Below are positions 1 to 64,000 of a stretch of DNA of 64,000 bases, piece after piece. A program made the position numbers and the translations under genes. The notes beneath the pieces are model-generated. The model was not told the origin of the DNA, made no database searches, and saw nothing but the letters and a program-made list of their open reading frames with translations. The DNA comes from a virus (lineage: Duplodnaviria > Heunggongvirae > Uroviricota > Caudoviricetes), in IMG/VR virus record IMGVR_UViG_2778260992_000001; one strand, 5' to 3'. Each line of letters begins with the position of its first letter. Positions within the stretch are counted from its first letter, which is position 1.

Positions 1-23
1 TCGATCGTACACCTGCTGATGTT

Positions 24-413
24 ATGGCCTACACGTTGGATTTGGTCGGCCATACAAATGAAGAGCGGTGTATTGAGTTAGCCCTCGATATCGAAAAGTT
101 TTGCCACAAAACTGCCATTTCAAACTTTAACGCCATTGCTGGCTTACGCCCGGGAGTCGCTCTCTCAGAGCGAGATTACTTGCGATCACAACGAGCATCA
201 TTAGACCGTCTGTATGTTGCTCGTATTGATGCGTTGATGTGCGGGGAACTGACAAAAATTCACCTGCATCCGCAAAGGGGAGATCTGCAAACCTTCGTCG
301 TTTCCAACCGATATCGCACGGTTGAAGCAAGAGCCAGATCAGTGATGAGAATGCTAGATAACGCTGTAGAAAAGATAGAAAACCGGTTCTGTGGCCGAGT
401 GACCGTTCATTAG
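24..413 (+). CDS. hypothetical protein (frame is open to window start; may be 5' truncated)
   Basis: 129-aa ORF; no stop between position 3 and the ATG at 24; no recognisable motif. Confidence 0.4.
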   Translation: MAYTLDLVGHTNEERCIELALDIEKFCHKTAISNFNAIAGLRPGVALSERDYLRSQRASLDRLYVARIDALMCGELTKIHLHPQRGDLQTFVVSNRYRTVEARARSVMRMLDNAVEKIENRFCGRVTVH

Positions 414-474
414 AAATTGTTCGCCTCTTCTACATTGCGACAATAAAACTCTCAAAATGGGTTAAGGATAAAAA

Positions 475-894
475 ATGTTTAGTGAAATGTTGCTTGAAGA
501 TGAACTGGATCGGAAAACAACAGAGGCTTTGATTCGTGTGGCGGACGAACATTCTCGGTCGTTTATGAGCGATCGAGAGGCTCGTCTGGCTATTCGTGCC
601 ATATTCGAAACTGCGCAAGGGCTTGTTGGCGCACAAGTAGGTGAAGCCATTAACATCGCCATGTCTCAGTTCAGTGAAGGCAGTAAAAAGCCTCTGTTTC
701 CTATGCATTTGATGCTGGCTGGTGGCACGGTGCTTTATATCTCTGTTTGTCTGGATAGCAACCAAATCAATATTCTCAACACTGCGTCAGGTAAGTGGAA
801 AGATCCGATTGTCTGTGAAACCAGTGAAGAAACTTTGAAAAAAGCGGCTCAATTTGTACGTAGCGCACTACTTAAGGGCGCTAAGAAGTTGTAA
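475..894 (+). CDS. hypothetical protein
   Basis: 139-aa ORF with AAGGA-type RBS upstream; same strand as neighbours. Confidence 0.5.
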   Translation: MFSEMLLEDELDRKTTEALIRVADEHSRSFMSDREARLAIRAIFETAQGLVGAQVGEAINIAMSQFSEGSKKPLFPMHLMLAGGTVLYISVCLDSNQINILNTASGKWKDPIVCETSEETLKKAAQFVRSALLKGAKKL

Positions 895-903
895 GGAGTT
901 CTG

Positions 904-1461
904 ATGACAACGATTGTTGCAGGCATCGATATCGAGTCTACGGGACTGGATTTCCTTGCTGGTCATAAAATTATTGAAATCGCAATTACCCGCTATGAAC
1001 TGGAGACACAGAGACATATTGATAGTCTGGAGATGCGTTTTAACCCTCGCAGAAACATAGATCCGAAAGCTCAAGCCGTTCATGGCATTTCATTGGAACA
1101 GCTCGCAGCTGAACCTTTGTTGTCAAATCATGCCAGCGAAATTGGCGCTTATATGGGGGCATGTAGTGCGTGGATTGCTCATAACGGCGAAGCGTTTGAT
1201 ATACCATTTATTCGGCACGAGTTTTCAGGGTATGGAGTAAGACTGCCAGACGTTCCTGTTATAGATACTATGTTATCGGGATTGTGGGCCACAGAAGACG
1301 GTAAACGTCCCCGCCTTGAAGAGTTGGCCTTCTCTCTTGGCTTTATATACGATCATGCCAAAGCACATAGTGCCTTATATGACACAAACTTAATGATGCA
1401 ATGCTTCTTTAAGGCACGTAATAAGTACGGATTTTTTAAATTACCCTCTGAAATTGTGTAA
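904..1461 (+). CDS. DnaQ-like (DEDDh) 3'-5' exonuclease
   Basis: Exo I motif IDIESTGLD, Exo II HNGEAFDIPF, Exo III HSALYDT in translation. Confidence 0.65.
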   Translation: MTTIVAGIDIESTGLDFLAGHKIIEIAITRYELETQRHIDSLEMRFNPRRNIDPKAQAVHGISLEQLAAEPLLSNHASEIGAYMGACSAWIAHNGEAFDIPFIRHEFSGYGVRLPDVPVIDTMLSGLWATEDGKRPRLEELAFSLGFIYDHAKAHSALYDTNLMMQCFFKARNKYGFFKLPSEIV

Positions 1462-1465
1462 AGCA

Positions 1466-1505
1466 AAAGCCTACTTTAAAGAGAGTTTAAAGTAGGCTTT
1501 CTTTT
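1466..1505 (+). terminator. rho-independent terminator-like hairpin
   Basis: inverted repeat aaagcctactttaaa / tttaaagtaggcttt followed by cttttaaa. Confidence 0.5.
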
Positions 1506-1621
1506 AAAGAACAGTCGCCTTTCAATCATTTCCTGCCTGTATTTAATACTTTTCCGCCTGATAGGTTTAGTCAAAATATAGCCATCGAAACGCAAATGTA
1601 ACCAAACAGAAGGAGACTTAC

Positions 1622-2431
1622 ATGAGTTCGGTTGAAAATGTAATGACAAATGATGATCTGGACGAACTGACAGCTATGTTGCAATCACTTGATGAACCGG
1701 TAAAAAAAGCTGCACAGGTTGAGAATACTGATGATATTGACGATCTGCTTCTAGGCCTCGATGCTGGCGTAGCCATGAGTTCTGATGATGTTGCCGAAGA
1801 ACTGTTCAATGAAGAAAAAGCAGGTGATTTTAGCTCCGCTTTAAATGAGTTGGAGTTAGCGCATGAGCCTATAAACGTAATTAACGCTGAAAGTGGTGAA
1901 GCTGCCGAAAATGAGCCAGAACAGTTGGGGATCATTGAGGTTGAAGAGTGTGTTGAGGTTAATGATGAATTAAAAGTTCAACAGTCAAATGATAGCAATA
2001 CAAATAAAAAAGCTCGTGCTGCAAGAGGTCCTCGTTTTACTTTAAGTGATAAAGATGATTCGTTTTTCAATAAAGCAGGCTTAGAAAAAGATATTTTCTT
2101 AGACGCTTATGAAAACGCGCCTGTCAAAGCGAAGGATAAGATATTAAACCTTCTTAATTGGTTTAGCGGAGGTCCAGATATTAGTGTTTACACGGTAATT
2201 TCCATGAGACACCTTCTCACAGAAAAGAAGGCTACAAGTAATAGTATTAAGATTGCTTTAATGAGCAATCCAGAAAAACCGTATCCGCTTAACACTGCGT
2301 CAACTCAGGCTGGGCAAATGATGGCTGTATTTCCAGCTACAGGAATTGCCGTTAGAGACGGTGGAAATCTAACATTGAACGAAGAATCACCGATCGTTAA
2401 GAAGTTTGTCGCGGAGTACACTATTGGATGA
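1622..2431 (+). CDS. hypothetical protein with strongly acidic N-terminal half
   Basis: 269-aa ORF, RBS aggagac; N-terminal ~130 aa very D/E rich. Confidence 0.5.
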   Translation: MSSVENVMTNDDLDELTAMLQSLDEPVKKAAQVENTDDIDDLLLGLDAGVAMSSDDVAEELFNEEKAGDFSSALNELELAHEPINVINAESGEAAENEPEQLGIIEVEECVEVNDELKVQQSNDSNTNKKARAARGPRFTLSDKDDSFFNKAGLEKDIFLDAYENAPVKAKDKILNLLNWFSGGPDISVYTVISMRHLLTEKKATSNSIKIALMSNPEKPYPLNTASTQAGQMMAVFPATGIAVRDGGNLTLNEESPIVKKFVAEYTIG

Positions 2432-2507
2432 CGTTCCCCTACTGAAAATAAAGCCCATAGAGAGCTTTATAGTGCTGGGTAAGCTAACCCATACCCAGCA
2501 CCACAAA

Positions 2508-2554
2508 AACGCGCCAGAGAGCTTCTTGTTCGCATTTCTGGCGCGTTTTATTTG
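2508..2554 (+). terminator. rho-independent terminator-like hairpin
   Basis: acgcgccaga...tctggcgcgt stem followed by tttatttg. Confidence 0.5.
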
Positions 2555-2613
2555 ATTGCCATACATAAAATCAAATGCAAAAATAGGTAATCACTTACCT
2601 ATTGAGAAAGAAG

Positions 2614-3207
2614 ATGATTGCAGCCGAAAAAATCAAACAGCGAAAGCGCGACAACTCTCTTCGTGACCTCTGGAGAACACCTGATTGGCTGTTTTCTGCC
2701 ATTCAACGTTATCTTGGGGTGACATTTGATGTTGACGTTGCCTGCAACAAGGACAATGCAAAGCTGCCTAATTTCATAGGCGTTGAGCGTGATGCTTTGA
2801 AATCTGAATGGGGACAGCCAGGTACAATTGCCTTCCTCAATCCACCCTACTCCAAAATCTCCCCCTGGATTGATGCTGCTATACGTGAGCAGGCTCGCGG
2901 AGTTACAACAGTGATGCTAATTCCTCAATCCCTCGATACAAAGTGGTATGAGCGTGCAACAGAGTATGCGAATGAGACGATTATTCTGTCTGGTGGCCGC
3001 GTAGCGTTTGTCGAGCCTGACGTCAATTTGGGTCAGGTAGAAGTAAACATCAACCCCGGTGGCAGTATGCTCGTTGTTTTTCGAGGATTCTGTCAGGACG
3101 CTGGGCACTCTATAAGCAAGATCCCTTTGGACGTAATGAAAAGTCTGGGAGGGTATGATCCTGCGAATGTGGTCAGGAAAAAAAGACCATCAAAGAAGGC
3201 TGCTTAG
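2614..3207 (+). CDS. phage-type DNA N6-adenine methyltransferase (Dam family)
   Basis: translation contains WRTPDWLF, FDVDVAC, FLNPPYS motifs typical of small phage Dam MTases; ATG 2614 preferred over upstream TTG 2602. Confidence 0.7.
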   Translation: MIAAEKIKQRKRDNSLRDLWRTPDWLFSAIQRYLGVTFDVDVACNKDNAKLPNFIGVERDALKSEWGQPGTIAFLNPPYSKISPWIDAAIREQARGVTTVMLIPQSLDTKWYERATEYANETIILSGGRVAFVEPDVNLGQVEVNINPGGSMLVVFRGFCQDAGHSISKIPLDVMKSLGGYDPANVVRKKRPSKKAA

Positions 3208-3392
3208 TTTGTTCTGGCGAGTGTAATTAACCTGCTTCTGTATATAAATAACTACATATTAATTATTAATATACGGAAGCAGGCTGTTTTGTATCAGAGA
3301 CTCCCAGACCTGAACACCACTACAGAATCCACTAGAACCCCTTCTCAGACGCTTTAAAATCGATTTTATGAACCACTTTAAGGAAAACTAAC

Positions 3393-3623
3393 ATGTCATA
3401 CCCGACCAATGTTGTTGCGCTCGTAGAGAGCGATTTTCTGGCTAAGGCTCGTGAAATGATGAAAGATCGCGAGCAGGCTTTCAACTTGTACGAATGGGCA
3501 ATTAAGTGCTTGCATCTTGGGGAGCATCGCGAACTTGTTGAACAGCTTTTAGGTGAGTTGATCAACGAGGTGTTTGCCTTGAATGTTCAACTACATGGTC
3601 GAGAAAATAACCAATCGAAATGA
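3393..3623 (+). CDS. hypothetical small protein
   Basis: 76-aa ORF with RBS aaggaaa upstream. Confidence 0.4.
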   Translation: MSYPTNVVALVESDFLAKAREMMKDREQAFNLYEWAIKCLHLGEHRELVEQLLGELINEVFALNVQLHGRENNQSK

Positions 3624-4120
3624 TAGATAAGTACAAACTATTCATAAGATGGATTGTAAGTGCTAAGATCTGATAGTTTCCAGTCGTAGACTGGAGACTC
3701 GACCTGATGGGTGGGGGTAAGCGTCACTGGCGTCAGGTTTAAAAAAGCTCACTACCAGCGTAGAACCGGTGCCGTTTAGGTGTCGGGGAAGGGGGAACCA
3801 AAGTGAGCGGAGACAAGGGTCACTTTATGATTGTCGAGTCTGGGATGTTTCGAGAGGTTGAATCCAGTACTCCCCTTCATAAAGTGTGGGAAGATCTCGG
3901 TTCTGGGGTGCTGTCATCCATAACTTCCCAAGTCTAAGCTGGCAGTAGACTTAGACCATAGCTTTTCAGGTTATGAAACGACCAGGTTGGTGAGGAATTT
4001 TATACTCACCTCCCTGGGAGAGTATTACCTGAAAAGACAACCTCTCACTTCGTTCGAGGTGAACTTCACTCACTTCGTTCGTTCAGTTCAGGTTTATAAA
4101 AACCTGTACTGGGAAGTAAT
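3624..4120. other. ~500-bp ORF-free region; candidate structured non-coding RNA or regulatory region
   Basis: no ORF of 60 aa or more on any frame; several G-rich tracts and short direct repeats (cacttcgttcg x2). Confidence 0.3.
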
Positions 4121-4204
4121 TTGTTTATTTTAATAATTATTACACGCACGCGTGTGCGCACGCGCGAGGAAAAAATCGGCGCGGCGCTTGATTCAGGAGT
4201 TTAT

Positions 4205-4795
4205 ATGACGTCGAAGACACCAGCCCGGTCGCAAGCAAAAACTCGCAAAAAAGACAAAAACAAAAATTCTCCCCGCACCAATCCCACAACGCCTGTCGTA
4301 GAGTTCAATCCCCAGCTTAAAACCGTGAAAATCTTCAGTGATGGCTCTTGCCTTAAAAATCCGGGTGGCCCGGGCGGTTACGGTATAGTTCTCCAGTATC
4401 GTGGTGAGGAACGCGAGTTCTCAGATGGTTTTCATAGCACCACCAATAACCGCATGGAGATGATGGGGGCACTTATCGGGCTGGAGCGTTTGAAATATCC
4501 ATGCAACGTTATTTTGCACTCTGATAGCCAGTATCTGAAAAACGGCATGACACAGTGGATGAAATGGTGGAAACGCAATGGATGGATGACTTCTGACAAA
4601 AAACCGGTAAAGAATGTTGATCTGTGGAAGCGTCTGGATGAGGCCGCAAGTCGACATAATGTTCGCTGGAAGTGGGTTAAAGGTCACGCCGGGCATCGTG
4701 AAAATGAAATATGTGATCGACTCGCGAAGATCGCAGCTTTTTCCGCAGCAGATATGCCTCACAAGAAAGATATTGGTTTTGTTTATAACAAGTAG
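4205..4795 (+). CDS. rnhA: ribonuclease HI with basic N-terminal extension
   Basis: translation matches RNase HI along its length ([51 protein letters not shown]); RBS caggag before ATG 4205. Confidence 0.8.
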
Positions 4796-4943
4796 TAAGT
4801 AAGTGTTTACCTATCATTTTAAATCATGTATCTTATCGGCGTCAGGATGACAATGTGTCGGTAAGACACAGTTCCAGGATGGAACGAGAAAGGCGGCTGG
4901 CAATCGCCAGCCGCAACTCTTTCTGACACTGGATGGAGTCCAC

Positions 4944-5438
4944 ATGGCACGTCAAACCTATTTCACTTCTGCAACTAAACGTCCTCGTTCTTTACGTCAA
5001 ATTTTGGCCGAATTATTTAGCGGTCGTGTTATGTCACGTCTTGATGAACTAGAGACTACCGTTCGGTTGCTGAATGAACGTTTAGATAATCAAGCGTCAG
5101 TTGTTGCGAACGTGGGGGCGATTGTTGCCTCTGGTTCTTCACGCGAAGCGAAAAGTACACGGCCTTTAGTGAAGGAGAAAAACAACAAGGACAGTTCGAA
5201 TGGAAAATTTTCAAAGAAAGAGGCTGAAACCAATGGCCTACGTTCTCATTATAGTTTCACTGGCGACGGTAGCCGTTCCAGCCGGCCAGAGCCTTTTGAT
5301 GCCGGATTCATCCATCACCACACCTTCGTCGACGACAATTACCACCACTCCAGTGGAGCGTCCTGTCACTCTGGATGGGATGGCGGTGGATGCGATACCT
5401 CAAGTTCATCCAGTTACTCAGGATCATGCTGTGACTAA
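4944..5438 (+). CDS. hypothetical protein (C-terminal part low-complexity; overlaps alternative frame 5200..5451)
   Basis: 164-aa ORF; ambiguous overlap with another frame encoding a signal-peptide-like T/P-rich product. Confidence 0.3.
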   Translation: MARQTYFTSATKRPRSLRQILAELFSGRVMSRLDELETTVRLLNERLDNQASVVANVGAIVASGSSREAKSTRPLVKEKNNKDSSNGKFSKKEAETNGLRSHYSFTGDGSRSSRPEPFDAGFIHHHTFVDDNYHHSSGASCHSGWDGGGCDTSSSSSYSGSCCD

Positions 5439-5447
5439 GGCGGTTGT

Positions 5448-5636
5448 ATGAACTGGTTTTCAAATCACTTTGGAAAAATTTGGCTGGCAATTCTTGCCCT
5501 CATGGCCGCCGGTTGGGTATCGAACATTATAAAACTTGTTTGCTCTGGCGATCTCCAGTTTCAGGCTGGCATGACCTTGGCTCGTGTAGTTGGGATTTTT
5601 GTTTTTCCAGTTGGTTCGGTACTTGGTTATTTCTGA
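5448..5636 (+). CDS. hypothetical small membrane protein
   Basis: 62-aa ORF with two hydrophobic segments. Confidence 0.3.
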   Translation: MNWFSNHFGKIWLAILALMAAGWVSNIIKLVCSGDLQFQAGMTLARVVGIFVFPVGSVLGYF

Positions 5637-5690
5637 CGGCTGTTAGTGCATATGCATTGACCATCTCTGCGTAAGCAATTTATGTAATTA

Positions 5691-5708
5691 GAAAACAACT
5701 TGTTTTGA
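5691..5708. promoter_or_regulatory. palindromic operator-like site, class 1 (AAGAAAACAAnTTGTTTT)
   Basis: gaaaacaacttgttttg located ~25 bp upstream of ATG 5730. Confidence 0.5.
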
Positions 5709-5729
5709 CAAATAATAAAAGGAAAACAC

Positions 5730-6155
5730 ATGTTAGGTTTCTTCAAAAAGAAAACTCGTAAAGCTGTTATCGAAGTCAAAAAAATGGAGAACCGTGATGC
5801 GGTTGAGGCCACCGTGTGGGGCGCGTACATGATCTCCTATGCCGACGGCACATGTGACGCAAAAGAAATTGCCATTCTTGAGAAGACAATTGCAGCTCTG
5901 CCTGCGTTTTCTCCGTTTGCTGGTGAAATTGCCCAAATGAGCGCCAATATCCGTGCTCGTTACGAAGCGTCCCCTCGTTCTGCTAATGCACAGGCTATTC
6001 GTGAGCTGTCTGATATTGCGGGTACTCCAGAGGCGGTCGATGTTCTGTGTCTGTGCCTTGATATTGCCGATCAGGACGGCATTGGTGAACAAGAAGAGCA
6101 GGCACTGAAAAAGATCGCCCAGGCGCTTCAGTTGTCACTGGATGCTTATCTCTAA
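5730..6155 (+). CDS. hypothetical protein (possible TerB-like fold)
   Basis: 141-aa ORF; weak resemblance to TerB/DjlA-N helical domains only. Confidence 0.4.
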   Translation: MLGFFKKKTRKAVIEVKKMENRDAVEATVWGAYMISYADGTCDAKEIAILEKTIAALPAFSPFAGEIAQMSANIRARYEASPRSANAQAIRELSDIAGTPEAVDVLCLCLDIADQDGIGEQEEQALKKIAQALQLSLDAYL

Positions 6156-6313
6156 TGCTTGAGAGATTCCGGCTTGTGATCGTCATTGCTCTTCTGGTGA
6201 TGGCGGTGTTGGTGGATTTTACGGGAAAGATGATGTCTGTCATTTCTGATGGCGTCCTCATTGGTTTGGCGATCTACTTCGCTTATCCGTTAGTTCGTAA
6301 AGCAAAGTGCTAA
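6155..6313 (+). CDS. hypothetical small hydrophobic protein
   Basis: 52-aa ORF overlapping upstream stop (TAATG), largely hydrophobic; below the 60-aa track cutoff. Confidence 0.3.
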   Translation: MLERFRLVIVIALLVMAVLVDFTGKMMSVISDGVLIGLAIYFAYPLVRKAKC

Positions 6314-6315
6314 TG

Positions 6316-6342
6316 ACAAGGGCCAAATGGCCCTTGTGTTTC
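6316..6342 (+). terminator. terminator-like hairpin
   Basis: acaagggccaaatggcccttgt followed by gtttcg. Confidence 0.45.
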
Positions 6343-6417
6343 GTTGACCGAAATAGAGAGTTTGCACCTTTACGTTTAGCTTGCTCCCCTTTTATGCCAC
6401 ATCACAATAAAGCCAAT

Positions 6418-6435
6418 AAGAAAACAACTTGTTTA
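6418..6435. promoter_or_regulatory. palindromic operator-like site, class 1
   Basis: aagaaaacaacttgttta ~20 bp upstream of ATG 6453. Confidence 0.5.
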
Positions 6436-6452
6436 AGCATTAGGAAAAACAC

Positions 6453-7022
6453 ATGTGCAAGAAATGCAAAGCGATAGCTGATGAACAAAACGCCTTATTC
6501 GAAGAAATGGATGCTAATGAACTGGTCAAAATGTTAGCCATTCTTCGAGGAATAGAAGACGTTTCCATATTTGAGAGAGTGGTTACAGCACTTAATTTTG
6601 AGTCCACCTTTGAAGAGCCAACTCAGGTTGTAGCTTTAGCACATCATTTCGGTGTTCATTATCTTGCTGAAAAAGAGCGCGCTGATAAGTTGCAGGCGAC
6701 TTTGGATATGGTGAGCGAGACTCAACGAACTGATGACACTAACAAGAGTGAGGCGATTATTGCCAGCAAAGATCGTGAAATTGCTGGGCTTAAATCCTCT
6801 CTAACGATGTTGATGTCTGCGTTCAATCTTATGTCTTCTCAGGCGGGTTATAAAATGCCATCACTAAACAGCGATGATCCGATGGCCGTTCGTCAGCTTT
6901 TGGGAGCAATGGCCGACCAACTCGACGACACAAAGAGTCGGCTTGAAGACATGATGCGTGAGTTAAGCCATCGACATAACCTCGCAACACAGCCACACAA
7001 AGCCTTTCAAAGCTCTAATTGA
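6453..7022 (+). CDS. hypothetical protein
   Basis: 189-aa ORF downstream of class-1 palindrome. Confidence 0.5.
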   Translation: MCKKCKAIADEQNALFEEMDANELVKMLAILRGIEDVSIFERVVTALNFESTFEEPTQVVALAHHFGVHYLAEKERADKLQATLDMVSETQRTDDTNKSEAIIASKDREIAGLKSSLTMLMSAFNLMSSQAGYKMPSLNSDDPMAVRQLLGAMADQLDDTKSRLEDMMRELSHRHNLATQPHKAFQSSN

Positions 7023-7077
7023 TCTGATATGGCCGCATGATCGGCCATATTGTGTTGATAAAAAACAAGGATGAAAA

Positions 7078-7359
7078 ATGGCATACGGTACAGGGATTTA
7101 CAACAATAAAGGAATTAACGTTACTGGCTTCCTTACTCCTATTTTTTTTCTTGATCGATTTACTGCGTCATCAGGCTCTAAGACGTACTCCAATCCGCCA
7201 CCGGGTAAATCGCTACATGCCGTGTGGTCATTGATGCCTCTTAACAACGACAACTACATTAATTTACCTGTTCCAACAGTTACTATTAATGGAAATACGG
7301 TTAGTTGGTCAAATTTATATACGGGGCTTGGTTCTTACATATACACATACTGGGGATAA
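7078..7359 (+). CDS. hypothetical protein (N/Y/G/T-rich)
   Basis: 93-aa ORF in AT-rich segment. Confidence 0.35.
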   Translation: MAYGTGIYNNKGINVTGFLTPIFFLDRFTASSGSKTYSNPPPGKSLHAVWSLMPLNNDNYINLPVPTVTINGNTVSWSNLYTGLGSYIYTYWG

Positions 7360-7361
7360 TT

Positions 7362-7976
7362 ATGTTCGGGATGTCAATTACTCAATCAGATGGAAGTTTG
7401 TGGATGAGTCCAGAATTTACTCCGCAAAATCTGATTAATAAAGGGACAATGTCTACATCTAAAGGTTCTGTTTTTCAAACATCAATCCCATCAAACAAAT
7501 CATGCTTTTTCTTCATAAAAAGCAGTAATAAGGCGAACATGATGTTTATTCATGAGCATAGTAACGGATACAATGCTCTCAGATTGCATCAGGTAAATGG
7601 TAGCCCCGGAACAATAACAGTTTATGCTTTTTCTGATATGGTGTTACCACATTCTGGCTATGGCATTGCCATGTATAACAGCGCAGGCGCAATGGTGTAT
7701 CACGGTGAGATGATGCCCCTTGATGCGAAACTTATCACTATTTCGGACCCTCAATTTACCATAGATGTGGGGTATCCGTGTGCGGTAATGCCTGCTATGG
7801 TTGGGGTTTATAACTATAGACGAACCGATTACGACAGACCTGTCTATGTAACTATGACCGGTGCAACTGGAAACCAAGTATATAACGGTCAATGGTATTC
7901 CGGTAATGTCACATGGGATATTAAGAAGATTTATACAAACAAAATCCTGGTTATAAATACCTCAAAGTATGATTAG
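7362..7976 (+). CDS. hypothetical protein (N/Y/G/T-rich, probably beta-rich)
   Basis: ATG 7362 directly after upstream stop; 204 aa. Confidence 0.4.
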   Translation: MFGMSITQSDGSLWMSPEFTPQNLINKGTMSTSKGSVFQTSIPSNKSCFFFIKSSNKANMMFIHEHSNGYNALRLHQVNGSPGTITVYAFSDMVLPHSGYGIAMYNSAGAMVYHGEMMPLDAKLITISDPQFTIDVGYPCAVMPAMVGVYNYRRTDYDRPVYVTMTGATGNQVYNGQWYSGNVTWDIKKIYTNKILVINTSKYD

Positions 7977-8079
7977 CAAATACCTTTATTTAAAGGATTG
8001 CCTGTTAATTTCTATTTAGCACCTTTTCATTTTTGAAATAATTGCACCATTAAACAAATCTTTTCTTAATGGTGCAATT

Positions 8080-9765
8080 ATGAATACAGCCCTTTCCATC
8101 ATCGACGATGCCAACTCAAACACTGCTATCGATTATCGTCAGGAAATGAACGTCATCCACGAAATTGTGGCCGAGTGCGAGAAGGAGATCGCCTTCATGT
8201 ATCAGGTTCACGACTTCGTTTATGGAGACGAACGCCACAACATGATTAATCGCCTGCTGCAACTGAACCACCGACCAGATGAAGAACGCTCACGTTTGAA
8301 TCGAGCTTGGCTGGATAAAGTCGATCTGGAATGGGTGAAACAGAATATTTGGGCCGAGTACTGGAGGAAGGTCACGGATATGACTAACGTTCTGCTGATC
8401 ATGCCAGCTTCCCGTCGCGACGAGTGGCGTGAGCAGTTTATCGAGGGTAAGCAGGAAGTCATCAAAACTGACAGAACCGGCTATCAGATGAAGGTAAAAG
8501 AGTTCGTTGGTGTACCGGAGTTCAAAGCAGAAACGGTCATACCCACGATGCTTAATTTGCTGAATGACAGGCACAAATATCTCTCTGAGCGCGTGTATGG
8601 CTTGTTTAAGGCGCTGAGTCCTGCGCACAAGACAAATAAGACAAACGGTTTCAGCGAACGTCTGATAATCGCTGACTGCATTTCTGATTTCTGGCGGGAC
8701 AGCGTTAGCGTGAACTATCGCAAAGAGGACTACATCGACGATCTGCGTGTCTTGCTTCATTTCTTCGCGCACAAAGAATTTATTACCATCAACCGCACTG
8801 CTGAGGTGCTATCAGCTGCGTATAGGGCAAACGACTGCCAGACCGGTGACTGGATGAACGTCGATGGAAATCTGATGCGCGTGAAGATGTTCAAGAACGG
8901 CAACGTTCACTTTGAAATACATCCTGACGTGGCCTGGAAGTTGAATGAGGTGCTGGCTTACAGTATGCCTGCTGCAATCCCCGCGCCATGCCGAACTGCG
9001 CCAAAAACACGGGCACCAAAGCAGTTCGGTTTAATCCAGAAGACGATCTCCGTGCCGGTTCGCACTGCGCTTCGTGACGGGCGATTGAGCAAAGACAAAG
9101 GCGTATGGTACTTCTCTGATTCAGCTCTCCAGAAGTCGCAGGTGGAAGAGCTTGAGCGCACACTGAGCTTCATTGGCGGCGTGCAGGAGAAAAAGCACTG
9201 GCAGTTCCCGTATGAGATCGGCCATACGCTAAATACGATTGTGGCTACCGGATTAATACCGGATACAAAATCACACCAGTTCTACCCTACCCCACGCTTG
9301 ATTGCTGAGTACGTTGCCAGAGCCACTGAATTGAAGCCTGGTGAGAAGCTGCTGGAGCCTCAAGCCGGACGTGGGGATCTTCTGGCCTATATTAACGCCG
9401 ATCTGGAAGATGTTACCTGCATAGAAATCGCACCTCTCTTCGCTGATATCCTGCGTGGAAAAGGGTATACGAACACGATTTGCTGCGACTTCATAAAGTG
9501 GTCTGAGGACAACGCAGGTTATCAGTTCGACAAAATCGTTATGAACCCGCCGTACTCGCTTGGTCGTCATAGAGAGCACACGATGGCTGCGCTGGGGCAT
9601 CTGAAAGTCGGCGGGCGTCTTGTAGCAGTATTGCCGGGCACTGCGCCAATACTGGACTGGATGACGATGGATAATTACGTTTATGCCAGAGGGAAGTCGT
9701 TTACCAACGAGTTTGAAGATACCGGGATCACAGTCAGCGTATACGTTTTCAAACGCGTTAAATGA
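8080..9765 (+). CDS. putative DNA N6-adenine methyltransferase with large N-terminal domain of unknown function
   Basis: C-terminal region has SAM-binding-like EPQAGRGDL and catalytic NPPY (MNPPYS); N-terminal ~380 aa unassigned; perfect hairpin immediately upstream of ATG. Confidence 0.65.
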   Translation: MNTALSIIDDANSNTAIDYRQEMNVIHEIVAECEKEIAFMYQVHDFVYGDERHNMINRLLQLNHRPDEERSRLNRAWLDKVDLEWVKQNIWAEYWRKVTDMTNVLLIMPASRRDEWREQFIEGKQEVIKTDRTGYQMKVKEFVGVPEFKAETVIPTMLNLLNDRHKYLSERVYGLFKALSPAHKTNKTNGFSERLIIADCISDFWRDSVSVNYRKEDYIDDLRVLLHFFAHKEFITINRTAEVLSAAYRANDCQTGDWMNVDGNLMRVKMFKNGNVHFEIHPDVAWKLNEVLAYSMPAAIPAPCRTAPKTRAPKQFGLIQKTISVPVRTALRDGRLSKDKGVWYFSDSALQKSQVEELERTLSFIGGVQEKKHWQFPYEIGHTLNTIVATGLIPDTKSHQFYPTPRLIAEYVARATELKPGEKLLEPQAGRGDLLAYINADLEDVTCIEIAPLFADILRGKGYTNTICCDFIKWSEDNAGYQFDKIVMNPPYSLGRHREHTMAALGHLKVGGRLVAVLPGTAPILDWMTMDNYVYARGKSFTNEFEDTGITVSVYVFKRVK

Positions 9766-9766
9766 T

Positions 9767-9785
9767 AGGTAAATACTTACTTAAT
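9767..9785. promoter_or_regulatory. palindromic site, class 2 (TAGGTAAGTA..TACTTACCTA)
   Basis: taggtaaatacttacttaa between 8080..9765 and 9827..10531. Confidence 0.45.
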
Positions 9786-9826
9786 TTGTGTAAGAATGTA
9801 GTAACTAAACGAGAAGAGAAAAACAC

Positions 9827-10531
9827 ATGAGCAACCTCCAGTTAGAGCATTTTAACGTCACAGGCCGTTCTGATTTTCCTTTCAAGTTTACATTGAAAGG
9901 TTATGCAGAGGATGCGGTAGGCCAGATCATTATTGATAAAGGCATCGTTAAGTTTGAGGGGGATTTTGATGAATCCGCGAAAACATTCATAGACTTCGTT
10001 GCCAAACGTTGGAGCGAGCAATGGAAAAACCTGGAAAAGCGCGCCAATGAGTTTGATCGGTTCATGGATGCAATGGATACAGCAAAAGAGGCTCTTGATG
10101 CCGGGACTCCGTTAGATCTGGAGTCACTTTTCAACGGCGAAGTGGCCTCTGCGATGTTTGCCACCATGTTCGCGGGTGAGTTCGTCCGCAGCGGTGCCAA
10201 AAACTACCTTGAGCTGGATTACAACGTCCCTGCAATTGGCGATTTCGTCGTTACCATCCAACGCAAAGAAGGTAAGACGCCAGGTGAACGCGTCGCAGAG
10301 CTTGAGGCCGTTGTGGATCAGCGTAACGGAGAGTGTGACCGTTTGATCAACGAGCTTCATGCACTTCGGGAAGAAAGAATATGTGCGGGTAGCAAGACAC
10401 GTAATGCAGCGGATATCTACTTCCAGTTAGTTGAGGAATGCCAGATTCCACCAGGTGGCTCTCTTGTCGATTACGTCAGACATTTAATGGCGGAAGTTAA
10501 CTCCAGCCATAAAGATGGTGAGGTGCGCTGA
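9827..10531 (+). CDS. hypothetical protein
   Basis: 234-aa ORF, RBS gagaag. Confidence 0.5.
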   Translation: MSNLQLEHFNVTGRSDFPFKFTLKGYAEDAVGQIIIDKGIVKFEGDFDESAKTFIDFVAKRWSEQWKNLEKRANEFDRFMDAMDTAKEALDAGTPLDLESLFNGEVASAMFATMFAGEFVRSGAKNYLELDYNVPAIGDFVVTIQRKEGKTPGERVAELEAVVDQRNGECDRLINELHALREERICAGSKTRNAADIYFQLVEECQIPPGGSLVDYVRHLMAEVNSSHKDGEVR

Positions 10532-10911
10532 TGTTTGGCATTGACGCACAGCGTATAGCCGCTTTTGCAAAAAGCCCTCTTGATAATCCCTTGTCTCGTA
10601 GTGAGCAAATGGAGCTGGCAAGGCTTTTTCTTCACATTCAAAAACAGGCAGACATTTTCAATAACATGCCTAATCAACCTATTCTGGATGGTCACATCCA
10701 GATGGTCATTAACAGTCATGAGAAAGGCTGGGCTGCAATCGTCCCCTGCACAATTACATACAAGTTGGCGAAAGAGGTTCAAGAGTTTCGAAAAGCCAGT
10801 GTCGAATCGGAGTCTACCAAAGCCGCAATAAACACTCTTATTCGCATGGGGTTCACATGGACCGGTGGAGCCTACTGGCAAGCACCTCACCCCATTTTAT
10901 CCGGCAATTAG
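10531..10911 (+). CDS. hypothetical protein
   Basis: 126-aa ORF overlapping upstream stop (ATGA coupling). Confidence 0.45.
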   Translation: MFGIDAQRIAAFAKSPLDNPLSRSEQMELARLFLHIQKQADIFNNMPNQPILDGHIQMVINSHEKGWAAIVPCTITYKLAKEVQEFRKASVESESTKAAINTLIRMGFTWTGGAYWQAPHPILSGN

Positions 10912-10941
10912 ACGCTACAAATCCTTCGGCATGAATAAATA

Positions 10942-10962
10942 AAGGCCATAAGTTGTGGCCTT
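10942..10962 (+). terminator. terminator-like hairpin
   Basis: aaggccataagttgtggcctt followed by A/T-rich run. Confidence 0.45.
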
Positions 10963-11030
10963 AAATAAATTGTTTTCTACATTTTCTTATTTGTGAAAAT
11001 AACCACAACTAGAAAACAACGGAGTTAAGA

Positions 11031-11672
11031 ATGTCTAGTATTTCCGAAGCTCATATGTTCGCCGCTGGCGCTCATGGTGGCGTTGGTCAGAAAAGAAAAT
11101 ATACCGGCGAAGACTACATCAACCACCCGGTTGCTGTCCGAGAGATTGTTGCATTGCATGACGGAACCGTGGAGATGCAAATCGCGGCGCTTCTGCATGA
11201 TGTGGTCGAAGACACCCATGTAACCATAGAGATGGTTCGTGATCACTTCGGTGAGCGCGTAGCTGAAATGGTTCAGGCTCTGACCAACATTGCAAGGCCA
11301 GAAGACGGCAATCGAATACAGCGTTTCATCATCAATGTCCGGGAGCTGGAGCAAAATCTCGACATGCAGACGCGCATGATCAAGCTGGCTGACCTGCTCG
11401 ACAATACCTCTTCTATCGTGAGTCGCGATCCCGAGTTTTCAGCTGTCTACCTCGCAGAGAAAGAACTGATGCTGGACGTACTCTTTCACGGCAAAGAGAT
11501 TGGTGCCAATGCTGATGTTGTCGAGTACATGGAGAGGATAGGTATAGAACACCCGTTGCTATTAAGCGCAATGGCGAAAGTCACTGAAGGTATTGCGCTT
11601 CTGAAACCGGTACACATCAAACGTTATGAAAAACACAAATCGCTGATCTGGAGCGCGTGGGAGGCTGCATGA
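11031..11672 (+). CDS. HD-domain phosphohydrolase, RelA/SpoT-type (putative small alarmone (p)ppGpp hydrolase)
   Basis: HD signature LLHDVVEDT plus upstream H..H metal-binding context; 213 aa, no synthetase domain. Confidence 0.6.
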   Translation: MSSISEAHMFAAGAHGGVGQKRKYTGEDYINHPVAVREIVALHDGTVEMQIAALLHDVVEDTHVTIEMVRDHFGERVAEMVQALTNIARPEDGNRIQRFIINVRELEQNLDMQTRMIKLADLLDNTSSIVSRDPEFSAVYLAEKELMLDVLFHGKEIGANADVVEYMERIGIEHPLLLSAMAKVTEGIALLKPVHIKRYEKHKSLIWSAWEAA

Positions 11673-12211
11673 AGGTCGAAAAAATAGATGTTCTTTCCTT
11701 TGTGCTGACGGATCTGGAACGCCTCGATCCGGTTCGAGTGATGATTGAAAACTACGAACCTGGTAAGGGAAGAATCACCATCACCTGCTACGGAAAAGCG
11801 TGGACTGCGGCTTGGTTTGCTATGGGCGGTGATGATGTGCAGACGTTCATTAAGCGAGTTAGCAACGATTATCTAATCGACAATTTCGACCCTCAACTGC
11901 TAAGCACGGTCGACGATGACAACGATGCAAATCTGCTTTTCGTAAAGTCAGAAATCATAAAGTTACGAAGAGAGAGAGAAATAGACGCCGTACTGGCTCG
12001 CGAAATGTGGGACGAGGCGGAAAACGCCGATGACGTAAAAGAAAGCTGCTGTTGTTTCGGCGTCGGTAACAAACTGCTGAATCTCTTTGGTGATGATCCG
12101 TGGTATGCCGACTGGCCAACGGTACCAAACCCGAAATACCAGTATCTGGAACGCATTGTGAACGCGGTACGTGAAGGGCTGAAAGAGTTAGATAAGTTAG
12201 AGGCATCGTAA
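11669..12211 (+). CDS. hypothetical protein
   Basis: ATGA overlap with upstream gene, RBS ggaggctg. Confidence 0.5.
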   Translation: MKVEKIDVLSFVLTDLERLDPVRVMIENYEPGKGRITITCYGKAWTAAWFAMGGDDVQTFIKRVSNDYLIDNFDPQLLSTVDDDNDANLLFVKSEIIKLRREREIDAVLAREMWDEAENADDVKESCCCFGVGNKLLNLFGDDPWYADWPTVPNPKYQYLERIVNAVREGLKELDKLEAS

Positions 12212-12624
12212 TGAGAGAGAAAATCAAGAACCCGGTCGTCGTATTGTATAAACGGGAAACCAGCGATTCTTATGCGGTATCCATCACTGATGGAAGCCAG
12301 AACATGCACGATGGTCTGCTAATGGCCTCCGTATCTCCTGATGATTCTGACTACCCTTTCGCCACTTTCGCTATGGTTGGTTACTACATGGCTGCCGAAA
12401 TTGAGAAGTTGCGTGTTGAGCTGGAGACCGTTAAACAGCGGGAAAAGGATCTGTTTATGGAAAATGTTCGACTTAAGTCAGGTATAGCAGGTCTGATACA
12501 CCTCGGTATTCGATATGCGGATGTCGAAGTCATGAAAATAGCTGGAGATGCCCAGCTTTCTACTCCCTGTACTGACAGCATCATAAACAGTATTGCATCA
12601 GGCGTTTTCACCAAAGAGGGTTAG
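12211..12624 (+). CDS. hypothetical protein
   Basis: 137-aa ORF, translationally coupled. Confidence 0.45.
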   Translation: MREKIKNPVVVLYKRETSDSYAVSITDGSQNMHDGLLMASVSPDDSDYPFATFAMVGYYMAAEIEKLRVELETVKQREKDLFMENVRLKSGIAGLIHLGIRYADVEVMKIAGDAQLSTPCTDSIINSIASGVFTKEG

Positions 12625-12625
12625 C

Positions 12626-12814
12626 ATGATGAGAACAGTAGAAGTTCGCGCTGAAGATGTAATCCCAGGTGATGTGGTCATAACATCTAAAGGCAAACGA
12701 TGTGCGGTTAAATCTTTCTGGATGGAAGGTGACAAAGTGACTCTGTTCGGTACGGATGGTTCCGAAACGGATTATGACTACGACGAATTGCTTGTTGTTG
12801 AGAGAGCTGCCTAA
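12626..12814 (+). CDS. hypothetical small protein
   Basis: 62-aa ORF in operon context. Confidence 0.35.
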   Translation: MMRTVEVRAEDVIPGDVVITSKGKRCAVKSFWMEGDKVTLFGTDGSETDYDYDELLVVERAA

Positions 12815-13518
12815 TGACCACCTTTACCAAAGAACAGTTAATCTCCCATGCACGCGAAAGCGTTAGTTATCTGGAAAACTTGAAAGGACGTGTTAGCAAA
12901 GAAGGTGCGGACTGCAAAGTTGTTCTTGAGATGGTTGAACGAGATCTAGAACTGGCACGAATTGCACTGGCCTCGCTTGAGGCAAAACCAATAGGTGCAT
13001 TCCACATTGCAGAACAGCAAGTTGACGGCACAAGTGACTACCTCAAGGATGGAGAATGGCCTATTGATAATGGAATTATTGAGGTCTACGCCGCCCCACC
13101 CATTCCAGTAGTACCTGAAGAAAAACCAATGCCTAACCCTCTTAAAATGTACGCGGTCGATGCTGTTGCCGCTATTGCAGAGGTGAGAGGCTGGAACGCC
13201 TGTCGTGCCGCCATGCTTCAGAGTCAAGATAGTGGCATTAAGGATAGCTGGATAAGCTGTAGTGAGCGAATGCCTGTAATCGGCGAGCTAAATTGGAGAA
13301 CTGGTTTTCCTTTGCTGATTACGTGTGAGATCGGCGTTATACCAGCTTATTACGGCTTTGTGAGCGTTAATGGGGGTAAGCATTATGGTTTTATGGAAAG
13401 TTTTAAATACGGAGACGATCGCGGCGGCCATCCTCAAACTAATGAATATGGACTGATTAGCAACGTAACCCATTGGATGCCGCTACCAGAACCTCCGCAG
13501 GAGTCGCAGAGTGAATAA
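12814..13518 (+). CDS. hypothetical protein
   Basis: 234-aa ORF, ATGA-coupled. Confidence 0.5.
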   Translation: MTTFTKEQLISHARESVSYLENLKGRVSKEGADCKVVLEMVERDLELARIALASLEAKPIGAFHIAEQQVDGTSDYLKDGEWPIDNGIIEVYAAPPIPVVPEEKPMPNPLKMYAVDAVAAIAEVRGWNACRAAMLQSQDSGIKDSWISCSERMPVIGELNWRTGFPLLITCEIGVIPAYYGFVSVNGGKHYGFMESFKYGDDRGGHPQTNEYGLISNVTHWMPLPEPPQESQSE

Positions 13519-13717
13519 AGCAGAGTTATTTCAGAAAATATCGGCTCTCGCGACTGAATGTCACGCTATAGCATCTGAGCTTGATGTTGGCGGTGAACGA
13601 ACCGAGATGTTCGAAATATACAGTGTGCTGCGCAATCTCTGTCGGCGTGGCTACGCTACTCAGGTAGGGCGAATGACTAACCCACTACTTTCATTCTGTG
13701 ATGAGGATGACGAATGA
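13511..13717 (+). CDS. hypothetical small protein
   Basis: 68-aa ORF overlapping neighbours. Confidence 0.35.
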   Translation: MNKAELFQKISALATECHAIASELDVGGERTEMFEIYSVLRNLCRRGYATQVGRMTNPLLSFCDEDDE

Positions 13718-14097
13718 TGCATAAATCAGTAGCCGGTGAGCTTCAGAAGGAAGTCGATAATACCACTGATCTATTGGACGATATTTTAAGCATTCTCGCG
13801 CTGCTTGAGGCTGGCGATTGGTCAGAACATTGCACTAAAACAGAGCTAGGCGGTCGGCTTGAAAGAGAGATTACACGACTGATTAGCGATGCCCAAAATG
13901 ATTTGTCACCTGAGCATCTCCCCTGCGATGTAGTTCTTGTGCCAGGGATGAGGATACACGAAGGCGTCAGAACGAAAACATTATTAACCGCATTACAGAG
14001 AAGAGCCGAACTAAGCTCGCGGATAAAGTTGATGCCATCCAAAATATTTGATGTCGTCAAATTTACGCCATCGCAACATACTGAGAGAGATAAATGA
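13714..14097 (+). CDS. hypothetical protein
   Basis: 127-aa ORF, coupled. Confidence 0.45.
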   Translation: MMHKSVAGELQKEVDNTTDLLDDILSILALLEAGDWSEHCTKTELGGRLEREITRLISDAQNDLSPEHLPCDVVLVPGMRIHEGVRTKTLLTALQRRAELSSRIKLMPSKIFDVVKFTPSQHTERDK

Positions 14098-14720
14098 GCA
14101 CGGTAGCGAAAGATCTCACAGAAGATATTCTCAATGAAATTATTGCTGGTGCAAATACCTCGCTTGAGCAACTTCTTGCGTTAGCACTGAGAGCCGAACG
14201 TCGAGACAGAAATCGTTTTTATGAGCGATTACCAGGGAAGCGACCAGATAGATCGGATGAAGAAGGTTGCGATATAGACTACATGGAGCCTTCAGAGATT
14301 TATCAACTTGGTAAAGATGACGGCTGGAACGCTTATCACGATGCTGTGATGAAGTTGGATGAAAAAGTTAAACCTCTTTCTCGACCGGTAGATCACGGTT
14401 TCCGCGATAACTGCGAATGCTCTAGTTGCCAGACCACGGCCCGTATTTGTTCCGAATTGACAGATAAGTCCAGCCTAATCTACGAAGTTAATGTAGGCGG
14501 TAATACATGGGTCGAATGCACAAGAGCTGCATACGTAAGAGCAAAAGACAAGGGTGAATTAACCAGAGTTGTTACCCATCACCCAAATAATGAGCTTAAA
14601 GATCACCAGATTAGAGAACTGGTGAACGAGTTGCGGGATATTGCGGTTCAGTACCACGGAGCGCAGCAATTGCGGGAGAAAATTGCCAGAGCAGTGAACA
14701 ACTCAGTCCGTAAAAAATAA
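14094..14720 (+). CDS. hypothetical protein
   Basis: 208-aa ORF, last gene of operon before hairpin. Confidence 0.5.
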   Translation: MSTVAKDLTEDILNEIIAGANTSLEQLLALALRAERRDRNRFYERLPGKRPDRSDEEGCDIDYMEPSEIYQLGKDDGWNAYHDAVMKLDEKVKPLSRPVDHGFRDNCECSSCQTTARICSELTDKSSLIYEVNVGGNTWVECTRAAYVRAKDKGELTRVVTHHPNNELKDHQIRELVNELRDIAVQYHGAQQLREKIARAVNNSVRKK

Positions 14721-14737
14721 GCAATAGTACGATAAAG

Positions 14738-14762
14738 AGGCCCCATGCTCTTGATGGGGCCT
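14738..14762 (+). terminator. terminator-like hairpin
   Basis: aggccccatgctcttgatggggcct. Confidence 0.4.
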
Positions 14763-15160
14763 GTAGCAACTAGCGTTATGGACGCTGGTTTACGTACTCA
14801 ATGATCGCTTTGATAATCGCGAACATCGGCGGCACGATTTTGAACAGTAAGTTAACCATAACAGGCCTCACTTAGTTTTATCGCGCCTAGCTGCAAATAC
14901 CTTTGGGCTTGCCTTTGCAGTTGCAATATCTGTAGTCGCCAGATACTTACGGCACGATTTCGAGTTAAGGTAAGGTTTTAGAGTCACCAAAAACCTGGAC
15001 TTAAATCTTCTTTGAGAACAACGATGTTTGGTAAATGGTCATTATTACCTAGCATGACGGCTCAACGTTTCTTGATGAATCCAGTACATTCGGTTAATCT
15101 TAGCTCAGTCGCCAGATACTTATGGCTCAGGAACAGAGGCGCAAACTCTGTTTCCTTTTA
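14763..15160. repeat. ORF-poor region with duplicated ~20-bp modules
   Basis: agtcgccagatactta at ~14934 and ~15105; ggcacgattt at ~14826 and ~14952. Confidence 0.35.
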
Positions 15161-15162
15161 AA

Positions 15163-15190
15163 AAGCCCAGCCTAGTCAACTGGGCTTTTT
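15163..15190. terminator. bidirectional rho-independent terminator
   Basis: aaaaagcccagcctagtcaactgggcttttt (A-run, GC stem, T-run). Confidence 0.55.
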
Positions 15191-15485
15191 AATGTCCGTT
15201 TTTAACCAAATGTACCCACAATACCGCAACATCAGTGTCTTGCGAATTAAGATAGGATTTATAGAGACTATGTGCAAGTGCATAACTTTGTGGATAACTC
15301 GTAAAGGAAAAAGTGGTTTCCGCGGACATTAGTTCAGACAAGGAGTCTGGGAAAGTCAATGGGAAGTAAAAATTTGTTAAAAATAACGTTTGTTGGAATT
15401 GTATATATTTATGCCTTTCAATAGTTAGCATCTTATTAACATCTTTTTTAAGAGATAGAGTTCAAAAATATATAGCTTCAACATA

Positions 15486-15505
15486 TACTGTATGCATATA
15501 CAGTA
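15486..15505. promoter_or_regulatory. LexA (SOS) box
   Basis: tactgtatgcatatacagta fits CTGT-N8-ACAG, ~17 bp upstream of the UmuD'-like ATG. Confidence 0.7.
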
Positions 15506-15521
15506 TTAAGAGGCGAGTATT

Positions 15522-15911
15522 ATGGGCTTCCCTTCTCCTGCGGCGGATTATGCTGAGAGCCGTATTTCTCTTGATCAGCAGATAATTAGACATCCTTCAG
15601 CGACCTACTTCATGAGGGCAGCTGATAGTCATCATCGTGAGGGAATATTACAGGGTGCATTGCTGGTGGTCGATTCCTCACTTACCCCGGTTGATGGTTC
15701 TCTGCTTGTATGCGCTCTGGATGGGGAATATCGCGTAAAAAGATACCGGAAGTATCCACGTCAGCATCTGGAGGATTTAAGAACCGGTAAGAAGGAAGCA
15801 TTGCCAAAGGATGACGATGGATGCACGGGCAGCAATGCCGTGTTTGGTGTGATCACTCACATTATCAACGACGCAAGAAGTGGCGAGTTTGATGATTGTC
15901 CCGTGATGTAG
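15522..15911 (+). CDS. UmuD'-like (HumD-like) S24 peptidase-fold protein, pre-processed form
   Basis: begins MGFPSPAADY, i.e. at the position equivalent to the UmuD Cys-Gly cleavage site; contains conserved Ser (ADSHH) and a candidate Lys (RVKRYRK); no umuC downstream. Confidence 0.65.
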   Translation: MGFPSPAADYAESRISLDQQIIRHPSATYFMRAADSHHREGILQGALLVVDSSLTPVDGSLLVCALDGEYRVKRYRKYPRQHLEDLRTGKKEALPKDDDGCTGSNAVFGVITHIINDARSGEFDDCPVM

Positions 15912-15922
15912 GAGAACTGATT

Positions 15923-15948
15923 AGGCGGTGCAATGCACCGCCTTTTTA
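15923..15948. terminator. bidirectional terminator between UmuD'-like gene and apbC
   Basis: aggcggtgcaatgcaccgcct followed by ttttt. Confidence 0.5.
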
Positions 15949-17049
15949 TCACACTGCGCGGAATGCGATTTCGCCAGGTATTACTTCACCTTGCCAATAC
16001 ATTTGGGCAGCAACGCGATCTGCGAGGTCACGATAAATAGCCGTAAATTCGCTATCTGGACGACTAATAACGGTTGGTGTTCCGTTATCCAGATCTTCAC
16101 GAAGAGAGATATGAAGTGGCATTTGGCCTAACAACTGCGTGTTGTATTTCTCGGCCAGTTTCTGTGCGCCACCGGTGCCAAAAATTGGCTCGTGATGACC
16201 GCAGTTACTGCAAATATGCACACTCATGTTTTCAACGATACCCAGTACCGGCACTTCGACTTTTTCGAACATCACAATGCCTTTCTTCGCATCGATCAGC
16301 GCGATGTCTTGCGGCGTAGTTACCACAACCGCACCAGTTACAGGAATGTTCTGCGCCAGCGTCAACTGAATATCACCAGTGCCCGGCGGCATATCGAGAA
16401 CGAGATAGTCCAGATCAGGCCACAGTGTTTCCTGCAACATCTGCATCAGCGCCTTGCTGGCCATCGGTCCACGCCACACCATTGCATTGTCGTCGGTGAC
16501 CAGATAACCAATAGAGTTGGTTGCCAGGCCATGAGACATGATAGGTGCCATGTGAGTACCGTCAGGTGAGGTTGGACGTTGGTTTTCCGAGCCCAGCATG
16601 GTTGGAATTGATGGACCATAGATATCGGCATCCAAAATACCAACTTTCGCACCTTCAGCAGCCAACGCCAGTGCCAGGTTTACCGCCGTGGAGGATTTAC
16701 CCACGCCGCCCTTGCCTGAGCTGACGGCGATAATGTTCTTCACGCCATTAATGCCTGGTTGGTTTTTGACGCGCTTAAGCGTGGCAATGTTGTACGACAG
16801 CTTCCAGTCAATAGCCTTTGCGCCAGTGATACGGAGCAGATCACCACTACATTGCTCTTTCAGGTCTTCAAAAGGCTTATTCCACACGAAAGGCATGATT
16901 AGTTCGACATGCAGTGTGTCATCCATCAACGCAACATGGTGTAACGCTTTAAGCGTAGTCAGGTTGTGTTTCAGGGTTGGGTGCTGAAAATTAGCCAGCG
17001 TACCGGCTACCATTGCTCTCAGGGCATCCGGCGATTTGGACTCGCTCAT
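15949..17049 (-). CDS. apbC: iron-sulfur cluster carrier ATPase ApbC/Mrp
   Basis: 366-aa translation with Mrp/NBP35 P-loop SSGKGGVGKS and CxxC (CSNCGHH); recognised as enterobacterial Mrp from recall. Confidence 0.9.
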   Translation of the reverse strand: MSESKSPDALRAMVAGTLANFQHPTLKHNLTTLKALHHVALMDDTLHVELIMPFVWNKPFEDLKEQCSGDLLRITGAKAIDWKLSYNIATLKRVKNQPGINGVKNIIAVSSGKGGVGKSSTAVNLALALAAEGAKVGILDADIYGPSIPTMLGSENQRPTSPDGTHMAPIMSHGLATNSIGYLVTDDNAMVWRGPMASKALMQMLQETLWPDLDYLVLDMPPGTGDIQLTLAQNIPVTGAVVVTTPQDIALIDAKKGIVMFEKVEVPVLGIVENMSVHICSNCGHHEPIFGTGGAQKLAEKYNTQLLGQMPLHISLREDLDNGTPTVISRPDSEFTAIYRDLADRVAAQMYWQGEVIPGEIAFRAV

Positions 17050-17206
17050 CCCGTCTCCTTTATTTTAATTTGCGCAATTGTCGCCTTGTAGTGTACTCCA
17101 GCTACGACATTTAATCATTTATGAGAAATGCTGTTATCACATGGCAGACATAAGGCCATTTTGTTACTATCAAGCCCCTTTTCACTACAAAGAAGTAATG
17201 CCTACT

Positions 17207-19240
17207 ATGACCCAAGTCGCGAAGAAAATTCTGGTGACGTGCGCGCTGCCGTACGCTAACGGCTCAATCCACCTCGGCCATATGCTGGAGCACATCCAGG
17301 CTGATGTCTGGGTTCGTTACCAGCGAATGCGCGGCCACGAGGTTAATTTCATCTGTGCCGACGATGCCCACGGTACGCCGATCATGCTGAAAGCACAGCA
17401 GCTTGGTATCACACCGGAACAGATGATTGGCGAAATGAGTCAGGAACACCAGACTGATTTTGCAGGCTTTAACATCAGCTATGACAACTATCACTCGACG
17501 CACAGCGAAGAGAACCGTCAGTTGTCCGAGCTTATCTATACTCGCCTGAAAGAGAACGGTTTTATTAAAAACCGCACCATCTCTCAGCTGTACGATCCGG
17601 AAAAAGGCATGTTCCTGCCGGACCGTTTTGTGAAAGGCACCTGCCCGAAATGTAAAGCACCGGATCAATACGGCGATAACTGTGAAGTCTGCGGCGCTAC
17701 TTACAGCCCGACTGAACTGATCGAGCCGAAATCGGTAGTTTCTGGTGCTACGCCGGTAATGCGTGATTCCGAACACTTCTTCTTTGATCTGCCTTCTTTC
17801 AGCGAAATGTTGCAGGCATGGACCCGCAGCGGTGCGTTGCAGGAGCAGGTGGCAAACAAAATGCAGGAGTGGTTTGAATCTGGCCTGCAACAGTGGGATA
17901 TCTCCCGCGATGCGCCGTACTTCGGTTTTGAAATTCCGAACGCACCGGGCAAATATTTCTACGTCTGGCTGGACGCGCCGATTGGCTACATGGGTTCCTT
18001 CAAGAATCTGTGCGACAAACGCGGCGACACTACCAGCTTCGACGAATACTGGAAGAAAGACTCCACCGCCGAGCTGTACCACTTCATCGGTAAAGATATC
18101 GTTTACTTCCACAGCCTGTTCTGGCCTGCCATGCTGGAAGGCAGCAATTTCCGCAAGCCGACCAACCTGTTTGTTCATGGCTATGTGACGGTGAACGGTG
18201 CGAAGATGTCCAAGTCTCGCGGCACCTTTATTAAAGCCAGCACCTGGCTGAATCATTTTGACGCTGACAGCCTGCGTTACTACTACACTGCGAAACTCTC
18301 TTCGCGCATTGATGATATCGATCTCAACCTGGAGGATTTCGTTCAGCGCGTGAATGCCGATATCGTGAACAAAGTGGTTAACCTGGCCTCCCGTAATGCA
18401 GGCTTTATCAACAAGCGTTTTGACGGCGTGCTGGCAAGCGAACTGGCTGACCCGCAACTGTACAAAACCTTTACTGATGCTGCTGAAGTGATTGGTGAAG
18501 CATGGGAAAGCCGCGAATTTGGTAAAGCGATTCGTGAAATCATGGCGCTGGCTGATCTGGCTAACCGCTATGTCGATGAACAGGCTCCGTGGGTGGTGGC
18601 GAAGCAGGAAGGGCGCGATGCCGATCTGCAGGCGATTTGCTCTATGGGCATTAACCTGTTCCGCGTGCTGATGACGTACCTGAAACCGGTACTGCCGAAA
18701 CTGACTGAACGTGCAGAAGCATTCCTGAATACAGAACTGACCTGGGATGGTATCCAGCAACCGCTGCTGGGCCATAAAGTGAATCCGTTCAAGGCACTGT
18801 ATAACCGCATCGACATGAAGCAGGTTGAAGCACTGGTGGAAGCATCCAAAGAGGAAGTAAAAGCCGCTGCCGCGCCAGTAACTGGCCCACTGGCAGATGA
18901 TCCGATTCAGGAAACCATCACCTTTGACGACTTCGCCAAAGTTGACCTGCGCGTGGCTCTGATTGAAAACGCGGAGTTTGTCGAAGGTTCTGACAAACTG
19001 CTTCGCCTGACGCTGGATCTCGGTGGCGAAAAACGTAATGTCTTCTCCGGCATTCGTTCCGCTTATCCAGATCCACAGGCACTGATTGGTCGTCACACCA
19101 TTATGGTGGCCAACCTGGCTCCGCGTAAAATGCGCTTCGGTATCTCCGAAGGCATGGTGATGGCTGCTGGCCCCGGCGGGAAAGATATCTTCCTGTTAAG
19201 CCCGGATGCTGGTGCTAAACCAGGCCACCAGGTTAAGTAA
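17207..19240 (+). CDS. metG: methionyl-tRNA synthetase
   Basis: translation from [29 protein letters not shown] (HIGH) through KMSKS and C-terminal tRNA-binding domain; appears near-identical to E. coli MetG as recalled; divergent from apbC as in the host chromosome. Confidence 0.95.
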
Positions 19241-19323
19241 TTAAGCAACCATTCTTCACAATGCCCGGCAATACGCTGGGCATTTTCATTTAGACACAAT
19301 CCCTTCTGATTTACACATACCCT

Positions 19324-19338
19324 AAAACAATTTGTTTT
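19324..19338. promoter_or_regulatory. palindromic operator-like site, class 1
   Basis: aaaacaatttgtttt. Confidence 0.5.
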
Positions 19339-19371
19339 CTGCCTTTTGTTGATTGAGATAATAAACCACAT

Positions 19372-19390
19372 AAGAAAACAACTTGTTTTG
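19372..19390. promoter_or_regulatory. palindromic operator-like site, class 1
   Basis: aagaaaacaacttgttttg, 12 bp upstream of ATG 19402. Confidence 0.5.
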
Positions 19391-19401
19391 GAGTGGTTTA
19401 A

Positions 19402-19701
19402 ATGTTGAACATTACCCAAGCCTACCAGGTGGCATTGATCAGCTCATCTCATACATCAGAGGAAGATGCTCGCCGATTCATGATCGCAAGCAATGAGCTG
19501 GATTGGGTTTCACAAATTGAGTACGGTTGCATTGTCCACGCCGGGTTACAGGATGATGTCTGGAAAGACAACTTGCGTCGATATGGTATATCCGAGGGCG
19601 CGATTTCGAACATTCAGAAGGTACTTGATGTAGGCTTCGACTCTGTACATTTCGATTGTGGCGCACCGGTCGTTGAAGGGCTTGAGTGCTGGCAATGGTA
19701 A
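19402..19701 (+). CDS. hypothetical protein
   Basis: 99-aa ORF following class-1 palindromes. Confidence 0.45.
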   Translation: MLNITQAYQVALISSSHTSEEDARRFMIASNELDWVSQIEYGCIVHAGLQDDVWKDNLRRYGISEGAISNIQKVLDVGFDSVHFDCGAPVVEGLECWQW

Positions 19702-19737
19702 TCCGGCAATCGCTTCATACTAGATAACGGAGAATTT

Positions 19738-19923
19738 ATGCTTAAAGAAGACTCATATCTACTAAAGGCGCTTGAAATGCGTGGCGTTGAACCTACAGTG
19801 AAAAACGCCCACGATATCTACCTTCAGTTTTCACCGGAGCTGAAACGGCTCATAAATCAATACGGGGTTAATGACTCAAGTGTTAAAGCGATGATAGATG
19901 ATGAATTAGACCATCTCATCTAA
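19738..19923 (+). CDS. hypothetical small protein
   Basis: 61-aa ORF with RBS acggaga. Confidence 0.35.
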   Translation: MLKEDSYLLKALEMRGVEPTVKNAHDIYLQFSPELKRLINQYGVNDSSVKAMIDDELDHLI

Positions 19924-20075
19924 TCGTTATCCTATGATAATGGTTTCACTTTGAGATTGTCATTTTTCATAGCCAAAGCTGATGTTTGTGGAAGGTGGAT
20001 TGATAAACGGATGCGTATTTAGGTTATACAAGTGAGAAAATTGATAATATATAAAAGCGATTTTTATGTGATGGA

Positions 20076-20645
20076 ATGGATGTGATGGAAACCCAGAACC
20101 AACAAACAAAACCTCTGAATAACATTTATGCGTGGATTCTAGCGTTCATGCCTTTCTTCTTTGGAGTATTGCCGGAAGAGTATACCAATTACGCTATTAT
20201 AATTGGGGGTGTAACTACCATCGGTTTGTTAGTAGCTGACAGAATGGCTCTATCGGAGTCTGGCTGTGAACCACCTTCAATTCTATGGGGGGTATTCCTC
20301 CTGCCTGTCTATCTCTGGAAGCGCGCGACTATTACAAAAGGCAGCAGAGTGCCATTTATCATAATCGTTGCGTCGCTGGCTTGGATTATCTTCATCGGCA
20401 TCCCACACAAGGACGAGGTTGCTCTTGAAGAAGCAGCCTGCCCTCTCGTGACAACTATTCTGAAAGAGAATAACGGTTCGACTGCACCAAAATGTATGAA
20501 GGTGACAATAGAGGACAAGGTGACGGATAAGTTCTATAGAGCAACGGCTACACTAGACAATGGTAATGACATTAACATTACTCTGGAACTTACCGGTGAC
20601 AGGAACTTCTACGTCCGTGTTCCAAATGTTTATCTGAACAACTAA
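20076..20645 (+). CDS. hypothetical integral membrane protein
   Basis: 189 aa with 3-4 hydrophobic helices. Confidence 0.5.
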   Translation: MDVMETQNQQTKPLNNIYAWILAFMPFFFGVLPEEYTNYAIIIGGVTTIGLLVADRMALSESGCEPPSILWGVFLLPVYLWKRATITKGSRVPFIIIVASLAWIIFIGIPHKDEVALEEAACPLVTTILKENNGSTAPKCMKVTIEDKVTDKFYRATATLDNGNDINITLELTGDRNFYVRVPNVYLNN

Positions 20646-20759
20646 CGGTTGCAACTTATTGATAATGGCGGTCACAATTTGATTCTTTTCTATAAGAATC
20701 CGTTGATCGCCACTACTCCCCTTCCATACCTGCAATCATACCCTTAAATATCAATAGGT

Positions 20760-22170
20760 TATGGTTGTTTATACAAATAAGAAAACAACTAAATAACAGA
20801 TCAACGAAACGTCAACGCTTTCACCCGATTTGGTCTAAAAAATTGACGTTTTCACACATCACTTCTTATACCCGTAACTCTACGCAGCAGACAGCGCCAC
20901 AGCGTCCAATTTTCACCACAGACGACCCAACACACTACCAACAAAAACACACGCTCAAAATCGCTCCCGTTGCGTTACGCAACCATATAAACAACTTATT
21001 TTCAGGCATAACAAAACAACTAAATAACACACATGCCATTCCCAAAAACAACCAACCTCTTTATGGCAGGCTACCGAAAAGACCCACCTCTTCTCCCCAG
21101 GCTACCGGACAACCAACCTAACTTTCACAGGCAATCCGAAAACATTCATACGCGCGATACCCACGACACGCCATTACCCAAACAGCGAAGAAATACCAGA
21201 CTCACTGAAACCCCAACGAAGCCTGTTACCGCAAGGATTCTCTCAATCCCAAAAGACACGAAACAGAACAATCACGGGAAACGCCATTACCCAATACACG
21301 AATAACTACAAAAGCCTTTCAGGCACTCCAGACAAACAACTCAAACACAATAACGAAAGCAATCGCCCACCTGCCATTACTCCATACACGGAGAAGAACA
21401 ATCACCAAAACGACGAGAACACCCCATAGAAGAACCACCGCAAAACGAACGAAACCACATACACCGACAGAGAAAACAACACACCCAATTCACCAACAGA
21501 AATAGTCGCCGTATAGGACATTCTGGAAGGAGTGAGCATTAACGCCTATAGAGAGGTTGAGACAGATAAAACACAACATGTATAGCGAAGAAGCCAGGTA
21601 TGTATAAGTGGGGATGGAAGGAGGGGTGTCGCCTCCTTTTTCGTATTTATTCAACTCCTGATTTTATCCCCCGTAACACCCCTACGGTCAGCCTTCGGTC
21701 CATACAGGGGAAAGGCTGCATCCCGCTACAGAAACGGCTGGGTTGCCTTTGGGAACGGCTGGAGGTTTTCAGGGAAACGGTCGAGTTGCCTGTGTGGATT
21801 TCGGGAAAAGGCTCGATGCCGGTTCAGGAACGGTGGCGTACCGGTATAGCGAGAGGGAGAGTTGCGGCTACCCACCTGTAATGTGCGGGAAGAAGAGAGG
21901 CGCTCACGTAGGCGGACTTGCTTACCGCTGGATTCCCTCTGAATGCCCAGCTACAGCGTAATTGTGCCAGACAGCCAACGGGTCACAATCGATTTCAGTA
22001 GGTTTTTGGGGAGAGGATTACTCTGCCACCAGCCACTTTCGGCCACTAAATCAGAATAATGTAAAAAGTGTACTCGGTACTGAACCTGAAAACTCACTGC
22101 CAAAACCACATTCACCGGAACAAAATCCTTTTTCGCCTGTGCGTTATTGCGATAATAACACCATCAAGAA
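20760..22170. repeat. ORF-poor region: A+C-skewed tract with ~19-bp repeats followed by GGRAACGGC-type iterons
   Basis: top strand nearly G-free 20800-21560; repeats gccattacccaaacagcgaag / gccattacccaatacacgaat / gccattactccatacacggag; then gggaaaggctg, gaaacggctg, ggaacggctg, gggaaacggtcg, gggaaaaggctcg. Confidence 0.45.
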
Positions 22171-22185
22171 AACATGTTGTTTAAG
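22166..22185. promoter_or_regulatory. palindromic operator-like site, class 1 (variant spacing)
   Basis: aagaaaacatgttgtttaag. Confidence 0.45.
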
Positions 22186-22194
22186 GATTGCTTT

Positions 22195-22524
22195 ATGTTT
22201 ACAAATATCGACATCAACCAAATCAAGAAATTAACTCAAAAAGAGTTTGATCAGTTTTATGAGTTAGAAGGTTGGTCTTCCACTCTGATCAATTCAAGAT
22301 GGGTGCTGGAACTGATGACTCGTGATGACGCACCTGCTTTGATGATCAGCGACCTGGGTGAAGATGCTGACTTTATGGATATGAGCGAATTTTGTGTGGA
22401 CACATACAACCGCAGCCAGAAGTACTACTTCACATGCGATAGCGAAAATGACGTGATTTCTAAGGTCTATCTTCACCTCGTCCAGCATTGGGACGTTCAG
22501 GAGTTTCTTGAAGTATTCGAGTAA
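22195..22524 (+). CDS. hypothetical protein
   Basis: ATG 22195 preceded by RBS taaggat; 109 aa. Confidence 0.45.
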   Translation: MFTNIDINQIKKLTQKEFDQFYELEGWSSTLINSRWVLELMTRDDAPALMISDLGEDADFMDMSEFCVDTYNRSQKYYFTCDSENDVISKVYLHLVQHWDVQEFLEVFE

Positions 22525-22650
22525 CCCCAACCAAAGCCAGCATTGCTGGCTTAATTTCTCTATAGCCGCAGGGAAGAACCTGCATATAGCTCATGCACCT
22601 GATCAATATGCTTTGTAGCCGTTTTCTTACTGGTATTATTTACGCCATTG

Positions 22651-22667
22651 AGAAAACAAGTTGTTTA
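22651..22667. promoter_or_regulatory. palindromic operator-like site, class 1
   Basis: agaaaacaagttgttta. Confidence 0.5.
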
Positions 22668-22677
22668 CGGAGTTGTG

Positions 22678-22989
22678 ATGAAAAAATCATTGGTTCTTGG
22701 TCTGGACAAAGACCAGAAGAGAAAAGAGAAGCCTGCGCTGGTTGCTCAATTAACTTTGCTGGACATCGTTGCCAATGGAACCTCTATTCGTCTGTTCCGT
22801 GAAACAGCGGTGTCTTTCGATAAAAACACCTTTACTCGTTATGTAATGAATGTTCGTCGCCAGCGTGGAAAAGGCTGGGTGGCATTTCAAAGAATGTGGC
22901 CGGAACATCAGCTCGAACTGGCTTTGATGGAAGTTAACCGCGTGGCCCAGCAAGAGATTCAGAGAGCATCAGTGATGGCAATAGCCTGA
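22678..22989 (+). CDS. hypothetical protein
   Basis: ATG 22678 with RBS acggag; 103 aa. Confidence 0.45.
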   Translation: MKKSLVLGLDKDQKRKEKPALVAQLTLLDIVANGTSIRLFRETAVSFDKNTFTRYVMNVRRQRGKGWVAFQRMWPEHQLELALMEVNRVAQQEIQRASVMAIA

Positions 22990-23023
22990 TAATGTGCAAG
23001 TGGTAATTAGTCGACCGTACGAC

Positions 23024-23052
23024 AGCCCCGCCATCCTTACGGGGCTTTTTTG
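23024..23052 (+). terminator. rho-independent terminator
   Basis: agccccgccatccttacggggct + tttttt. Confidence 0.6.
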
Positions 23053-23115
23053 TATTGTAAGTACATACTTACGATCATAGAATATAAAAATAACCAAAAC
23101 ACTACGGAGAGTGAA

Positions 23116-23511
23116 ATGACCGTTAAACGCGAAAAACTGACAGTTGATGTTTACTATGCCTCTGAAACCGCCGAAGGTAAGAATGTGGCAAAAATCACCG
23201 TTGTTACGTACAACACCGAAACTGGTGCCGAAGTCCAGGCCAGTACGATCGTGCGTAAAGGTGATGCCTCCGGCGGCGAGTACGCGACTCAATACCAGTC
23301 CATTCTCGATGCAACTGACCCGCTGCTGCTGAAAATCGAGAACTACTTCCGCCAGGTTAATGAAGAGGTGTTTGAAACCATGATGAATATGGTTAACACC
23401 GTATTCGCCTCCAGCCTGAATACCAACACTACCTGGATTGGTCAGTACGGCCTGCGCATTACCTCTGGCATTCCTGCCGACACCTTAATCCCTGAAAGCG
23501 TATTCGCTTAA
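23116..23511 (+). CDS. hypothetical protein
   Basis: ATG 23116 with RBS ggagagtg; 131 aa. Confidence 0.5.
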   Translation: MTVKREKLTVDVYYASETAEGKNVAKITVVTYNTETGAEVQASTIVRKGDASGGEYATQYQSILDATDPLLLKIENYFRQVNEEVFETMMNMVNTVFASSLNTNTTWIGQYGLRITSGIPADTLIPESVFA

Positions 23512-23520
23512 TCCTCTTTA

Positions 23521-23547
23521 AATGGCGCGTAAACCGCGCCATTTTAT
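23521..23547 (+). terminator. rho-independent terminator
   Basis: aatggcgcgtaaaccgcgccatttt. Confidence 0.55.
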
Positions 23548-23555
23548 TATGCCCG

Positions 23556-23573
23556 ATAACAATTTGTTTTCTG
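23556..23573. promoter_or_regulatory. palindromic operator-like site, class 1
   Basis: ataacaatttgttttctg (flanks match the 19324 copy). Confidence 0.5.
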
Positions 23574-23628
23574 CCTTATCTGATTTGTGAAAATGATTTC
23601 ACTGAAGCAACTTAATAAGGAAACCATC

Positions 23629-24003
23629 ATGGGACTTGATATCTATATCGAGACGCAGCCTAAAAACGATCTGAATAACGAGGCATCCAGAAAGCAGGTT
23701 GCTTACTTCCGTAAGTTCAATGCGCTCGTTGGGTGGATGGAGCGCAACGTAGGTGAAGTCGAAAATTGTGAGCTTTTAGAATTAACGATGAATGACATTT
23801 GTTTTCTGAAGGCTCATTTGATGCACATAAACGAAAGTAATTGCGAAGAGTACTTGCCTACCCGGGAAGGTTTTTTCTTCGGCAGTCAGGAGTACGATGA
23901 AGGTTACTGGCATGATGTGGGGCAGTTGAAAGAGCTTGTGGAAGATCTGATTAAGAACCACGACTTTCACAATAACAGACTGACCTTCTGCGCCTGGTGG
24001 TAA
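23629..24003 (+). CDS. hypothetical protein
   Basis: ATG 23629 with RBS aaggaaacc; 124 aa. Confidence 0.45.
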   Translation: MGLDIYIETQPKNDLNNEASRKQVAYFRKFNALVGWMERNVGEVENCELLELTMNDICFLKAHLMHINESNCEEYLPTREGFFFGSQEYDEGYWHDVGQLKELVEDLIKNHDFHNNRLTFCAWW

Positions 24004-24005
24004 AT

Positions 24006-24149
24006 ATGGGCGATTTCAAGAAACGCCTGAAGGAAAGAGCCGAGATGGTCAGAAAGCAAAACGCCTCTTCTGTCATCAGATACGCAAGGCAGTTTAGTCG
24101 CAACAACAAATCAGTTGAGGAAAAGATCCTTAGCGTAATCGGGCGATAA
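24006..24149 (+). CDS. hypothetical small basic protein (47 aa)
   Basis: ATG 2 nt after upstream stop, followed by hairpin; below the track length cutoff. Confidence 0.25.
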   Translation: MGDFKKRLKERAEMVRKQNASSVIRYARQFSRNNKSVEEKILSVIGR

Positions 24150-24154
24150 TTATT

Positions 24155-24178
24155 AAGGCCACCAGCATTGGTGGTCTT
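24155..24178 (+). terminator. terminator-like hairpin (repeat copy 1)
   Basis: aaggccaccagcattggtggtctt; near-identical copy at 24626. Confidence 0.45.
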
Positions 24179-24302
24179 AAATGACTTTTAATAACCGAAG
24201 GTTAGTTTGAAACCTGGCTATCAACTTCCATAACCTTTCTTGTGTATTCAGCCTGTATTAACTTCTTTTATGCCTTATCTACACTGCGATAATTACACCA
24301 AC

Positions 24303-24320
24303 AAGAAAACAACATGTTTA
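24303..24320. promoter_or_regulatory. palindromic operator-like site, class 1
   Basis: aagaaaacaacatgttta with conserved upstream flank gataattacaccaac. Confidence 0.5.
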
Positions 24321-24332
24321 CGCAGTTAGGAT

Positions 24333-24620
24333 ATGCTCATGACTGATTTCACCATTACCCCTAAAGCACAAAATGTATTTCTTGAATCATGGCTGGACTT
24401 GCCGGAAACAGAACAGCAAGAAATGGATCATGTGGATTATGACGAGCAGGTAAGCACGCGATTCTTCCACTTTGAGGGATGCGTTTACGACATTGTCGAC
24501 TTCATGCGAGATGACCGCTTCCCTGAATGGCACGCAAGCTATCCACTAAACGCCTTTGCCATGCTGATGATCCGTGTGGATGATTCAGGGGATACCATCG
24601 ACATCGGTCTGCTCCACTAA
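24333..24620 (+). CDS. hypothetical protein
   Basis: 95-aa ORF, RBS aggat. Confidence 0.45.
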   Translation: MLMTDFTITPKAQNVFLESWLDLPETEQQEMDHVDYDEQVSTRFFHFEGCVYDIVDFMRDDRFPEWHASYPLNAFAMLMIRVDDSGDTIDIGLLH

Positions 24621-24625
24621 AGGCT

Positions 24626-24649
24626 AAGGCCACCAGCATTGGTGGCCTT
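24626..24649 (+). terminator. terminator-like hairpin (repeat copy 2)
   Basis: aaggccaccagcattggtggcctt. Confidence 0.45.
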
Positions 24650-24787
24650 AAATGACTATCTTGTTTCCCGCAGGCTAAAAACACCAACCTCTTACCTCCA
24701 GGCAACCGACAAACCCACCTGTTCCCGTCCGGCTACCGTAACTTTCCACTTTGACGCCTTATTCGTACAACGATAATTAACACCAAC

Positions 24788-24807
24788 AAGAAAACAATTT
24801 GTTATTT
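24788..24807. promoter_or_regulatory. palindromic operator-like site, class 1
   Basis: aagaaaacaatttgttattt with same upstream flank as the 24303 copy. Confidence 0.5.
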
Positions 24808-24824
24808 ACGATAAGGAATTAATC

Positions 24825-25307
24825 ATGAATTTTATCGCTACTGTAAACGCACCCGCACATGGCAATATCGCTGTAACGTTCTCTGACATTGAAAAACGAG
24901 TACTTGGTGCATGGCGCGACAATGAGACGGTAGAACTGTCAGCACAAGAAAAATGCATTATTGCACGCGACATCATTGGCAATCGTCGTTACTCGCGGGT
25001 ATTTGAAAAAGCGTATGTGGTAAATTCTGGATTCGGAACGTTCGTCTTTCCGGTGCGCTCCGGGCGATTCTGCCAGTCCAAGCTGATTGAGTTCGCTACG
25101 CAGATTTCTGTCTGGATTAAAACTCAATCGTCGTTCAAATTTTCCGACGATGAAGCAGTATCGCAGGGGATGCGGATCGCCAACAATGCAATTAAATGCA
25201 AAAACATTACGTATACCGCTGGCGTTGATACATGGAAACTGTTTTGCGCTAACTTTATGCTGAATGTATACGCAAGCAACCGCATCCACATCCTTGATGG
25301 CGTGTAA
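24825..25307 (+). CDS. hypothetical protein
   Basis: 160-aa ORF, RBS aaggaat. Confidence 0.5.
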   Translation: MNFIATVNAPAHGNIAVTFSDIEKRVLGAWRDNETVELSAQEKCIIARDIIGNRRYSRVFEKAYVVNSGFGTFVFPVRSGRFCQSKLIEFATQISVWIKTQSSFKFSDDEAVSQGMRIANNAIKCKNITYTAGVDTWKLFCANFMLNVYASNRIHILDGV

Positions 25308-25923
25308 CTGAGAAGAGGGCCAGAAACGGCCCTTTCTCTATAGCCACCAGCTGCCGCAGGGAAATTTTCAGAAACGGCGAGGAACGTATTCATGAGCCGA
25401 CGGGAAACGGCCAGGATTTTTTCGGGAAACGGCTGCATTCGCCTTTATGTAGAAAAAACATCGGGAAGCTGGTGGAATCCAACCAGCGGTTGTCGGACAG
25501 GTGAGCGGGGAAAATTATGATGACTTTCGTCACCTGAGACATCCAGATTTCTTTCGTAGCATAATCACATACGTGATTAAGTGGTGTGATTATGTGAAAA
25601 ATCACGCGCACATAATACGCGAGCGGATACAGAACAAAACAAAATGCCGATCCGCACCGACAAATAAACGCGGATCACATAGCAAGACTAAAAGCCAATG
25701 ATTAACCATACTCTATAGCGCAATATAACGCGTTTTAAGCGCGTTAATGTGTTAAGTAATGGGTATGTACTGGCAAGGATATAAAAGCGCGTCTATGGCG
25801 TTATTTTGGTGCTTATTTTTATGTTGTTGGAGTGAGTTAAAGACAATAAAAAACGCGCCATTGATGGCGCGTTATTGTGGAAGTATTGGAAACGAAAAAA
25901 GCGCCCATAGTGGGCGCTCGATT

Positions 25924-26154
25924 TTATTTATGTAAACTGATTTCAAATCCCATTTCTACAAACGCTTTCAGCATTAAAAATATATCAGCGTCGTTCACGT
26001 CTGCTTTTTTTCGCTCCTGGTCGCTCAATAAGTCAATTTTGCGCGTCGTTTCATCTATAAGCTCGACTGCGCGCCCAGCGTAACCAGCGATCCCAGCGAT
26101 GCGATTAACATAATATTCGTTATGGACGTTAACGCCAGCGATAAGAACAAACAT
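25924..26154 (-). CDS. hypothetical small protein
   Basis: 76-aa ORF in AT-rich minus-strand cassette; preceded and followed by gcgcccatagtgggcgc hairpins. Confidence 0.4.
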   Translation of the reverse strand: MFVLIAGVNVHNEYYVNRIAGIAGYAGRAVELIDETTRKIDLLSDQERKKADVNDADIFLMLKAFVEMGFEISLHK

Positions 26155-26174
26155 GATTAAGCTCCTTAAAAAAA

Positions 26175-26423
26175 TTAAATAGAATTTTGAAGTTTTCCAA
26201 TTAATGCGCTTAAACGTAAGTATTCACGTTTGCGCTTGCAATCTCGCTTGCTGTTAAGCAAATCAGAAAACGTAAAATTTAATTGGTCGCGTTGCGCGAT
26301 TAAATCATCGATTAATTCTAGTTTATAAGCGCGATACTTTGCGCGATATTCCGCGCGGATCTTGTCATAGCTGACCATTTTCAAAGCTCCTTTAAAGCGC
26401 CCATAGTGGGCGCTTGATTCCAT
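26175..26423 (-). CDS. hypothetical small basic protein
   Basis: 82-aa ORF, K/R-rich. Confidence 0.4.
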   Translation of the reverse strand: MESSAHYGRFKGALKMVSYDKIRAEYRAKYRAYKLELIDDLIAQRDQLNFTFSDLLNSKRDCKRKREYLRLSALIGKLQNSI

Positions 26424-26426
26424 TAA

Positions 26427-27077
26427 TTACGCTTTGAAAGCATCAGCTAAATAATTGTAGAAATCATTTTTAATGAAGCGATATTGCTGAGTACCAGCTT
26501 TCGCGCTCCCAGCTCCTTTGACTTTTTCAACAAGTCCAAGACGTTCGCAAAGATTGATCAACTGGTTGGCTTGAGTATAACCAGCGTCCAATTTAATTTC
26601 ACACGCTTTTTTAGCTTCATTCATTAAATCGAAAACAGCGCCATTAGTGAACGTGTCGATCTCGTCGTTAATCATATCGATTAAAGCGAATACACGAGAT
26701 CCAGACATATCAGCGATGGAATAAACGCATTTACCAGATTTAATTGATTTAACCAGATAAACCAGTTTTTCCAGAGAATAACTATTAGTCATTGCATCAC
26801 GGAAAAATACTTCTGGCGCTTGTTTGCTTGCTTTAATCGCATAGTAGAAAACAGAGCATAATTTTTCGTCTTCTACTGCGTTTACGACGTTGTTGATGAA
26901 GTAAGCAAGTTTAGTGGTCGCAGCTTGCATATTTGCTTTGTCTGCTTTAGTGTGCGTACCATTTTTATAATGTTCGTTATATGTTTGAGTTGCCAGATCT
27001 GCTTTTTCGCGCAGTTCATCGGATACAATGGAAGCAGCTTCAATGATGGATTTTTTAGAAATGATAATGTTAGCCAT
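26427..27077 (-). CDS. hypothetical protein
   Basis: 216-aa ORF, RBS aaggaaaaatt on minus strand. Confidence 0.5.
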   Translation of the reverse strand: MANIIISKKSIIEAASIVSDELREKADLATQTYNEHYKNGTHTKADKANMQAATTKLAYFINNVVNAVEDEKLCSVFYYAIKASKQAPEVFFRDAMTNSYSLEKLVYLVKSIKSGKCVYSIADMSGSRVFALIDMINDEIDTFTNGAVFDLMNEAKKACEIKLDAGYTQANQLINLCERLGLVEKVKGAGSAKAGTQQYRFIKNDFYNYLADAFKA

Positions 27078-27360
27078 GATAATTTTTCCTTATGTAAATT
27101 TAAAATTTATTGTCGTTAGCGTCTTCGCTTTCGACGAGTTCAATTATCGATATGCGAAAAAAGATTGCAAGTGTTTTTTTTAAATTTTTTGCAGGGATGA
27201 AAGTCCTAGAAATAAAAGCGAGATCGTCGAAGGTGTTCCCTAAATAAATAATCGATTGCGGCTTTAGACCTTATATATATTTAGGTTATTTGATTTGTAG
27301 ATATAAAGAAGTGATGTGAAAAATAATAACCGGACTTAGCCGGTTATTAACCTTATAGAT

Positions 27361-27669
27361 TTATTGAACAGAATCTACAGCCTTACGATTGGTGTCAAAT
27401 AGCGCATCAACGAACTGTGCCGATGACTCGCTAGATTCGCAATCCAACATTGCCCGTTCTTCATTTGCCACTTTCTTACACAGTTCTACATTCTCACCTA
27501 TCGCTTTTCCTGCTTTTACGGCTGCCGAAAATTGATACATGCAAACTGATACATTCTGAGACGTTGAGCACACGTCATTCATCAGCGACTGAATGACAGG
27601 CTTATAGTCCATTGCATTTGCCGCAACTGAGCAAAGTAAAAATAATGGTGGTAACAATATCGATTTCAT
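27361..27669 (-). CDS. hypothetical secreted Cys-containing protein
   Basis: N-terminal signal-peptide-like MKSILLPPLFLLCSVAANA; 102 aa with 5 further Cys. Confidence 0.5.
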   Translation of the reverse strand: MKSILLPPLFLLCSVAANAMDYKPVIQSLMNDVCSTSQNVSVCMYQFSAAVKAGKAIGENVELCKKVANEERAMLDCESSESSAQFVDALFDTNRKAVDSVQ

Positions 27670-27672
27670 AAC

Positions 27673-28197
27673 TCAAAAAGGCAAAATTCGTTCAACCCAA
27701 TCGAACAAAACAACTATTTTTCTACCGTTCTCGACACGTAGTGTAACCTGACAAGCATCTGCGCCTGCTGACACCCCCTCAATTTCACGGCCATCCGCCA
27801 TGTACACCCTTATAGATTTGTTTGCTTTGTAGGCTTGGTTGCAAATTGCAAAAAAATCGCGGCGTGATGGCCGATTATCGACATAATCAGGGTGAACTGT
27901 TAGTCGACCTTTGAAATCGTGAGCGATACTGTCAACCACACCTGATTCAATTGTACTAATGCGTTCAAGTGGGAGCCTTATACGATTTTCTTTGTCAAAA
28001 GGGGCTGGGCAAAGGTCAACTTTGTTACGAGATGGCATGAGGCCATAAACGTACATGCAAAACGCCTGGCCATCTTCGAGAGTGACCCTTACAGGAATTT
28101 GTTCTCTGCGCCAGAACATCAGTAGTTTTTCAACGTTAGTGTAATCTCGCGGCCAGAGTTCAGCTTGGATACCGTAGGTAATATCTTTGGTTGTCAT
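27673..28197 (-). CDS. hypothetical protein
   Basis: start placed at internal Met (MTTKDITYG) so as not to overlap upstream lipoprotein gene; 174 aa. Confidence 0.4.
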   Translation of the reverse strand: MTTKDITYGIQAELWPRDYTNVEKLLMFWRREQIPVRVTLEDGQAFCMYVYGLMPSRNKVDLCPAPFDKENRIRLPLERISTIESGVVDSIAHDFKGRLTVHPDYVDNRPSRRDFFAICNQAYKANKSIRVYMADGREIEGVSAGADACQVTLRVENGRKIVVLFDWVERILPF

Positions 28198-28201
28198 GTC
28201 A

Positions 28202-28624
28202 TCACAGAGTTGTTGGCAGAATGTCGATGTCACCAGAATTGCTGGTGAACACCCTGAACGCTTTTGTGTCTCCATTCTTCAGAGTCGTTTCTCGCTCTTG
28301 ACGAGCGGGGTTTAGAGCACATAAACCTGCACCTTCAAGAGATGCACCCACAATTAATTCTCCGGCATTTAAATGAAAAGTCGCTTTTTCGCCTGTAGCC
28401 AGTTTTGCGACAGTTTCGCCATTGATGAAAATGGAAGCATCACATCCAGCTCCTACAAAACCTGTGTCTCTCATTACCACCAACGTAGCTGGCGCTGCGC
28501 TTTGATACTTGAACACTTTGGCCTGCGGTGCTGGTTTGGCGTCATGGATTGATATTGGACGTGATTGGCACGCGGTAAGCATCAACACTGGTAACGTTAG
28601 TAGAGGGAGAAGCGAGTATTTCAT
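28202..28624 (-). CDS. putative lipoprotein
   Basis: MKYSLLPLLTLPVLMLTAC: signal peptide with lipobox L-T-A-C. Confidence 0.55.
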   Translation of the reverse strand: MKYSLLPLLTLPVLMLTACQSRPISIHDAKPAPQAKVFKYQSAAPATLVVMRDTGFVGAGCDASIFINGETVAKLATGEKATFHLNAGELIVGASLEGAGLCALNPARQERETTLKNGDTKAFRVFTSNSGDIDILPTTL

Positions 28625-28692
28625 GTTAGTTTTAGAACAGAAAGTGAACAGTATGGGAGACTTCATCTTTGTCTCCCTAATTGATAGCGTGA

Positions 28693-28971
28693 TTATTTTA
28701 ATCTGCTTAATAGCGTTTCAAGATCTTCCTTTGTCATATTAGAGTTCTCATAGATACGCATGATTTTCTCACGAGTCTTAGCGGAAGCCCCGACAGAAGA
28801 TATAACCTTGTCAAAGTCGGCCATTGTCAATTGTTCCAGAATGGTATTTATGACTTCAGCCTTAGACATTTTGATATTTTTTTCTTTTAGTTTCACTTGA
28901 AACTTTCCAAGTTTGTCATTGGCCTTATCAGACAATGCTACCTGACAGTAAGTTGTTTTCTTTTCACTCAT
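28693..28971 (-). CDS. hypothetical protein
   Basis: 92-aa ORF directly downstream of helicase gene on minus strand. Confidence 0.45.
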   Translation of the reverse strand: MSEKKTTYCQVALSDKANDKLGKFQVKLKEKNIKMSKAEVINTILEQLTMADFDKVISSVGASAKTREKIMRIYENSNMTKEDLETLLSRLK

Positions 28972-28973
28972 AA

Positions 28974-30533
28974 CTAATCTCGTTTCAGAACTCCAAAATC
29001 GAATGCTCCATCAATAGGCAATACACCTTCTGCAAAGCCAGGTGTGGTGTCGATGATGTGTTTTCGCTCATAAGAGTGAGACAACAGGTATTTGTTGCTA
29101 ATGTCAATGAAATCAGTGATAAAACACACGTTTGCCTGATTTTTTTTGGCTCGTAAGCCACGACCGACACGCTGTCTCATTTCAACTTCTGCTTTCCCAC
29201 CACCAGCAAGAATGACCGCACCAACGCTTGGCACATCAACACCAACATCCAGAATAGTCGAGCCTATTAAAACATCTATTTCACCAGACGCTAAACTATT
29301 CAGCTTTGCTTGCCTTGTCGTCTGGTTAGATTCCCCATAGATGAAATCAACTTTAAGACCTGACTCCTTCATCATCTCCATCAGGATTTGCCCGTGGCGT
29401 TTAAGACGAACCAGAGTCATGCAGTTGAGTGAATGTTGCTTATAAAGCAATGCCTCGCGCACTATGGCCTCGTTACGTCCCAAATTATACACGATCCCCA
29501 ACTGATAAGCCTTTTGGTAGGCGGTGCTCATACCAACTCTAAAATTAAGGTGTTTGTTGGCAAGTTCCGCCTTGATTCTGACCTCGTCTGGCTTGTAAGC
29601 AACTTTATGATAAAGGAAGTACGGTTTTGCCAGAATGCCTCGATCAATCAGGTACTTTTCTGTGACTTTAATTTCAATTCGACCGGCCACAGCCATCAGA
29701 CGCATGTTGGCTTCTGTAGAATCCTTCATGAACGGCGTGGCCGTAAGCGCCAGACGATAGTCTGCGTTCACACATAATCTGGCAATGTCATAGAAATTAG
29801 AGCCTGAAGACTCATGCGCTTCTTCCAGAATAAGCAGAGACACACTTGAAAGGAAGCGTTTCACTAGCTCCCGACGTTTGAGGTGGTAGCTCTTTTTATC
29901 TGGTGTTGCATCGCGTGGTGGTTCTTCAAGGAAACTTGCCAGAGTTTGAACTGTAGCGACGTTGATATGTCGTGATACCTGGAACTCACCCGAGCCAATG
30001 ACTCCAACCTTTTGGTCTTTTAACCACGGTTCGCCATTTTCGGCGCGGTAGTCGATGGATCTCTGGAAGTTTTCGGCCATTTGAAACATCAGAACAGAGC
30101 GGGTTGTTAAAAATAATGTCATTCGACCGATACGTGCAGCTGCTTTGCAGGCAACGTTAGATTTCCCGCCACCAGTAGCGATCTGCGCAATCATCATTCC
30201 CTCTCGAACCAGTGTTTCCACAGTCTGATCCTGATATGCATAATCAGGATTGTATGGGAATGGGTTAACCGCCGGATTTGGTTTACCAAGCGCCGGGGCT
30301 TTGTCTTTGCGGATATGAACACATTTGATGCCCGCCTTGTTCAAGTTCGCCGCTACAGGCTTGGCAAAGCCAGCAGGGAACGAGTTTTTACTCCAGTTGA
30401 ACATCGTGCTTGTGCCCTTCCAGTCGCCAGTCTCGACTTCGTAGCTCAACATTTGCTGCACCAGTTGCTTTACCTTGTCATCTGCGCCAGAAATAAGCGC
30501 ATTTACTGCGTTAGATACAATCCGAACAGTCAT
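28974..30533 (-). CDS. superfamily-2 DExH-type helicase
   Basis: motif I ATGGGKS, motif II LILEEAHE, motif III LTATP, C-terminal RecA-like domain with QRVGRGLR (motif VI). Confidence 0.7.
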   Translation of the reverse strand: MTVRIVSNAVNALISGADDKVKQLVQQMLSYEVETGDWKGTSTMFNWSKNSFPAGFAKPVAANLNKAGIKCVHIRKDKAPALGKPNPAVNPFPYNPDYAYQDQTVETLVREGMMIAQIATGGGKSNVACKAAARIGRMTLFLTTRSVLMFQMAENFQRSIDYRAENGEPWLKDQKVGVIGSGEFQVSRHINVATVQTLASFLEEPPRDATPDKKSYHLKRRELVKRFLSSVSLLILEEAHESSGSNFYDIARLCVNADYRLALTATPFMKDSTEANMRLMAVAGRIEIKVTEKYLIDRGILAKPYFLYHKVAYKPDEVRIKAELANKHLNFRVGMSTAYQKAYQLGIVYNLGRNEAIVREALLYKQHSLNCMTLVRLKRHGQILMEMMKESGLKVDFIYGESNQTTRQAKLNSLASGEIDVLIGSTILDVGVDVPSVGAVILAGGGKAEVEMRQRVGRGLRAKKNQANVCFITDFIDISNKYLLSHSYERKHIIDTTPGFAEGVLPIDGAFDFGVLKRD

Positions 30534-30579
30534 AAACCTCTTTCCTTAGTGCCTTTTGTATGTTATTTGGCTATTATAA

Positions 30580-30598
30580 TAAGTAAGTGATTACTTAG
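30580..30598. promoter_or_regulatory. palindromic site, class 2
   Basis: taagtaagtgattacttag immediately upstream of first ParB-like gene. Confidence 0.45.
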
Positions 30599-30615
30599 TG
30601 GATTGTAGCAATAAA

Positions 30616-31296
30616 ATGGATGTAAAAATCACGATTTTGCAGGTTGATGTTGCCAACCTTCGCCCGAATACCTGGAACACCAATTCGGTTGGTGCGCAGA
30701 ATTTTGAAAAACTGAAAGGTTCTATCGAAAAATTGGGCTTTTTTAAGCCAATTTTGGCTCGTGAACTTGAAGATGGATTTTTTGAAATCCTCGGCGGTGA
30801 ACATCGCTGGCGTGCTGCTATTGAGCAAGGAATTTCAACGGTTCCGGTGCTTTCTGTGGGCAAAATTAGCGATGTCGTAGCTAAACAGATGTCACTGGTG
30901 GACAACGAGCGATACGGTGAAGACGACCAAATCGCATTGCAACGCTTCATTGAAGAAATTCAGTCAGAACTTGACTATCAACTGTTTGAAATCGCTCCGT
31001 ATGACGACGAAATCTCGATGGTTTTAGCAAAAGAGGCGGCAATCGACCTTGAAGCACTGGAGGCGTTGTCTCGTGGTAGTGATGAGCCTGTCGATACCGA
31101 CAAACGAGAGAAAACCGAACGTGTGGGTGCGGAACATCAGACCATGCGCTTCAAAGTAACTTTCGATGCGTCAGATCGTGTTGCAGAAACCATAAAAAAC
31201 ATCATCAAAGAGCAGGCTATTAACACCGGTAATGAAATGGAGAACGCTGGTGAGGCTCTGGTGTGGCTGGTCGACTACTACAAGGAGCGTATGTAA
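30616..31296 (+). CDS. ParB N-terminal-domain (ParB/Srx nuclease-like) protein 1
   Basis: LGGEHRWRAAIEQGISTVPV ParB-N signature; start ATG 30616 (alternative GTG 30598). Confidence 0.6.
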   Translation: MDVKITILQVDVANLRPNTWNTNSVGAQNFEKLKGSIEKLGFFKPILARELEDGFFEILGGEHRWRAAIEQGISTVPVLSVGKISDVVAKQMSLVDNERYGEDDQIALQRFIEEIQSELDYQLFEIAPYDDEISMVLAKEAAIDLEALEALSRGSDEPVDTDKREKTERVGAEHQTMRFKVTFDASDRVAETIKNIIKEQAINTGNEMENAGEALVWLVDYYKERM

Positions 31297-31964
31297 TGAC
31301 CAAAAAGTTTGAAATCGTATATCGCGACCCGGCAGATCTTATTCCCTATGAGATGAATGCCAAAAAGCATGATGAACAGCAGATCAGAGATCTGGCCGCA
31401 GCCATTAAAAAGCGCGGATTTGACCAGCCAATTACGGTCGATAAGAACGACGTAATTATTACTGGCCACGGCCGCCGTGAGGCTGCAATTTTTGCTGGAC
31501 TTGAGCGCGTACCGGTTATTGTTCGCGATGATCTCAGTGATGACGAGGTTCGTGCGAAGCGCCTTGAAGATAACCGACTTGCCAGCATTGATTACGATGC
31601 AATTAAGCTACAGAAAGAGCTTGAGTCGCTTGTTCTGGACGATATCGAGGTTTTCGGCTTTGAAGAGCGTGAGTTGAATGTTCTCGTTGGCAGTATGACA
31701 GAAGAAATGGACACCGACTCGCTAGTTATCGATCTTGGCGAAGAAACTAAACGACAGAAGGATGAACACACCGAGATCAGTCGTGAAGTTGCAGCGGAAG
31801 AAGTACGTGTTGTCGACGTATTGGGCTTTAAAACGCTCCCTGCTGGCTCTGCCATTGTTGTTGGTGATTTGCTTGCCCATATGGAAGAAATGACGGGAGA
31901 AAGCGGGGTAGACGCATTTGTGGCATATGCGGAGAAGATCTCTTCCGGGGAGATGGCTGCATGA
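31296..31964 (+). CDS. ParB N-terminal-domain (ParB/Srx nuclease-like) protein 2
   Basis: ITGHGRREAAIFAGLERVPVIV ParB-N signature; TAATG coupling, RBS aaggag. Confidence 0.6.
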   Translation: MTKKFEIVYRDPADLIPYEMNAKKHDEQQIRDLAAAIKKRGFDQPITVDKNDVIITGHGRREAAIFAGLERVPVIVRDDLSDDEVRAKRLEDNRLASIDYDAIKLQKELESLVLDDIEVFGFEERELNVLVGSMTEEMDTDSLVIDLGEETKRQKDEHTEISREVAAEEVRVVDVLGFKTLPAGSAIVVGDLLAHMEEMTGESGVDAFVAYAEKISSGEMAA

Positions 31965-32626
31965 GCAAATACATCATCAACGTATCGTTTCAGACACGCG
32001 TAAATAAAACCACGCGCACGTTGGAAATCGCTGAGTCGTTCGGGCTTGGCCTGGACGAAAAAGAGTGGACGCTTTACGACAATCTGGAGCTGGAAGTGAA
32101 GCAGGGCGATGTGGTGTACATCACCGGCCAATCCGGTTCCGGCAAATCCGTTGTGCTGCGCGAGTTGCAACGACAGATGAAGGATGAAGGGCTGTCTGTA
32201 GCCTCCATCGATGATTTTACCTTCGATAATGAGGTTAACGTCATCGATCAGTTGGGCAAAACGACCAGTGATGCGCTTGGGTTGTTATCTATGGCTGGTC
32301 TGAACGATGCATATCTGTTTGTTCGCAAGCCTTCTGAAATGTCAGACGGCCAGAAATATCGTCTCAAGATTGCCAAACTGATTGAGTCAGGCGCTAAAGT
32401 ATGGGCTGCTGACGAGTTCGGCGCTGTTCTCGACCGTGTAACCGCTCAGGTTGTGGCGTCTAACCTCCAGCGTGCCGCTCGAAAGGTTGGTGCGACGGTA
32501 ATGGTGGCGACGACTCACGAAGACCTGAAGAACGCGCTGCGCCCTGATATGCAGATCACCAAGCACTACAAAGAACGCGTGAAGGTGGAATATCACAATG
32601 GTAGTCATGATGAGGTCCATTCATGA
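31961..32626 (+). CDS. stand-alone ABC-type ATPase (nucleotide-binding-domain only)
   Basis: Walker A GQSGSGKS, ABC signature-like MSDGQKYRL, Walker B VWAADEF, H-loop TTHED; 221 aa, no membrane domain. Confidence 0.6.
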   Translation: MSKYIINVSFQTRVNKTTRTLEIAESFGLGLDEKEWTLYDNLELEVKQGDVVYITGQSGSGKSVVLRELQRQMKDEGLSVASIDDFTFDNEVNVIDQLGKTTSDALGLLSMAGLNDAYLFVRKPSEMSDGQKYRLKIAKLIESGAKVWAADEFGAVLDRVTAQVVASNLQRAARKVGATVMVATTHEDLKNALRPDMQITKHYKERVKVEYHNGSHDEVHS

Positions 32627-33513
32627 CGGACATCATCATTAAACGCTACCGCCCTGAAGAGTTTCCGCGTCATCTGGACTTTCTGGAGCGAATGACTGTT
32701 ACAAAGGGAACTGTAGAGGACTGGCACGCTCTTAAGTCGCTTCACTACAAAACAGACGGCAAACCTTTCGCGCCAACTTACTATCGCTGCGAACTTGATG
32801 ACCGTCTGGTGGGCGTCGTGGTTATGGCTTACCCGAAACTACTGTTGGCACCTCGCCACCGCATGTTTCCTAAGTTGAAACCAACCACTAATACCACCGT
32901 GGCTAACCAGTACTGGGGTCGGTACGTGAATAACAACTTTGCGGTGATCAGTCGCTCAGTTGTGGATACTCAGTATCGTGGCGTAGGCGTCTCTTATAGA
33001 ATGATTAACCTGGTTAGCAGGATGCATGACCGGCCAATCATTGAGATCCAGTCCTCGATGAGCAAATACAATCCCTTCGCCATGAAAGCAGGGTTTAAGT
33101 TCATCCGCCCTGAGCGACCGAAGAGCTATGAAAGTGCACTGCGTGTGTTCCAGCGCCATTTCCGCTCCGACCCGGGTGATAACGAGGCGATCGTCAAAGA
33201 GTTGTTCGCTATGAGCGAGTCTCGTCGTCGCCGTGCGCTGCGCGATTTGGTGGCGGACTACCATAAGAACAGTTCCCTGGCAAAAGCTGGGCGGAATCGT
33301 GGCACGACGATTCAGGACATTGCCGACAGTCTGGTGGACGAGGCCAGCATTGTGAAGCTGCTCAAGGACATTCACAACCTGAGCTTTACGTCTCCGTTGT
33401 ATGGTGTGTACCGAAACCCTGACTTTGGCCGTCGACTGCCTGACACGCTGCCACTGCTGGCATTCGACAAACAACCTTTGGATAAACCGTTAGAAATTGC
33501 TTTACCGGCATAA
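32623..33513 (+). CDS. hypothetical protein (possible GNAT acetyltransferase-like fold)
   Basis: ATGA-coupled; YRGVGVSYRMI resembles GNAT motif A; otherwise unassigned. Confidence 0.4.
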   Translation: MTDIIIKRYRPEEFPRHLDFLERMTVTKGTVEDWHALKSLHYKTDGKPFAPTYYRCELDDRLVGVVVMAYPKLLLAPRHRMFPKLKPTTNTTVANQYWGRYVNNNFAVISRSVVDTQYRGVGVSYRMINLVSRMHDRPIIEIQSSMSKYNPFAMKAGFKFIRPERPKSYESALRVFQRHFRSDPGDNEAIVKELFAMSESRRRRALRDLVADYHKNSSLAKAGRNRGTTIQDIADSLVDEASIVKLLKDIHNLSFTSPLYGVYRNPDFGRRLPDTLPLLAFDKQPLDKPLEIALPA

Positions 33514-33522
33514 GGATTTGCC

Positions 33523-33789
33523 ATGACGTTAACCGATAAACAAAAGGACATCATCAAAACGCTCAATCTCGGTTATGAGCGAGGTCATCTACTTGACCTG
33601 GACGAATTGCTTGAAGTTTTGCCGTACAAGACAACCAAGCAAAGTATCCAGTTCTCAATTCGCGCTCTGATAAAAAAGGGGCTGGTGGAGAAAGGGCATA
33701 CGCGCCAACGCAGTGACAATCGCTATCACCGCCGGACTCTTGGGTTAACCACTTTAGGTCGAGCCAAAGCGAAGTTACTGGTGATGTAA
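33523..33789 (+). CDS. hypothetical small DNA-binding (winged-helix-like) protein
   Basis: 88 aa, basic C-terminus. Confidence 0.4.
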   Translation: MTLTDKQKDIIKTLNLGYERGHLLDLDELLEVLPYKTTKQSIQFSIRALIKKGLVEKGHTRQRSDNRYHRRTLGLTTLGRAKAKLLVM

Positions 33790-33903
33790 TCGGTCTGGGA
33801 GCTTATTTAAAGACCTGCATCTGTATATATAAATAATAAGTAACTTATTAAATATATACGGAAGCAGGCTTCGTAAGACATGCCAGACCTAATTAAACAC
33901 CCC

Positions 33904-33947
33904 AGAAAACAAGTTGGTTAGCAGATGCAGTAAACAAGTTGTTTTAG
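33904..33947. promoter_or_regulatory. two class-1 palindromic sites in tandem upstream of small terminase gene
   Basis: gaaaacaagttggtt and taaacaagttgtttta. Confidence 0.5.
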
Positions 33948-33984
33948 AGCGCATGGACGCGCTCTGTGTGTTTTAGAGGGATCT

Positions 33985-34617
33985 ATGACGGTCGAAAAAG
34001 ACGAGGTAAAAACTCGCCTGACACCAGCGGAGTGGGCCGAAGCTGAAGCCAAATGGACGTCAGGCGAATATACACTCTCAAAGCTGGAGGAAGAGTACGG
34101 CATTCGTCGTGAAACACTCTCCAGACATTTCAAAAAGCGAGGATTAGAGAAAGGCGCGGACTCTGTTGGGAAGATGGTTCGTGAGTCTCTTAAATCTGAC
34201 GCAGAGCTTCGCGCTAAAGCCCGTGCGGAAAAGATAGAAGAACGTCGTACACGTTATGACGGCTGGGCGTATGCGTTGGGGCAGATGGTGATGGTCGAAG
34301 TCACTACGGCCAAACGTGAGGGTAAGCCTTTAGGGGCGATTGAGGATTCTCTCAAGAGCTTACAGAGAGCCAGTAATACCCTTGCAAAATGCTTTGAAGT
34401 TTCGTCCAAAGCATTGGGCATGGATCATGCGGAAAATGACGAGGAAGAAATTCCGAACCTGGTATTTGGTGAGCTTACGCCTTCCCAGGTGGCGAAATTA
34501 CGTCAGGAAGACGACGAGCCTGAAATCATCGATGACGAATTGCTTGAGACGTTGGAAGAAGAAGCTCTAAGCGAATTTGATGCGACAGATGATGGAAGTG
34601 AAGGGGAGGACGAATAA
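33985..34617 (+). CDS. putative terminase small subunit
   Basis: position immediately upstream of and coupled to large terminase; N-terminal HTH-like region, acidic C-terminus. Confidence 0.55.
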   Translation: MTVEKDEVKTRLTPAEWAEAEAKWTSGEYTLSKLEEEYGIRRETLSRHFKKRGLEKGADSVGKMVRESLKSDAELRAKARAEKIEERRTRYDGWAYALGQMVMVEVTTAKREGKPLGAIEDSLKSLQRASNTLAKCFEVSSKALGMDHAENDEEEIPNLVFGELTPSQVAKLRQEDDEPEIIDDELLETLEEEALSEFDATDDGSEGEDE

Positions 34618-35873
34618 TGGCAATCCCGTCCTCGCTCAGTCTTGTGCAACTGCATTCTGGACAGATGAAAGTCTTCCAGTCTCCGCATCGATTTAAAGTT
34701 GTTTGTGCTGGTCGACGCTGGGGAAAATCCCGGTTGTCGATCTCCACTATTATTCGTGCGGCGGCAAAGGAAAAAAAGCAAAGGGTCTGGTATGTCGCTC
34801 CTACATACCAGATGGCTCGCCAGATTTTGTGGGACGATCTACAGGAAGTTCTGCCTCGTAAGTGGGTTAGGAAAAAGAACGACACCACGATGACAATCGT
34901 GTTGAAGAACGGTTCGGAGATCGCCCTCAAAGGTGCTGATAAGCCTGACACTCTGCGCGGCGTAGCGTTGCATTTTGTAGTGCTTGATGAATTTCAGGAT
35001 ATGAAGGCTGACACCTGGTACAAGGTGTTACGACCTACTCTTTCATCGACACGCGGCGGTGCACTGATCATTGGTACGCCAAAAGGCTTCTCGGAATTTC
35101 ACAAACTGTGGACTATAGGCCAGAACGTAGAGCTGCAAAGAAAGGGACAGTGGAAGAGCTGGCAGTTTGTAACTGCCGATTCTCCGTTTGTACCTACGGC
35201 GGAAATTGAAGCTGCTAAGAACGATATGGACCCGAAATCGTTCGCTCAGGAGTACCTGGCGAGCTTTGAGAACATGTCCGGGCGCGTTTACTACCCGTTC
35301 GATCGTAACGTGCATGTAAAACCGCTTCAGTTCAACCCTCGGTTGCCTATATGGGTAGGGCAGGACTTCAACATTGACCCGATGTCTTCAGTAATTTTGC
35401 AACCTCAGCCAAATGGTGAGCTATGGGCAATTGATGAATTGGTGCTCTTTTCCTCTAACACGGCAGAGGTTTGTGATGAGCTTGAGAGACGCTTCTGGCG
35501 CTGGAAATCACAGATAACGGTATTTCCAGATCCGGCAGGTGCTTATCGCCAACATGCTCGCGGGGAGTCTGACGTCGACATATTCAAAGAGAAGGGATTC
35601 TTACGTGTCGATTATTCGAAAAAGCACCCGCCAATTGCGGATCGTGTTAATGCTGTTAACCGAATGCTGATGACCGCATCTGGAGATATCCGGCTGTATA
35701 TCGATCCGAAGTGCAAGCATTTGATTGATTCACTGGAAAAAGTCATCTACAAGCCTGGAACACGAGATATGGATAAGACAGGTGGCATTGAGCATAGTGC
35801 AGACGCATTGGGCTATCCAGTACATCGTAGGTATCCAGTCAAAAACCGTGTTATTCTTGGTGGTTCTCGATAG
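34617..35873 (+). CDS. terminase large subunit
   Basis: Walker A CAGRRWGKS, Walker B HFVVLDEF, followed by nuclease-like C-terminal half. Confidence 0.8.
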   Translation: MAIPSSLSLVQLHSGQMKVFQSPHRFKVVCAGRRWGKSRLSISTIIRAAAKEKKQRVWYVAPTYQMARQILWDDLQEVLPRKWVRKKNDTTMTIVLKNGSEIALKGADKPDTLRGVALHFVVLDEFQDMKADTWYKVLRPTLSSTRGGALIIGTPKGFSEFHKLWTIGQNVELQRKGQWKSWQFVTADSPFVPTAEIEAAKNDMDPKSFAQEYLASFENMSGRVYYPFDRNVHVKPLQFNPRLPIWVGQDFNIDPMSSVILQPQPNGELWAIDELVLFSSNTAEVCDELERRFWRWKSQITVFPDPAGAYRQHARGESDVDIFKEKGFLRVDYSKKHPPIADRVNAVNRMLMTASGDIRLYIDPKCKHLIDSLEKVIYKPGTRDMDKTGGIEHSADALGYPVHRRYPVKNRVILGGSR

Positions 35874-35890
35874 GTAAGTAATTATCTAAG
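35871..35890. promoter_or_regulatory. palindromic site, class 2
   Basis: taggtaagtaattatctaag between terminase and portal genes. Confidence 0.4.
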
Positions 35891-35899
35891 GTTATTCAA

Positions 35900-37474
35900 A
35901 TGGAATTGAACGACAAACAAATTAAGGATCTGGTGGCGCGACGCCACCCGGAATACGAAAAGAAAAAAGAACATTGGGACTTCCTCGCCAGCACTTACGC
36001 TGGCGGGCGTGGTTGGTTTACAGACAATATCTTTCGTTACTTTAAAGAGGGAGATCAGGAGTTTAAGGAGCGAGTTGAGCGTGCTTATCGCTTCAACCAC
36101 ACTCGTGAGGTGGTAAACCTCATCAACAAATATCTCTTTAAAGAAGACATTCATAGAAATATCGAAGAGGCACCAGAGCAGATCCGCAATTTCTGGAAAC
36201 GTGCGACCCGCCAGAATGCCTCTATTGACTCATTTATGGCCGCTATTGATTTGCAGTCGTCTATTTACGGTCGCATATGGGTTGTTGTCGATAGCACGAT
36301 GAGTGGTGATGTTGAGTCAGTAGCTGACGAGAAAAAGAAAGATGCTCGCGCCTACGCCTACTGGATTTCACCTCAGCAAATGCTGGATGTGGCATGGGAC
36401 GACGACGGGAATATGTTGTGGGCGTTAATTGTGGAAGTCGCTCGTGATGACGCAGATCCTTTTACTTCTACAGGTCAGGAATACCAACGTTATCGTCTGT
36501 GGACACAAAACGAGTGGTATCTGTTCCGTGAGGAAGTGAAGAAGGGCGCTGGTGGAGCAGGTCGCCGTCAGGCAAAAGTTATTTTAGAGGATAGCGGTGC
36601 GCATAATCTCGGCGTAGTTCCTGTGTTTCCTGTTGATTGTATTGGAGAAAGTGAATCACCGTATTTCAGCCCATCGTTGATCGATGATATCGCTTATCTT
36701 GATCGTGCGGTTGCAAACTATCTGTCAAACCTTGATGCCATTATTCAGGATCAGACATTTAGCCAGTTGGCTATACCGGTACAGTCGCTTTTACCTGGTG
36801 ATGAAAACCACACTAAAGTGCTTGAAATGGGCACAAAGCGAGTCTTCACCTACGATTCTGAAGGTGGAAACCAGCCGTTTTATCTGTCACCAGACCCGAA
36901 ACAAGCTCAGATGATCATCACTACGATTAAGACGGTGATTAACGAAATCTACCATTCAGTTGGTGTAGCTGGTGAGCGAACGAAGCAGGACAACGCACAG
37001 GGAATCGATAACTCATCTGGTGCCGCAAAAATGTATGACTTCCAGCGTGTAAATAGCTTGCTTGTCACAAAAGCAGAGCGTCTGGAAAGGGCTGAACGCC
37101 AAATCATGCTACTGGTTGCGAAATGGATGGGGGTAGATCTGGACGAAGACCACTCTTTAATTGCGTATCCAGAAAGTTTCGATATTCGTGGCCTTACTGA
37201 TGAATTTTCTGTTGCCGAGAAACTGTCGTTACTTCAGGCACCGGACTCTGTACGTCGTCACCAGATGGAAATGCTGATTGAGAAGATTTTCCCGAACATC
37301 ACTGAGGCGATGAAGAAGGAATTTGATAAAGATCTCTTGAATTTTCCGCCAAAAAATGATCTAAATACCCTTGAAAATAAGTCAGTACTTACTTATGATC
37401 AAGGCACAGCCCAAGAAAGCGGGCAAGATCAACCCCGAGGGAATGGGGACTCATCTACTCAAGAGAACGAGTGA
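35900..37474 (+). CDS. portal protein
   Basis: 524 aa; position after large terminase, size and composition consistent with portal. Confidence 0.65.
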   Translation: MELNDKQIKDLVARRHPEYEKKKEHWDFLASTYAGGRGWFTDNIFRYFKEGDQEFKERVERAYRFNHTREVVNLINKYLFKEDIHRNIEEAPEQIRNFWKRATRQNASIDSFMAAIDLQSSIYGRIWVVVDSTMSGDVESVADEKKKDARAYAYWISPQQMLDVAWDDDGNMLWALIVEVARDDADPFTSTGQEYQRYRLWTQNEWYLFREEVKKGAGGAGRRQAKVILEDSGAHNLGVVPVFPVDCIGESESPYFSPSLIDDIAYLDRAVANYLSNLDAIIQDQTFSQLAIPVQSLLPGDENHTKVLEMGTKRVFTYDSEGGNQPFYLSPDPKQAQMIITTIKTVINEIYHSVGVAGERTKQDNAQGIDNSSGAAKMYDFQRVNSLLVTKAERLERAERQIMLLVAKWMGVDLDEDHSLIAYPESFDIRGLTDEFSVAEKLSLLQAPDSVRRHQMEMLIEKIFPNITEAMKKEFDKDLLNFPPKNDLNTLENKSVLTYDQGTAQESGQDQPRGNGDSSTQENE

Positions 37475-37495
37475 TAAGTAACAAAGGGAATTTTT

Positions 37496-38383
37496 ATGAA
37501 ACTGTGGCAAATGCTTTTGGCCCGTCGTGGTCTGATGGATGTTGCTGAAGCGCATGAGCGTGGAGGCGCTGGCGGTGTAGCTGCTGATAATGAGCAGAGT
37601 ACACAAAATCCTGACAAACAGGGTGAACAAAAAGAGCAGCCGAAGGGTGATGACGAATACGCTGGCATGACTCATGAAGAGTTACTGGCCGAACTTCGTA
37701 AAACCAAGAAAGCTGGTGCTGAACTGCTGAAAGAGAACATGAAGCGCAAAGAGAAAGAGCGCACATTGGCCGATCAGCTTGCTCAGTACGGTGATATCGA
37801 CCCGGCGCGTGCTCGCCAGCTTTTAGAAGCTGAACAGGCCGCAGAAAATGCACGTCGTGAGGCGGAGCAAGCTGAACTGGAGCGTCGTGGTGAGTTCGAT
37901 GCTGTTAAAAAACAGATGATCGAAGCACACCAGGCAGAGCTGGCACAGCGTGACGAACGTTATGCAGCACTGGAAAGTGAAAACGCATCACTGAAATCTC
38001 AATTAGTCGAGATGACCGTGGGCGCTTCCTTCAGTAACTCTCTCTTCCTACGTGACAAAGTTCTGATGACTCCGGCAAAAGCCCGCGTGATCTACGGTTC
38101 TCATTTTGAAGTGGGTGAAGACGGTAGCGTAGTGGGTTATGACAAACCGGCAGGTCATAAAGAACGAGCTGTTCTGGTTGACGGTGAAGGTAAGCCGTTG
38201 CCGTTTGAATCCGCGATTGAACGCATTGTGCGGGCAGATCCGGAAGCTGACGCATTGATGCGTAGCGAAGCCAAGCAGGGTGTAGGCTCACATTCCAAAT
38301 CGACCTACACAATATCCCAACCGAAGAACAAGTCGACTATGGATAAGTTGGCCTCCGGTCTGGGGAAAATTGGACTTAAGTAA
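37496..38383 (+). CDS. putative scaffolding protein
   Basis: 295 aa, charged coiled-coil-rich, between portal and major capsid genes. Confidence 0.55.
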   Translation: MKLWQMLLARRGLMDVAEAHERGGAGGVAADNEQSTQNPDKQGEQKEQPKGDDEYAGMTHEELLAELRKTKKAGAELLKENMKRKEKERTLADQLAQYGDIDPARARQLLEAEQAAENARREAEQAELERRGEFDAVKKQMIEAHQAELAQRDERYAALESENASLKSQLVEMTVGASFSNSLFLRDKVLMTPAKARVIYGSHFEVGEDGSVVGYDKPAGHKERAVLVDGEGKPLPFESAIERIVRADPEADALMRSEAKQGVGSHSKSTYTISQPKNKSTMDKLASGLGKIGLK

Positions 38384-38408
38384 CATCTAAATCAAAGGGA
38401 ATTGATAG

Positions 38409-39284
38409 ATGCCATTACTGCGTGAAGAAGCTGAAAAGCTGTCTAACAACGAACTTGAACAGGGTGTGATCGAAACTATCATCGATCGCGATGACCTGTT
38501 TGCCATCTTGCCTTTTATGAAAATTAATTCAAAGGCATATCTGTACAACCGTGAAAAAACGCTGAGTGAAGCTACCTTCATCGACGTTAACGACACCATC
38601 CCTGAAGGTGCAGCAACCTTCGAAGAATGCGTTGCGAAACTGCGTATTCTGGCTGGTGACGTAGACGTTGATAAATTCCTGGCAACCACTATGGCCGACA
38701 CCAATAACCAGTTGGCTATTCAGGTTCGTCAGAAAGTTAAAGGTCTGGCTCGTGCGTTCCGCCGCAACCTGATTTTGGGTGACTCCAGCTCCAACAACAA
38801 AGCGTTCGACGGTATTCCACGCCTGATGCATGAAGATCAGAAGATCGACATCGCAGGTGCATCTATGACTTTCTCCATGTTCGACGAACTGGTCGATGCG
38901 GTGAAAGATCTTGGTGCTGACTGCATCATGATGCGTTCAGAGCACCTGCGTGCTTACCGTGCGCTGCTGCGTACAGTAAACGTAGGCCCGTCTGAAATCA
39001 TGATGGAGAACTTCGGTCGTCCGATGCTGTGTCATAACGGCGTTCCGTTCATTATCAACGACTTCATCCCGACCGATTCTGGCAAAGCAAGCATCTACTG
39101 CCTGCATCTGTCAGAAGAGAACGGCGTTACTGGTCTGTATGGCGGCGACAACGCAGGTATCGTTGTTGAAAACATTGGTACTGTACAGAACAAAGACGCA
39201 GTACGTACCCGTGTGAAGTGGTACTGCTCTCTGGCGAATAAGCACGATAAGGCTATCGCTGCACTGACCAATGTAAAAATTTAA
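38409..39284 (+). CDS. major capsid protein
   Basis: 291 aa, position, strong RBS and codon usage, strong terminator downstream. Confidence 0.65.
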   Translation: MPLLREEAEKLSNNELEQGVIETIIDRDDLFAILPFMKINSKAYLYNREKTLSEATFIDVNDTIPEGAATFEECVAKLRILAGDVDVDKFLATTMADTNNQLAIQVRQKVKGLARAFRRNLILGDSSSNNKAFDGIPRLMHEDQKIDIAGASMTFSMFDELVDAVKDLGADCIMMRSEHLRAYRALLRTVNVGPSEIMMENFGRPMLCHNGVPFIINDFIPTDSGKASIYCLHLSEENGVTGLYGGDNAGIVVENIGTVQNKDAVRTRVKWYCSLANKHDKAIAALTNVKI

Positions 39285-39317
39285 TCAGTGTAGTAGATAA
39301 GCAGTTATCTATGTTAA

Positions 39318-39345
39318 AGGGTGGGCTATACGCCCACCCTTTTTG
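39318..39345 (+). terminator. rho-independent terminator after major capsid gene
   Basis: agggtgggctatacgcccaccct + tttt. Confidence 0.6.
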
Positions 39346-39357
39346 TAGGAGCGAGAA

Positions 39358-40278
39358 ATGCCAGAACAAAAGATGAAGATTACGGAAGAGGCATTTTCGG
39401 ATTTTACGGGGCATATGTGCCGTGCCGGATTTACCAATTCTATCTCCGATGAACCTTTAACCGAGCGGCAACAAAGTCAGCTATCTGCTTGTTTGCAGGC
39501 GGTTCCCTTCTCCCAATCCGTAAACATAACTCCGGCTTCACCATCAGTTTTGGTTGGGAAAACTGTTCAACTTAGTGCAGGTATTAGTATGGGTAAGAGT
39601 GCCAGTTCATTCACCTGGAAGTCAGCCAATGATCAAATTGCAACCGTTAACGGCACTGGATTAGTAACTGGCGTAGCCCCAGGCAAAGTAAAAATTACTG
39701 CAACTGATCAGGAAACCCAGCTTTCCGCTTCAGTGGAAGTCACCGTAAATCCGGTAGCCGTTCAATCCGTAACGGTAACGCCAGACTCAACCTCTGTTGA
39801 GAAAGGAAAATCAGTCAGTCTGAAAGCGAATGTTCAGCCGTCAAATGCGACGAATAAGGCTGTTACCTGGTCTTCCAAAAATGAAGATAAGGCAACGGTA
39901 GACCAGAGCGGGAACGTAACTGGTGTAGAAGTTGGCACTGCGACGATTGAGATCGTTTCCCAAGATGGCAGCAAAAAGGCAACTGCAACGGTGGAAGTAA
40001 CTGCGCCTGTTGTGGCTGTTACTGGTGTCGAAATCGACCCAAATAGCACAACCGTTGAGGCAAACAAAACTGTTCAGCTGATCGCAAATGTCGAGCCGGT
40101 AGGAGCCACAAATAAAACCGTTACTTGGGAATCCAAAAATACCGAGTTTGCAACGGTGGACAGCGAAACCGGTGTTGTAACTGGTGTTGCGGCTGGCACT
40201 GCCACAATCGAGGTTACTACACAAGATGGTAGCCACAAAGCGACAGCGACCGTAGAGGTCACTGCCGCACAGGAATAA
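39358..40278 (+). CDS. Ig-like (Big_2-type) domain protein, probable head decoration/accessory protein
   Basis: three tandem Ig-like repeats each ending ATVDQ/ATVDS..GxVTGVxxGTATIE. Confidence 0.6.
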   Translation: MPEQKMKITEEAFSDFTGHMCRAGFTNSISDEPLTERQQSQLSACLQAVPFSQSVNITPASPSVLVGKTVQLSAGISMGKSASSFTWKSANDQIATVNGTGLVTGVAPGKVKITATDQETQLSASVEVTVNPVAVQSVTVTPDSTSVEKGKSVSLKANVQPSNATNKAVTWSSKNEDKATVDQSGNVTGVEVGTATIEIVSQDGSKKATATVEVTAPVVAVTGVEIDPNSTTVEANKTVQLIANVEPVGATNKTVTWESKNTEFATVDSETGVVTGVAAGTATIEVTTQDGSHKATATVEVTAAQE

Positions 40279-40285
40279 CCGATAT

Positions 40286-40307
40286 TGGGCGGCGAAAGCC
40301 GCCCAAG
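40286..40307 (+). terminator. hairpin (possible terminator/attenuator)
   Basis: ttgggcggcgaaagccgcccaa, no clear T-run. Confidence 0.35.
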
Positions 40308-40322
40308 TGGAGAGAAAGCGTT

Positions 40323-40757
40323 ATGAAACCAGCAAAAATTGTTTTATTAGAACCGCAATTTTCCGGTTATTCGGGAATGCTGTGCGGCGTTCAGTTCGAG
40401 AACGGGGTATCCGTAGCGGAGTTGCCTTTTATCGATCAGCAGAGAATTTGTGCATCAATGCGAGCGTCAACAGTAGAGGGAAAAAATGTTTCCCCATCTG
40501 CCGCATACAGTGATCGTGGTGAATTGGCCGCAGACCTGATTACAGAGCCAGTAGCGCCTGACATTGTGCCAATGAAACGTGGGACACCAGATGAACCGGC
40601 CAAACAGATCCAGACTTTCACACGAGAAGAGCTGGAGTCCATTGCAGACAACGAAGGTATTGCCGGTCTACGAGTTATTGGTAATCAGGTTGGTGTTAAA
40701 GCGAAAGGAATTGTCGAGATGATTGAAGGCATCCTGAAAGCACAAGGCGGTGAGTAA
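40323..40757 (+). CDS. hypothetical protein (head-tail region)
   Basis: 144-aa ORF. Confidence 0.4.
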   Translation: MKPAKIVLLEPQFSGYSGMLCGVQFENGVSVAELPFIDQQRICASMRASTVEGKNVSPSAAYSDRGELAADLITEPVAPDIVPMKRGTPDEPAKQIQTFTREELESIADNEGIAGLRVIGNQVGVKAKGIVEMIEGILKAQGGE

Positions 40758-41590
40758 TGGCGCAGATCGACTCGTATCGTAGCGGTGAAGCTGTTTCTCT
40801 TTCATTTGCCTTCAACGTGCTGGATATCGAATCTGCCACCTACACAGTAAAGGACAGCACCGGGGCTATTCTCGTTGATGGCGAGCCGCTAGAAATTACC
40901 AGCGGGCAAATGTCGATTCCGGTTGTCGTGTCGGCTGAATATAACCTGCTCTCTGAGAAAGAACGCGATCTGCGGTACGTCATTGTGAAGGCTGTTGCAT
41001 CGGGTCTGACGCATGAAGGGCGGCAAATGTATGTTCTGCTGAATAGTTTTGAACTGTCGATACCAGAACAGTCGTTTGCAACTGTCGCTGATGCTCAAAT
41101 GCAGGCGATCGATATGCTGAATGGGGACACTTTGCTGTCGGATGGTGAAGGCTTAATGCGCAAGCGTCTCATTGAGGCTACCAGACGAATTAAAACTTTA
41201 CCGTTCTCAATCCGCAAAATTCTACGTATCGACTTTGACCGATACGATCGCCCTCAAAATATGCTGAATGTGTATGACATTCCGTGGGGAGCAGACGGAG
41301 CGTACCGGCATGATTTAGTCGATTGGGAAAAGATGACGCAGGAGAAGTTTGAAGAGTTCCCTGACTACTTCAAAGAAGCGTTGATGCTTGCCGTTGTCAA
41401 CGAAGCGTGTGAGATCGCAAATGGCAATGATGTTGCCGCAGCACGAGAAGATGGCATTTTGTCAGAGTCCATCGGTGAAACAACCAACATGTACCGTACC
41501 GGTAAAGCTGCAAACGTGCATGTGGCTCGCAGTACCTGGCGCTTGCTGGTCAGTTACATTAACAACCGTATGATTGTTCGCCGTGCGTAA
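40757..41590 (+). CDS. hypothetical protein (head-tail region)
   Basis: 277-aa ORF, ATGA-coupled. Confidence 0.45.
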   Translation: MAQIDSYRSGEAVSLSFAFNVLDIESATYTVKDSTGAILVDGEPLEITSGQMSIPVVVSAEYNLLSEKERDLRYVIVKAVASGLTHEGRQMYVLLNSFELSIPEQSFATVADAQMQAIDMLNGDTLLSDGEGLMRKRLIEATRRIKTLPFSIRKILRIDFDRYDRPQNMLNVYDIPWGADGAYRHDLVDWEKMTQEKFEEFPDYFKEALMLAVVNEACEIANGNDVAAAREDGILSESIGETTNMYRTGKAANVHVARSTWRLLVSYINNRMIVRRA

Positions 41591-41669
41591 CGCTAGTCGC
41601 ATTATTTACTTTTGGTCGAAATGGTTTTTGGCCAGTAATGAGAGCGACCGACAACAACAGGGAGAGAGC

Positions 41670-42014
41670 ATGAATATTTCATGGCAAACAGAAATTGCGA
41701 TCTACCGCTTTGGCGCAAAGAACGTTTACGGCGAGGCGCAATTGCAATTCGTCAGGAAGACGAATGTCGGCGTGGTTAAGTTCGAACAGAGTAATGAGAA
41801 ATCGTCAGTTCGTGCTGATAGCTCTGGTAGCCGTGGTAAGGCGAGTCTGGAGTTGTTTGATGCTGTGTTAGTTGTCCCTTTAGAAGCGGCTGTACAACTT
41901 GATGATGTGCTGATCCTTGAAGGTCAAAAATTAAAGGTGTCCAGTGTTCATCGCCGCTGGGGGCTACGAGGAAGACCTGGGCATCTTGAAGTGGGGGCGA
42001 ATATATGGGTCTGA
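41670..42014 (+). CDS. hypothetical protein (possible head-tail adaptor)
   Basis: ATG 41670 after RBS ggagagag; 114 aa. Confidence 0.4.
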   Translation: MNISWQTEIAIYRFGAKNVYGEAQLQFVRKTNVGVVKFEQSNEKSSVRADSSGSRGKASLELFDAVLVVPLEAAVQLDDVLILEGQKLKVSSVHRRWGLRGRPGHLEVGANIWV

Positions 42015-42478
42015 AATACGATGCGCATCAGTTCAAACGTGCGGGGAATAGACTCAACAACAGCCAGAAAGCATTTAAGCGATATCTTATTCGGGACATG
42101 GAAAAGCTGGCGCGTTTGGTTGAGCGTCTCAGCCGTGCAATGGCTCCGCTGGAAACCGGATCTCTGGAGACAGCTATCTTTGCCAGGGTGATTAAAGAAG
42201 GTTATTCAGGGCTGCGCATTGAGCTTTCTGTGTCTGGAGCAAAACCACGTCAGGGGCATCCGGGCGTAGAAGTCGGTGACTATGCTAAGTACATGGAGCT
42301 GGGTAAATATCGACTCGGTTATCTTTCTCGAATGAAGAACGTGACAAACCCACCAATTGCCGGTGTTAAACCTCGTGTTGGGCCACACTTTCTGGAAAGA
42401 GCGGTGGAAATTAGCGAGAAGCAGTTCTCAGAAGCGATTCTTGAGGCTGCCAGAAAAGCCGGTTTTACGAGAGGTTAA
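42005..42478 (+). CDS. hypothetical protein (possible head closure/neck protein)
   Basis: 157-aa ORF overlapping upstream gene. Confidence 0.4.
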   Translation: MGLKYDAHQFKRAGNRLNNSQKAFKRYLIRDMEKLARLVERLSRAMAPLETGSLETAIFARVIKEGYSGLRIELSVSGAKPRQGHPGVEVGDYAKYMELGKYRLGYLSRMKNVTNPPIAGVKPRVGPHFLERAVEISEKQFSEAILEAARKAGFTRG

Positions 42479-42479
42479 T

Positions 42480-42863
42480 GTGTTTATCGAAGCGTTTGCA
42501 AGTTTGATGCAGAAGGCAAAGATTGGCACGGTCGGGACTGACATTTTCTGTCACTACTTGCCTGCCAATGTGAAATCTGGCGTCCTGCTTATTAACCCAA
42601 ATACCGGCATCAGCATCGATCATGAGCTACAGGGCTTTTATCACGAATCATTCACAATCATTGTGCGTGGTTCGTCAATTACTACGACGGTTGAGAAAGC
42701 CAATAAAATCATTGAGATGTTTCCAGTAGAGGAAACGGAATCTGGTGGTGTTTATTTTCGACTTGTACGACCGATGGCGATGCCAATCATTTATCCCAAA
42801 AATGATGGGGCATTAATAGAAGCAGGCATTCCTGTTGAATTTGCTGGCTATTTATTGAATTAA
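42480..42863 (+). CDS. hypothetical protein (possible tail completion/terminator protein)
   Basis: GTG start after RBS agaggt; position before major tail gene. Confidence 0.35.
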   Translation: MFIEAFASLMQKAKIGTVGTDIFCHYLPANVKSGVLLINPNTGISIDHELQGFYHESFTIIVRGSSITTTVEKANKIIEMFPVEETESGGVYFRLVRPMAMPIIYPKNDGALIEAGIPVEFAGYLLN

Positions 42864-42869
42864 GTTAAT

Positions 42870-42889
42870 TGGTAAGTATATACTTACCA
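42870..42889. promoter_or_regulatory. palindromic site, class 2 (perfect)
   Basis: tggtaagtatatacttacca upstream of major tail gene. Confidence 0.5.
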
Positions 42890-42937
42890 TTAGCGCAATG
42901 AATGCGTAGAATTAACGGAAAAAGGAGTTTTCCATCA

Positions 42938-43684
42938 ATGTCTAATACCCATGTAAAAAACATCAAACTTGGTGCCTGTAAGGTGTCGTTTGGTGGTGTG
43001 GATTTGGGTTACACCAAAGGTGGTGTTCAGGTTGAAGTAGCCACTGAAACGCTGAAAGTCACCGTCGATCAGTTGGGGCAGACCGTAATTTCCGAATTAG
43101 TTCAGGGGCGCAACATTACCATCACCGCGCCTCTGGCTGAGTCTGTACTCCAAAACATGGTTGACCTGATGCCCGGTTCTACTCTGAGCGAAGATGACAA
43201 CTCTGTCACGATCACATCTGCACAGGGCGTCAACCTGATCGATGTGGCGAAGGAGCTGGTTCTGACTCCGCAGGACACCACCGACTATGTGTTGACCATT
43301 CCGAAAGCGGCAACCGCGGGCAACTTCACTATGACCTACCAGTCTGATGATGTTCGTGTGTTCTCTGTTCAGTTCAGCGCATACCCGGATGATGAAGGCG
43401 TTCTGGGCAAAATGAGCGGTCCCAAACCGGTAAAAACTGTGTCGATCACACCGGAATCTCCAACCGTAAAAGCTGGAGAAACTGTGCAACTGACAGCCGA
43501 AATCACTCCAGCTGATGCCGCAGACAAAACCGGTGTTTGGGAATCTGAAGACCAGGAAAAGGCCACGGTAGATCAAACGGGTCTTGTGCGTGGTGTGGCG
43601 CAGGGTACTGCAAACATCTCCTTCACCAGCAATAGCGGTGCTAAGAAGGCAACTAAGTCAGTAACGATTAACTCCGCAGATTAA
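42938..43684 (+). CDS. major tail protein with C-terminal Ig-like domain
   Basis: RBS aaaggag; C-terminal ~80 aa Big_2-like (ATVDQTGLVRGVAQGTANISF); position before chaperone/tape-measure genes. Confidence 0.65.
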   Translation: MSNTHVKNIKLGACKVSFGGVDLGYTKGGVQVEVATETLKVTVDQLGQTVISELVQGRNITITAPLAESVLQNMVDLMPGSTLSEDDNSVTITSAQGVNLIDVAKELVLTPQDTTDYVLTIPKAATAGNFTMTYQSDDVRVFSVQFSAYPDDEGVLGKMSGPKPVKTVSITPESPTVKAGETVQLTAEITPADAADKTGVWESEDQEKATVDQTGLVRGVAQGTANISFTSNSGAKKATKSVTINSAD

Positions 43685-43697
43685 TCAGTAATTAAGC

Positions 43698-43724
43698 AGA
43701 GGCTCAGGATGAGCCTCTCTTTTA
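43698..43724 (+). terminator. terminator/attenuator hairpin after major tail gene
   Basis: agaggctcaggatgagcctct + cttttaaaa. Confidence 0.5.
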
Positions 43725-43739
43725 AAAGGATTTTAACCA

Positions 43740-44057
43740 ATGACCAAATTACTCGATCTCGATTCCATTCTGCCTCCGAAGAAAAGTATCAAATTTGGCG
43801 GTCAGGAATATCCCATCGTTGAAATGACGGTTGGTTTGTTCGTTTCCATCAAGCAGATGGAAGGCAAAGATCTCATGAACATGTCCCCTGTTGAGCAAGT
43901 GACAGCTTATGCAGATCTGGTTCGTAAGGTTATCCCTTCAGTACCTGACGAAGTTCTTGAAAAACTGACTGTTCCGCAACTCCAGCAGATCTTCACCTTC
44001 GCTATGGAAGTGATTGATGAAGAAAACGAAAAAGCGGCTGGCGAAGGGGCAAAGTAA
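43740..44057 (+). CDS. tail assembly chaperone (lambda G-like)
   Basis: 105-aa ORF immediately upstream of tape measure gene. Confidence 0.6.
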   Translation: MTKLLDLDSILPPKKSIKFGGQEYPIVEMTVGLFVSIKQMEGKDLMNMSPVEQVTAYADLVRKVIPSVPDEVLEKLTVPQLQQIFTFAMEVIDEENEKAAGEGAK

Positions 44058-44407
44058 TTTCCCGCGATGAATCCGGGACAAGGACCGTTTCAATAGATCT
44101 CGGATTCTATTTCAGTCGTGTAGTTGCTCACTACGCTGTGTCGCCATTAGAGCTATTGAACATCCCTCTCACGATGTTCTGGATGCTCAGTCGCAATATA
44201 GACCGTCTGCGTGCGGAAGAGGATGTCCGCAACTTACAAGTCGCTCGTGCGTCCCAGGCGGATGGCGAGGCTGTGAAGGCGTTCATGGAGGGTTTGCAAC
44301 TCAGGATTGGAAGACCAGTCGTAACAGATAAAGTCTACGATCCAAGCCAGGATAAGGCAGACCCTGACGCCAAAGAGCAACTGATGCAAATATTTGGCAG
44401 AGGATGA
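43740..44407 (+). CDS. putative tail assembly chaperone -1 frameshift product (lambda GT-like)
   Basis: the -1 frame is open from 44021 to stop at 44405-44407; candidate slippery run gaaaaag at 44028-44034. Confidence 0.4.
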
Positions 44408-44414
44408 CAAGGGA

Positions 44415-47400
44415 ATGTCACAAAACGTAGAGTTTATCCTGTCGCTGGAAGACAAACAGTTTACAGCGTCAATCGATCGTGCGGGGAAACTGCTTACTCG
44501 ATTTGGTGAGCAGGTAACAAAGCCTGCTCAAAAAATCCAAACCTTTGAACGCTCTTTGGGTTCGGTCGCCCGTATCATTGGCGTTCTGGAAAGCAAGCTC
44601 GATTCTACGGCAGATAAACTACAGGATGTAGCTGCCGGTTTTGAGCTTGCTTCAGATGCTACGCGTAAAATGCGTGGCAACATCACCAGCCTCAATTCTG
44701 GTCTTAAAGCCCTGATTGAGCGCGTCGATACGACAACTTCTTCAGTAGATAAACTCACCGCGTCATTACGTAAAGTGCAATCAGAGCTAAATGATTTCTC
44801 TGATTGGGCGACCTATGCAAGCAAAAGCGCAAGCCGCTTTGGTACTGAGGTCAAAGAAGCCTCTGCGTCCGTGAGTGGCATGAATACGCGCCTTAATACC
44901 ACGACGAAGCGACTCAGTAATTGGGGTGTCACAACGAGTCAGGCTGCCGAGGGACTGAAAAAGGTTCGTGAGCAGATGGACGAAGTTATTGGACGTCAGC
45001 AACTGATTAGCAAGCCGGTACGCGTTCGTACATCTGGAAGTGGCGATGGTGGTAGCGGGCAGCGTAGCGGCGCTTCTGGTCACAGCGGTAAAAATAACGA
45101 AGGAGGTATGTTCTCTGGCCTTCGTGGCAACATTTTCCTGCTTGGCGAGATCGGAGATGCTGCCAGAACGGTTACTGACATCATGTTTGGGTGGCAGAAG
45201 CCTATTGTTGAAGCTGCGGCCGAAATGGAACGTATGCGGGTGATGCTTCGAGGGTTGAATAAGGAGAAGTCCAACCCTGGCCAGGCTGCCGCTGATGATA
45301 TGAAGTACATCGTAGACATGGCTCAAAATGCGCCGTTCGCGATGCAGGCGTTAACAGATTCCTTCGTGAAGTTTCGTTCTGCTGGCTTAGATCCAACCGA
45401 TGGTTCTCTGAAGGCGCTGGTGGACTCCGTTGCTCGTTTTGGTGGTGATAGTGAGCTGTTGAAACGTGCGGCTGTGGCCGTTCAGCAGATGTCCGGTAAG
45501 GGCGTCGTGTCAATGGAAGAGCTACGTCAGCAATTAGGTGAAGCCGTTCCTAACGCGATGCAGGCAATGGCAGACGCCGCAGGCATCACTATGGGGGAAC
45601 TGACTAAAGCCGTTGCCAGCGGTACGGTTGAGGCAAAGCAGGCGTTGTCTCTGATGTTTGTTGGTCTGCGTGCGGAGAACGAGAACGCAGCGAAAGACAT
45701 GATGCAAACCTACACAGGTGCGCTGGCGCAACTTCAGACGTCATTCACGTTATTTGCTGATCGAGTTGGTCAGGCTGGATATCTGGATTCTCTATCAAAG
45801 GGGATGAAAGAACTGGCTTCAATCATGAATAGCGCCGAAGGGATTTCGTTTGCCAATTCTTTAGGTTCGGGGTTAACGACGGCAATCGATGGGTTGCGTC
45901 AGCTTGCTCAATGGTTAGCAAAGAACCAAGAGCTGGTAATTAATCTCGGTAAGGTCGTGGCCGCGATGGTTGCGTTCAAACTGATGCGAGCAGGGATCAT
46001 GGGAGTAGTTGGCGCAGGCAGCCAGATGGTTAGCACCTTTGCCACGATGGCGACCGCCATACAGACTCCATTTAACCTCGGCGCTACAGCAGTAACTCGA
46101 TTCAATCGTGCGGCACGTATGGGGTTGGCTCCGATCCCCTCTCTTATTTTCGCCATTCGTGGGGCGATTACGGGGCTTAAAGGTGCTTTTGCAGGATTAA
46201 CGGCGTTCATTGCAGCAAACCCTATAGGGGCAGCATTTACAGTTGCCACTGTAGCTGTTGCTGGCCTAATCACGTACATGACCATGCTCCGCAGCGAAAC
46301 TTCAAAGGTCGTTGACGAGATTAGGAAAATACCAGAAGCGATGACAGCGGCCAAACGTGCACAAATGGCCGACCGCGCAGAAAAGCTCGAAAAGCAGATT
46401 CTTGCTGATCAACGAGCATTAAAAACTGGTGAGGGTGTTAATTACGTATCTAACTCTGCCGGTGTTATTACTCACAAAGAGTCGAAGGCTGACATTGAAG
46501 CACGCCTGAAAAAAAATCAGGAAGAGTATCAAAAGATAACCGGCACGATAGCTCTTGGTGACGGCGCTGTAGCAAAGCGTTTGGCTAAAGAGGCTGCCGA
46601 ATCTCAGATTGAGAAAATTCGAGCGGAAAACCAGATTTTCGCGGCAACATTCGTGAAAGCCCGGCAGGAGGCTCTGGAGAAGATCCAGAAAATCAATGAT
46701 GACAGTTCACTTTCAGATGATGAAAAGAACAAGCTATTGGCACCGTTACGTGAAACGGTAAACAAAAGCTATCTGGAGCCTGCGCAAAAACTGGTTGATT
46801 CACTTTCTTCTCGTAAGAATGCGACCGAGAAGCAAATCGCGACTCTTAATGATCAGCTTGAAAAAGCCAAAAAGGATGGAAATACCGAGCAGATCCAGAA
46901 ACTTCAAGGCAGTATTCGTGGTTATCAGGAGCATTTGGAAACCGTTGCTCAGGAACTGACTCAGGCAGAGTTCGAGAGAGATAACGCGGCCAAAACTGGT
47001 AAGGGCGTGATGTCAAACCAGGGGACTGTTCTTGGGTTAGGTACAACTGATAAAGCTGCTCAGAAGGCGCTGGCGCAATATATGCGAAACCAGATGGATT
47101 CTGCGACTTATCAGCGTACTTTGCCTGACGGCACTCCGATGATGGACTTCGAAGGTAAGCCTATTATTGGGCCTAAACAACTCAAGACGCAGCTTAATTT
47201 GCAGAAAGCATCCAGTGCCAGCTCTCTGGAGAAAATGAGCGATGAAGAGCGTGCCGCAGCCATTGCTGCACTGACTAAAGCTCGTGAACAGGATGCCGCA
47301 GCTGCCGAGAAAGCCGCCCAACGATCAGCTAACGCCTCGCAGCGTGCGGCCAAGAAGGAGCAGGCAGCGCAACAGAAACTGGCAGCCGGATACCAGAAGG

Positions 47401-48986
47401 CTCTGGATAAAGCCGATCAGCTTATGGGGCAAATGGGTGAAAGCTCTAAGGCTACGGTATCGTTTGATCAGTCTCTTCGCGATACAACGAAATCGCTGAC
47501 AGATTTGGCTAATGCGGTTCCTAACGAGTTCATCACTCAAGAGATGATCGACAAGGCGAAAAAACGTCTTGAAGACCTCAAAAATGCGACACCTGAATAT
47601 CGCGAGATGTTTAATCGCCGCAATGTTGAGCAGATGATCTCCACTTGGGCACCGGAGGCGGATTCCATTATTAGTGCTGGCTATACGCCGTCTCGCGAAG
47701 AGAAAGTTGCTGATTTCGAAGACACCTACAACCGCAATCTCAAAGCGTTGATAGAACTTCGTGATAAGGCGTCTGATCCTAAAGTTGTGGCGCTTTATAC
47801 AAAGAAAATCAATCAACTGATTGCTGCTGGCAATACCGCGCTTATTAAAGAGACGGGGACTGCGACGCAGAAGTTGGCACTGGAATACGAAAACTTGGCA
47901 GAGCAGATCGAAAGCACCTGGACTGATTTGTTTAGTGGCTTAACTGATGTCCTGACTGATTTCGTTATTAACGGGAAGATGAGCTTCTCCAGCCTATCTC
48001 AGTCCATTTTGAAAGATATCACCAATATGGTCGTGAAGTCGCAAATCACGCTGCCTCTAATGAACATGTTGGGGATGGGAACCACCGCAGCTGGTAGTTC
48101 ACAGAGTGGCAATTTGCTCACTGGAGTTGCTTCTGCCGTTGCCAATCAAGGTGTACGAATGGGCAACACTGTTAATGGCGACAAGTCGGTAGGAGAAGCC
48201 ACGAAGGAGACGTCCAGTTCGGTAACTGGATTGGGGCAAACAACACAGCAGACCACCAGCGCAATTGGCACAGCAACAAATGCGATTGGTAGCTGGGTAT
48301 CGGGGCTATTTGATAGCACCGAAGCCAAAGATGCTGAGACAAAAGCAGTGAAGGACTCCATCTTCTCGATGCAGAACCTCAGCTCTGTTACCGGCGCTCT
48401 GTCTGCCGCGTTTGCAATGCTTGGAGCTAATGCTTCCGGCTCTGGTAATAAGTGGTTGAATTTCGGCGCGACAGTTGCATCTGGTTTGGTTTCAGTATGG
48501 GCTGGTGGTGGATTTGATGGATTGATGTCCGGTTCTTCTGGCTCAACTTCCGGGTTCAACAATCTGACCAGTTCTGCTGCCGATGGCACGAATGGTATTC
48601 CTGCAATTCCGAAGTTTGCAAATGGTGGCATATTCGGAAAAGACGGCGTGATCCCGCTCCGGGCATACCAGAAAGGCGGTATCGCCAACTCACCTCAATT
48701 GGCGTTGTTTGGGGAAGGCGATATGAATGAGGCGTATGTTCCATTGCCTGATGGTCGAACAATCCCTGTAACGCTCAGTACCGATGGTATGAGTGGAGGA
48801 GGAAATGTTCTTTCTCCGGTATCAATTGAGATCAACGTCCATAGTGACGGTAGCACAACTGAATCCGGCGATACAGAAAGCATATGGAACAATGCCGCTC
48901 AACGGATGAAAGCAATCGCGCTTGAGACTATCGCTCAAGAGAAACGCCCTGGCGGATCACTCAACCCAAACACTCAACGTAACTAA
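44415..48986 (+). CDS. tail tape measure protein
   Basis: ~1520 aa, coiled-coil-rich with Gly-rich hydrophobic segment; ATG 44415 preferred over TTG 44394. Confidence 0.85.
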   Translation: MSQNVEFILSLEDKQFTASIDRAGKLLTRFGEQVTKPAQKIQTFERSLGSVARIIGVLESKLDSTADKLQDVAAGFELASDATRKMRGNITSLNSGLKALIERVDTTTSSVDKLTASLRKVQSELNDFSDWATYASKSASRFGTEVKEASASVSGMNTRLNTTTKRLSNWGVTTSQAAEGLKKVREQMDEVIGRQQLISKPVRVRTSGSGDGGSGQRSGASGHSGKNNEGGMFSGLRGNIFLLGEIGDAARTVTDIMFGWQKPIVEAAAEMERMRVMLRGLNKEKSNPGQAAADDMKYIVDMAQNAPFAMQALTDSFVKFRSAGLDPTDGSLKALVDSVARFGGDSELLKRAAVAVQQMSGKGVVSMEELRQQLGEAVPNAMQAMADAAGITMGELTKAVASGTVEAKQALSLMFVGLRAENENAAKDMMQTYTGALAQLQTSFTLFADRVGQAGYLDSLSKGMKELASIMNSAEGISFANSLGSGLTTAIDGLRQLAQWLAKNQELVINLGKVVAAMVAFKLMRAGIMGVVGAGSQMVSTFATMATAIQTPFNLGATAVTRFNRAARMGLAPIPSLIFAIRGAITGLKGAFAGLTAFIAANPIGAAFTVATVAVAGLITYMTMLRSETSKVVDEIRKIPEAMTAAKRAQMADRAEKLEKQILADQRALKTGEGVNYVSNSAGVITHKESKADIEARLKKNQEEYQKITGTIALGDGAVAKRLAKEAAESQIEKIRAENQIFAATFVKARQEALEKIQKINDDSSLSDDEKNKLLAPLRETVNKSYLEPAQKLVDSLSSRKNATEKQIATLNDQLEKAKKDGNTEQIQKLQGSIRGYQEHLETVAQELTQAEFERDNAAKTGKGVMSNQGTVLGLGTTDKAAQKALAQYMRNQMDSATYQRTLPDGTPMMDFEGKPIIGPKQLKTQLNLQKASSASSLEKMSDEERAAAIAALTKAREQDAAAAEKAAQRSANASQRAAKKEQAAQQKLAAGYQKALDKADQLMGQMGESSKATVSFDQSLRDTTKSLTDLANAVPNEFITQEMIDKAKKRLEDLKNATPEYREMFNRRNVEQMISTWAPEADSIISAGYTPSREEKVADFEDTYNRNLKALIELRDKASDPKVVALYTKKINQLIAAGNTALIKETGTATQKLALEYENLAEQIESTWTDLFSGLTDVLTDFVINGKMSFSSLSQSILKDITNMVVKSQITLPLMNMLGMGTTAAGSSQSGNLLTGVASAVANQGVRMGNTVNGDKSVGEATKETSSSVTGLGQTTQQTTSAIGTATNAIGSWVSGLFDSTEAKDAETKAVKDSIFSMQNLSSVTGALSAAFAMLGANASGSGNKWLNFGATVASGLVSVWAGGGFDGLMSGSSGSTSGFNNLTSSAADGTNGIPAIPKFANGGIFGKDGVIPLRAYQKGGIANSPQLALFGEGDMNEAYVPLPDGRTIPVTLSTDGMSGGGNVLSPVSIEINVHSDGSTTESGDTESIWNNAAQRMKAIALETIAQEKRPGGSLNPNTQRN

Positions 48987-49028
48987 CTATCGACTGCCCC
49001 GACGGGGGCAGTCTCACAAGGATGTGAG

Positions 49029-49364
49029 ATGGAAAGACAAACGTTTAATTGGTATCCAGATTACGAATCTGAAAAAAGCGTAAAACCGAATGTAACGGTA
49101 CTTAATTTTGGTGATGACTACGAGCAGCGACAGGCTCAAGGTCTTAATCGTATTAAAGAAGAATGGTCGTTAACCTTTACAAGATCATACAACGAAATTA
49201 ATGCAATCGATGACTTCCTGACTGAGCGATCAGGCGTTGAATCGTTCTATTGGGTTAATCCAAGAGGCAAGCAGATTGTAGTTGTATGTGACAGTCATAC
49301 GGTCAAGCGATATCAGGGGTACTGTGTCTTAACTGCTACATTCAGACAAGTATTTGAGGCTTAA
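49029..49364 (+). CDS. minor tail protein (lambda M-like)
   Basis: 111 aa immediately after tape measure, before L/K/I/J homologues. Confidence 0.65.
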   Translation: MERQTFNWYPDYESEKSVKPNVTVLNFGDDYEQRQAQGLNRIKEEWSLTFTRSYNEINAIDDFLTERSGVESFYWVNPRGKQIVVVCDSHTVKRYQGYCVLTATFRQVFEA

Positions 49365-49446
49365 GTATCTGGATAAGTAAGTACTAATTTACTATCATTG
49401 TGGCGCTGACAGGATGTTAGCGCCTACTTATTTCAAGGATGAAACA

Positions 49447-50145
49447 ATGGGAATTAAAGCTGATATTCAGAGCTTATCTCCCTCTGCACTCATTGAGTTG
49501 TTCGTACTGGATATGTCGAACACAACTTCAGGGGGGAAGCTATTCTTCCACGCCGGAACAAACGAACTGATGCAACCGGTCGTCTGGCAAGGAGTGACAT
49601 ACGAGCCGTGGCCAATCAAAGCATCAGGTTTTGACAAAACGGGCCAGGGAACGTTGCCACGTCCAAAAATTCAGGTATCGAACTTTGCCGGAACCGTCTC
49701 TGCGGAAGTTCAGGCGAACGACGATCTTGTTGGCTGCCGCATTATTCGCAAGATGACGCTGGCTCGCTTCCTCGATGCCGTTAATTTTAAAGACGGCAAC
49801 CCAACAGCAGATCCAAACCAACATTTCCCGGATGAAATGTGGTTTATCGAACAGAAAACTCTCGAAACTCATCAGGTTGTCGAGTTTGAATTGTCCAGTG
49901 TGTTCGATTTGATGGGGGTGCAACTGCCGTATCGTCAGATCATTAAAAACACCTGCCCGTGGAAATACCGAGGGCCAGAATGCGGCTATACCGGTCCATA
50001 TTTCGACAAAAATAACCAGCAGACGTCTATGTCTGGTGCTGATTACTGCACAAAACGTTATGACGCCTGTAATGCGCGTCGGAATTATTTTGCCAACGGA
50101 GTGATCCATTTTGGCGGGTTTATTGGAGCTACGCGATATGGGTAA
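49447..50145 (+). CDS. minor tail protein L
   Basis: clear similarity to lambda gpL as recalled (WQGVTYEPWPIKASGFD, ARFLDAVNF, C-terminal Cys cluster). Confidence 0.85.
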   Translation: MGIKADIQSLSPSALIELFVLDMSNTTSGGKLFFHAGTNELMQPVVWQGVTYEPWPIKASGFDKTGQGTLPRPKIQVSNFAGTVSAEVQANDDLVGCRIIRKMTLARFLDAVNFKDGNPTADPNQHFPDEMWFIEQKTLETHQVVEFELSSVFDLMGVQLPYRQIIKNTCPWKYRGPECGYTGPYFDKNNQQTSMSGADYCTKRYDACNARRNYFANGVIHFGGFIGATRYG

Positions 50146-50935
50146 TAAAGCAATCCCTGAGCTTGGCTCTGATGTTATGCAGCAAATCTATCTCTGCGCC
50201 ATAAATCGCTACCCTAATGAAGCGTGTGGCTTTCTGGTGAGAACTAATGGCGACAAATATCGCTTTATGGAAGCGCGAAATGTTTCGGAGAACCCGCAGA
50301 ACACTTTTGTAATGCACGTTGACGACATTATGGCGGCAGAGGATGCAGGTGACGTAATCGCAATCTGGCATTCACATACTGATGAATCAGCAGAAGCATC
50401 TGATGCCGATCGTGCAGGCTGTGAAGCGACGGAAGTTCCGTGGATGATTCTGGCTATTCGCAAGAATGTTGAGGGAGATGCCCCTTTCCATTTTAGCGAG
50501 ATGAATGTGATCACACCTGATGGTTTCGAAATGCCATACCTGGGTAGACCGTATGTATTTGGCGTATTCGATTGCTGGATGTTGTGTCGGGACTATTTGA
50601 AGCGTGAGTTTAACGTCGAGCTTAACCCGAACGCACACCTGCATATTCCATCGTGGTACACCGGCGATAACGACATTCTCGACCAGAACTACCGAAACGA
50701 GGGATTGGTACGGCTTGCGCCTGGAACAGAGCCTCAACGTGGGGACGTCTTCTTTATTCAATACGGGAAAATGCCAGATCACTGCGCGGTTTATATCGGC
50801 GATGGAATGATTCTTCATCACCAGATCGACCGTCTTAGTTGTCGTGCTTATTACGGCGGAATGTATCAGAAACATACGACGCATCACTTGCGTCACAGAG
50901 ACTTGCTCAAGGGAGATGAGACGTGTCTGAGTTAG
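50138..50935 (+). CDS. tail assembly protein K (MPN/JAB + NlpC/P60-like domains)
   Basis: EACGF, HSH metal motif and C-terminal DC...H as in lambda gpK. Confidence 0.85.
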   Translation: MGNKAIPELGSDVMQQIYLCAINRYPNEACGFLVRTNGDKYRFMEARNVSENPQNTFVMHVDDIMAAEDAGDVIAIWHSHTDESAEASDADRAGCEATEVPWMILAIRKNVEGDAPFHFSEMNVITPDGFEMPYLGRPYVFGVFDCWMLCRDYLKREFNVELNPNAHLHIPSWYTGDNDILDQNYRNEGLVRLAPGTEPQRGDVFFIQYGKMPDHCAVYIGDGMILHHQIDRLSCRAYYGGMYQKHTTHHLRHRDLLKGDETCLS

Positions 50936-51516
50936 TTCATGTGCAGCTTGGCGGCCCTATGGCCAAACATTTTGGCCGCCACTGGCATCTAAAGGTGCGC
51001 AATGCAAAACAGGCTCTGGATTTAATTGAGGCCAACAAGCCTGGGTTTAAAGCATGGATGAAGCGCAATATCAAAACCTATGACCGTTACCACATCCAGA
51101 TCACCAATAAACAGGGCCACAAGTGGTCTGTTGACGAAAGTGAATATCAGATGATGGGGCAGTCTGACAACATTGCCAAAATCCGCATTACACCTGTTCC
51201 GCGAGGAAGCGGTGGATCTGCTTTTGGGTGGTTTCAGACGGTAGTAGGGGCCGCTTTGTTGGTTGTATCGGCGGTAGTGATGCCTGCTTTAGCACCTCTC
51301 GGTTTGTCACTGATGATGGGCGGCATATCACAAATCATATCGCCGCAAGCCACTAACGAAAGTGTGAGACAGGCAGATAACTCGAACTCTTATTATTTCG
51401 ACGGCCCTCAAAATACAGAAAACCAGGGCAACCCAGTACAACTTATCTATGGCGAGGAAATTCTGGTTGGCTCACAGGTTGTGAGTTCTTCAATCACGAT
51501 TGACCAGCTAATGTAA
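50923..51516 (+). CDS. tail assembly protein I
   Basis: hydrophobic Gly/Ala segment and C-terminal LIYGEEILVGSQVVS as in lambda gpI; GTG start. Confidence 0.7.
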   Translation: MSELVHVQLGGPMAKHFGRHWHLKVRNAKQALDLIEANKPGFKAWMKRNIKTYDRYHIQITNKQGHKWSVDESEYQMMGQSDNIAKIRITPVPRGSGGSAFGWFQTVVGAALLVVSAVVMPALAPLGLSLMMGGISQIISPQATNESVRQADNSNSYYFDGPQNTENQGNPVQLIYGEEILVGSQVVSSSITIDQLM

Positions 51517-51533
51517 ACAAGGATTTTTTGAAC

Positions 51534-54500
51534 ATGGAACAGTTCAAGAAGAAAAAGCTACCGCTGTTTATTGCCGGTGCGGGTGGTAAAAAAAGCAGCA
51601 AAAGCTCCAGCCGTACACCGGTTGAAGCCGACGATACCGTAAATTCTCGTGCAATGGCCGCTATCCTCGATCTTCTTGGGGAAGGGGTAATTGGCGGCTT
51701 AGTAAATGGCGCAAGATCTATTTTTATCGACGATCTGCCGATTGTAAATGAAGACGGTTCCTCCAACTTCAGCGGAATCACATGGGATTTTCGCGACGGT
51801 TCACAAGACCAGACTCCAATGTCTGGCTTTGATTTCGTTGAAACGCCTAAATCCGTCAATATCCAGTTAAAAAAAACACATTATGTAACGGTTTCAATCG
51901 ATAACGATGAAGCTGATCGGGTTCGTGTCATCATGAAGTTTCCTTCTTTGCGAAGCATAGATAAAAAAACTGGTGACACGAACGGTACGACTGTTGAGTA
52001 CAAGTTCCAGATAGCAAATGGCGACTCAACATTTGTAGATGTGGTCGCTGAAGGTGAAAAAAGCGTTGGCATTAAGCTAACAGCAAAGAAGACCGGCGTT
52101 TATTACCGTAGCTATGAGCTGAAGCTGCCTAAGCCTGGACGAGCATACAAGGTTCGTGTGGTCCGTATTACCGATGATAACAGTAGCCAGTATCTCTATA
52201 ACGATACATGGGTGGATTCAATCGGGGAAATTGTCGATACACCGATGAACTATCCAAACTCTGTTTTGGTTGGATTGAAGGTAAACTCTGAGCAATTCGG
52301 CAGCACCATGCCATCTCGCTCTTATCTGGTGCGTGGCCTAAAAATTCGAGTACCTTCAAACTATAACGAGTCCAGTAACACTTACGCTGGGGTATGGGAT
52401 GGCACTTTTAAGCTGTTGTCTTCTTCGAACCCCGCGTGGATTCTCTTTGATTTGCTGACCAATGCTCGATATGGCCTTGGTCAGTATGTGTCGGAATCTA
52501 TGATTGACCTTGGCCAGTTGTACCAGATTGGTCGATATTGTGACGAAGAGGTCGATGATGGCTTTGGTGGCAAAGAGAAACGCTTTGCAATCAATACGCA
52601 GATCACCAGTCGACAGGACGCATACCGGCTAATTCAGGATATTGCCGGAGCATTCCGCGGCATGGTGTTTTGGGCTGGTGGGATGGTTAACATCATGCAG
52701 GATAGCCCATCAGATCCGGTAATGATGTTTACCAACTCTAACGTCAAAGATGGATTGTTTACCTATAAAGGTTCTGCGCGTAAAGATCGCCCATCCGTTG
52801 CGCTCGTAACCTACAACAACAAGGAGGACGGTTATAAGCAAAACATCGAGTACGTCGAAGATCAGGACGCAATGCGCCGTTATGGTGAGCGTAAAACAGA
52901 AGTCGTAGCATTTGGCTGTACAAGCCGAGGGCAGGCTCACCGAGTTGGTTTGTGGCTTTTATATACCTCCAGAATGGAGTCGGATGTAATTACATTTACT
53001 GCCGGCTTAGACGCGTCATTTCTGATGCCTGGTGAAACCGTTCTGATTCAGAACAAATATCGCGCAGGCAAACGTAACTCAGGTCGAATTGTGGCGTTTA
53101 CCAAAAACAGCGTCACACTCGATGCGCCTGTGTCGTTAGCCAAAGGCGGCTGCTTTATTCGAATACTGAATCAGGAAGGCAAAATCGTTGAACGCGATGT
53201 TCTTGAAACTGGCGAAAATATAACAAAAGTTACGTTTTCAAAAGCCCTGTCTTCGGCTGAAACGCCTGTTTTGAACGGCGTCTGGACTATTACAGAACCA
53301 GACCTCGAACCTATGCGCGTTCGCATCGTTAACATCGCGCAGGGGGAAACGCCGGGTAGCTTTGACATCACCGCTGTTGAGAACAATCCGTCTAAATATG
53401 AGGCAATCGACAATGGTGCAACGCTGATCCCGCAGAATACGACGGTATTGGACCCAACTTACTCCAAGCCATCTAATCTGCAAATCACTGAAGGGACTTA
53501 TCTCTCAAGCCCGGGCAACCTGTCAGTAAAACTGACTGCAACATGGGAAGGGAAATCTCCAGAGTATTGGATCAGTTGGCGACGTTCTGATGAAAACAAT
53601 GTATCGAACTGGCAATCGGCGCGTGTAACCGAAGAGCAATACGAAATCGTTAATGTCGCGGAGAATGGACGCTACGACTTCCAGCTGTATGCGGTTTCAT
53701 TCAACGGTAAAAAAACAGAGATTATCAGTACCGTTTATCAGGTGTTGGGCACAATGACACCGCCGGATTCCCCAACGTCATTAACGGCCGTTGGAGACTA
53801 TCGTAATGTGATACTGAATTGGGTTAATCCAGATTCGGTAGACCTTGATCACATTAATGTTTACGCATCCCAGACCAACAATCTGGATACGGCGAAACTG
53901 ATCGCAGAGTCTGCAAGCACCACCTTTACACATGCTGGTCTTGGGGATAGCGAAACGTGGTATTACTGGGTTCGAGCATCGAACAAGCGAGGTATGTTAA
54001 GTCCTCCGAACTCAAACTTGGGTACAGAGGCGACAACTCGCGATGTACTGTCGTTCCTGACTGGCAAAATTACATCTTCCGAGCTTGGTCAGGCTCTGCT
54101 TGAGGACATCAACAGCAAAGCCTCTCAAGAAGCAGTTGACGAGTTAAATGAGCATATCAACCAGAGCGTCGAATCTTTGGAGGGGGCGGTAAACGACGTT
54201 AAGGAAGATATAGCTGAATTAGATAAGCAGTTCAGCGATAACCTCGCGGATTTTGAAATAAAATTCAACGAGCGTAGCGATGCTTTGGAGAACGCACAAA
54301 CCGAGCTTAAAGGTGAGGTTTCGGCAACGATCGACAAGGTCAATGAAGCGTTTGAAAAAATTGATGCTACTGATGCTGCAATTGTTGAAATCGAAAACAC
54401 CGTATCTGAACACGATAAAGCTCTCGCTAATACAGTCGAGGCAATAAAGGCTGCAAGAGATGAAGCGGCGGCTCTTATTGCTAAGGAAAGCGAGGCTCGT

Positions 54501-56261
54501 GTTGAAGGCGATGCTGCAAACGCTAAACAACTGGAAGTGTTGCAGTCAACGGTAGAGGAAAGCTCCGCTGCCGTTGAAGAAATGAAAAAGACGGTTGCAG
54601 AGGTCGATCGTGCCAGTGCAGAACTGACTACGAACATTGAGGCGTTAGCCAAAACAAATATTGACCTGGCTCTTCGTCAAGATGAAGACCAGCACAAGCA
54701 GATGGTCAATAACGCGAAGATCGCAACAACACAGAAAACCTTTGCTGATGATATGTCTGCAATGGCCACGAAGGTTGAGGAAATTCGCGTAGAAATTGGC
54801 GAAGACATTAAGGCCAGTATTCTGGAAGAGTCCACCGCTCGTGCCGATGGCGATGAAGCGTTGGCAAAGCGTGTCACTCAGCTGCAATCTAAGTTTGAAG
54901 GAGATATCAGCGCGGCGATTAGTACAGAGCAGGAGGCTCGTACATCTGCCGATGAAGCTCTGACGACACAGATCACTCAGCTTGAGTCGAAAGTAAGCAA
55001 CGATATCGTCGCAGCTATTAAGGAAGAGCAAGAAGCCCGAGCAACGGAAGATTCGGCTCTGGCAAGCCAGATCACCCAACTTCAGGCAAAGGTTGATGAT
55101 GATATTTCTGCTGCAATACGTAGTGAGCAGGAGGCCCGAGCAAGCGGGGACTCTGCGTTAGCCAAACAAATAAACCAGCTTCAGTCAAAGGTTGACGGTG
55201 ATATATCCGCTGCCATCACTCAGGAGCAGGAGGCCAGAGCAAGTGCTGACCAGGCGCTCTCACGAGAAATTAACAGCCTGCGAGCACAAACCGGAACTGA
55301 TATTGCCGCAGCGGTTGCTGTAGAGACAAAAGCAAGGACTGATGCCGATAGTGCATTGTCTACCCAGATTACGTCTCTTACAGCAAAAGCTAATGATCTC
55401 GAGGCGTCTCTTGCCAGAGAAACAACGGCTCGTGCAGATGGTGATACCGCTTTAACAAAAGAGGTTTCAAGTTTAAAAGCACAGACAGCGAAAGATATTA
55501 GTGCGGCCGTTGCAGTTGAAACGCAGGCTCGAACTGATGCTGACTCGGCGTTGTCGTCTCAGATCACCAAGCTGACCTCTCAATACAAAGAGGATATTAA
55601 AGCGGCTGTAGCAACCGAAACGAAAACGCGTACAGAGCAAGATGCGGCATTGGCGACTCAAATCACAAACTTAGAGTCTCAAACAGCAGCCAACATTTCT
55701 GCGGCGGTCACAACTGAAACGACAGCGAGAACGCAGGCAGATAATGCTCTGAGTGGGCGAATCGATACTCTGAAAGCAGAGGTGGATGGAAATACCGCGA
55801 CAATTCAACAGCAGGCAACAGCTATTGCTGATACCAACAAAAAAGTGTCAACCGCGTGGACGTTGAAAATGGAGACTTCAACGAGCGGAGGGCAGAAGTA
55901 TGTTGCCGGTATTGCGCTTGGTATTGACACCACTGGGCTATCTCAGTTTTTGGTTCAGGCGGACAGGTTTGGTTTGGTCAACTCTGTCAACGGGAAGATC
56001 ACCACGCCATTTGTTATCGAAAACAGTATTGCCTATATGAATGGTGCTTATATCAAGGATGGCACAATCACCAATGCAAAGGTAGGCGATCTGCAATCTA
56101 CCAATTTTGTTAGCGGTAGATCTGGATGGCGATTCGGTAAAAATGGAACGCTTGAAATAAACGGTAATAGCGGCGGCAATGGGCGATTGGTCATTAATGG
56201 TCAGCGGATTGACGTTTATGACGATAACAACGTCCTACGAGTAAGAATTGGCCGTCTGTGA
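51534..56261 (+). CDS. host specificity protein J (central tail fibre/tip protein) with internal coiled-coil tandem repeats
   Basis: N-terminal two-thirds collinear with lambda J as recalled (NSEQFGS, YCDEEVDDGFGG, FGCTSRGQAHRVGLWLL); ~30-aa repeats in the C-terminal part. Confidence 0.9.
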   Translation: MEQFKKKKLPLFIAGAGGKKSSKSSSRTPVEADDTVNSRAMAAILDLLGEGVIGGLVNGARSIFIDDLPIVNEDGSSNFSGITWDFRDGSQDQTPMSGFDFVETPKSVNIQLKKTHYVTVSIDNDEADRVRVIMKFPSLRSIDKKTGDTNGTTVEYKFQIANGDSTFVDVVAEGEKSVGIKLTAKKTGVYYRSYELKLPKPGRAYKVRVVRITDDNSSQYLYNDTWVDSIGEIVDTPMNYPNSVLVGLKVNSEQFGSTMPSRSYLVRGLKIRVPSNYNESSNTYAGVWDGTFKLLSSSNPAWILFDLLTNARYGLGQYVSESMIDLGQLYQIGRYCDEEVDDGFGGKEKRFAINTQITSRQDAYRLIQDIAGAFRGMVFWAGGMVNIMQDSPSDPVMMFTNSNVKDGLFTYKGSARKDRPSVALVTYNNKEDGYKQNIEYVEDQDAMRRYGERKTEVVAFGCTSRGQAHRVGLWLLYTSRMESDVITFTAGLDASFLMPGETVLIQNKYRAGKRNSGRIVAFTKNSVTLDAPVSLAKGGCFIRILNQEGKIVERDVLETGENITKVTFSKALSSAETPVLNGVWTITEPDLEPMRVRIVNIAQGETPGSFDITAVENNPSKYEAIDNGATLIPQNTTVLDPTYSKPSNLQITEGTYLSSPGNLSVKLTATWEGKSPEYWISWRRSDENNVSNWQSARVTEEQYEIVNVAENGRYDFQLYAVSFNGKKTEIISTVYQVLGTMTPPDSPTSLTAVGDYRNVILNWVNPDSVDLDHINVYASQTNNLDTAKLIAESASTTFTHAGLGDSETWYYWVRASNKRGMLSPPNSNLGTEATTRDVLSFLTGKITSSELGQALLEDINSKASQEAVDELNEHINQSVESLEGAVNDVKEDIAELDKQFSDNLADFEIKFNERSDALENAQTELKGEVSATIDKVNEAFEKIDATDAAIVEIENTVSEHDKALANTVEAIKAARDEAAALIAKESEARVEGDAANAKQLEVLQSTVEESSAAVEEMKKTVAEVDRASAELTTNIEALAKTNIDLALRQDEDQHKQMVNNAKIATTQKTFADDMSAMATKVEEIRVEIGEDIKASILEESTARADGDEALAKRVTQLQSKFEGDISAAISTEQEARTSADEALTTQITQLESKVSNDIVAAIKEEQEARATEDSALASQITQLQAKVDDDISAAIRSEQEARASGDSALAKQINQLQSKVDGDISAAITQEQEARASADQALSREINSLRAQTGTDIAAAVAVETKARTDADSALSTQITSLTAKANDLEASLARETTARADGDTALTKEVSSLKAQTAKDISAAVAVETQARTDADSALSSQITKLTSQYKEDIKAAVATETKTRTEQDAALATQITNLESQTAANISAAVTTETTARTQADNALSGRIDTLKAEVDGNTATIQQQATAIADTNKKVSTAWTLKMETSTSGGQKYVAGIALGIDTTGLSQFLVQADRFGLVNSVNGKITTPFVIENSIAYMNGAYIKDGTITNAKVGDLQSTNFVSGRSGWRFGKNGTLEINGNSGGNGRLVINGQRIDVYDDNNVLRVRIGRL

Positions 56262-56292
56262 TGGTGGAAAAAAAATTTTATATCGGTAAGAA

Positions 56293-56310
56293 TAGGTAAG
56301 TACTTACTTA
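56293..56310. promoter_or_regulatory. palindromic site, class 2
   Basis: taggtaagtacttactta between J and tail fibre genes. Confidence 0.45.
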
Positions 56311-56354
56311 ATGGCGGGCAAGGATAGCCCGCCAAATCAAGGAGCATATTCAAC

Positions 56355-59300
56355 ATGTGGTACAGGGAAGGTACTATCACATTTACACAGGGTAGCAATA
56401 CTCTGGTTGGGGCAGGGACAGCCTGGAACGTAACAGCTAATGGTGTGTTGCCTGGGATGATCGTCATTGGCCCCGACAACAAGCTGTATGAGATCAAGCG
56501 CGTAACCAGTGATACGAACATTGTTCTCTCAGAACCTTATACCGGCGAAACTCAGTCTGAAGTTCCGTGCCGAATCATTACGACCTATGAAGGCGACTTA
56601 ACACAGTTTAGCGCGCGCTTTACTGCACTAATGTCGCGTATGTCGGCTGATTCAAAGTCCATGCGCAGTTGGTTGACTGCTCTGGATGAGGTGACAATCG
56701 AGCGTGAAGACGGTACAGAAGTGACCGTTAAGCCGCTAATGCAGATCGTCAACGAGCACAACGAAAACGTTGAGTGGTATAAAAATAACACTGACGCGAT
56801 TGATGCTGCTGGCGACAAAGCTCGTGAGGCGGCGGCCAGTGCTGCCGCAGCAGCAGAAAGCGCCAATACCGCTGGAGAAAAAGCCTCTCAAGCGTCTCAA
56901 AGTGCATCCGCTGCGGCATCCTCACAAAGTGCTGCAAGTGCGAGCGCAACTGCTGCGAAAAAATCTGAAACGAACGCACAAGCCGCAAAAGAAGCGGCAG
57001 CAGAATCAGCATCTGTAGCGTCGGCCAAAGCATCGGAGGCAGCAACATCTGCGTCCAGTGCCTCTGCATCTAAGGATGCAGCCAAAGCATCAGAGACTAA
57101 CGCTTCATCGAGCGCAAACGCGGCAGCATCATCGGCAACAGAAGCTGCAAATTCGTCTAAGGCAGCAAAAACGTCAGAGGCAAACGCAAAAGCATCTGAA
57201 ACGGCAGCCGAACAGAGTGCATCGTCTGCAAACAGTTCGAAATCTGCGGCAGAAGCGTCAGCAAGCGCAGCCTCAGCAAGTGCGGATAGTGCTTCATCAA
57301 GTGCAACAGCGGCAGGAAAATCTGCGGATAGCGCATTGTCATCAGCGACAACAGCTACCACAAAAGCGACAGAGGCGACGAGTCAGGCTACAGCTGCTAA
57401 AAATTCAGCATCTGCAGCAAAAACCTCTGAAACAAATGCAAAGACTTCAGAAGACAATGCTGCTTCCTCTAAGGCGGCAGCTGCTGAATCTGCAAGTTCT
57501 GCGTCTGCATCAGCCTCCTCAGCATCCGCTTCAAAAGATGAGGCTACCAAGCAGGCATCAGAAGCGAAGGGCAGTGCTTCAACGGCATCCACGAAAGCAA
57601 CAGAGGCGGCAGGCAGTGCGACGGCTGCATCTCAGAGCAAAACTGCTGCTGAATCCGCTGCGACCCGTGCGGAAGCTGCTGCTGATCGTGCTGAAGAGAT
57701 TGCCGGTGCGGTTGCGATGGAAGACGCAAGCCTTACAACTAAAGGTGTTGTGAAACTTAGCAGTGCTGTCGATAGCACCAGTGAATCGCTGGCCGCAACG
57801 CCAAAAGCAGTTAAAGCAGCCAATGACAATGCGAATAGCAGGGTGCCATCTAACCGAAAAATTAACGGAAAAGCACTGACTGCGGATATAACATTAACGC
57901 CGAAAGATATTGGTACTTTAAATTCAGTAACGATGTCTTTCTCTGGCGGGGCTGGGTGGTTCAAACTGGCTACGGTTACCATGCCACAAGCGAGTTCCAT
58001 CGTTTACATCACATTGATTGGTGGTGCTGGATATAATGTTAACTCCCCTATGCAGGCTGGTATATCTGAACTTGTTCTTCGTGCGGGAAATGGAAATCCA
58101 AAAGGTCTTACTGGTGCGTTATGGCGAAGGACATCGGTTGGATTTACTAATTTTGCATGGGTGAATACATCCGGCGATACATATGATATTTATGTTGAGA
58201 TTGGCAATTATGCGACGAGTGTAAATGTCCACTGGGATTGTACTGCAAATGCGTCAGTTTCTATTTATACATCGCCAACATATTCAGCGAGTAAGCCTGC
58301 CAGCGTTACCGATGGTGTTGTTTATACGATGTATAGCTCACATCAGAAACCTACGCCATCAGATATTGGAGCACTGCCAACAACCGGAGGAACAGTTTCT
58401 GGTCCGTTGTCTGTTACAGGCGGATTAACTGGTTCATTGAATGGTAATGCAAGTACAGCAACGAAATTACAGACGACAAGAACTATCGGTGGAGTTGGTT
58501 TCGACGGTTCTGCCAATATTAATCTTCCAGGTGTAAACACTACGGGTAATCAGAACACCACTGGTAATGCCGCAACTGCTACAAAACTACAGACGGCAAG
58601 AACTATCGGCGGCGTGAGCTTTGATGGTACTGCAAATATTAATTTGCCAGGTGTTAATACGACTGGTAATCAGAATACAACAGGTAATGCGGCTACTGCT
58701 ACGAAGTTGCAGACTGCGCGTACTATTAATGGGGTGTCGTTTGACGGTTCGGCAAATATTTCCTTGTCACCAGCAAATATAGGTTGCCCGGCATCTCCTA
58801 CTGGTTGGTTAACTACAGGAAGTAATGGCGGAGCAATAACAACAGCCCAGTTAGTGACGTTATTGCAAAATAATGGAGCCTTTAACACAAAGGCATGGAT
58901 TGCTCGATGTGCGTGGGCCTATGCCAATAGCGCAACCATACCAAATAGTGAAACTGGTTGTGGCGTTATTCCATTGGCAGGAGCTGTTATAGAAGTATTT
59001 AATAACGGTAGTAGTTCAAATAATTATACGATCCGCATAACAACGGCCACAACGACAAGTGTTTCCGGTGCTCTCACTAATGCGGAGTTTATCTATGTAT
59101 TTAATGGCACAGATTATTCTCCAGGATGGCGAAGAGTATATAACACGAAAAACAAACCAACTGCATCTGACGTTGGTGCATTACCTCTTACCGGTGGTAC
59201 ATTATCTGGAGGTTTGACATCTTCTGGTGAGATCGTTTCAAAATATGCAAATGGTTTCCGCATTGCTTACGGTAGCTTTGGGTTCTTTATCCGTAATGAC

Positions 59301-60383
59301 GGCGGCAGCACATATTTCATGCTAACAGCATCAGGAGATACGTTAGGTTCATGGAACGGCTTGCGACCGATTACAATTAATAATACTAGCGGTGTTGTGT
59401 CTATTGGTAATGGACTAAATGTTACTGGTGGCGTAAATGGTAGTTTGAACGGTAATGCTTCAACAGCTACGAAGTTGCAAACAGCGAGAAACATCAATGG
59501 TGTTAAGTTTGATGGCTCAGGCGATATCAACATTAATACATTGGTATCTCGTGGCCGAGTTACGGCGTTAAGCGGCTCTACTCAAGGCACTGCTGGCATT
59601 CAAATGTACGAGGCGTACAACAATAGCTATCCGACCACGTATGGCAACGTATTGCACATGAAAGGTGCGAGTGCTGCTGGCGAGGGTGAGTTGCTTATTG
59701 GCTGGAGTGGTACGAGCGGTGCACATGCGCCGGTTTTCATTCGCTCCCGAAGAGATACCACTGATGCAGCATGGTCAGCGTGGGCACAGGTATATACCGC
59801 TAAGGATTCAATCCCTGGTGTGAATACAACCGGTAATCAGAACACTACTGGTAATGCTGCCACCGCCACAAAATTGCAGACAGCAAGGAAAATTGCTGGT
59901 GTGGCGTTTGATGGCTCTGCCGATATTACTTTGACTGCGGCTAACCTTAATGCCTATACGAAAACAGAGGTAACAAACCTTCTAAGTTCCTATGTGAAGA
60001 GCAGTTCTCTTCCAAGCATGACTGTGCGAACTTCCTCTGTTTCAGGTGGGGATATGGGCATGAGTTTGTCCGCATTCATTAGCCACCTTAAATCAAATGG
60101 GGCGTTTAGCAAAAGTTATTGGATTGGCTTTGGCGATGCTATGGGATTCAATGCTGGCAGTATCAACAATATAACGGGATTTGGTGCTGTAGAATTAGCA
60201 GAATCCATAATCGAAGTTTTTAATCTACCTAATGGTGATTATACAATTCGTTTAACGACGTCACACAAAGCTGACTACGGTGGGATTACAAACGCAATCC
60301 TCGTTTATCACTACCGCAGTAATAGAAACCCGGCAGGTCAATGGCTTAAATTTGCCGGTACTCTTGGGGCTACAAACAACTGA
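56355..60383 (+). CDS. side tail fibre protein
   Basis: Ala/Ser-rich SETNAK-type low-complexity region, conserved AATPKAVK fibre motif, repeated GNAATATKLQTARTIGGV modules. Confidence 0.85.
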   Translation: MWYREGTITFTQGSNTLVGAGTAWNVTANGVLPGMIVIGPDNKLYEIKRVTSDTNIVLSEPYTGETQSEVPCRIITTYEGDLTQFSARFTALMSRMSADSKSMRSWLTALDEVTIEREDGTEVTVKPLMQIVNEHNENVEWYKNNTDAIDAAGDKAREAAASAAAAAESANTAGEKASQASQSASAAASSQSAASASATAAKKSETNAQAAKEAAAESASVASAKASEAATSASSASASKDAAKASETNASSSANAAASSATEAANSSKAAKTSEANAKASETAAEQSASSANSSKSAAEASASAASASADSASSSATAAGKSADSALSSATTATTKATEATSQATAAKNSASAAKTSETNAKTSEDNAASSKAAAAESASSASASASSASASKDEATKQASEAKGSASTASTKATEAAGSATAASQSKTAAESAATRAEAAADRAEEIAGAVAMEDASLTTKGVVKLSSAVDSTSESLAATPKAVKAANDNANSRVPSNRKINGKALTADITLTPKDIGTLNSVTMSFSGGAGWFKLATVTMPQASSIVYITLIGGAGYNVNSPMQAGISELVLRAGNGNPKGLTGALWRRTSVGFTNFAWVNTSGDTYDIYVEIGNYATSVNVHWDCTANASVSIYTSPTYSASKPASVTDGVVYTMYSSHQKPTPSDIGALPTTGGTVSGPLSVTGGLTGSLNGNASTATKLQTTRTIGGVGFDGSANINLPGVNTTGNQNTTGNAATATKLQTARTIGGVSFDGTANINLPGVNTTGNQNTTGNAATATKLQTARTINGVSFDGSANISLSPANIGCPASPTGWLTTGSNGGAITTAQLVTLLQNNGAFNTKAWIARCAWAYANSATIPNSETGCGVIPLAGAVIEVFNNGSSSNNYTIRITTATTTSVSGALTNAEFIYVFNGTDYSPGWRRVYNTKNKPTASDVGALPLTGGTLSGGLTSSGEIVSKYANGFRIAYGSFGFFIRNDGGSTYFMLTASGDTLGSWNGLRPITINNTSGVVSIGNGLNVTGGVNGSLNGNASTATKLQTARNINGVKFDGSGDININTLVSRGRVTALSGSTQGTAGIQMYEAYNNSYPTTYGNVLHMKGASAAGEGELLIGWSGTSGAHAPVFIRSRRDTTDAAWSAWAQVYTAKDSIPGVNTTGNQNTTGNAATATKLQTARKIAGVAFDGSADITLTAANLNAYTKTEVTNLLSSYVKSSSLPSMTVRTSSVSGGDMGMSLSAFISHLKSNGAFSKSYWIGFGDAMGFNAGSINNITGFGAVELAESIIEVFNLPNGDYTIRLTTSHKADYGGITNAILVYHYRSNRNPAGQWLKFAGTLGATNN

Positions 60384-60501
60384 TTTAGGGATTATTTATA
60401 TGGCTGTGTGGTTTAAAAATGCGATTTCACAGCCGCAATCATAGGGATATATTAGTGAGTTACTAGATGCGAATATGAACAACCGTTAAACGGTATATGT
60501 A

Positions 60502-60524
60502 TAGGTAGGTAAGTATATACCTAC
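60502..60524. promoter_or_regulatory. palindromic site, class 2
   Basis: taggtaggtaagtatatacctac upstream of lysis cassette. Confidence 0.45.
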
Positions 60525-60586
60525 AATTAAAAGGAGAAGTGTGATATAAATCCGCCATCCCGATTTGACTTTTCACGGAGGAAAAC

Positions 60587-60910
60587 ATGTCGAACGAGAT
60601 GGCGGGCGTTACAACAGAGCAAGTTGAGCGTATTGCCGCGATCGTTGCTCGGGAGGTTGTTGGCAAATTAGGCAAAGAGCTACGTGAAGAAATTGGCCAG
60701 GAGGTCAATGATCAGCTGAAAACCTACTTTGGTGATATGACCCCGGCGCAACATAGTATTCAACACTCCAACCTGGACAAGCTCCTTAACCGGTTAGATT
60801 CCATCTCCAGTGGGTTCTTTGGCGGCATTGTTTCTAAAATAACGTCGTTCATTATTACTGCACTGCTTTTGGGGTTAGCCGCGTATGGCGTAAAAAATGG
60901 ACTGCAATAA
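60587..60910 (+). CDS. hypothetical membrane protein, possible holin
   Basis: 107 aa with one C-terminal hydrophobic helix; first gene of lysis cassette. Confidence 0.35.
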   Translation: MSNEMAGVTTEQVERIAAIVAREVVGKLGKELREEIGQEVNDQLKTYFGDMTPAQHSIQHSNLDKLLNRLDSISSGFFGGIVSKITSFIITALLLGLAAYGVKNGLQ

Positions 60911-60923
60911 CAGGAGATCAAGG

Positions 60924-61616
60924 ATGAAGACTCCGAGAGGCATTCGTAATAATAACCCCGGTAATCTTGATAAAGGATCACCGTGGCAAGGTCTGGTTGC
61001 GAATCCAGATGAACCGCGCTTTTGCACGTTTAAAGACCCTGTTTGGGGGATTCGTGCGTTGGCGGTGACTCTAATTACCTACCACGACAAACGTCGCGCA
61101 AAAGACGGCTCAAGTATCGATACCATTCGTGAAGTTATTGAACGTTGGGCACCGCCGAATGAAAACAACACTGACGCCTACATTAATGAGGTGTCTAAAG
61201 CCGTTGGTGTAACCGCAGACATGATCATCGATCTGCATGATTACGACATTCTTCGACCTTTGGTTGAGGCAATCATTCGCCATGAGAATGGGCGAGGTCC
61301 GCTAAAAACGCTGAACACCTGGTATGCGGCAGAAGTTATTGAGGAAGGTCTGCGTCGAGCTGGCGTCGTTAAGCCGGTGAAAACCGTGAAGGCTGTTCCT
61401 GTAACTAAAGAAACAGCAGGCGCAACTGTCACAGCAGGTATTGGTCTGGCGCAGCTGGCCGATGTTATGCCGCAGGTTTCCGCTGCTATGGATAAAGCAC
61501 AAGGTCATATCTCTAGCGGGGATACAGTACGCATCATCTTCGGTATTGCCACTATTGTTGTGGCTGGATTTATCGCCTGGTCGCAGGTAAGAAGACACCA
61601 GAAAGGGATGGTCTAA
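60924..61616 (+). CDS. putative endolysin (cell-wall hydrolase) with C-terminal membrane anchor
   Basis: position between holin-like gene and spanins; C-terminal hydrophobic segment; catalytic family not assigned. Confidence 0.4.
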   Translation: MKTPRGIRNNNPGNLDKGSPWQGLVANPDEPRFCTFKDPVWGIRALAVTLITYHDKRRAKDGSSIDTIREVIERWAPPNENNTDAYINEVSKAVGVTADMIIDLHDYDILRPLVEAIIRHENGRGPLKTLNTWYAAEVIEEGLRRAGVVKPVKTVKAVPVTKETAGATVTAGIGLAQLADVMPQVSAAMDKAQGHISSGDTVRIIFGIATIVVAGFIAWSQVRRHQKGMV

Positions 61617-61617
61617 T

Positions 61618-61869
61618 ATGCTAGGCAGCCTGATGACAAAGCTAAAAGTTGCTTTGATTACGCTGGCTGCCGTTCTTTTCGTTCTGGTCGGCGCTTACAC
61701 GATGGGCGGAAATGCGGCGCGACGAGCAATGGAAGAGAAGGCAAAACAGGAAGACAGGAAACGACTTCAAAGCACAGTGGACGTCAAAAATGAAACACTT
61801 GATGAGTTACGGAGCAAGGATGCTTCTACTGTTCATCATGAGTTGCACAATAAGTGGTTGCGTGATTAA
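61618..61869 (+). CDS. i-spanin (Rz-like)
   Basis: N-terminal TM helix then charged coiled-coil region; contains overlapping +1 frame lipoprotein gene. Confidence 0.6.
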   Translation: MLGSLMTKLKVALITLAAVLFVLVGAYTMGGNAARRAMEEKAKQEDRKRLQSTVDVKNETLDELRSKDASTVHHELHNKWLRD

Positions 61870-62020
61870 GCCTCAACCCGATGGGGTGCTTTTCTGCGAT
61901 GCGGCTACACCGCTATACATCAGCCGTGATGATCTCATGACCGAAGAGACTGAAAGAGAGGTGCTTTTTCACAATATGATTGGGGAGCGATTGTGTGGAT
62001 GGGGCAGAAAAGTGCCATAA
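61790..62020 (+). CDS. o-spanin (Rz1-like lipoprotein), overlapping Rz in +1 frame
   Basis: signal peptide with lipobox ISGC, Pro-rich mature start; begins inside Rz and extends beyond it. Confidence 0.55.
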   Translation: MKHLMSYGARMLLLFIMSCTISGCVIKPQPDGVLFCDAATPLYISRDDLMTEETEREVLFHNMIGERLCGWGRKVP

Positions 62021-62194
62021 CAAAAGTGGCGTTTTCTAACATAAAATTTGCATATTATTAGAGCACAAGGTAGATTTGATGCATGGATGTCAAGTAAATC
62101 ATACCTTGTTTTAATAAATCGACGCATACTCGTAGCCTCTAAACCGACAAGGTCGCCGCTATGACATAAAGTTATTACCGGCTAAGGTGGAAAC

Positions 62195-62593
62195 ATGCAT
62201 ACTGCACTTAACGCATCTCGTTCTATTCAGACGATAAGAGACTGTACCAAGATGATCGCATCGGTTCCGTTGCGGTATTGGGATGACTCGCTCCAAATTC
62301 GTGAAATGAACAAACCAGGTATGCTTAAGGATCAGCGTTTCATCGTTAACCTTAAAAGTGACGTTGAAGAAGGCAAGTTTACCATCAAATTGTTTGCAGA
62401 AATGATGGTGCTCAACAATCGGTTACGTTTCCTTGTTAAGCCAGAAAAACAGTTTCCCGATGTTGTGCGTTGTGAACCGGATGCTTTCTATGAGATTGAA
62501 AGCAAAATAGCTAAATTTATCAAAGATAAATACCGCGTAGATGTTAAAATAGCGAAACTGGATTCACCTACGGATATGCGGCTAGCGAACTAA
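62195..62593 (+). CDS. hypothetical protein
   Basis: 132-aa ORF, RBS aaggtgga. Confidence 0.45.
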   Translation: MHTALNASRSIQTIRDCTKMIASVPLRYWDDSLQIREMNKPGMLKDQRFIVNLKSDVEEGKFTIKLFAEMMVLNNRLRFLVKPEKQFPDVVRCEPDAFYEIESKIAKFIKDKYRVDVKIAKLDSPTDMRLAN

Positions 62594-63370
62594 ATGTCAC
62601 CATCATTCATAGCAGAGTATTCAAAAGTACTGTCTGATTTCCCTGAATGTGAAACAAGAGAAAAAATCAGAGTTGGCTACATGGTTAACTCTGATTTTTC
62701 TGTTTTACGACTCACAGAATGGTCCTTGACCGGTTCTAATTATGATTACTGTTTGACAGTGTCATTTGTAGGCGACCCTGATGCAGATTGGCTTCAAGAA
62801 CATGCAATGGATCTTGACGAGCAGGGGTATTCAGAAGCAGAGATAGTTCATAGTGTTCGTGAGTTAGTTGGTGATGAGCAAGAAGATGATGACGGCATTC
62901 AGATCGCCAGGTTCGTCTACAAACGATTCCAGTTTCGCTCACAAAAAGGCTCTCATCTTGGGGTCCAGATTAAAGGGGCATTTGTAACCCCTTCAAAGGA
63001 ACAAAAGGGACTTGCTAGAAGAGTTTACAATTTCCTTCTCAATTGGCATGACCATGTGGTATGTGATGACCATCAGACGGTTTACGGTGCCAGAATTTGG
63101 GCGGTCGGTATGCTTCTGGTCGGGCGTGTCCAAATCTATGACAATTTAAACAAAGAATTTATAGATGTCCTTGTTGAAGGTGGTATTGGGCAGAATGGCG
63201 TCAAACCGTGGGACGCGCTGCTATTGAGCAGCGAGGCCCAGTTACGTCACTGGAACCCTATGGCCGTCAGCATAGACCCATCTAGTCAGATTCTCGCCAT
63301 CATCTCCAAAGAAGACCGTCACATTGAAGTGGGCGTTACAACTTTTGACGCCAGGTCTACCAACCATTAA
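62594..63370 (+). CDS. hypothetical protein
   Basis: 258-aa ORF; terminator downstream. Confidence 0.5.
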   Translation: MSPSFIAEYSKVLSDFPECETREKIRVGYMVNSDFSVLRLTEWSLTGSNYDYCLTVSFVGDPDADWLQEHAMDLDEQGYSEAEIVHSVRELVGDEQEDDDGIQIARFVYKRFQFRSQKGSHLGVQIKGAFVTPSKEQKGLARRVYNFLLNWHDHVVCDDHQTVYGARIWAVGMLLVGRVQIYDNLNKEFIDVLVEGGIGQNGVKPWDALLLSSEAQLRHWNPMAVSIDPSSQILAIISKEDRHIEVGVTTFDARSTNH

Positions 63371-63375
63371 TTCCT

Positions 63376-63398
63376 AAACCCGCTTCGGCGGGTTTTTG
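63376..63398 (+). terminator. rho-independent terminator
   Basis: aaacccgcttcggcgggttt + ttg. Confidence 0.6.
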
Positions 63399-63473
63399 AT
63401 GTTTCAGTTTCTTTATCAACCTACTAATTAACCTTTACACCGCAGCCGTAGGCATTTAGGCTATATCACATAT

Positions 63474-64000: not shown

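What the first reader, a model, noticed from the sequence alone, without database searches (positions are those of the whole stretch)
54100..55700. Tandem ~30-residue coiled-coil repeats inside the J-like tail tip protein
About ten imperfect repeats of the form DISAAI..EQEARA..D.AL..QITQL.SKV are inserted between the lambda-J-like N-terminal body and the C-terminal receptor-binding region. Repeat number could vary by recombination, altering fibre length or host range. The antisense and out-of-frame ORFs called here are artefacts of the repeats.
Basis: seen in the sequence. Interest (0 to 1): 0.5.

Follow-up and report, generated by a model that had tools for sequence, protein, structure and literature searches.

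The report
Modular coiled-coil shaft of phage tail-tip fibre
The tail-tip protein of this SSU5-like phage-plasmid carries ten real 33-residue repeats that form the long helical shaft of its central fibre, and they match, residue by residue, the shaft of F-type pyocins that was recently shown to snap from a coiled coil into a beta-prism to open the tail.

Summary
The repeats are real: ten in-register units of 33 aa (one of 32) at window 54804-55790. Identity at a 33-residue offset is 0.49 against 0.10 in shuffles (z = 23).

The window is an E. coli SSU5-like phage-plasmid, 99% identical to phage Cyrano. The gene is a lambda-J-type tip protein in an L-K-I-J tail module.

The array is a proline-free helix with a hydrophobic period of 3.65. 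It is homologous to the central-fibre shafts of phage T1 gp33 and the F2/F7 pyocin fibre protein.

Every unit carries the published fold-switch motif SxSxxMxxLxS twice, in opposite orientations. The F7 residues shown by mutation to matter fall on conserved unit positions.

Copy number does vary. Three near-identical relatives each lost exactly one unit at different junctions, with only 4-10 nt of microhomology. SSU5-like relatives carry 5, 6, 9 or 10 units, and distant homologues up to 18.

The antisense ORFs are composition artefacts. The C-terminal domain is the lambda-J 839-971-type beta domain, not a demonstrated receptor-binding domain.

Verdict: a new member of a known kind. The helical shaft is well supported. 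The fold switch is inferred from homology and motif, not shown.

The parts
51534..56261 (+). Gene for the J-like tail-tip / central-fibre protein (1575 aa from the ATG; the ORF finder lists a TTG at 51528).
   Evidence: ORF. Pfam: FNIII-A_GpJ aa 104-238, Phage-tail_3 aa 360-523, fn3 aa 647-730, Phage_Tail_Tip aa 1425-1559. NCBIfam lambda_TipJ scores 526 bits, below its cut-off of 1950. 99% identical to J of phage Cyrano. The exact protein is in public collections, in a cluster of 1980 members.
54075..54803 (+). Proximal helical shaft (aa 850-1092). It is proline-free and heptad-like, and is not 33-periodic.
   Evidence: Hydrophobic period 3.54 and zero Pro. Identity at a 33-residue offset gives z = 1.0. 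The SxSxxMxxLxS motif is not enriched (6 hits against 2.7 expected). Aa 850-950 are the most divergent part of J among relatives, and megablast matches of most relatives stop at query nt 2613-2657, about window 54140-54184.
54471..54557 (+). Isolated degenerate repeat unit (aa 982-1010), starting 114 aa before the first unit of the array.
   Evidence: The unit HMM hits it at 14 bits, E = 2.5e-4. The same 114-aa spacing is kept in SSU5, pMT1, PhiR41_1 and others.
54492..54841 (+). Segment of the shaft conserved across genera (aa ~989-1105, containing NIDLALRQDEDQHKQ). Candidate docking site for the side fibre; this is an inference.
   Evidence: It is the only part of the C-terminal half that still matches at 78-82% nt identity in Yersinia pMT1, Citrobacter, Salmonella, Enterobacter and Kluyvera plasmids. 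Identity is 66-92% at aa 1000-1100. The N-terminus of the downstream fibre is conserved in the same elements. In F-type pyocins the side fibres dock on a kink of the central-fibre shaft (PMC13455828).
54804..55790 (+). Array of ten 33-aa units. Unit starts: 54804, 54903, 55002, 55101, 55200, 55299, 55395, 55494, 55593, 55692. Unit 6 has 32 aa.
   Evidence: unit HMM scores 46-60 bits each. Periodicity z = 23. Hydrophobic period 3.65 = 33/9. The motif occurs in reverse at unit position 4 and forward at position 19 in 10 of 10 units. AlphaFold2 gives a continuous helix over units 4-10. Homologous to the T1 gp33 and F2 pyocin fibre shafts.
55800..56204 (+). C-terminal Phage_Tail_Tip (PF09327) beta domain. 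The protein ends 18 aa later with ...LRVRIGRL.
   Evidence: Pfam E = 1.4e-41. Aligns to lambda J 839-971, T1 gp33 986-1168 and the DEV gp56 C-terminus. Foldseek matches SU10 7z4b and lambda gpJ 8xcj/8xci.
54125..55079 (-). Three antisense ORFs (54125-54652, 54219-54530, 54645-55079). These are not genes.
   Evidence: No Pfam hit at E <= 1. The boundaries of antisense open stretches differ in PhiR41_1, SSU5 and pMT1. Antisense stop density is 1.2-1.7 per 100 codons in two of the three antisense frames in the helical region, against 2.9-3.3 in the body.
56355..60383 (+). Downstream 1342-aa side tail fibre (context).
   Evidence: Gp34_trimer domain. Homologous to fibres annotated downstream of J in SSU5, PhiR41_1 (Stf) and pMT1.
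49414..51516 (+). Upstream tail-tip genes L, K and the presumed I (context).
   Evidence: Phage_tail_L; Prok-JAB plus NLPC_P60; the third has no Pfam hit. The near-identical plasmid L001 annotates a C40 peptidase and a tail assembly protein there.

Best explanation
The array is the distal part of the trimeric alpha-helical shaft of the phage's central tail fibre. It is built from ten 33-residue modules placed between a heptad-type proximal shaft and the C-terminal beta 'tip' domain.

It belongs to the same shaft family as phage T1 gp33 and the F-type pyocin central fibre protein. By homology and motif, it most likely works the same way. In the virion it would be a metastable coiled coil, about 49 nm for 329 residues. 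After receptor contact, each module would refold into a beta-hairpin. The hairpins would stack onto the seed strands at the start of the tip domain to build a triangular beta-prism. That refolding would shorten the fibre, open the tail tip and release the tape-measure protein.

The module is therefore the unit of length in both states. Modules are gained or lost whole by rare slippage at short microhomologies.

What is shown: the repeats, the helical character, the homology, the presence of the motif, and the copy-number polymorphism. What is inferred: the trimeric state, the fold switch itself, the trigger, and any effect of unit number on function.
For: - Repeat anatomy and statistics.
- Helical state: no Pro in aa 850-1421 and a hydrophobic period of 3.65 (= 33/9). 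AlphaFold2 monomer models, with a 74-sequence alignment and with a single sequence, both give one continuous helix over units 4-10 at pLDDT ~85-90.
- Unit lengths across the family take only certain values: 32 (146 spacings), 33 (84), 36 (44) and 39 (40), with 34, 35 and 38 essentially absent. All extra residues sit between position 31 and the next position 2. That makes the spacing between core residues 3, 4, 7 or 10, which are the spacings a continuous coiled-coil register allows (my inference from standard coiled-coil geometry).
- Homology: phmmer finds T1 gp33 (9l9p_S, E = 6e-30), the F2 pyocin fibre (25vf_A, E = 1e-24, aligning units 6-10 plus the tip domain to residues 882-1193) and DEV gp56 (9ze4_N). 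The F2/PA0641 shaft was solved as a trimeric coiled coil (PMC13455828; 10.64898/2026.02.24.707460).
- Fold-switch signature: PMC12874032 defines SxSxxMxxLxS per strand, with acidic M positions paired to an Arg four residues away. Every unit has A4-x-[ILV]6-x-x-E9-x-x-[AT]12-x-[AT]14 (reverse, with R13) and A19-x-[AST]21-x-x-[IV]24-x-x-L27-x-[SA]29 (forward). That is 27 motif hits against 5.6 +/- 2.3 in shuffles, maximum 15 in 2000.
- The 25vf_A sequence carries A987, A995, A998, V1010, A1011, A1017, E1039 and R1043, exactly as numbered in the F7 paper. The corner residues map to unit positions 21, 29, 12 and 19, E1039/R1043 map to positions 9 and 13, and the harmless controls map to positions 32 and 13.
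- In 172 distinct units from homologues, S positions are A75/S12/T8/V3 and L positions are L41/I32/V25. The paper reports 68/11/7/8 and 33/32/25.
- Modular gain and loss: one-unit deletions at three different junctions in near-identical alleles. Relatives carry 5, 6, 9 or 10 units. Tandem runs reach 18 in distant homologues.
Against: - No multimer prediction or experiment was possible. AlphaFold2 monomers gave only the helical state, so the beta-prism state of this protein is not shown.
- The motif enrichment is partly a by-product of repetition: one matching unit copied ten times.
- Conserved small residues could instead serve helix packing or binding of a partner.
- He et al. state that lambda and T5 do not show this switch, so it is not universal among J-like proteins. 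Their evidence for phages other than the pyocin is prediction only.
- This array, at 329 aa, is twice as long as the 163-aa F7 segment. Nothing shows that all ten units would switch.
- Neither SSU5 nor the word 'repeat' occurs in the main text of that paper. Its list of analysed phages is in supplementary tables that are not held.
Confidence: 0.6

Rival explanations
1. Static spacer. The array is only a rigid trimeric coiled-coil extension that sets how far the tip domain reaches, for example through O-antigen or capsule. It undergoes no fold switch, and unit number simply tunes fibre length by about 4.9 nm per unit.
For: All direct evidence here is for the helical state. Copy number varies among relatives from different hosts. 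For T1, AF3 predicts a long extended distal fibre of about 370 A (PMC11945409).
Against: It does not explain why positions outside the helical core (4, 12, 14, 19, 21, 29) are nearly invariant small residues across 172 diverged units. It also does not explain why they coincide with the F7 prism-corner residues whose Gln substitution abolishes killing without affecting assembly (PMC12874032; mapping).
Confidence: 0.28
2. Docking ladder. The repeated units are serial binding sites for side fibres or an accessory receptor-binding protein, and the conserved small residues form that interface.
For: In F-type pyocins three side-fibre trimers attach to the central-fibre shaft (PMC13455828; 10.64898/2026.02.24.707460). 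A 1342-aa fibre gene follows J.
Against: In the pyocins docking is at a single kink (around G955), not on the repeats. In this family the element that co-varies with the conserved fibre N-terminus is the non-repeat segment at aa ~989-1105, while unit number changes from 5 to 10 beside similar fibre N-termini. The same units occur in T7-type fibres and a podophage short fibre, which have different partners.
Confidence: 0.07
3. Constitutive beta structure. The array is already a beta-prism or beta-helix in the virion and is never a coiled coil.
For: He et al. report that AF3 predicts a beta-prism for about 30% of related phage fibre regions (PMC12874032). The alignment-based AlphaFold2 model here turns the second half of unit 10 (from aa 1410) into a strand.
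Against: The hydrophobic period is 3.65 rather than about 2, the region is proline-free, and both AlphaFold2 runs give a confident helix. The restriction of unit lengths to 32, 33, 36 and 39 fits a helical register. The homologous pyocin shafts are helical in assembled particles.
Confidence: 0.04
4. No real feature: the apparent periodicity comes from Ala/Glu/Thr-rich composition.
For: Tandem Repeats Finder reports no array with a ~99-nt period.
Against: z = 23 at a 33-residue offset and z = 16.5 at a 99-nt offset against codon shuffles, with no signal at 98 or 100 nt. Ten unit-HMM hits at 46-60 bits each.
Confidence: 0.01

Closest known systems
Central fibre protein of F-type pyocins (PA0641 / PyoF10; F2 chain 25vf_A; F7 protein of He et al. 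2026, PMC12874032)
   Same: J-type hub, then FNIII domains, then a long proline-free helical shaft, then a PF09327-type beta tip domain. Sequence homology covers the shaft and tip (E = 1e-24). The unit motif and the mutated or cited residues fall on the same unit positions.
   Different: The pyocin switch segment is 163 aa, about five degenerate units of ~32 aa. Here there are ten well-preserved units of 33 aa (329 aa), preceded by a further 243-aa helical region. This is a phage-plasmid virion protein, not a bacteriocin. The pyocin has a separate distal adhesin (PA0642), and no equivalent small gene lies between J and the fibre gene here. The fold switch is shown only for the pyocin.
Phage T1 central fibre protein gp33 (9l9p_S; PMC11945409)
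   Same: Best solved-structure sequence match (E = 6e-30). It has near-perfect 33-aa tandem units followed by the same tip domain and the same ...LRVxIGRL terminus.
   Different: The aligned part of T1 shows only about four units, and its C-terminal 350 residues were not resolved (an AF3 model only). T1 is a lytic member of the Drexlerviridae (family assignment from my own knowledge). DEV and, as proposed, E. coli Drexlerviridae use a receptor-binding protein encoded next to the J-like gene (PMC12892993).
Lambda gpJ (8iyk, 8xcj; PMC11101478)
   Same: The N-terminal body (lambda_TipJ profile positions 5-917), the L-K-I-J gene order, and the tip domain, which equals J 839-971.
   Different: In the comparisons made here lambda J matched only through the tip domain (J 839-971), not through any part of the array. 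It carries a C-terminal LamB-binding domain that is absent here. He et al. note that lambda does not show the extensive switch.
Other SSU5-like phage-plasmid J proteins (SSU5, Y. pestis pMT1, PhiR41_1, Cyrano)
   Same: Same gene, the same isolated unit 114 aa upstream, the same unit types, and the same tip domain.
   Different: Unit number is 5 (SSU5, Salmonella, Enterobacter), 6 (pMT1, Citrobacter), 9 (PhiR41_1 and three deletion variants) or 10 (this allele and Cyrano). The pMT1-type J adds a C-terminal domain, and a DUF4376 gene follows it.

Membership tests
Lambda-type tip attachment protein J (TipJ) | N-terminal hub body with FNIII-A_GpJ and Phage-tail_3 domains | tested here: met
   Pfam E = 1.5e-29 and 1.6e-33. 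The NCBIfam lambda_TipJ profile matches aa 23-957 at 526 bits, but this is below the 1950-bit cut-off of that lambda-specific model.
Lambda-type tip attachment protein J (TipJ) | Position in an L-K-I-J tail-tip gene module | tested here: met
   Phage_tail_L, then Prok-JAB + NLPC_P60, lie upstream. The third ORF has no Pfam hit but is annotated as a tail assembly protein in near-identical plasmids.
Lambda-type tip attachment protein J (TipJ) | C-terminal lambda-like receptor-binding domain after the straight-fibre domain | tested here: not met
   The protein ends 18 aa after the PF09327 domain, which aligns to lambda J 839-971. Lambda J is 1132 aa, and nothing here matches the region after residue 971.
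Fold-switching central-fibre shaft (F7 pyocin type, PMC12874032) | Sequence homology of shaft plus tip domain to the pyocin fibre protein | tested here: met
   25vf_A at E = 1.2e-24; J aa 1242-1549 aligns to chain residues 882-1193.
Fold-switching central-fibre shaft (F7 pyocin type, PMC12874032) | SxSxxMxxLxS motif in alternating orientation, with small residues at the corner positions | tested here: met
   Reverse motif at unit position 4 and forward motif at position 19 in 10 of 10 units; 27 hits against 5.6 +/- 2.3 in shuffles. Family-wide residue frequencies match the paper. F7 A987, A995, V1010 and A1017 map to positions 21, 29, 12 and 19 (alignment).
Fold-switching central-fibre shaft (F7 pyocin type, PMC12874032) | Acidic residue at an M position paired with an Arg four residues away | tested here: met
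   E9 and R13 are invariant in all ten units and present in 98% of 172 family units. They correspond to F7 E1039 and R1043.
Fold-switching central-fibre shaft (F7 pyocin type, PMC12874032) | Trimeric alpha-helical coiled coil in the assembled particle | tested here: inconclusive
   Helical character is supported. The oligomeric state cannot be tested because only monomer prediction is available.
Fold-switching central-fibre shaft (F7 pyocin type, PMC12874032) | Non-switching seed strands at the start of the tip domain | tested here: inconclusive
   The alignment-based AlphaFold2 model has three strands at aa 1410-1419, 1422-1434 and 1440-1451 directly after the helix. The single-sequence model keeps a helix to aa 1440. 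pLDDT is low (49-55) at the junction.
Fold-switching central-fibre shaft (F7 pyocin type, PMC12874032) | Conversion to a triangular beta-prism on receptor contact, required for function | not testable with these tools
   Needs multimer prediction, cryo-EM/ET or mutagenesis.
Recombinogenic DNA tandem repeat (contingency-type repeat) | Long, near-identical DNA copies that support frequent homologous recombination or slippage | tested here: not met
   Units are 39-66% identical at nt level, and the longest in-register exact run is 12 nt. Tandem Repeats Finder reports no ~99-nt-period array. 161 of 165 PLSDB alleles show neither of the two deletion junctions tested.

The most novel reading that the evidence does not exclude
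The 32/33-residue unit would be the basic building block of a two-state fibre: one stretch of coiled coil before triggering and one beta-hairpin layer after it. Array length would then set both the reach of the fibre and the stroke or energy of the coiled-coil-to-prism collapse. With ten units (329 aa) this protein would undergo a fold switch about twice the size of the 163-residue F7 example. The natural 5-, 6-, 9- and 10-unit alleles, plus three independent single-unit deletions, would be a ready-made series for testing how the switch scales. None of the structural papers I read describes the periodicity, the restriction of unit lengths to 32, 33, 36 and 39, or the copy-number polymorphism.
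Probability: 0.45. Interest if true: 0.65.

Novelty: new member of a known kind. Interest (0 to 1): 0.45.

Why it matters
How non-contractile tails obtain the energy to open the tip and breach the envelope is a long-standing question. [quoted passage not shown] It was shown for one pyocin and only predicted for phages.

This locus is an infectious, culturable phage-plasmid lineage (Cyrano, PhiR41_1, SSU5) in which the candidate switch segment is a clean modular array. Natural length variants with 5, 6, 9 and 10 units are already available. That makes two questions directly testable: whether the switch operates in a real phage, and how its size relates to adsorption, ejection and host range.

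The analysis also gives a simple sequence rule for annotating such shafts, which no Pfam or NCBIfam model covers at present. The rule is a fixed 26-residue core plus a linker whose length is restricted to a few values.

Tried and rejected
- Tandem Repeats Finder on the DNA found no array with a ~99-nt period. The copies are too diverged, so the periodicity had to be shown at protein level and by autocorrelation.
- Pfam and NCBIfam have no model for the unit. Only sub-threshold hits to coiled-coil families such as SF-assemblin appeared.
- AlphaFold2 was run with a 74-sequence alignment and with a single sequence, hoping to see alternative folds as CF-random does. Both monomer runs gave a helix for the array, so this neither supports nor refutes the beta-prism.
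- Foldseek against the PDB matched only the C-terminal domain.
- The search for homologous proteins returned mostly partial proteins under 900 aa, so unit counts from that set are lower bounds. Full-length counts came from annotated loci and the representative search.
- A literature search for repeats or copy number in J proteins found nothing relevant. The supplementary tables of He et al. are not held, so I could not check whether SSU5-like phages were among their 24 proteins.
- A half-unit periodicity of 16-17 aa, and 11-aa periodicity, were considered and rejected (z <= 1.9).
- Homologous recombination as the mechanism of unit loss was rejected because the junction microhomologies are only 4-10 nt.
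- I did not search for expansion alleles (11 or more units) among close relatives.

Full report
**What the window is.** The region belongs to an E. coli SSU5-like phage-plasmid. The J-like gene is 99.0% identical over its whole length to 'tail host specificity protein J' of Escherichia phage Cyrano. It is 97.8% identical to phage CMS-2020a. Its C-terminal half is found at 97-99% identity on about 165 non-mobilizable plasmids of E. coli, E. albertii and Shigella, and never on a chromosome. The gene (ATG 51534 to stop 56261, 1575 aa) follows genes for Phage_tail_L, a JAB/NlpC-P60 protein (K-like) and a small assembly protein. A 1342-aa tail-fibre gene follows it. Pfam finds FNIII-A_GpJ, Phage-tail_3, fn3 and a C-terminal Phage_Tail_Tip domain at aa 1425-1559. 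Nothing is found for aa ~850-1424. NCBIfam's lambda_TipJ profile matches aa 23-957 but scores far below its cut-off.

**Checking the observation.** Printing the sequence in blocks of 33 residues puts ten consecutive units in register from aa 1093 to 1421, window 54804-55790. Unit 6 is one residue short. An HMM built from the ten units recovers each at 46-60 bits. It also finds one isolated, degenerate unit at aa 982-1010.

Identity at a 33-residue offset is 0.486 inside the array, against 0.100 +/- 0.017 in shuffles (z = 23). At DNA level, identity at a 99-nt offset is 0.53 against 0.29 in codon shuffles (z = 16.5), with nothing at 98 or 100 nt.

The coordinates need correcting. Window 54075-54803 (aa 850-1092) is helical-looking but not 33-periodic (z = 1.0), and the array runs to 55790. 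At nucleotide level the units are only 39-66% identical. Among positions with the same amino acid, only 35% share the same codon. The longest in-register exact run is 12 nt. Tandem Repeats Finder reports no array with a ~99-nt period.

**Anatomy of a unit.** Positions D1, I2, A4, A5, [IV]6, E9, A12, R13, [AT]14, D17, A19, L20, [IV]24, L27 and [SA]29 are invariant or nearly so in the ten units. The same holds in 172 distinct units collected from homologues. Hydrophobic residues recur with a period of 3.65 residues in the array (33/9 = 3.67). In the upstream helical region the period is 3.54. There is no proline between aa 850 and 1421, against 35 in the whole protein. AlphaFold2 predicts one continuous helix through units 4-10, both with a 74-sequence alignment (pLDDT ~85-90) and with the single sequence. 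This helix is followed by a beta-rich C-terminal domain.

**Relatives with solved structures.** A sequence search of the PDB with aa 850-1577 gave these matches:
- phage T1 gp33 (9l9p_S, E = 6e-30), which has near-perfect 33-aa units;
- the F2 pyocin tail fibre (25vf_A, E = 1e-24);
- the gp56 short fibre of Pseudomonas podophage DEV (9ze4_N);
- a 'J-like gp24' (23gd_D);
- lambda gpJ, which matches only through the tip domain (J 839-971).

The entries were identified through PMC11945409, PMC13455828 and PMC12892993. Foldseek with the AlphaFold2 model matches only the tip domain, to SU10 7z4b and lambda 8xcj/8xci.

In both F-pyocin structures the homologous region is a trimeric coiled-coil shaft on which the side fibres dock. 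For T1 the C-terminal 350 residues were too flexible to resolve, and AF3 predicts a fibre of about 370 A.

**The fold-switch connection.** He et al. [quoted passage not shown] This opens the tip and ejects the tape-measure protein. Gln substitutions at small 'corner' residues (A987/A995, also V1010 and A1017) abolish killing without affecting assembly. Related phage fibres share a motif, SxSxxMxxLxS, on each strand, in the orientation of that strand. Acidic M residues are paired with an Arg four residues away.

I tested this on the window. Every unit contains the reverse motif starting at position 4: A4, [ILV]6, E9, [AT]12, [AT]14, with R13 four residues after E9. Every unit also contains the forward motif starting at position 19: A19, [AST]21, [IV]24, L27, [SA]29. 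Together that is 27 hits against 5.6 +/- 2.3 in shuffles (maximum 15 in 2000). The upstream helix is not enriched.

The 25vf_A sequence printed carries the same residues at the same numbers as those cited for F7. It also carries the L1050 and I1054 cited in the second preprint. Counting back from the aligned last unit gives this mapping:
- corner residues A987, A995, V1010 and A1017 fall on unit positions 21, 29, 12 and 19;
- E1039 and R1043 fall on positions 9 and 13;
- the harmless controls A998 and A1011 fall on positions 32 and 13.

Across 172 family units the S positions are A75/S12/T8/V3 and the L positions are L41/I32/V25. These are close to the frequencies in the paper.

On this reading each 33-aa unit corresponds to two antiparallel strands, that is one hairpin. 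The inner turn is fixed (positions 15-18, x-[AG]-D-x). The outer linker runs from position 30 to the next position 3. The paper's main text never mentions repeats or periodicity.

**Evidence for both states in family-wide unit lengths.** Among homologues the start-to-start spacing of units is 32 (146 cases), 33 (84), 36 (44) or 39 (40). Spacings of 34, 35 and 38 are essentially absent. The extra residues always lie between position 31 and the next position 2. The core-to-core spacing across the unit boundary is therefore 3, 4, 7 or 10. These are the spacings allowed in a continuous coiled-coil register (my inference). That supports the helical state. The conservation of small residues outside the helical core supports a second constraint.

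**Copy number.** Three alleles that are 97-99% identical to the window encode proteins exactly one unit shorter, and each has a different junction:
- NZ_CP081707: a chimaera of units 4 and 5, joined after position 16;
- NZ_CP027358: unit 4 removed at the unit boundary;
- a Shigella sonnei contig: a chimaera of units 2 and 3, joined after position 27.

At DNA level the junctions share about 4, 10 and 8 nt of identity. The events are therefore independent and look like slippage or microhomology-mediated deletion, not homologous recombination.

They are rare. Of 165 PLSDB records carrying this allele, three (from one study) have the first junction and one has the second.

Over longer evolutionary distances the number of tandem units is:
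- 5 in SSU5 and in Salmonella and Enterobacter plasmids;
- 6 in Y. pestis pMT1 and a Citrobacter plasmid;
- 9 in PhiR41_1, whose units correspond one-for-one with those of the window, including the 32-aa unit;
- 10 in this allele.

A search of 1.84 billion representative proteins with the array found 1811 proteins at E <= 0.001 and 118 at E <= 1e-30. In the 138 best-scoring new hits the longest tandem runs were mostly 2-9 units, with a maximum of 18. Ten units is long but not exceptional. The unit also occurs in T7-type tail fibres (PF03906).

**Mosaicism.** Against PhiR41_1, SSU5 and pMT1, the J body (aa 1-850) is 76-100% identical in 50-aa blocks. Identity drops to 32-60% at aa 850-950 and recovers to 66-92% at aa 1000-1100. 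It is low and interrupted by insertions and deletions in the array, then 80-96% again in the tip domain. Most megablast matches stop at query nt 2613-2657, about window 54140-54184. The conserved segment at aa ~989-1105 is the only part of the distal half still detectable at nucleotide level in Yersinia, Citrobacter, Salmonella, Enterobacter and Kluyvera. The N-terminus of the downstream fibre is conserved in the same elements. By analogy with the pyocins this segment is a candidate side-fibre dock. That is an inference only.

**Antisense ORFs.** The three antisense ORFs of 103-175 aa have no Pfam match. They lie mainly over the non-repeat helical region. Similar open stretches occur elsewhere in J, and their boundaries differ in diverged relatives. 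They are explained by a low antisense stop density: 1.2-1.7 per 100 codons in two of the three antisense frames, against about 3 in the body. They are artefacts of composition rather than of repetition.

**Mechanism and confidence.** That the array is the distal part of an alpha-helical central-fibre shaft made of ten modules is well supported (about 0.9). That it is a member of the F-pyocin/T1 shaft family is supported by sequence homology and by the motif test.

That it actually refolds into a beta-prism on triggering is inferred from these features alone. I put it at about 0.5-0.6. Using standard geometry (1.5 A per helical residue and 4.8 A per strand), 329 residues would span about 49 nm as a coiled coil and about 10 nm as 20 stacked strands. 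Each unit would then change the reach by about 5 nm. This is an inference.

The main rival is a purely static spacer. It explains the helix and the length variation, but not the family-wide conservation of small residues outside the helical core.

**Novelty.** The coiled-coil shaft and its fold switch are already described for F-type pyocins and predicted for siphophages. This locus is a new, particularly regular and long member. Three things appear undescribed in the papers I could read: the strict 32/33-residue modularity, the restriction of unit lengths to a few values, and the natural copy-number polymorphism. They apply to the whole family rather than to this window alone.

Noticed in passing
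window 56787-57717 and 58458-59900 (downstream fibre gene 56355-60383): The 1342-aa fibre has a ~310-aa Ala/Ser-rich low-complexity stretch (aa 145-454). It also has five copies of a ~40-aa motif...NGNA[AS]TATKLQTAR.I.GV.FDGS..I.L..., three of them in tandem at 40-aa spacing, and a Gp34_trimer domain at aa 907-1008.
   Followed up: partly
L011 (NZ_CP083480.1 68206-79977), E. coli plasmid: A giant J homologue of 3923 aa. It has the same N-terminal body and the same PF09327 tip domain, but about 2900 aa lie in between, with only two canonical units and ILEI and SlyX-like hits.
   Followed up: partly
L005 (Klebsiella phage vB_KpnS_p4727): The J homologue is about 2040 aa. It has one unit, two CBM_4_9 carbohydrate-binding stretches and no PF09327 hit, so the distal architecture on the same hub is completely different.
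   Followed up: partly
plasmids NZ_CP085184.1 and NZ_CP029421.1 (hits H87/H129, H99/H149): In these two plasmids the distal half of J is interrupted by IS3-family elements (IS1203, ISEc52), so these phage-plasmids probably cannot make functional tails.
   Followed up: no
window 54804-55790: Identity at an offset of 197 residues (six units) is 0.477, as high as at 33. Units 1-4 resemble units 7-10; for example units 1 and 7 share 'AS', 'TARADGD' and 'K.V'. This suggests the 9/10-unit arrays arose by an old duplication of a multi-unit block.
   Followed up: partly
homologues P0016-P0273: Unit lengths take only a few values (32, 33, 36, 39 aa), with all extra residues in the linker between units. 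36- and 39-aa units can alternate within one protein, as in P0076 and P0169.
   Followed up: partly
P0040, P0043 and other PF03906 proteins; 9ze4_N (DEV gp56): The same unit and tip domain occur in T7-type tail fibres and in the short fibre of an N4-like podophage. The module is therefore shared across tail morphotypes.
   Followed up: no
L006 and L007 (Y. pestis pMT1, Citrobacter pA_CitB): These J proteins have six units. Partial proteins closely resembling the pMT1/Citrobacter type (P0025, P0026) carry an extra domain after the tip domain, with a PF12421 hit in P0026. In both loci a DUF4376 gene sits between J and the fibre gene, unlike in the window.
   Followed up: no
window ~55755-55850 (aa 1410-1440): The two AlphaFold2 runs disagree here. 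With the alignment, the second half of unit 10 and the next ~20 residues are strands (pLDDT ~50 at the junction). With the single sequence they are helix. This is where the published model places the seed for refolding.
   Followed up: partly
window 54140-54184: A mosaic breakpoint. Nucleotide similarity to PhiR41_1, CMS-2020a (CP054387) and the Klebsiella phage-plasmids ends here, at the start of the helical shaft, while similarity to PhiR41_1 at protein level resumes in the tip domain.
   Followed up: partly

Follow-up and report, generated by a model that had tools for sequence, protein, structure and literature searches.

A Mu S'-type terminal module in the side tail fibre of an SSU5-like phage-plasmid as a possible portable, helper-free tip

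The fibre locus and the domains of the fibre

The window examined here is a 64,000-nt stretch of DNA (IMG/VR record IMGVR_UViG_2778260992_000001), in which an open reading frame at 56355-60383 on the plus strand encodes a 1342-aa protein that matches PHROG tail-fibre families. The gene lies between a J-like tail tip gene (51528-56261) and a holin gene, as it does in Escherichia phage Cyrano (pLF82) and in plasmid pG749_2. Synteny in the order J, fibre, lysis cassette and parA, combined with homology of the N-terminal part to SSU5_021, identifies the product as the side tail fibre of an SSU5-like (pHCM2-like) phage-plasmid that is common in E. coli. The closest relative was pG749_2 (NZ_CP014490.1, 110 kb; 99.3% nucleotide identity), whose fibre WP_230893836.1, annotated as 'phage tail protein', is 100% identical and which shares the locus, the architecture and the tip, with no gene in the interval between fibre and holin. 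Cyrano showed 90.7% nucleotide identity and the same gene order. A 6.1-kb query running from the end of J through the fibre to the lysis genes matched 108 PLSDB plasmids over at least 80% of its length, a coverage that alternative cassette types can also reach. Because the fibre is 100% identical in pG749_2 and these 108 plasmids match, a sequencing error was ruled out as the cause of the missing tfa gene. Cyrano has the same tip and likewise lacks tfa, and on induction it released DNA-containing particles, an observation of particle release rather than of infectivity (PMC9928086).

The original prediction of a mosaic side tail fibre was borne out, with domains homologous to separate sources along the protein (all on the plus strand). 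The N-terminal anchoring region is of the SSU5 type (aa 1-150, 56355-56804; 100% identical in Cyrano and 99% in the E. albertii plasmid pEA26_1) and forms part of a longer stretch, aa 1-1060, that aligns with SSU5 gp21 (SSU5_021) at 46% identity; Gp34_trimer is present in both proteins. It is followed by the expected Ala/Ser-rich low-complexity shaft (aa 151-450, 56805-57704; 39% Ala, 24% Ser) with five SE[TAD]NA motifs. A shaft of this kind also occurs in the lambdoid Stf-like fibre of L012. The AATPKAVK module, also anticipated, spans aa 451-505 (57705-57869), has its motif at aa 480 and matches residues 105-156 of Mu S and S'.

Four connector repeats separated by distinct segments had been described. 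We counted five copies of the motif GNA[AS]TATKLQT[AT]R.I.GV.FDG, at aa 697, 737, 777, 1033 and 1166. The description of intervening segments held for the last two copies, each of which is followed by a distinct domain, and failed for the first three, which form a plain tandem array of 40-aa units (aa 697-806, 58443-58772). Beyond this array lies an internal Mu S'-type domain (aa 807-930, 58773-59144), matched by phmmer to PDB 8ju3 residues 186-334 with a domain E of 1.4e-27. It is a paralogue of the terminal module described below (36% identity, E 9e-13), a relationship that emerged from comparing segments with one another; self-BLAST of the whole protein gave the self hit only. The Gp34_trimer domain (PF21446; aa 907-1008, 59073-59378) scored 99.5 bits against a gathering cut-off of 27 (Pfam E 2.3e-28), and the region matches Mu S (5yvq) residues 243-340 and also T4 gp34 (4uxe). 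Repeat 4 and a variable globular domain occupy aa 1033-1165 (59451-59849). This is the only place where the window fibre differs sharply from the Cyrano fibre CYRAN_21, which has the same locus, architecture and terminal module, adjoins the holin gene and is 86% identical overall: here identity falls to 39% between flanks of 92-100%, which marks a second exchanged module.

Repeat 5 and a helical linker (aa 1166-1214, 59850-59996; helix at residues 9-20 of the structure model) contain the left recombination junction at about 59995, where the alignment with pEA26_1 is near-identical through ...LLSSY and diverges completely beyond. The protein then ends in a compact alpha/beta module with the fold of Mu S' (gp52), at aa 1215-1342 (59997-60380). 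Both sequence and fold matched PDB 8JU3 residues ~215-330, and the C-terminal 128 residues are wholly covered by this Mu S'-type domain. A single-sequence AF2 model of aa 1009-1342 had a pLDDT of 34 and was set aside.

The downstream gap and the search for helper genes

The fibre stop and the holin start are separated by 203 bp (60384-60586), which agrees with the roughly 200 bp devoid of a tfa-like ORF originally reported. Neither a six-frame scan of this gap for a tfa remnant nor an Rfam search of the window gave a match, and the two ORFs that touch the gap (60280-60444, plus strand; 60463-60708, minus strand) matched no family; a hidden RNA or small ORF in the gap was dropped on the Rfam and six-frame results. 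The hairpins and palindrome noted earlier are present (palindrome at 60509-60524, short hairpins, together with one promoter-like site), none above chance expectation. The first part of the gap, 60384-60505 (no strand assigned), is a non-coding 3' part of the tip cassette: it is non-homologous to pEA26_1, and about 80 nt of it move together with the module in p009_B. The remainder (60506-60586, plus strand) is a conserved region upstream of the holin gene that is near-identical in pEA26_1 although the cassette differs, which places the right junction at about 60505 and the whole cassette, about 510 bp, at ~59996-60505. An inverted repeat (60552-60562/60595-60605) flanks the holin ribosome-binding site and ATG. 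The lysis cassette itself (60587-62020, plus strand) was assigned from PHROG matches (endolysin, Rz-like spanins) and the Cyrano annotation, and comprises holin (60587-60910), endolysin (60897-61616), Rz (61618-61869) and, within 61712-62020, Rz1. The gene after the fibre thus belongs to the lysis cassette and is not a fibre helper.

Tail-fibre tips determine host range, and the majority of enterobacterial fibres studied in depth depend on a cognate helper, which may be Tfa, gp38, gp57A or a cleavable S74 domain; this complicates fibre swapping in phage engineering. A Caudo_TAP (PF02413) gene directly downstream of the fibre was absent, the holin coming next. A Caudo_TAP-type HMM built from Mu U, U', lambda Tfa and E. 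fergusonii Tfa found no Tfa homologue in six-frame translations of the window and of the whole of pG749_2, and as a positive control detected a 30-codon tfa stub in the lambdoid prophage L012 at E 4.9e-9. Mu U/U' and lambda Tfa used directly as queries also returned nothing from these two sequences. A gp38-like adhesin (SSU5_022 homologue, Gp38_N type) was missing from both, and phmmer with T4 gp57A gave a best E of only 5.8; the gp57A tblastn matches listed in the phage collection were to T4-like phages. No assembly protein is named among the listed pG749_2 genes (PGAP annotation, an incomplete gene table). The suggestion that a chaperone is encoded elsewhere thus gained no support from the Tfa, U/U', gp38 and gp57A searches, and a comparison with the tail-fibre loci of relatives showed no tfa after the fibre in either Cyrano or pG749_2.

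The fibre could also have carried its own chaperone. Gp34_trimer was its sole Pfam match, with no S74 hit at E up to 0.1, while the same search recovered Peptidase_S74 (PF13884) in SSU5_021 (aa 1158-1212) and in the pEA26_1 fibre (aa 1273-1329). The original prediction had put forward self-folding through an intramolecular (autoproteolytic) chaperone. Such a cleavable C-terminal domain, of the kind seen in endosialidase and T5 pb1, is suggested by the S74 domains of sister alleles and of the SSU5 orthologue, but with no S74 match in this allele and its C-terminal 128 residues fully explained by the Mu S'-type domain it is extremely improbable. K1F endosialidase and T5 pb1 need no separate helper gene, and the same is true of some alleles of the window fibre; their type of S74 domain is not found in this one.

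Mu provides the closest structural comparison. Its fibres S' (gp52, 8JU3) and S (gp49, 5YVQ) have a homologous AATPKAVK module, an S-type Gp34_trimer-like domain and an S'-type domain, the last of which occurs twice in the window fibre. The Mu fibres continue into a further distal domain of about 150-160 residues, their genes have tfa (U or U') immediately after them, and Mu Tfa binds this distal fibre domain. Unlike them, the window fibre stops directly after the S'-type domain and has no U homologue; its PDB sequence matches are to Mu S' 186-334 and Mu S 243-340 only, and the distal Tfa-bound type of C-terminal domain (Mu S ~340-504, Mu S' ~335-488) is absent.

Exchange of the terminal cassette in three phage backbones

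Comparison of related loci shows the tip to be a module of its own that can be exchanged, a point absent from the original prediction. It takes the place of other tips in three unrelated phage types: siphovirus phage-plasmids, lambdoid prophages and a jumbo myovirus. In the SSU5-like backbone, the pEA26_1 fibre is 97% identical to aa 1219 and then has an S74 tip, after which come a phrog_557/425 pair, a cor-like lipoprotein gene and then the same holin. The cassette in the window thus stands in for the S74 tip and three small genes of SSU5-like plasmids. SSU5_021, in the orthologous position, similarly ends in Peptidase_S74 and is followed by the gp38-type adhesin SSU5_022 (Gp38_N), the phrog_557/425 pair and Cor; in contrast, the window fibre locus has none of these. 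Other SSU5-like plasmids with other tips contain genes annotated as 'tail fiber assembly protein' or 'receptor-recognizing protein'.

In the second backbone, a lambdoid prophage that three E. coli chromosomes carry next to potB, the module forms the end of an intact 798-aa Stf-type (phage_tail_N) fibre. Only the last ~30 codons of tfa remain after it, the tip and the rest of tfa having been replaced. These lambdoid copies are located at the prophage end, and the prophages may be defective. The lambda Stf-Tfa and P2 H-G fibres, likewise side or long fibres, have C-terminal cassettes that can be exchanged, but their defining downstream Tfa is missing in the window and reduced to the 30-codon stub in the lambdoid copy. 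In the third backbone, Goslar gp090 has a Gly-rich tip and is followed by an intact Tfa, gp089 (Caudo_TAP). A Goslar-like contig (JAECOQ010000006.1, GCA_016018055.1) with flanks 94-95% identical has the module and lacks tfa, and its homology to Goslar picks up again just past the Goslar tfa stop. A 168-aa protein encoded downstream of the Goslar-like and metagenomic fibres was considered as a new chaperone and judged unlikely, since it is a lipoprotein (lipobox LGGC) that Goslar too has beside its Tfa.

Terminal use of the domain is the exception: at least 100 residues follow it in 48 of the 57 other clusters at 50% identity. The family became visible by exhaustive search of representatives; a word-indexed search of proteins that used the C-terminus as query yielded mostly near-identical fragments. 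The terminal module is under purifying selection, with a dN/dS of 0.09 against the lambdoid copy (dS 1.1) and of 0.11-0.22 against the plasmid copies.

Folding of the tip and alternative explanations

The module occupies the usual position of tip and folding helper in three phage types, which suggests that it probably folds without a dedicated helper, and a portable fibre tip requiring no dedicated chaperone is, on balance, the best reading of this fibre. The missing tfa in the window is explained by an exchange of modules in a phage-plasmid that is very common in E. coli. The broader proposal, that the Mu S'-type module is a chaperone-free portable tip that displaces tip-plus-helper cassettes by recombination at the conserved connector and linker, is more tentative, at somewhat below even chances. 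The fibre is built like beads on a string, running from the SSU5-type anchor through the Ala/Ser-rich shaft and the AATPKAVK module to globular domains linked by the GNAATATKLQTAR connector repeats, which double as recombination joints. The distal 128-residue alpha/beta module would fold autonomously, independent of any dedicated Tfa, gp38 adhesin or cleavable S74 chaperone. The register of the trimer might be set by the upstream Gp34_trimer domain and helical linker, by the module itself, or by both, and a receptor at the cell surface may be bound by the terminal tip, by the variable domain at aa 1033-1165, or by both.

The main alternative is that a helper is needed and is supplied by an unrecognised phage protein from another locus or by a host chaperone, which we consider doubtful though a serious contender. 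T4 gp34, which also has a Gp34_trimer domain, depends on the general chaperone gp57A, and many ORFs of the element have no family match. One phage-encoded candidate is a phrog_557/phrog_425 pair at 7078-7976 of the window (paralogues of SSU5_023/024; E 5.7e-6 and 4.9e-9), since paralogues adjoin the fibre gene in relatives and, in p009_B, the pair and cor come after a fibre with this terminal module. The pair, however, is found with fibres of the gp38-capped, S74 and terminal-module types without distinction and in Stx and T1-like phages as well, and its annotations are those of membrane or outer-membrane proteins, so that a moron or exclusion role fits better than that of a tip-specific chaperone. 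In the Goslar-like contig (13.9 kb around the fibre) and the lambdoid J-to-potB region, moreover, the sole conserved partner of the module is the lipoprotein present next to Tfa in Goslar as well. An unrecognised helper could also hide among the many ORFs of the element that lack an assigned function.

The fibre might instead be truncated and decaying, a deletion having taken the true tip and tfa and left a normally internal domain as the end. In favour of this, most fibre families have the domain in an internal position, and a tfa stub follows it in the lambdoid prophage. Against it, all three backbones share the stop position and a conserved C-terminal end (...QWLKFAG..GAT..) at 63-100% identity, dN/dS remains at 0.09-0.22 at dS up to 1.1, the cassette begins on the left with a clean exchange at a linker common to the fibres rather than with a deletion within a longer fibre, and 86 complete E. 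coli genomes carry the module. Decay is thus improbable.

If the module is indeed a portable tip that dispenses with a dedicated chaperone, a single 0.5-kb cassette that passes between very different phages without taking a helper along would offer a practical building block, a ready-made end piece for natural and engineered fibres, and a clean system in which to study what frees a trimeric fibre from chaperone dependence. The fibre itself is ordinary, and for the window the outcome is mostly clarifying. Fibres without any chaperone gene have also been reported in Shigella phage Sf14 (gp52/gp53), which has Mu-like fibre parts and a genome with no Mu gp50/gp51 homologue (PMC11821841); Sf14 differs from the window element in phage type and in its tips.

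Architecture of the fibre and its locus

The window is from a phage-plasmid of the Escherichia SSU5-like (pHCM2-like) type. Over 6.1 kb spanning the fibre gene it shares 99.3% identity with plasmid pG749_2 (NZ_CP014490.1), which encodes a 100% identical fibre protein, and 90.7% with phage Cyrano (pLF82), induction of which yields DNA-containing siphovirus particles (particle release is reported, not infectivity; PMC9928086). The 6.1-kb query is matched over at least 80% of its length by 108 PLSDB plasmids, a coverage that alternative cassette types can also reach. The identical pG749_2 fibre and these plasmid matches exclude a sequencing error hiding an ORF, raised earlier as something that would refute the observation. 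The fibre gene belongs to the SSU5-like phage-plasmid fibre family; it is already in RefSeq, unremarked.

The 1342-aa fibre (56355-60383, +) is preceded by a J-like tail-tip gene (51528-56261) and followed, after 203 non-coding bases, by the holin gene (60587-60910), the first of a lysis cassette that includes endolysin (60897-61616), Rz (61618-61869) and Rz1 (inside 61712-62020). As the original prediction held, no tfa-like ORF follows the stop: family searches with the ORFs of the gap, a search for tfa remnants and an Rfam search were all negative. The hairpins and palindrome (60509-60524) described there are present, together with one promoter-like site, at a level that shuffled sequence also yields. 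Since fibres without a chaperone gene are already known, for example that of Sf14 (PMC11821841), the missing helper gene is unsurprising in itself.

The Ala/Ser-rich region and AATPKAVK module reported previously were found at aa 151-450 (39% Ala, 24% Ser, five SE[TAD]NA motifs) and at residue 480. The FDG repeats were also recovered, with a different count and layout: the GNA[AS]TATKLQT[AT]R.I.GV.FDG motif has five copies (aa 697, 737, 777, 1033 and 1166) rather than four, and the first three form a plain tandem array with a 40-residue period instead of being separated by distinct segments. Searches against PDB sequences matched aa 451-504 to Mu S/S' residues 105-156, aa 790-950 to residues 186-334 of Mu S' (8ju3, domain E 1.4e-27) and aa 931-1028 to residues 243-340 of Mu S (5yvq) and also to T4 gp34. 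The fibre thus has domains of Mu S', Mu S and T4 gp34 type, and joins in a single polypeptide domains that Mu divides between two alternative fibres. The internal S'-type domain has a paralogue in the final ~110 residues of the fibre (36% identity, E 9e-13), and these residues match 8ju3 directly (E 1e-8). AlphaFold2, using a 29-sequence alignment, modelled this terminal module (aa 1215-1342) as a compact alpha/beta domain with a helix ahead of it (pLDDT 80.8, pTM 0.72), and its BFVD structural neighbours at E ≤0.001 were three long tail fibres (746-1190 residues). Comparison of the window with Cyrano at aa 1033-1165 (59451-59849) gave 39% identity and a dN of 0.74 between flanks of 92-100% identity; this segment is a second exchanged module within the fibre and a candidate host-range determinant.

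Exchange of the fibre tip

The fibre of pEA26_1, an E. albertii plasmid, is 97% identical to the window's up to aa 1219 and diverges completely beyond. DNA alignment of the two places the cassette junctions at ~59995 (...LLSSY) and ~60505, 80 bp ahead of the holin ATG. Between them the window has ~510 bp (128 codons and ~120 non-coding bases) and pEA26_1 ~1.7 kb, comprising an S74 tip, an 84-aa ORF (phrog_557 type), a 188-aa ORF (phrog_425 type) and a cor-like lipoprotein. In the same interval, some SSU5-like plasmids carry a fibre with a 'receptor-recognizing protein' (gp38 type, as in SSU5) and others a fibre with a 'tail fiber assembly protein', confirmed as Caudo_TAP in E. fergusonii. The tip is thus an exchangeable cassette: a helper moves along with its tip, and the type found in the window brings none. 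Plasmid p009_B carries the phrog_557/425 pair and cor behind the terminal module and likewise has no tfa there.

The module also ends fibres in other backbones. A lambdoid prophage adjoining potB in three E. coli chromosomes encodes an intact fibre of 798 aa, whose start is of the lambda phage_tail_N type and which ends in the module (81% aa identity to the window's) at the same stop position. All that is left of tfa, its final ~30 codons, lies ~100 nt further on, and potB comes next. In strain RM10740 (L012), PGAP calls this fibre a pseudogene 'missing C-terminus'; the ORF (2949-5393) runs uninterrupted to the module at its end, the truncation affects tfa alone (5494-5595), and model length probably produced this annotation artefact. 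A clean exchange is seen between jumbo phage Goslar (L020, 973-5363), where the glycine-rich tip of gp090 precedes Tfa gp089 (Caudo_TAP) and gp088, and a Goslar-like contig (L011, 5001-8963). Between flanks 94-95% identical to Goslar, tip and tfa (~1.07 kb) are swapped for a terminal module that is 67% identical (aa) to that of the window; homology restarts just past the Goslar tfa stop position, and the next gene is a gp088 homologue, a lipoprotein. A metagenomic fibre (P0048) ends in the same domain, with its neighbour genes on the opposite strand.

Searched exhaustively, a set of 1.84 billion representative proteins yielded 65 with the domain at E ≤0.001. Of the 57 clusters outside the terminal family, 48 have 100 or more residues beyond the domain and only 3 have fewer than 20. 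The terminal family itself (six representative proteins, 63-100% identity) keeps the tail ...QWLKFAG..GAT.. and lacks two cysteines typical of internal copies.

Completion of the fibre

The original prediction had allowed for a chaperone encoded elsewhere. Mu U, Mu U', lambda Tfa, the SSU5 gp38-like adhesin and T4 gp57A (phmmer), and an HMM from four Tfa proteins, were searched against six-frame translations of the window and complete pG749_2; no homologue of Tfa, gp38-like adhesin or gp57A was found in either. As a positive control, the Tfa HMM picked up the 30-codon tfa stub of RM10740 (E 4.9e-9). Pfam searches of the unassigned structural-module ORFs gave nothing relevant, and PGAP named no assembly protein among the genes listed for pG749_2. 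The reading we lean towards is that the terminal module is a self-sufficient distal end needing no dedicated Tfa, gp38 or S74 helper. That an unrecognised phage protein or a host chaperone serves as helper is a possible but less probable explanation. Decay of the fibre is unlikely: dN/dS on the module is 0.09 against the lambdoid copy (dS 1.1) and 0.11-0.22 against plasmid copies, and this purifying selection argues against accidental truncation. An intramolecular chaperone, also proposed originally, is excluded at sequence level and very improbable here, as the Pfam search found Gp34_trimer (aa 907-1008) as the sole family and no Peptidase_S74, although it detected S74 in sister alleles, where the proposal holds (SSU5_021, the SSU5 fibre, aa 1158-1212; pEA26_1 fibre, aa 1273-1329). 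With their defining features tested and absent, the fibre falls outside the Tfa-dependent, gp38-capped and S74 classes.

Plausible determinants of the trimer register are the Gp34_trimer domain, the helical linker and the module, alone or in combination, and receptor recognition may lie in the tip or in the aa 1033-1165 domain. The new point is modest and comparative: one small module takes the place of tip-plus-helper units in three unrelated backbones.

Other features of the element

An 11-nt inverted repeat, 91% complementary (60552-60562/60595-60605), flanks the holin Shine-Dalgarno and start codon and could be a translational control hairpin for holin; the ~80 bp around it is kept in all fibre-cassette types. 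Two overlapping ORFs, at 7078-7359 (93 aa, phrog_557) and 7305-7976 (223 aa, phrog_425), both (+), lie 49 kb from the fibre; their paralogues form the pair directly after the fibre/adhesin in SSU5, pEA26_1 and p009_B. Stx phages (933W L0126/L0127) and T1-like phages carry homologues of the phrog_425 type, and the neighbouring ORF there is often annotated 'outer membrane protein'. Adjoining the window's pair is a 561-aa DUF4942 protein (PHROG 'DNA methyltransferase'; 8080-9765, +). The host-like genes apbC (mrp; 15949-17049, −) and metG (methionyl-tRNA synthetase; 17078-19240, +) lie side by side in the phage-plasmid, a stretch common to about 200 Escherichia SSU5-like plasmids at 95-99% identity.

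What the first reader, a model, noticed from the sequence alone, without database searches (positions are those of the whole stretch)
60587..62020. Lysis cassette with unassigned hydrolase carrying a C-terminal membrane segment and overlapping Rz/Rz1 spanins
The cassette order is single-TM small protein, 230-aa protein with a C-terminal hydrophobic helix, then i-spanin with an o-spanin lipoprotein starting inside it in the +1 frame and extending beyond its stop. The putative lysin could not be assigned to a catalytic family and its membrane anchor is unusual.
Basis: partly seen in the sequence, partly recalled or inferred. Interest (0 to 1): 0.45.

Follow-up and report, generated by a model that had tools for sequence, protein, structure and literature searches.

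The report
Known phage lysis cassette, membrane-anchored endolysin
This is the four-gene host-lysis module of an SSU5-like phage-plasmid of E. coli; its "unassigned" enzyme belongs to an endolysin type with a C-terminal membrane anchor that has already been characterised and crystallised (Enc34 ORF39 / M4Lys), so the finding is real but ordinary.

Summary
All four ORFs exist as described and are under purifying selection. The window is an SSU5-like phage-plasmid: 96% nt identity to Escherichia phage PhiR41_1, and the cassette is in 238 of 5,426 complete E. coli genomes, always on plasmids.

The 230-aa protein is not unassignable. Residues 3-151 match the crystallised catalytic domain of Hafnia phage Enc34 endolysin ORF39 (PDB 7Q47, E=2.6e-54). 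The full length, including the C-terminal membrane domain, is about 55-57% identical to Enc34 ORF39 and to Salmonella phage BSPM4 M4Lys, and the proposed catalytic Glu/Tyr/Trp are invariant. Pfam-A and NCBIfam have no model for it, and RefSeq calls it "hypothetical protein".

Rz (83 aa) and Rz1 (76 aa, lipobox ISG|C, +1 frame, 80-nt overlap) form an ordinary overlapped two-component spanin, homologous to the Enc34/Chi-like pair. No other endolysin was found in the window or in the SSU5 annotation up to 100 kb.

The weakest assignment is the 107-aa "holin" (phrog_5093, function unknown). It has one C-terminal TM helix, two invariant His residues and no similarity to any characterised holin. Distant homologues head lysis cassettes that carry unrelated endolysins, usually next to another small membrane protein.

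Verdict: already known, low interest.

The parts
60587..60910 (+). 107-aa protein in the holin position (phrog_5093, function unknown). It has a charged helical N-terminal part, the conserved motif YFGDMTPAQHSIQH with invariant G49/H56/H60, one C-terminal TM helix (about residues 77-102) and a 5-residue tail.
   Evidence: (KD 2.02); codon-position substitutions 7/0/41 against SSU5
60924..61616 (+). Endolysin of the Enc34 ORF39 / M4Lys type, 230 aa.
   Evidence: PDB 7Q47 E=2.6e-54; phrog_873 endolysin E=4.9e-88; 54.7% identity over 99% of its length to the BSPM4 endolysin; alignment A1
60924..61376 (+). Catalytic (PHA02564-type) domain, residues 1-151. W75 is at 61146-61148, Y86 at 61179-61181 and the putative catalytic E121 at 61284-61286.
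   Evidence: Aligned to 7Q47 residues 6-168. W75/Y86/E121 are invariant in 7 homologues and correspond to Enc34 Trp79/Tyr95/Glu131.
61356..61412 (+). Basic Lys/Val/Pro-rich linker, residues 145-163 (net charge +4); its first residues overlap the end of the catalytic-domain alignment.
61413..61490 (+). Weakly hydrophobic Gly/Ala/Thr-rich helix 1 of the membrane domain, residues 164-189.
   Evidence: KD 1.11; 54% G/A/S/T; conserved G174, Q177, L178
61491..61529 (+). Conserved acidic loop, residues 190-202, with invariant S198-G199.
61530..61613 (+). Strongly hydrophobic terminal TM helix (residues 203-221) and basic tail VRRHQKGMV.
   Evidence: KD 2.07; tail charge +3. The equivalent last 13 residues are needed for lysis by M4Lys.
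61618..61869 (+). i-spanin (Rz-like), 83 aa, with an N-terminal TM helix (about residues 8-29) and a short periplasmic domain of about 54 aa ending KWLRD.
   Evidence: phrog_1026 Rz-like spanin E=2e-23; KD 2.38; alignment with Enc34 ORF40 and others
61790..62020 (+). o-spanin (Rz1-like) lipoprotein precursor, 76 aa. The lipobox ISGC has Cys24 at 61859-61861. It is in the +1 frame relative to Rz, overlaps it by 80 nt and extends 151 nt beyond the Rz stop.
   Evidence: phrog_1275 Rz-like spanin E=1.6e-22; alignment with SSU5, Enc34 ORF41 and BSPM4 shows invariant M1 K2, SGC, FC and GERLC.W

Best explanation
This is the late lysis module of an SSU5-like phage-plasmid, made of four genes.

1. The 230-aa protein is an Enc34/M4Lys-type endolysin. 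Its all-helical N-terminal domain is distantly related to the GH73/GH23 lysozyme alpha-lobe and cuts the glycan strands of peptidoglycan; N-acetylglucosaminidase activity was reported for M4Lys. It is joined through a basic linker to a C-terminal membrane domain made of a weakly hydrophobic helix, an acidic loop, a strong TM helix and a basic tail.
2. Inferred from the conserved charge pattern (positive-inside rule): the membrane domain inserts as an N-in/C-in hairpin. The enzyme therefore waits on the cytoplasmic face of the inner membrane until the membrane is breached.
3. By homology with M4Lys, the breach depends on the enzyme's own C-terminal membrane domain.
4. The upstream 107-aa tail-anchored protein most likely times or assists this step, as a holin or holin component. 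That role is inferred only from its position and its genomic context.
5. [quoted passage not shown] This step is by homology and by the general spanin model.

Shown here: the genes, their conservation, the homology, the conserved catalytic residues, the membrane segments, the lipobox and the overlap. Inferred: the topology, the order of events and the role of the 107-aa protein.
For: Lysin:
- 7Q47 match at E=2.6e-54 over residues 3-151.
- phrog_873 'endolysin' at E=4.9e-88.
- Full-length tblastn match (54.7% identity) to the BSPM4 endolysin gene, whose product the M4Lys paper studied, and to other Chi-like phages; 182 phage records cover at least 80% of the query.
- W75, Y86 and E121 are invariant and equal Enc34 Trp79, Tyr95 and Glu131.
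- Published work: the Enc34 catalytic domain is muralytic and the full-length protein is toxic. M4Lys alone lyses E. coli, needs its TMD and last 13 residues, is azide-insensitive, and removes GlcNAc from muropeptides.

Topology:
- Linker charge is +2 to +4, loop -1 to -3, and tail +2 to +3 in 6 of 7 homologues.
- The same N-in/C-in prediction was made for phage Siskin.

Spanins: phrog_1026 and phrog_1275, the alignments, and lipobox and frame. Overlapped is the commonest spanin architecture, 228 of 528.

Context:
- The cassette sits directly after the tail-fibre gene, as in SSU5 and Cyrano.
- SSU5 has no other annotated endolysin, and tblastn with four other lysin types found none in the window.

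107-aa family: distant homologues are the first gene of cassettes with a Peptidase_M15_3 endolysin (L013) or an SLT-like endolysin plus spanins (L014, L015).
Against: - No experiment exists for the SSU5-type proteins themselves.
- The topology is contested. The M4Lys authors' predictors put the N-terminal domain in the periplasm. Helix 1 is below the usual TM threshold (KD 1.11).
- How a cytoplasmic, membrane-tethered enzyme reaches the wall is unknown.
- The 107-aa protein has no similarity to any characterised holin and lacks the charged C-terminal tail typical of holins.
- The holin-position protein of Chi-like phages, on which the M4Lys experiments were done, is a different and non-homologous protein with an N-terminal TM helix. 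Results with ORF_37 therefore do not transfer.
Confidence: 0.85

Rival explanations
1. The 107-aa protein is not the hole-former. The lysin's own C-terminal membrane domain makes the lethal membrane lesion. The phrog_5093 protein is then a partner or regulator: either the single-TM component of a two-part holin, analogous to SPP1 gp24.1 / PBSX XhlA, or an antiholin-like timer. In SSU5-like elements the usual multi-TM partner would have been replaced by the membrane domain fused to the endolysin.
For: - M4Lys lyses E. coli alone and needs its TMD.
- In the three non-SSU5 context types the phrog_5093 homologue sits next to another small membrane protein: 2 TM in L012, at least 1 TM in L013 on the far side of the endolysin, and about 3 hydrophobic segments in L014/L015.
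- These gene orders mirror SPP1 24.1-25-26 and PBSX xhlA-xhlB-xlyA, where a protein with a C-terminal TM helix and a 2-TM holin act only together.
- Invariant His56/His60 and Gly49 lie outside the TM helix, which suggests a specific interaction or sensing role.
Against: - There is no sequence similarity to gp24.1/XhlA: hhalign probability is about 1% and only the TM helices align, and there is no Pfam XhlA hit.
- Only four context types were examined.
- Holin independence of M4Lys was seen only under strong overexpression.
- The neighbouring small membrane proteins have no family assignment.
Confidence: 0.4
2. SAR-like model. The catalytic domain is exported and held inactive on the periplasmic face by the C-terminal anchor (N-out/C-in). 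It is released or activated when a pinholin-like protein depolarises the membrane.
For: - Phobius and Phyre2 predicted N-out/C-in for M4Lys, and its basic C-terminal tail fits C-in.
- The Enc34 authors discuss a SAR-like tether-and-release model.
- Helix 1 is Gly/Ala/Thr-rich like SAR segments (the comparison with SAR composition is from my own knowledge).
Against: - There is no N-terminal signal or SAR segment. The first 150 residues are a soluble globular domain, with maximum KD 1.08 inside the fold.
- No known pathway exports a large N-terminal domain using a C-terminal signal.
- The linker before helix 1 carries +2 to +4 charge in all 7 homologues, which argues for a cytoplasmic location.
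- M4Lys lysis is not blocked by azide.
Confidence: 0.12
3. The 230-aa protein is a virion-associated wall-degrading enzyme used at DNA entry, as PHA02564 is labelled 'virion protein', rather than the endolysin.
For: The same domain occurs inside large virion proteins: phrog_7182 tail injection transglycosylase and phrog_2276 tape measure, PDB 9vvp Gp29 of 1295 aa, and K1F-like gp16 internal virion proteins.
Against: - Here it is a small stand-alone protein with a membrane anchor, placed between the holin-position gene and the spanins.
- It is orthologous over its full length to the tested endolysin M4Lys.
- No other endolysin is present in SSU5.
Confidence: 0.04

Closest known systems
Hafnia phage Enc34 endolysin ORF39 (PDB 7Q47; Cernooka et al. 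2022, PMC8943055)
   Same: - About 57% identity over the full length.
- Same N-terminal PHA02564 catalytic domain, with the Glu/Tyr/Trp triad conserved.
- Same C-terminal domain of two helices, an acidic loop and a basic tail.
- Same place in a cassette that is followed by homologous overlapped spanins.
   Different: - The window protein lacks two short insertions in the catalytic domain (Enc34 PKKNG and SPEDYD) and has a longer basic linker.
- The upstream holin-position gene is unrelated: an N-terminal TM helix in Enc34 and a C-terminal TM helix here.
- The host element is a 110-kb phage-plasmid, not a 60-kb Chi-like virulent siphovirus.
Salmonella phage BSPM4 M4Lys (Bai et al. 2020, PMC7143992)
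   Same: - 54.7% identity over 99% of the length.
- Same architecture; the C-terminal TM helix plus basic tail that M4Lys needs for lysis is conserved.
   Different: The activities were measured on M4Lys, not on this protein: N-acetylglucosaminidase, possibly an endopeptidase side activity, and lysis independent of holin and unaffected by azide. The partner protein ORF_37 used in those experiments has no homologue here.
Salmonella phage SSU5 and Escherichia phage Cyrano lysis cassettes (public records NC_018843, OV696614)
   Same: The same four genes in the same order. The lysin is 94% (SSU5) to about 99% (Cyrano) identical, and it is 100% identical to the one in CP054387.1. They are already annotated as holin/endolysin/Rz/Rz1.
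   Different: - Nucleotide similarity to Cyrano and SSU5 stops about 20 nt before the Rz1 stop. The Rz1 C-terminus and the accessory genes downstream therefore differ.
- SSU5 has extra genes (adhesin, Cor) between the tail fibre and the cassette.
Overlapped two-component spanins (P2 LysB/LysC type architecture; Kongari et al. 2018, PMC6139136)
   Same: An i-spanin with an N-terminal TM helix, an o-spanin lipoprotein starting inside it in the +1 frame and ending beyond it, and position as the last genes of the cassette.
   Different: The i-spanin is very short (83 aa, about 54 periplasmic residues) and has no Cys. The mature o-spanin is comparatively long (52 aa) and has two conserved internal Cys. 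It belongs to the Enc34/Chi spanin family rather than to the lambda or P2 families.
SPP1 gp24.1 / PBSX XhlA, the single-C-terminal-TM component of a two-part holin (PMC6316719)
   Same: This is the closest architectural analogue of the 107-aa protein. It is about 90-107 aa, with a charged helical N-terminal part, one C-terminal TM helix and a very short tail. It is the first gene of the cassette and sits next to the endolysin, usually with a second multi-TM protein nearby.
   Different: There is no detectable homology (hhalign probability about 1%; no Pfam XhlA hit). The hosts are Gram-positive. The SSU5-type cassette has no separate 2-TM partner.
SAR endolysins (P1 Lyz, phage 21 R21)
   Same: A membrane-tethered endolysin with a weakly hydrophobic Gly/Ala-rich helix. 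Overexpression lyses cells without a holin.
   Different: The SAR segment is N-terminal and Sec-dependent. Here the membrane domain is C-terminal, the N-terminus is hydrophilic, and lysis by the homologue M4Lys is azide-insensitive.

Membership tests
Enc34 ORF39 / M4Lys-type endolysin (PHA02564 catalytic domain + C-terminal TMD) | Sequence homology of the N-terminal domain to the crystallised Enc34 catalytic domain | tested here: met
   phmmer against PDB: 7q47_A, E=2.6e-54, query 3-151 aligned to chain 6-168; phrog_873, E=4.9e-88
Enc34 ORF39 / M4Lys-type endolysin (PHA02564 catalytic domain + C-terminal TMD) | Proposed catalytic Glu (Enc34 Glu131) and the substrate-positioning Tyr95 and Trp79 are conserved | tested here: met
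   E121, Y86 and W75 are invariant in all 7 aligned homologues. They map to the Enc34 residues with a constant offset of one.
Enc34 ORF39 / M4Lys-type endolysin (PHA02564 catalytic domain + C-terminal TMD) | C-terminal membrane domain: a weak helix, a loop, a strong TM helix and a basic tail | tested here: met
   KD 1.11 and 2.07; conserved G174/Q177/L178/S198/G199 and tail charge +3
Enc34 ORF39 / M4Lys-type endolysin (PHA02564 catalytic domain + C-terminal TMD) | Located in a lysis cassette immediately upstream of the spanin genes | tested here: met
Enc34 ORF39 / M4Lys-type endolysin (PHA02564 catalytic domain + C-terminal TMD) | All-helical fold resembling the lysozyme alpha-lobe | not tested
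   No structure prediction was run. The fold is inferred from about 57% identity to the solved chain.
Enc34 ORF39 / M4Lys-type endolysin (PHA02564 catalytic domain + C-terminal TMD) | Muralytic activity of the catalytic domain, and TMD-dependent lysis from within | not testable with these tools
   Known only for Enc34 ORF39 and M4Lys
Two-component spanin, overlapped architecture | i-spanin: N-terminal TM helix followed by a periplasmic domain | tested here: met
   KD 2.38 at residues 11-29; phrog_1026, E=2e-23
Two-component spanin, overlapped architecture | o-spanin: lipoprotein signal with a lipobox Cys and no Asp at +2 (outer-membrane sorting) | tested here: met
   MKHLMSYGARMLLLFIMSCTISG|CV. 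I read the fit to the PROSITE lipoprotein pattern from the sequence; LipoP/SignalP was not available. phrog_1275, E=1.6e-22.
Two-component spanin, overlapped architecture | The o-spanin gene starts inside the i-spanin gene in another frame and ends beyond its stop | tested here: met
   Start 61790 lies within 61618-61869, in the +1 frame, and the gene ends at 62020
Two-component spanin, overlapped architecture | Outer-membrane disruption at the last step of lysis | not testable with these tools
   Function is inferred from the family
Holin (for the 107-aa protein) | Small membrane protein with at least one TM helix, encoded next to the endolysin | tested here: met
Holin (for the 107-aa protein) | Homology to a characterised holin family | tested here: not met
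   - No Pfam or NCBIfam family above threshold.
- PHROGs gives only phrog_5093 'unknown function'.
- No PADLOC hit.
- No similarity to SPP1 gp24.1.
- Unrelated to the Chi-type holin-position protein.
Holin (for the 107-aa protein) | Hydrophilic, highly charged C-terminal tail after the last TM helix | tested here: not met
   The tail is only KNGLQ, with net charge +1
Holin (for the 107-aa protein) | Timed, energy-poison-triggerable lethal permeabilisation of the inner membrane | not testable with these tools
   No experiment exists for any phrog_5093 member in the literature searched
SAR endolysin | N-terminal weakly hydrophobic signal-anchor-release segment | tested here: not met
   The N-terminus MKTPRGIRNNNPGN is hydrophilic. 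There is no segment with KD above 1.1 in residues 1-150, and that region aligns to a soluble crystal structure.

The most novel reading that the evidence does not exclude
The 107-aa protein represents an uncharacterised family of lysis proteins in phages of Gram-negative bacteria (phrog_5093). The whole-library search gave 62 hits at E <= 0.001, each representing a 50%-identity cluster. Members are tail-anchored, carry an invariant G...H-x3-H motif just before the single C-terminal TM helix, and lead lysis cassettes built around at least three unrelated endolysin types.

The family may be a non-homologous counterpart of the XhlA/gp24.1 component of two-part holins. In SSU5-like elements its membrane partner would be the TMD fused to the endolysin. 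This would also offer a way into the open question of how C-terminally anchored endolysins reach the cell wall.
Probability: 0.3. Interest if true: 0.5.

Novelty: already known. Interest (0 to 1): 0.2.

Why it matters
There are three practical consequences.

1. Annotation. In RefSeq these genes are "hypothetical protein" or "membrane protein", and the o-spanin is not among the features listed, in 238 complete E. coli genomes and several hundred enterobacterial plasmids. Neither Pfam-A nor NCBIfam has a model for the catalytic domain. A name can be transferred with confidence.

2. Spread of the endolysin type. The Enc34 paper stated that the C-terminally anchored type appears limited to Chi-like phages and some relatives. 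It is also the standard lysin of the widespread SSU5-like phage-plasmids. At least one of these, PhiR41_1, is recorded with E. coli K-12 MG1655 as host, so it may be a tractable system for studying how the enzyme reaches the wall, which is still unknown.

3. The partner protein. The only component without a known relative is the 107-aa protein, a small side lead rather than a discovery.

Tried and rejected
- Pfam, NCBIfam and PADLOC scans of the cassette proteins found nothing above threshold.
- The promoter and terminator scan of 60200-62700 gave one promoter-like site against 4.8 expected and 3 terminator-like sites against 2.1 expected, so it carries no signal.
- Short inverted repeats in the two flanking intergenic regions (7-10 nt arms) were judged unremarkable.
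- The search for related loci with the 21-sequence family alignment failed because no stretch was conserved enough. It was repeated with sub-alignments. The genome-contig scan gave only one locus.
- A dual-start (antiholin) reading of MSNEM in the 107-aa protein was rejected, because Met5 is not conserved outside the closest relatives.
- An internal start producing a TMD-only peptide (Met190 of the lysin) was rejected, because that Met is not conserved in Kokobel1, SNUABM08 or BUCT551.
- Homology of phrog_5093 to SPP1 gp24.1 was tested and rejected.
- The two ORFs downstream (62195-63370) have no PADLOC hit and only unknown-function PHROGs.
- Structure prediction and fold search were not run. 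They were judged redundant given about 57% identity to a solved structure, and they cannot show membrane topology.
This is a limited test.
- SSU5 positions 100001-103299 and the part of this element outside the 64-kb window were not inspected.
Full report

- The 107-aa protein (60587-60910) has a single hydrophobic segment near its C-terminus (Kyte-Doolittle 19-residue mean 2.02) and a good Shine-Dalgarno sequence.
- The 230-aa protein (60924-61616; AGGAG upstream) has a strongly hydrophobic helix at residues 204-222 (KD 2.07). A weaker Gly/Ala/Thr-rich helix precedes it at 164-182 (KD 1.11).
- The 83-aa protein (61618-61869) has an N-terminal TM helix (KD 2.38).
- The 76-aa protein (61790-62020) begins MKHLMSYGARMLLLFIMSCTISG|CV. 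This is a lipoprotein signal with a lipobox Cys (codon 61859-61861) and Val at +2, which fits outer-membrane sorting.
- Rz1 starts 172 nt into Rz, so it is in the +1 frame. It overlaps Rz by 80 nt and continues 151 nt past the Rz stop.

These are real genes under purifying selection. Against SSU5, substitutions fall mainly on third codon positions: 7/0/41 for the 107-aa gene, 12/7/107 for the lysin, and 5/2/37 for the lysin's C-terminal 80 codons.

**Origin of the window.**
- The region is 96% identical to Escherichia phage PhiR41_1, 93% to phage Cyrano and 81.5% to Salmonella phage SSU5.
- It matches 669 PLSDB plasmids from Klebsiella, Escherichia, Enterobacter, Salmonella and others, almost all typed non-mobilizable.
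- It is in 238 of 5,426 complete E. coli genomes, always on plasmids of about 110 kb.
- The window is therefore part of an SSU5-like phage-plasmid.
- The cassette directly follows the 1342-aa tail-fibre gene. Two unknown genes and then parA follow it.

**The "unassigned hydrolase".**
- Pfam-A and NCBIfam have no model for it. RefSeq plasmids call it "hypothetical protein".
- Residues 3-151 nevertheless match PDB 7Q47 at E=2.6e-54. This is the catalytic domain of the Hafnia phage Enc34 endolysin ORF39.
- PHROGs places the protein in phrog_873 "endolysin" at E=4.9e-88.
- tblastn finds full-length matches that include the membrane domain in Chi-like phages. BSPM4, whose endolysin gene encodes the M4Lys studied by Bai et al., gives 54.7% identity over 99% of the query. 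An identical protein is encoded in CP054387.1.
- In a seven-sequence alignment, W75, Y86 and E121 are invariant. They correspond, with a constant offset of one, to Enc34 Trp79, Tyr95 and the proposed catalytic Glu131.

**What the literature shows for this type.**
- The Enc34 domain lyses outer-membrane-permeabilised E. coli, P. aeruginosa and H. alvei. [quoted passage not shown] The full-length protein is toxic.
- M4Lys alone lyses E. coli, needs its TMD and its last 13 residues, and is not blocked by azide. Its catalytic domain removes GlcNAc from muropeptides.
- The architecture was first flagged for phage Siskin, with a predicted N-in/C-in topology.
- The catalytic family can therefore be assigned, and the unusual anchor is a published feature.

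**Is there another endolysin?**
- SSU5 has only SSU5_027 annotated as an endolysin up to 100 kb. Cyrano annotates the orthologue as "Endolysin".
- A limited tblastn of the window with T4 E, lambda R, an M15 peptidase and two SLT-like lysins found nothing. The Enc34-type domain occurs only once in the window.

**Membrane domain and likely mechanism.**
- The segment pattern is conserved across SSU5-like and Chi-like proteins. It consists of a basic linker (+2 to +4), helix 1 (weakly hydrophobic, 40-54% G/A/S/T), an acidic loop with invariant Ser-Gly (-1 to -3), a strong TM helix, and a basic tail (+2 to +3 in 6 of 7).
- By the positive-inside rule this favours a hairpin with both ends in the cytoplasm. 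The catalytic domain would be tethered on the cytoplasmic face. This is an inference.
- The M4Lys authors' predictors gave the opposite orientation. The Enc34 authors state that the route to the periplasm is unknown.
- I therefore commit to this model: a membrane-tethered cytoplasmic enzyme gains access to the wall through a lesion that needs its own TMD, with timing set or assisted by the upstream protein. I rank a SAR-like periplasmic-tether model well below it.

**Spanins.**
- Rz and Rz1 hit phrog_1026 and phrog_1275 ("Rz-like spanin", E about 1e-23).
- They align with Enc34 ORF40/ORF41 and their counterparts in other Chi-like phages. The o-spanin keeps M-K, SGC, FC and GERLC-W. The i-spanin keeps only the TM helix, a Gly and the C-terminal W-x-R.
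- Overlapped is the commonest spanin architecture, 228 of 528.
- The i-spanin is short (about 54 periplasmic residues) and has no Cys. The mature o-spanin is 52 aa with two conserved internal Cys.

**The 107-aa "holin".**
- This is the least secure assignment. It belongs to phrog_5093 ("unknown function"). It has no Pfam, NCBIfam or PADLOC match above threshold.
- It is unrelated to the holin-position protein of Chi-like phages, which has an N-terminal TM helix.
- Word-indexed search finds only SSU5-like relatives, all "hypothetical".
- A profile search of 1.84 billion representatives finds 62 proteins at E <= 0.001. The sampled members are about 100-140 aa and share the architecture. Across the 21 aligned, G49, H56 and H60 are invariant in the motif YFGDMTPxQHxIQHxRLDKLL...NFWG, which lies just before the single C-terminal TM helix.
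- All ten distant members tested fall in phrog_5093.
- Among 83 fetched loci (82 from IMG/VR and one genome contig, L014), 77 are SSU5-type, with the gene immediately followed by the Enc34-type lysin.
- The divergent loci are informative:
  - L013: tail fibre genes, then the homologue, then a Peptidase_M15_3 endolysin, then a 72-aa membrane protein.
  - L014 and L015: the homologue, then a ~100-aa protein with about three hydrophobic segments, then an SLT-like endolysin (phrog_669 hit on the L014 copy), then overlapped spanins.
  - L012: the homologue, then a 2-TM 102-aa protein.
  - Sources for these loci.
- The family therefore leads lysis cassettes built around three unrelated endolysins, which supports a lysis role. 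It is usually accompanied by another small membrane protein.
- This recalls the two-part holins of SPP1 (gp24.1, endolysin, gp26) and PBSX (XhlA, XhlB, XlyA). There, a protein with a C-terminal TM helix and a 2-TM holin act only together.
- The resemblance is architectural only. hhalign gives about 1% probability of homology.

**Comparison and verdict.**
- The cassette is the SSU5-type lysis module, already annotated as holin/endolysin/Rz/Rz1 in phages Cyrano and SSU5.
- Its lysin is a member of a type characterised biochemically in 2020 and structurally in 2022.
The claim that the lysin is unassignable is resolved by homology, and the holin label remains unproven.
- Novelty: already known. 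Interest is low.
- The value lies in correcting the annotation of several hundred plasmids, in showing that this endolysin type is standard in SSU5-like phage-plasmids, and in a modest lead on phrog_5093 as an uncharacterised lysis-associated family.

Noticed in passing
window 62002-63370: Nucleotide similarity to Cyrano and SSU5 stops at about 62002, some 20 nt before the Rz1 stop. The Rz1 C-terminus therefore differs: GWGRKVP here, GW* in Cyrano, QWSGKKADESA in SSU5. The stretch between the cassette and parA is a variable slot. Here it holds two unknown genes (62195-62593, phrog_2594; 62594-63370, phrog_3307; no PADLOC hit). Cyrano has a KacT toxin/antitoxin pair there, and SSU5 has two other hypothetical genes.
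   Followed up: partly
window 60587-62020; L010 (NZ_CP062814.1): RefSeq/PGAP names the cassette genes "hypothetical protein" or "membrane protein" in all listed E. coli plasmids, and the overlapping o-spanin gene is not among the annotated features. Cyrano annotates only a 39-aa "Rz1" fragment that starts after the lipobox. PhiR41_1 likewise has a 52-aa fragment.
   Followed up: partly
L003 (BSPM4, NC_048655.1) 2109-2492: RefSeq annotates a minus-strand "tail protein" (gp39, locus 2211-2492) where the plus strand encodes a clear i-spanin homologue (MTGLLARIKTGVLAALVFVV...RRKWMRRKD). This is probably a mis-annotation. RefSeq also labels the Chi-type holin-position proteins (BSPM4 gp37, Enc34 ORF38, Kokobel1 gp10) "Rz-like spanin".
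   Followed up: partly
window 56355-60383: The tail-fibre protein (1342 aa) has a long Ala/Ser-rich low-complexity region and several near-identical copies of a ...GVNTTGNQNTTGNAATATKLQTAR... motif. Cyrano annotates its counterpart as a homologue of the P1 S tail-fibre protein. Unlike SSU5, no adhesin or Cor genes lie between it and the lysis cassette.
   Followed up: no
window 60587-60910; alignment A6: The phrog_5093 family has two invariant histidines (H56, H60; H-x3-H) and an invariant glycine (G49) in the soluble part just before the TM helix. That is unexpected for a simple membrane-lesion protein and hints at a binding or sensing function.
   Followed up: partly
L015 2143-5366 (IMGVR_UViG_3300033475_001782, contig of 109 kb); L014: A GC-rich 109-kb viral contig carries a phrog_5093 homologue, then a ~100-aa multi-TM protein, an SLT-like endolysin and overlapped spanins. 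Immediately upstream is a 431-aa protein with Cys-rich motifs that look like a radical-SAM/SPASM enzyme; that identification is by eye only and was not scanned. The contig size suggests another phage-plasmid-like lineage.
   Followed up: no
window 60924-61376: The same catalytic domain is embedded in large virion proteins: K1F-like gp16 internal virion proteins, tape-measure proteins, the "tail injection transglycosylase" family, and PDB 9vvp Gp29 (1295 aa, E=5.5e-22). One domain therefore serves both at entry and at exit in different phages.
   Followed up: no
window 60402-60524: There are small hairpins in the 200-nt gap between the tail-fibre gene and the cassette (GGCTGTG/CACAGCC at 60402-60434; GTAGGTA/TACCTAC at 60505-60524) and one sigma-70-like site at 60426-60453. 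None exceeds chance expectation.
   Followed up: partly
L008 36898-37596 (SSU5_101): SSU5 annotates a "lysozyme inhibitor LprI family protein" elsewhere in the genome. I did not check whether this window has a counterpart.
   Followed up: no
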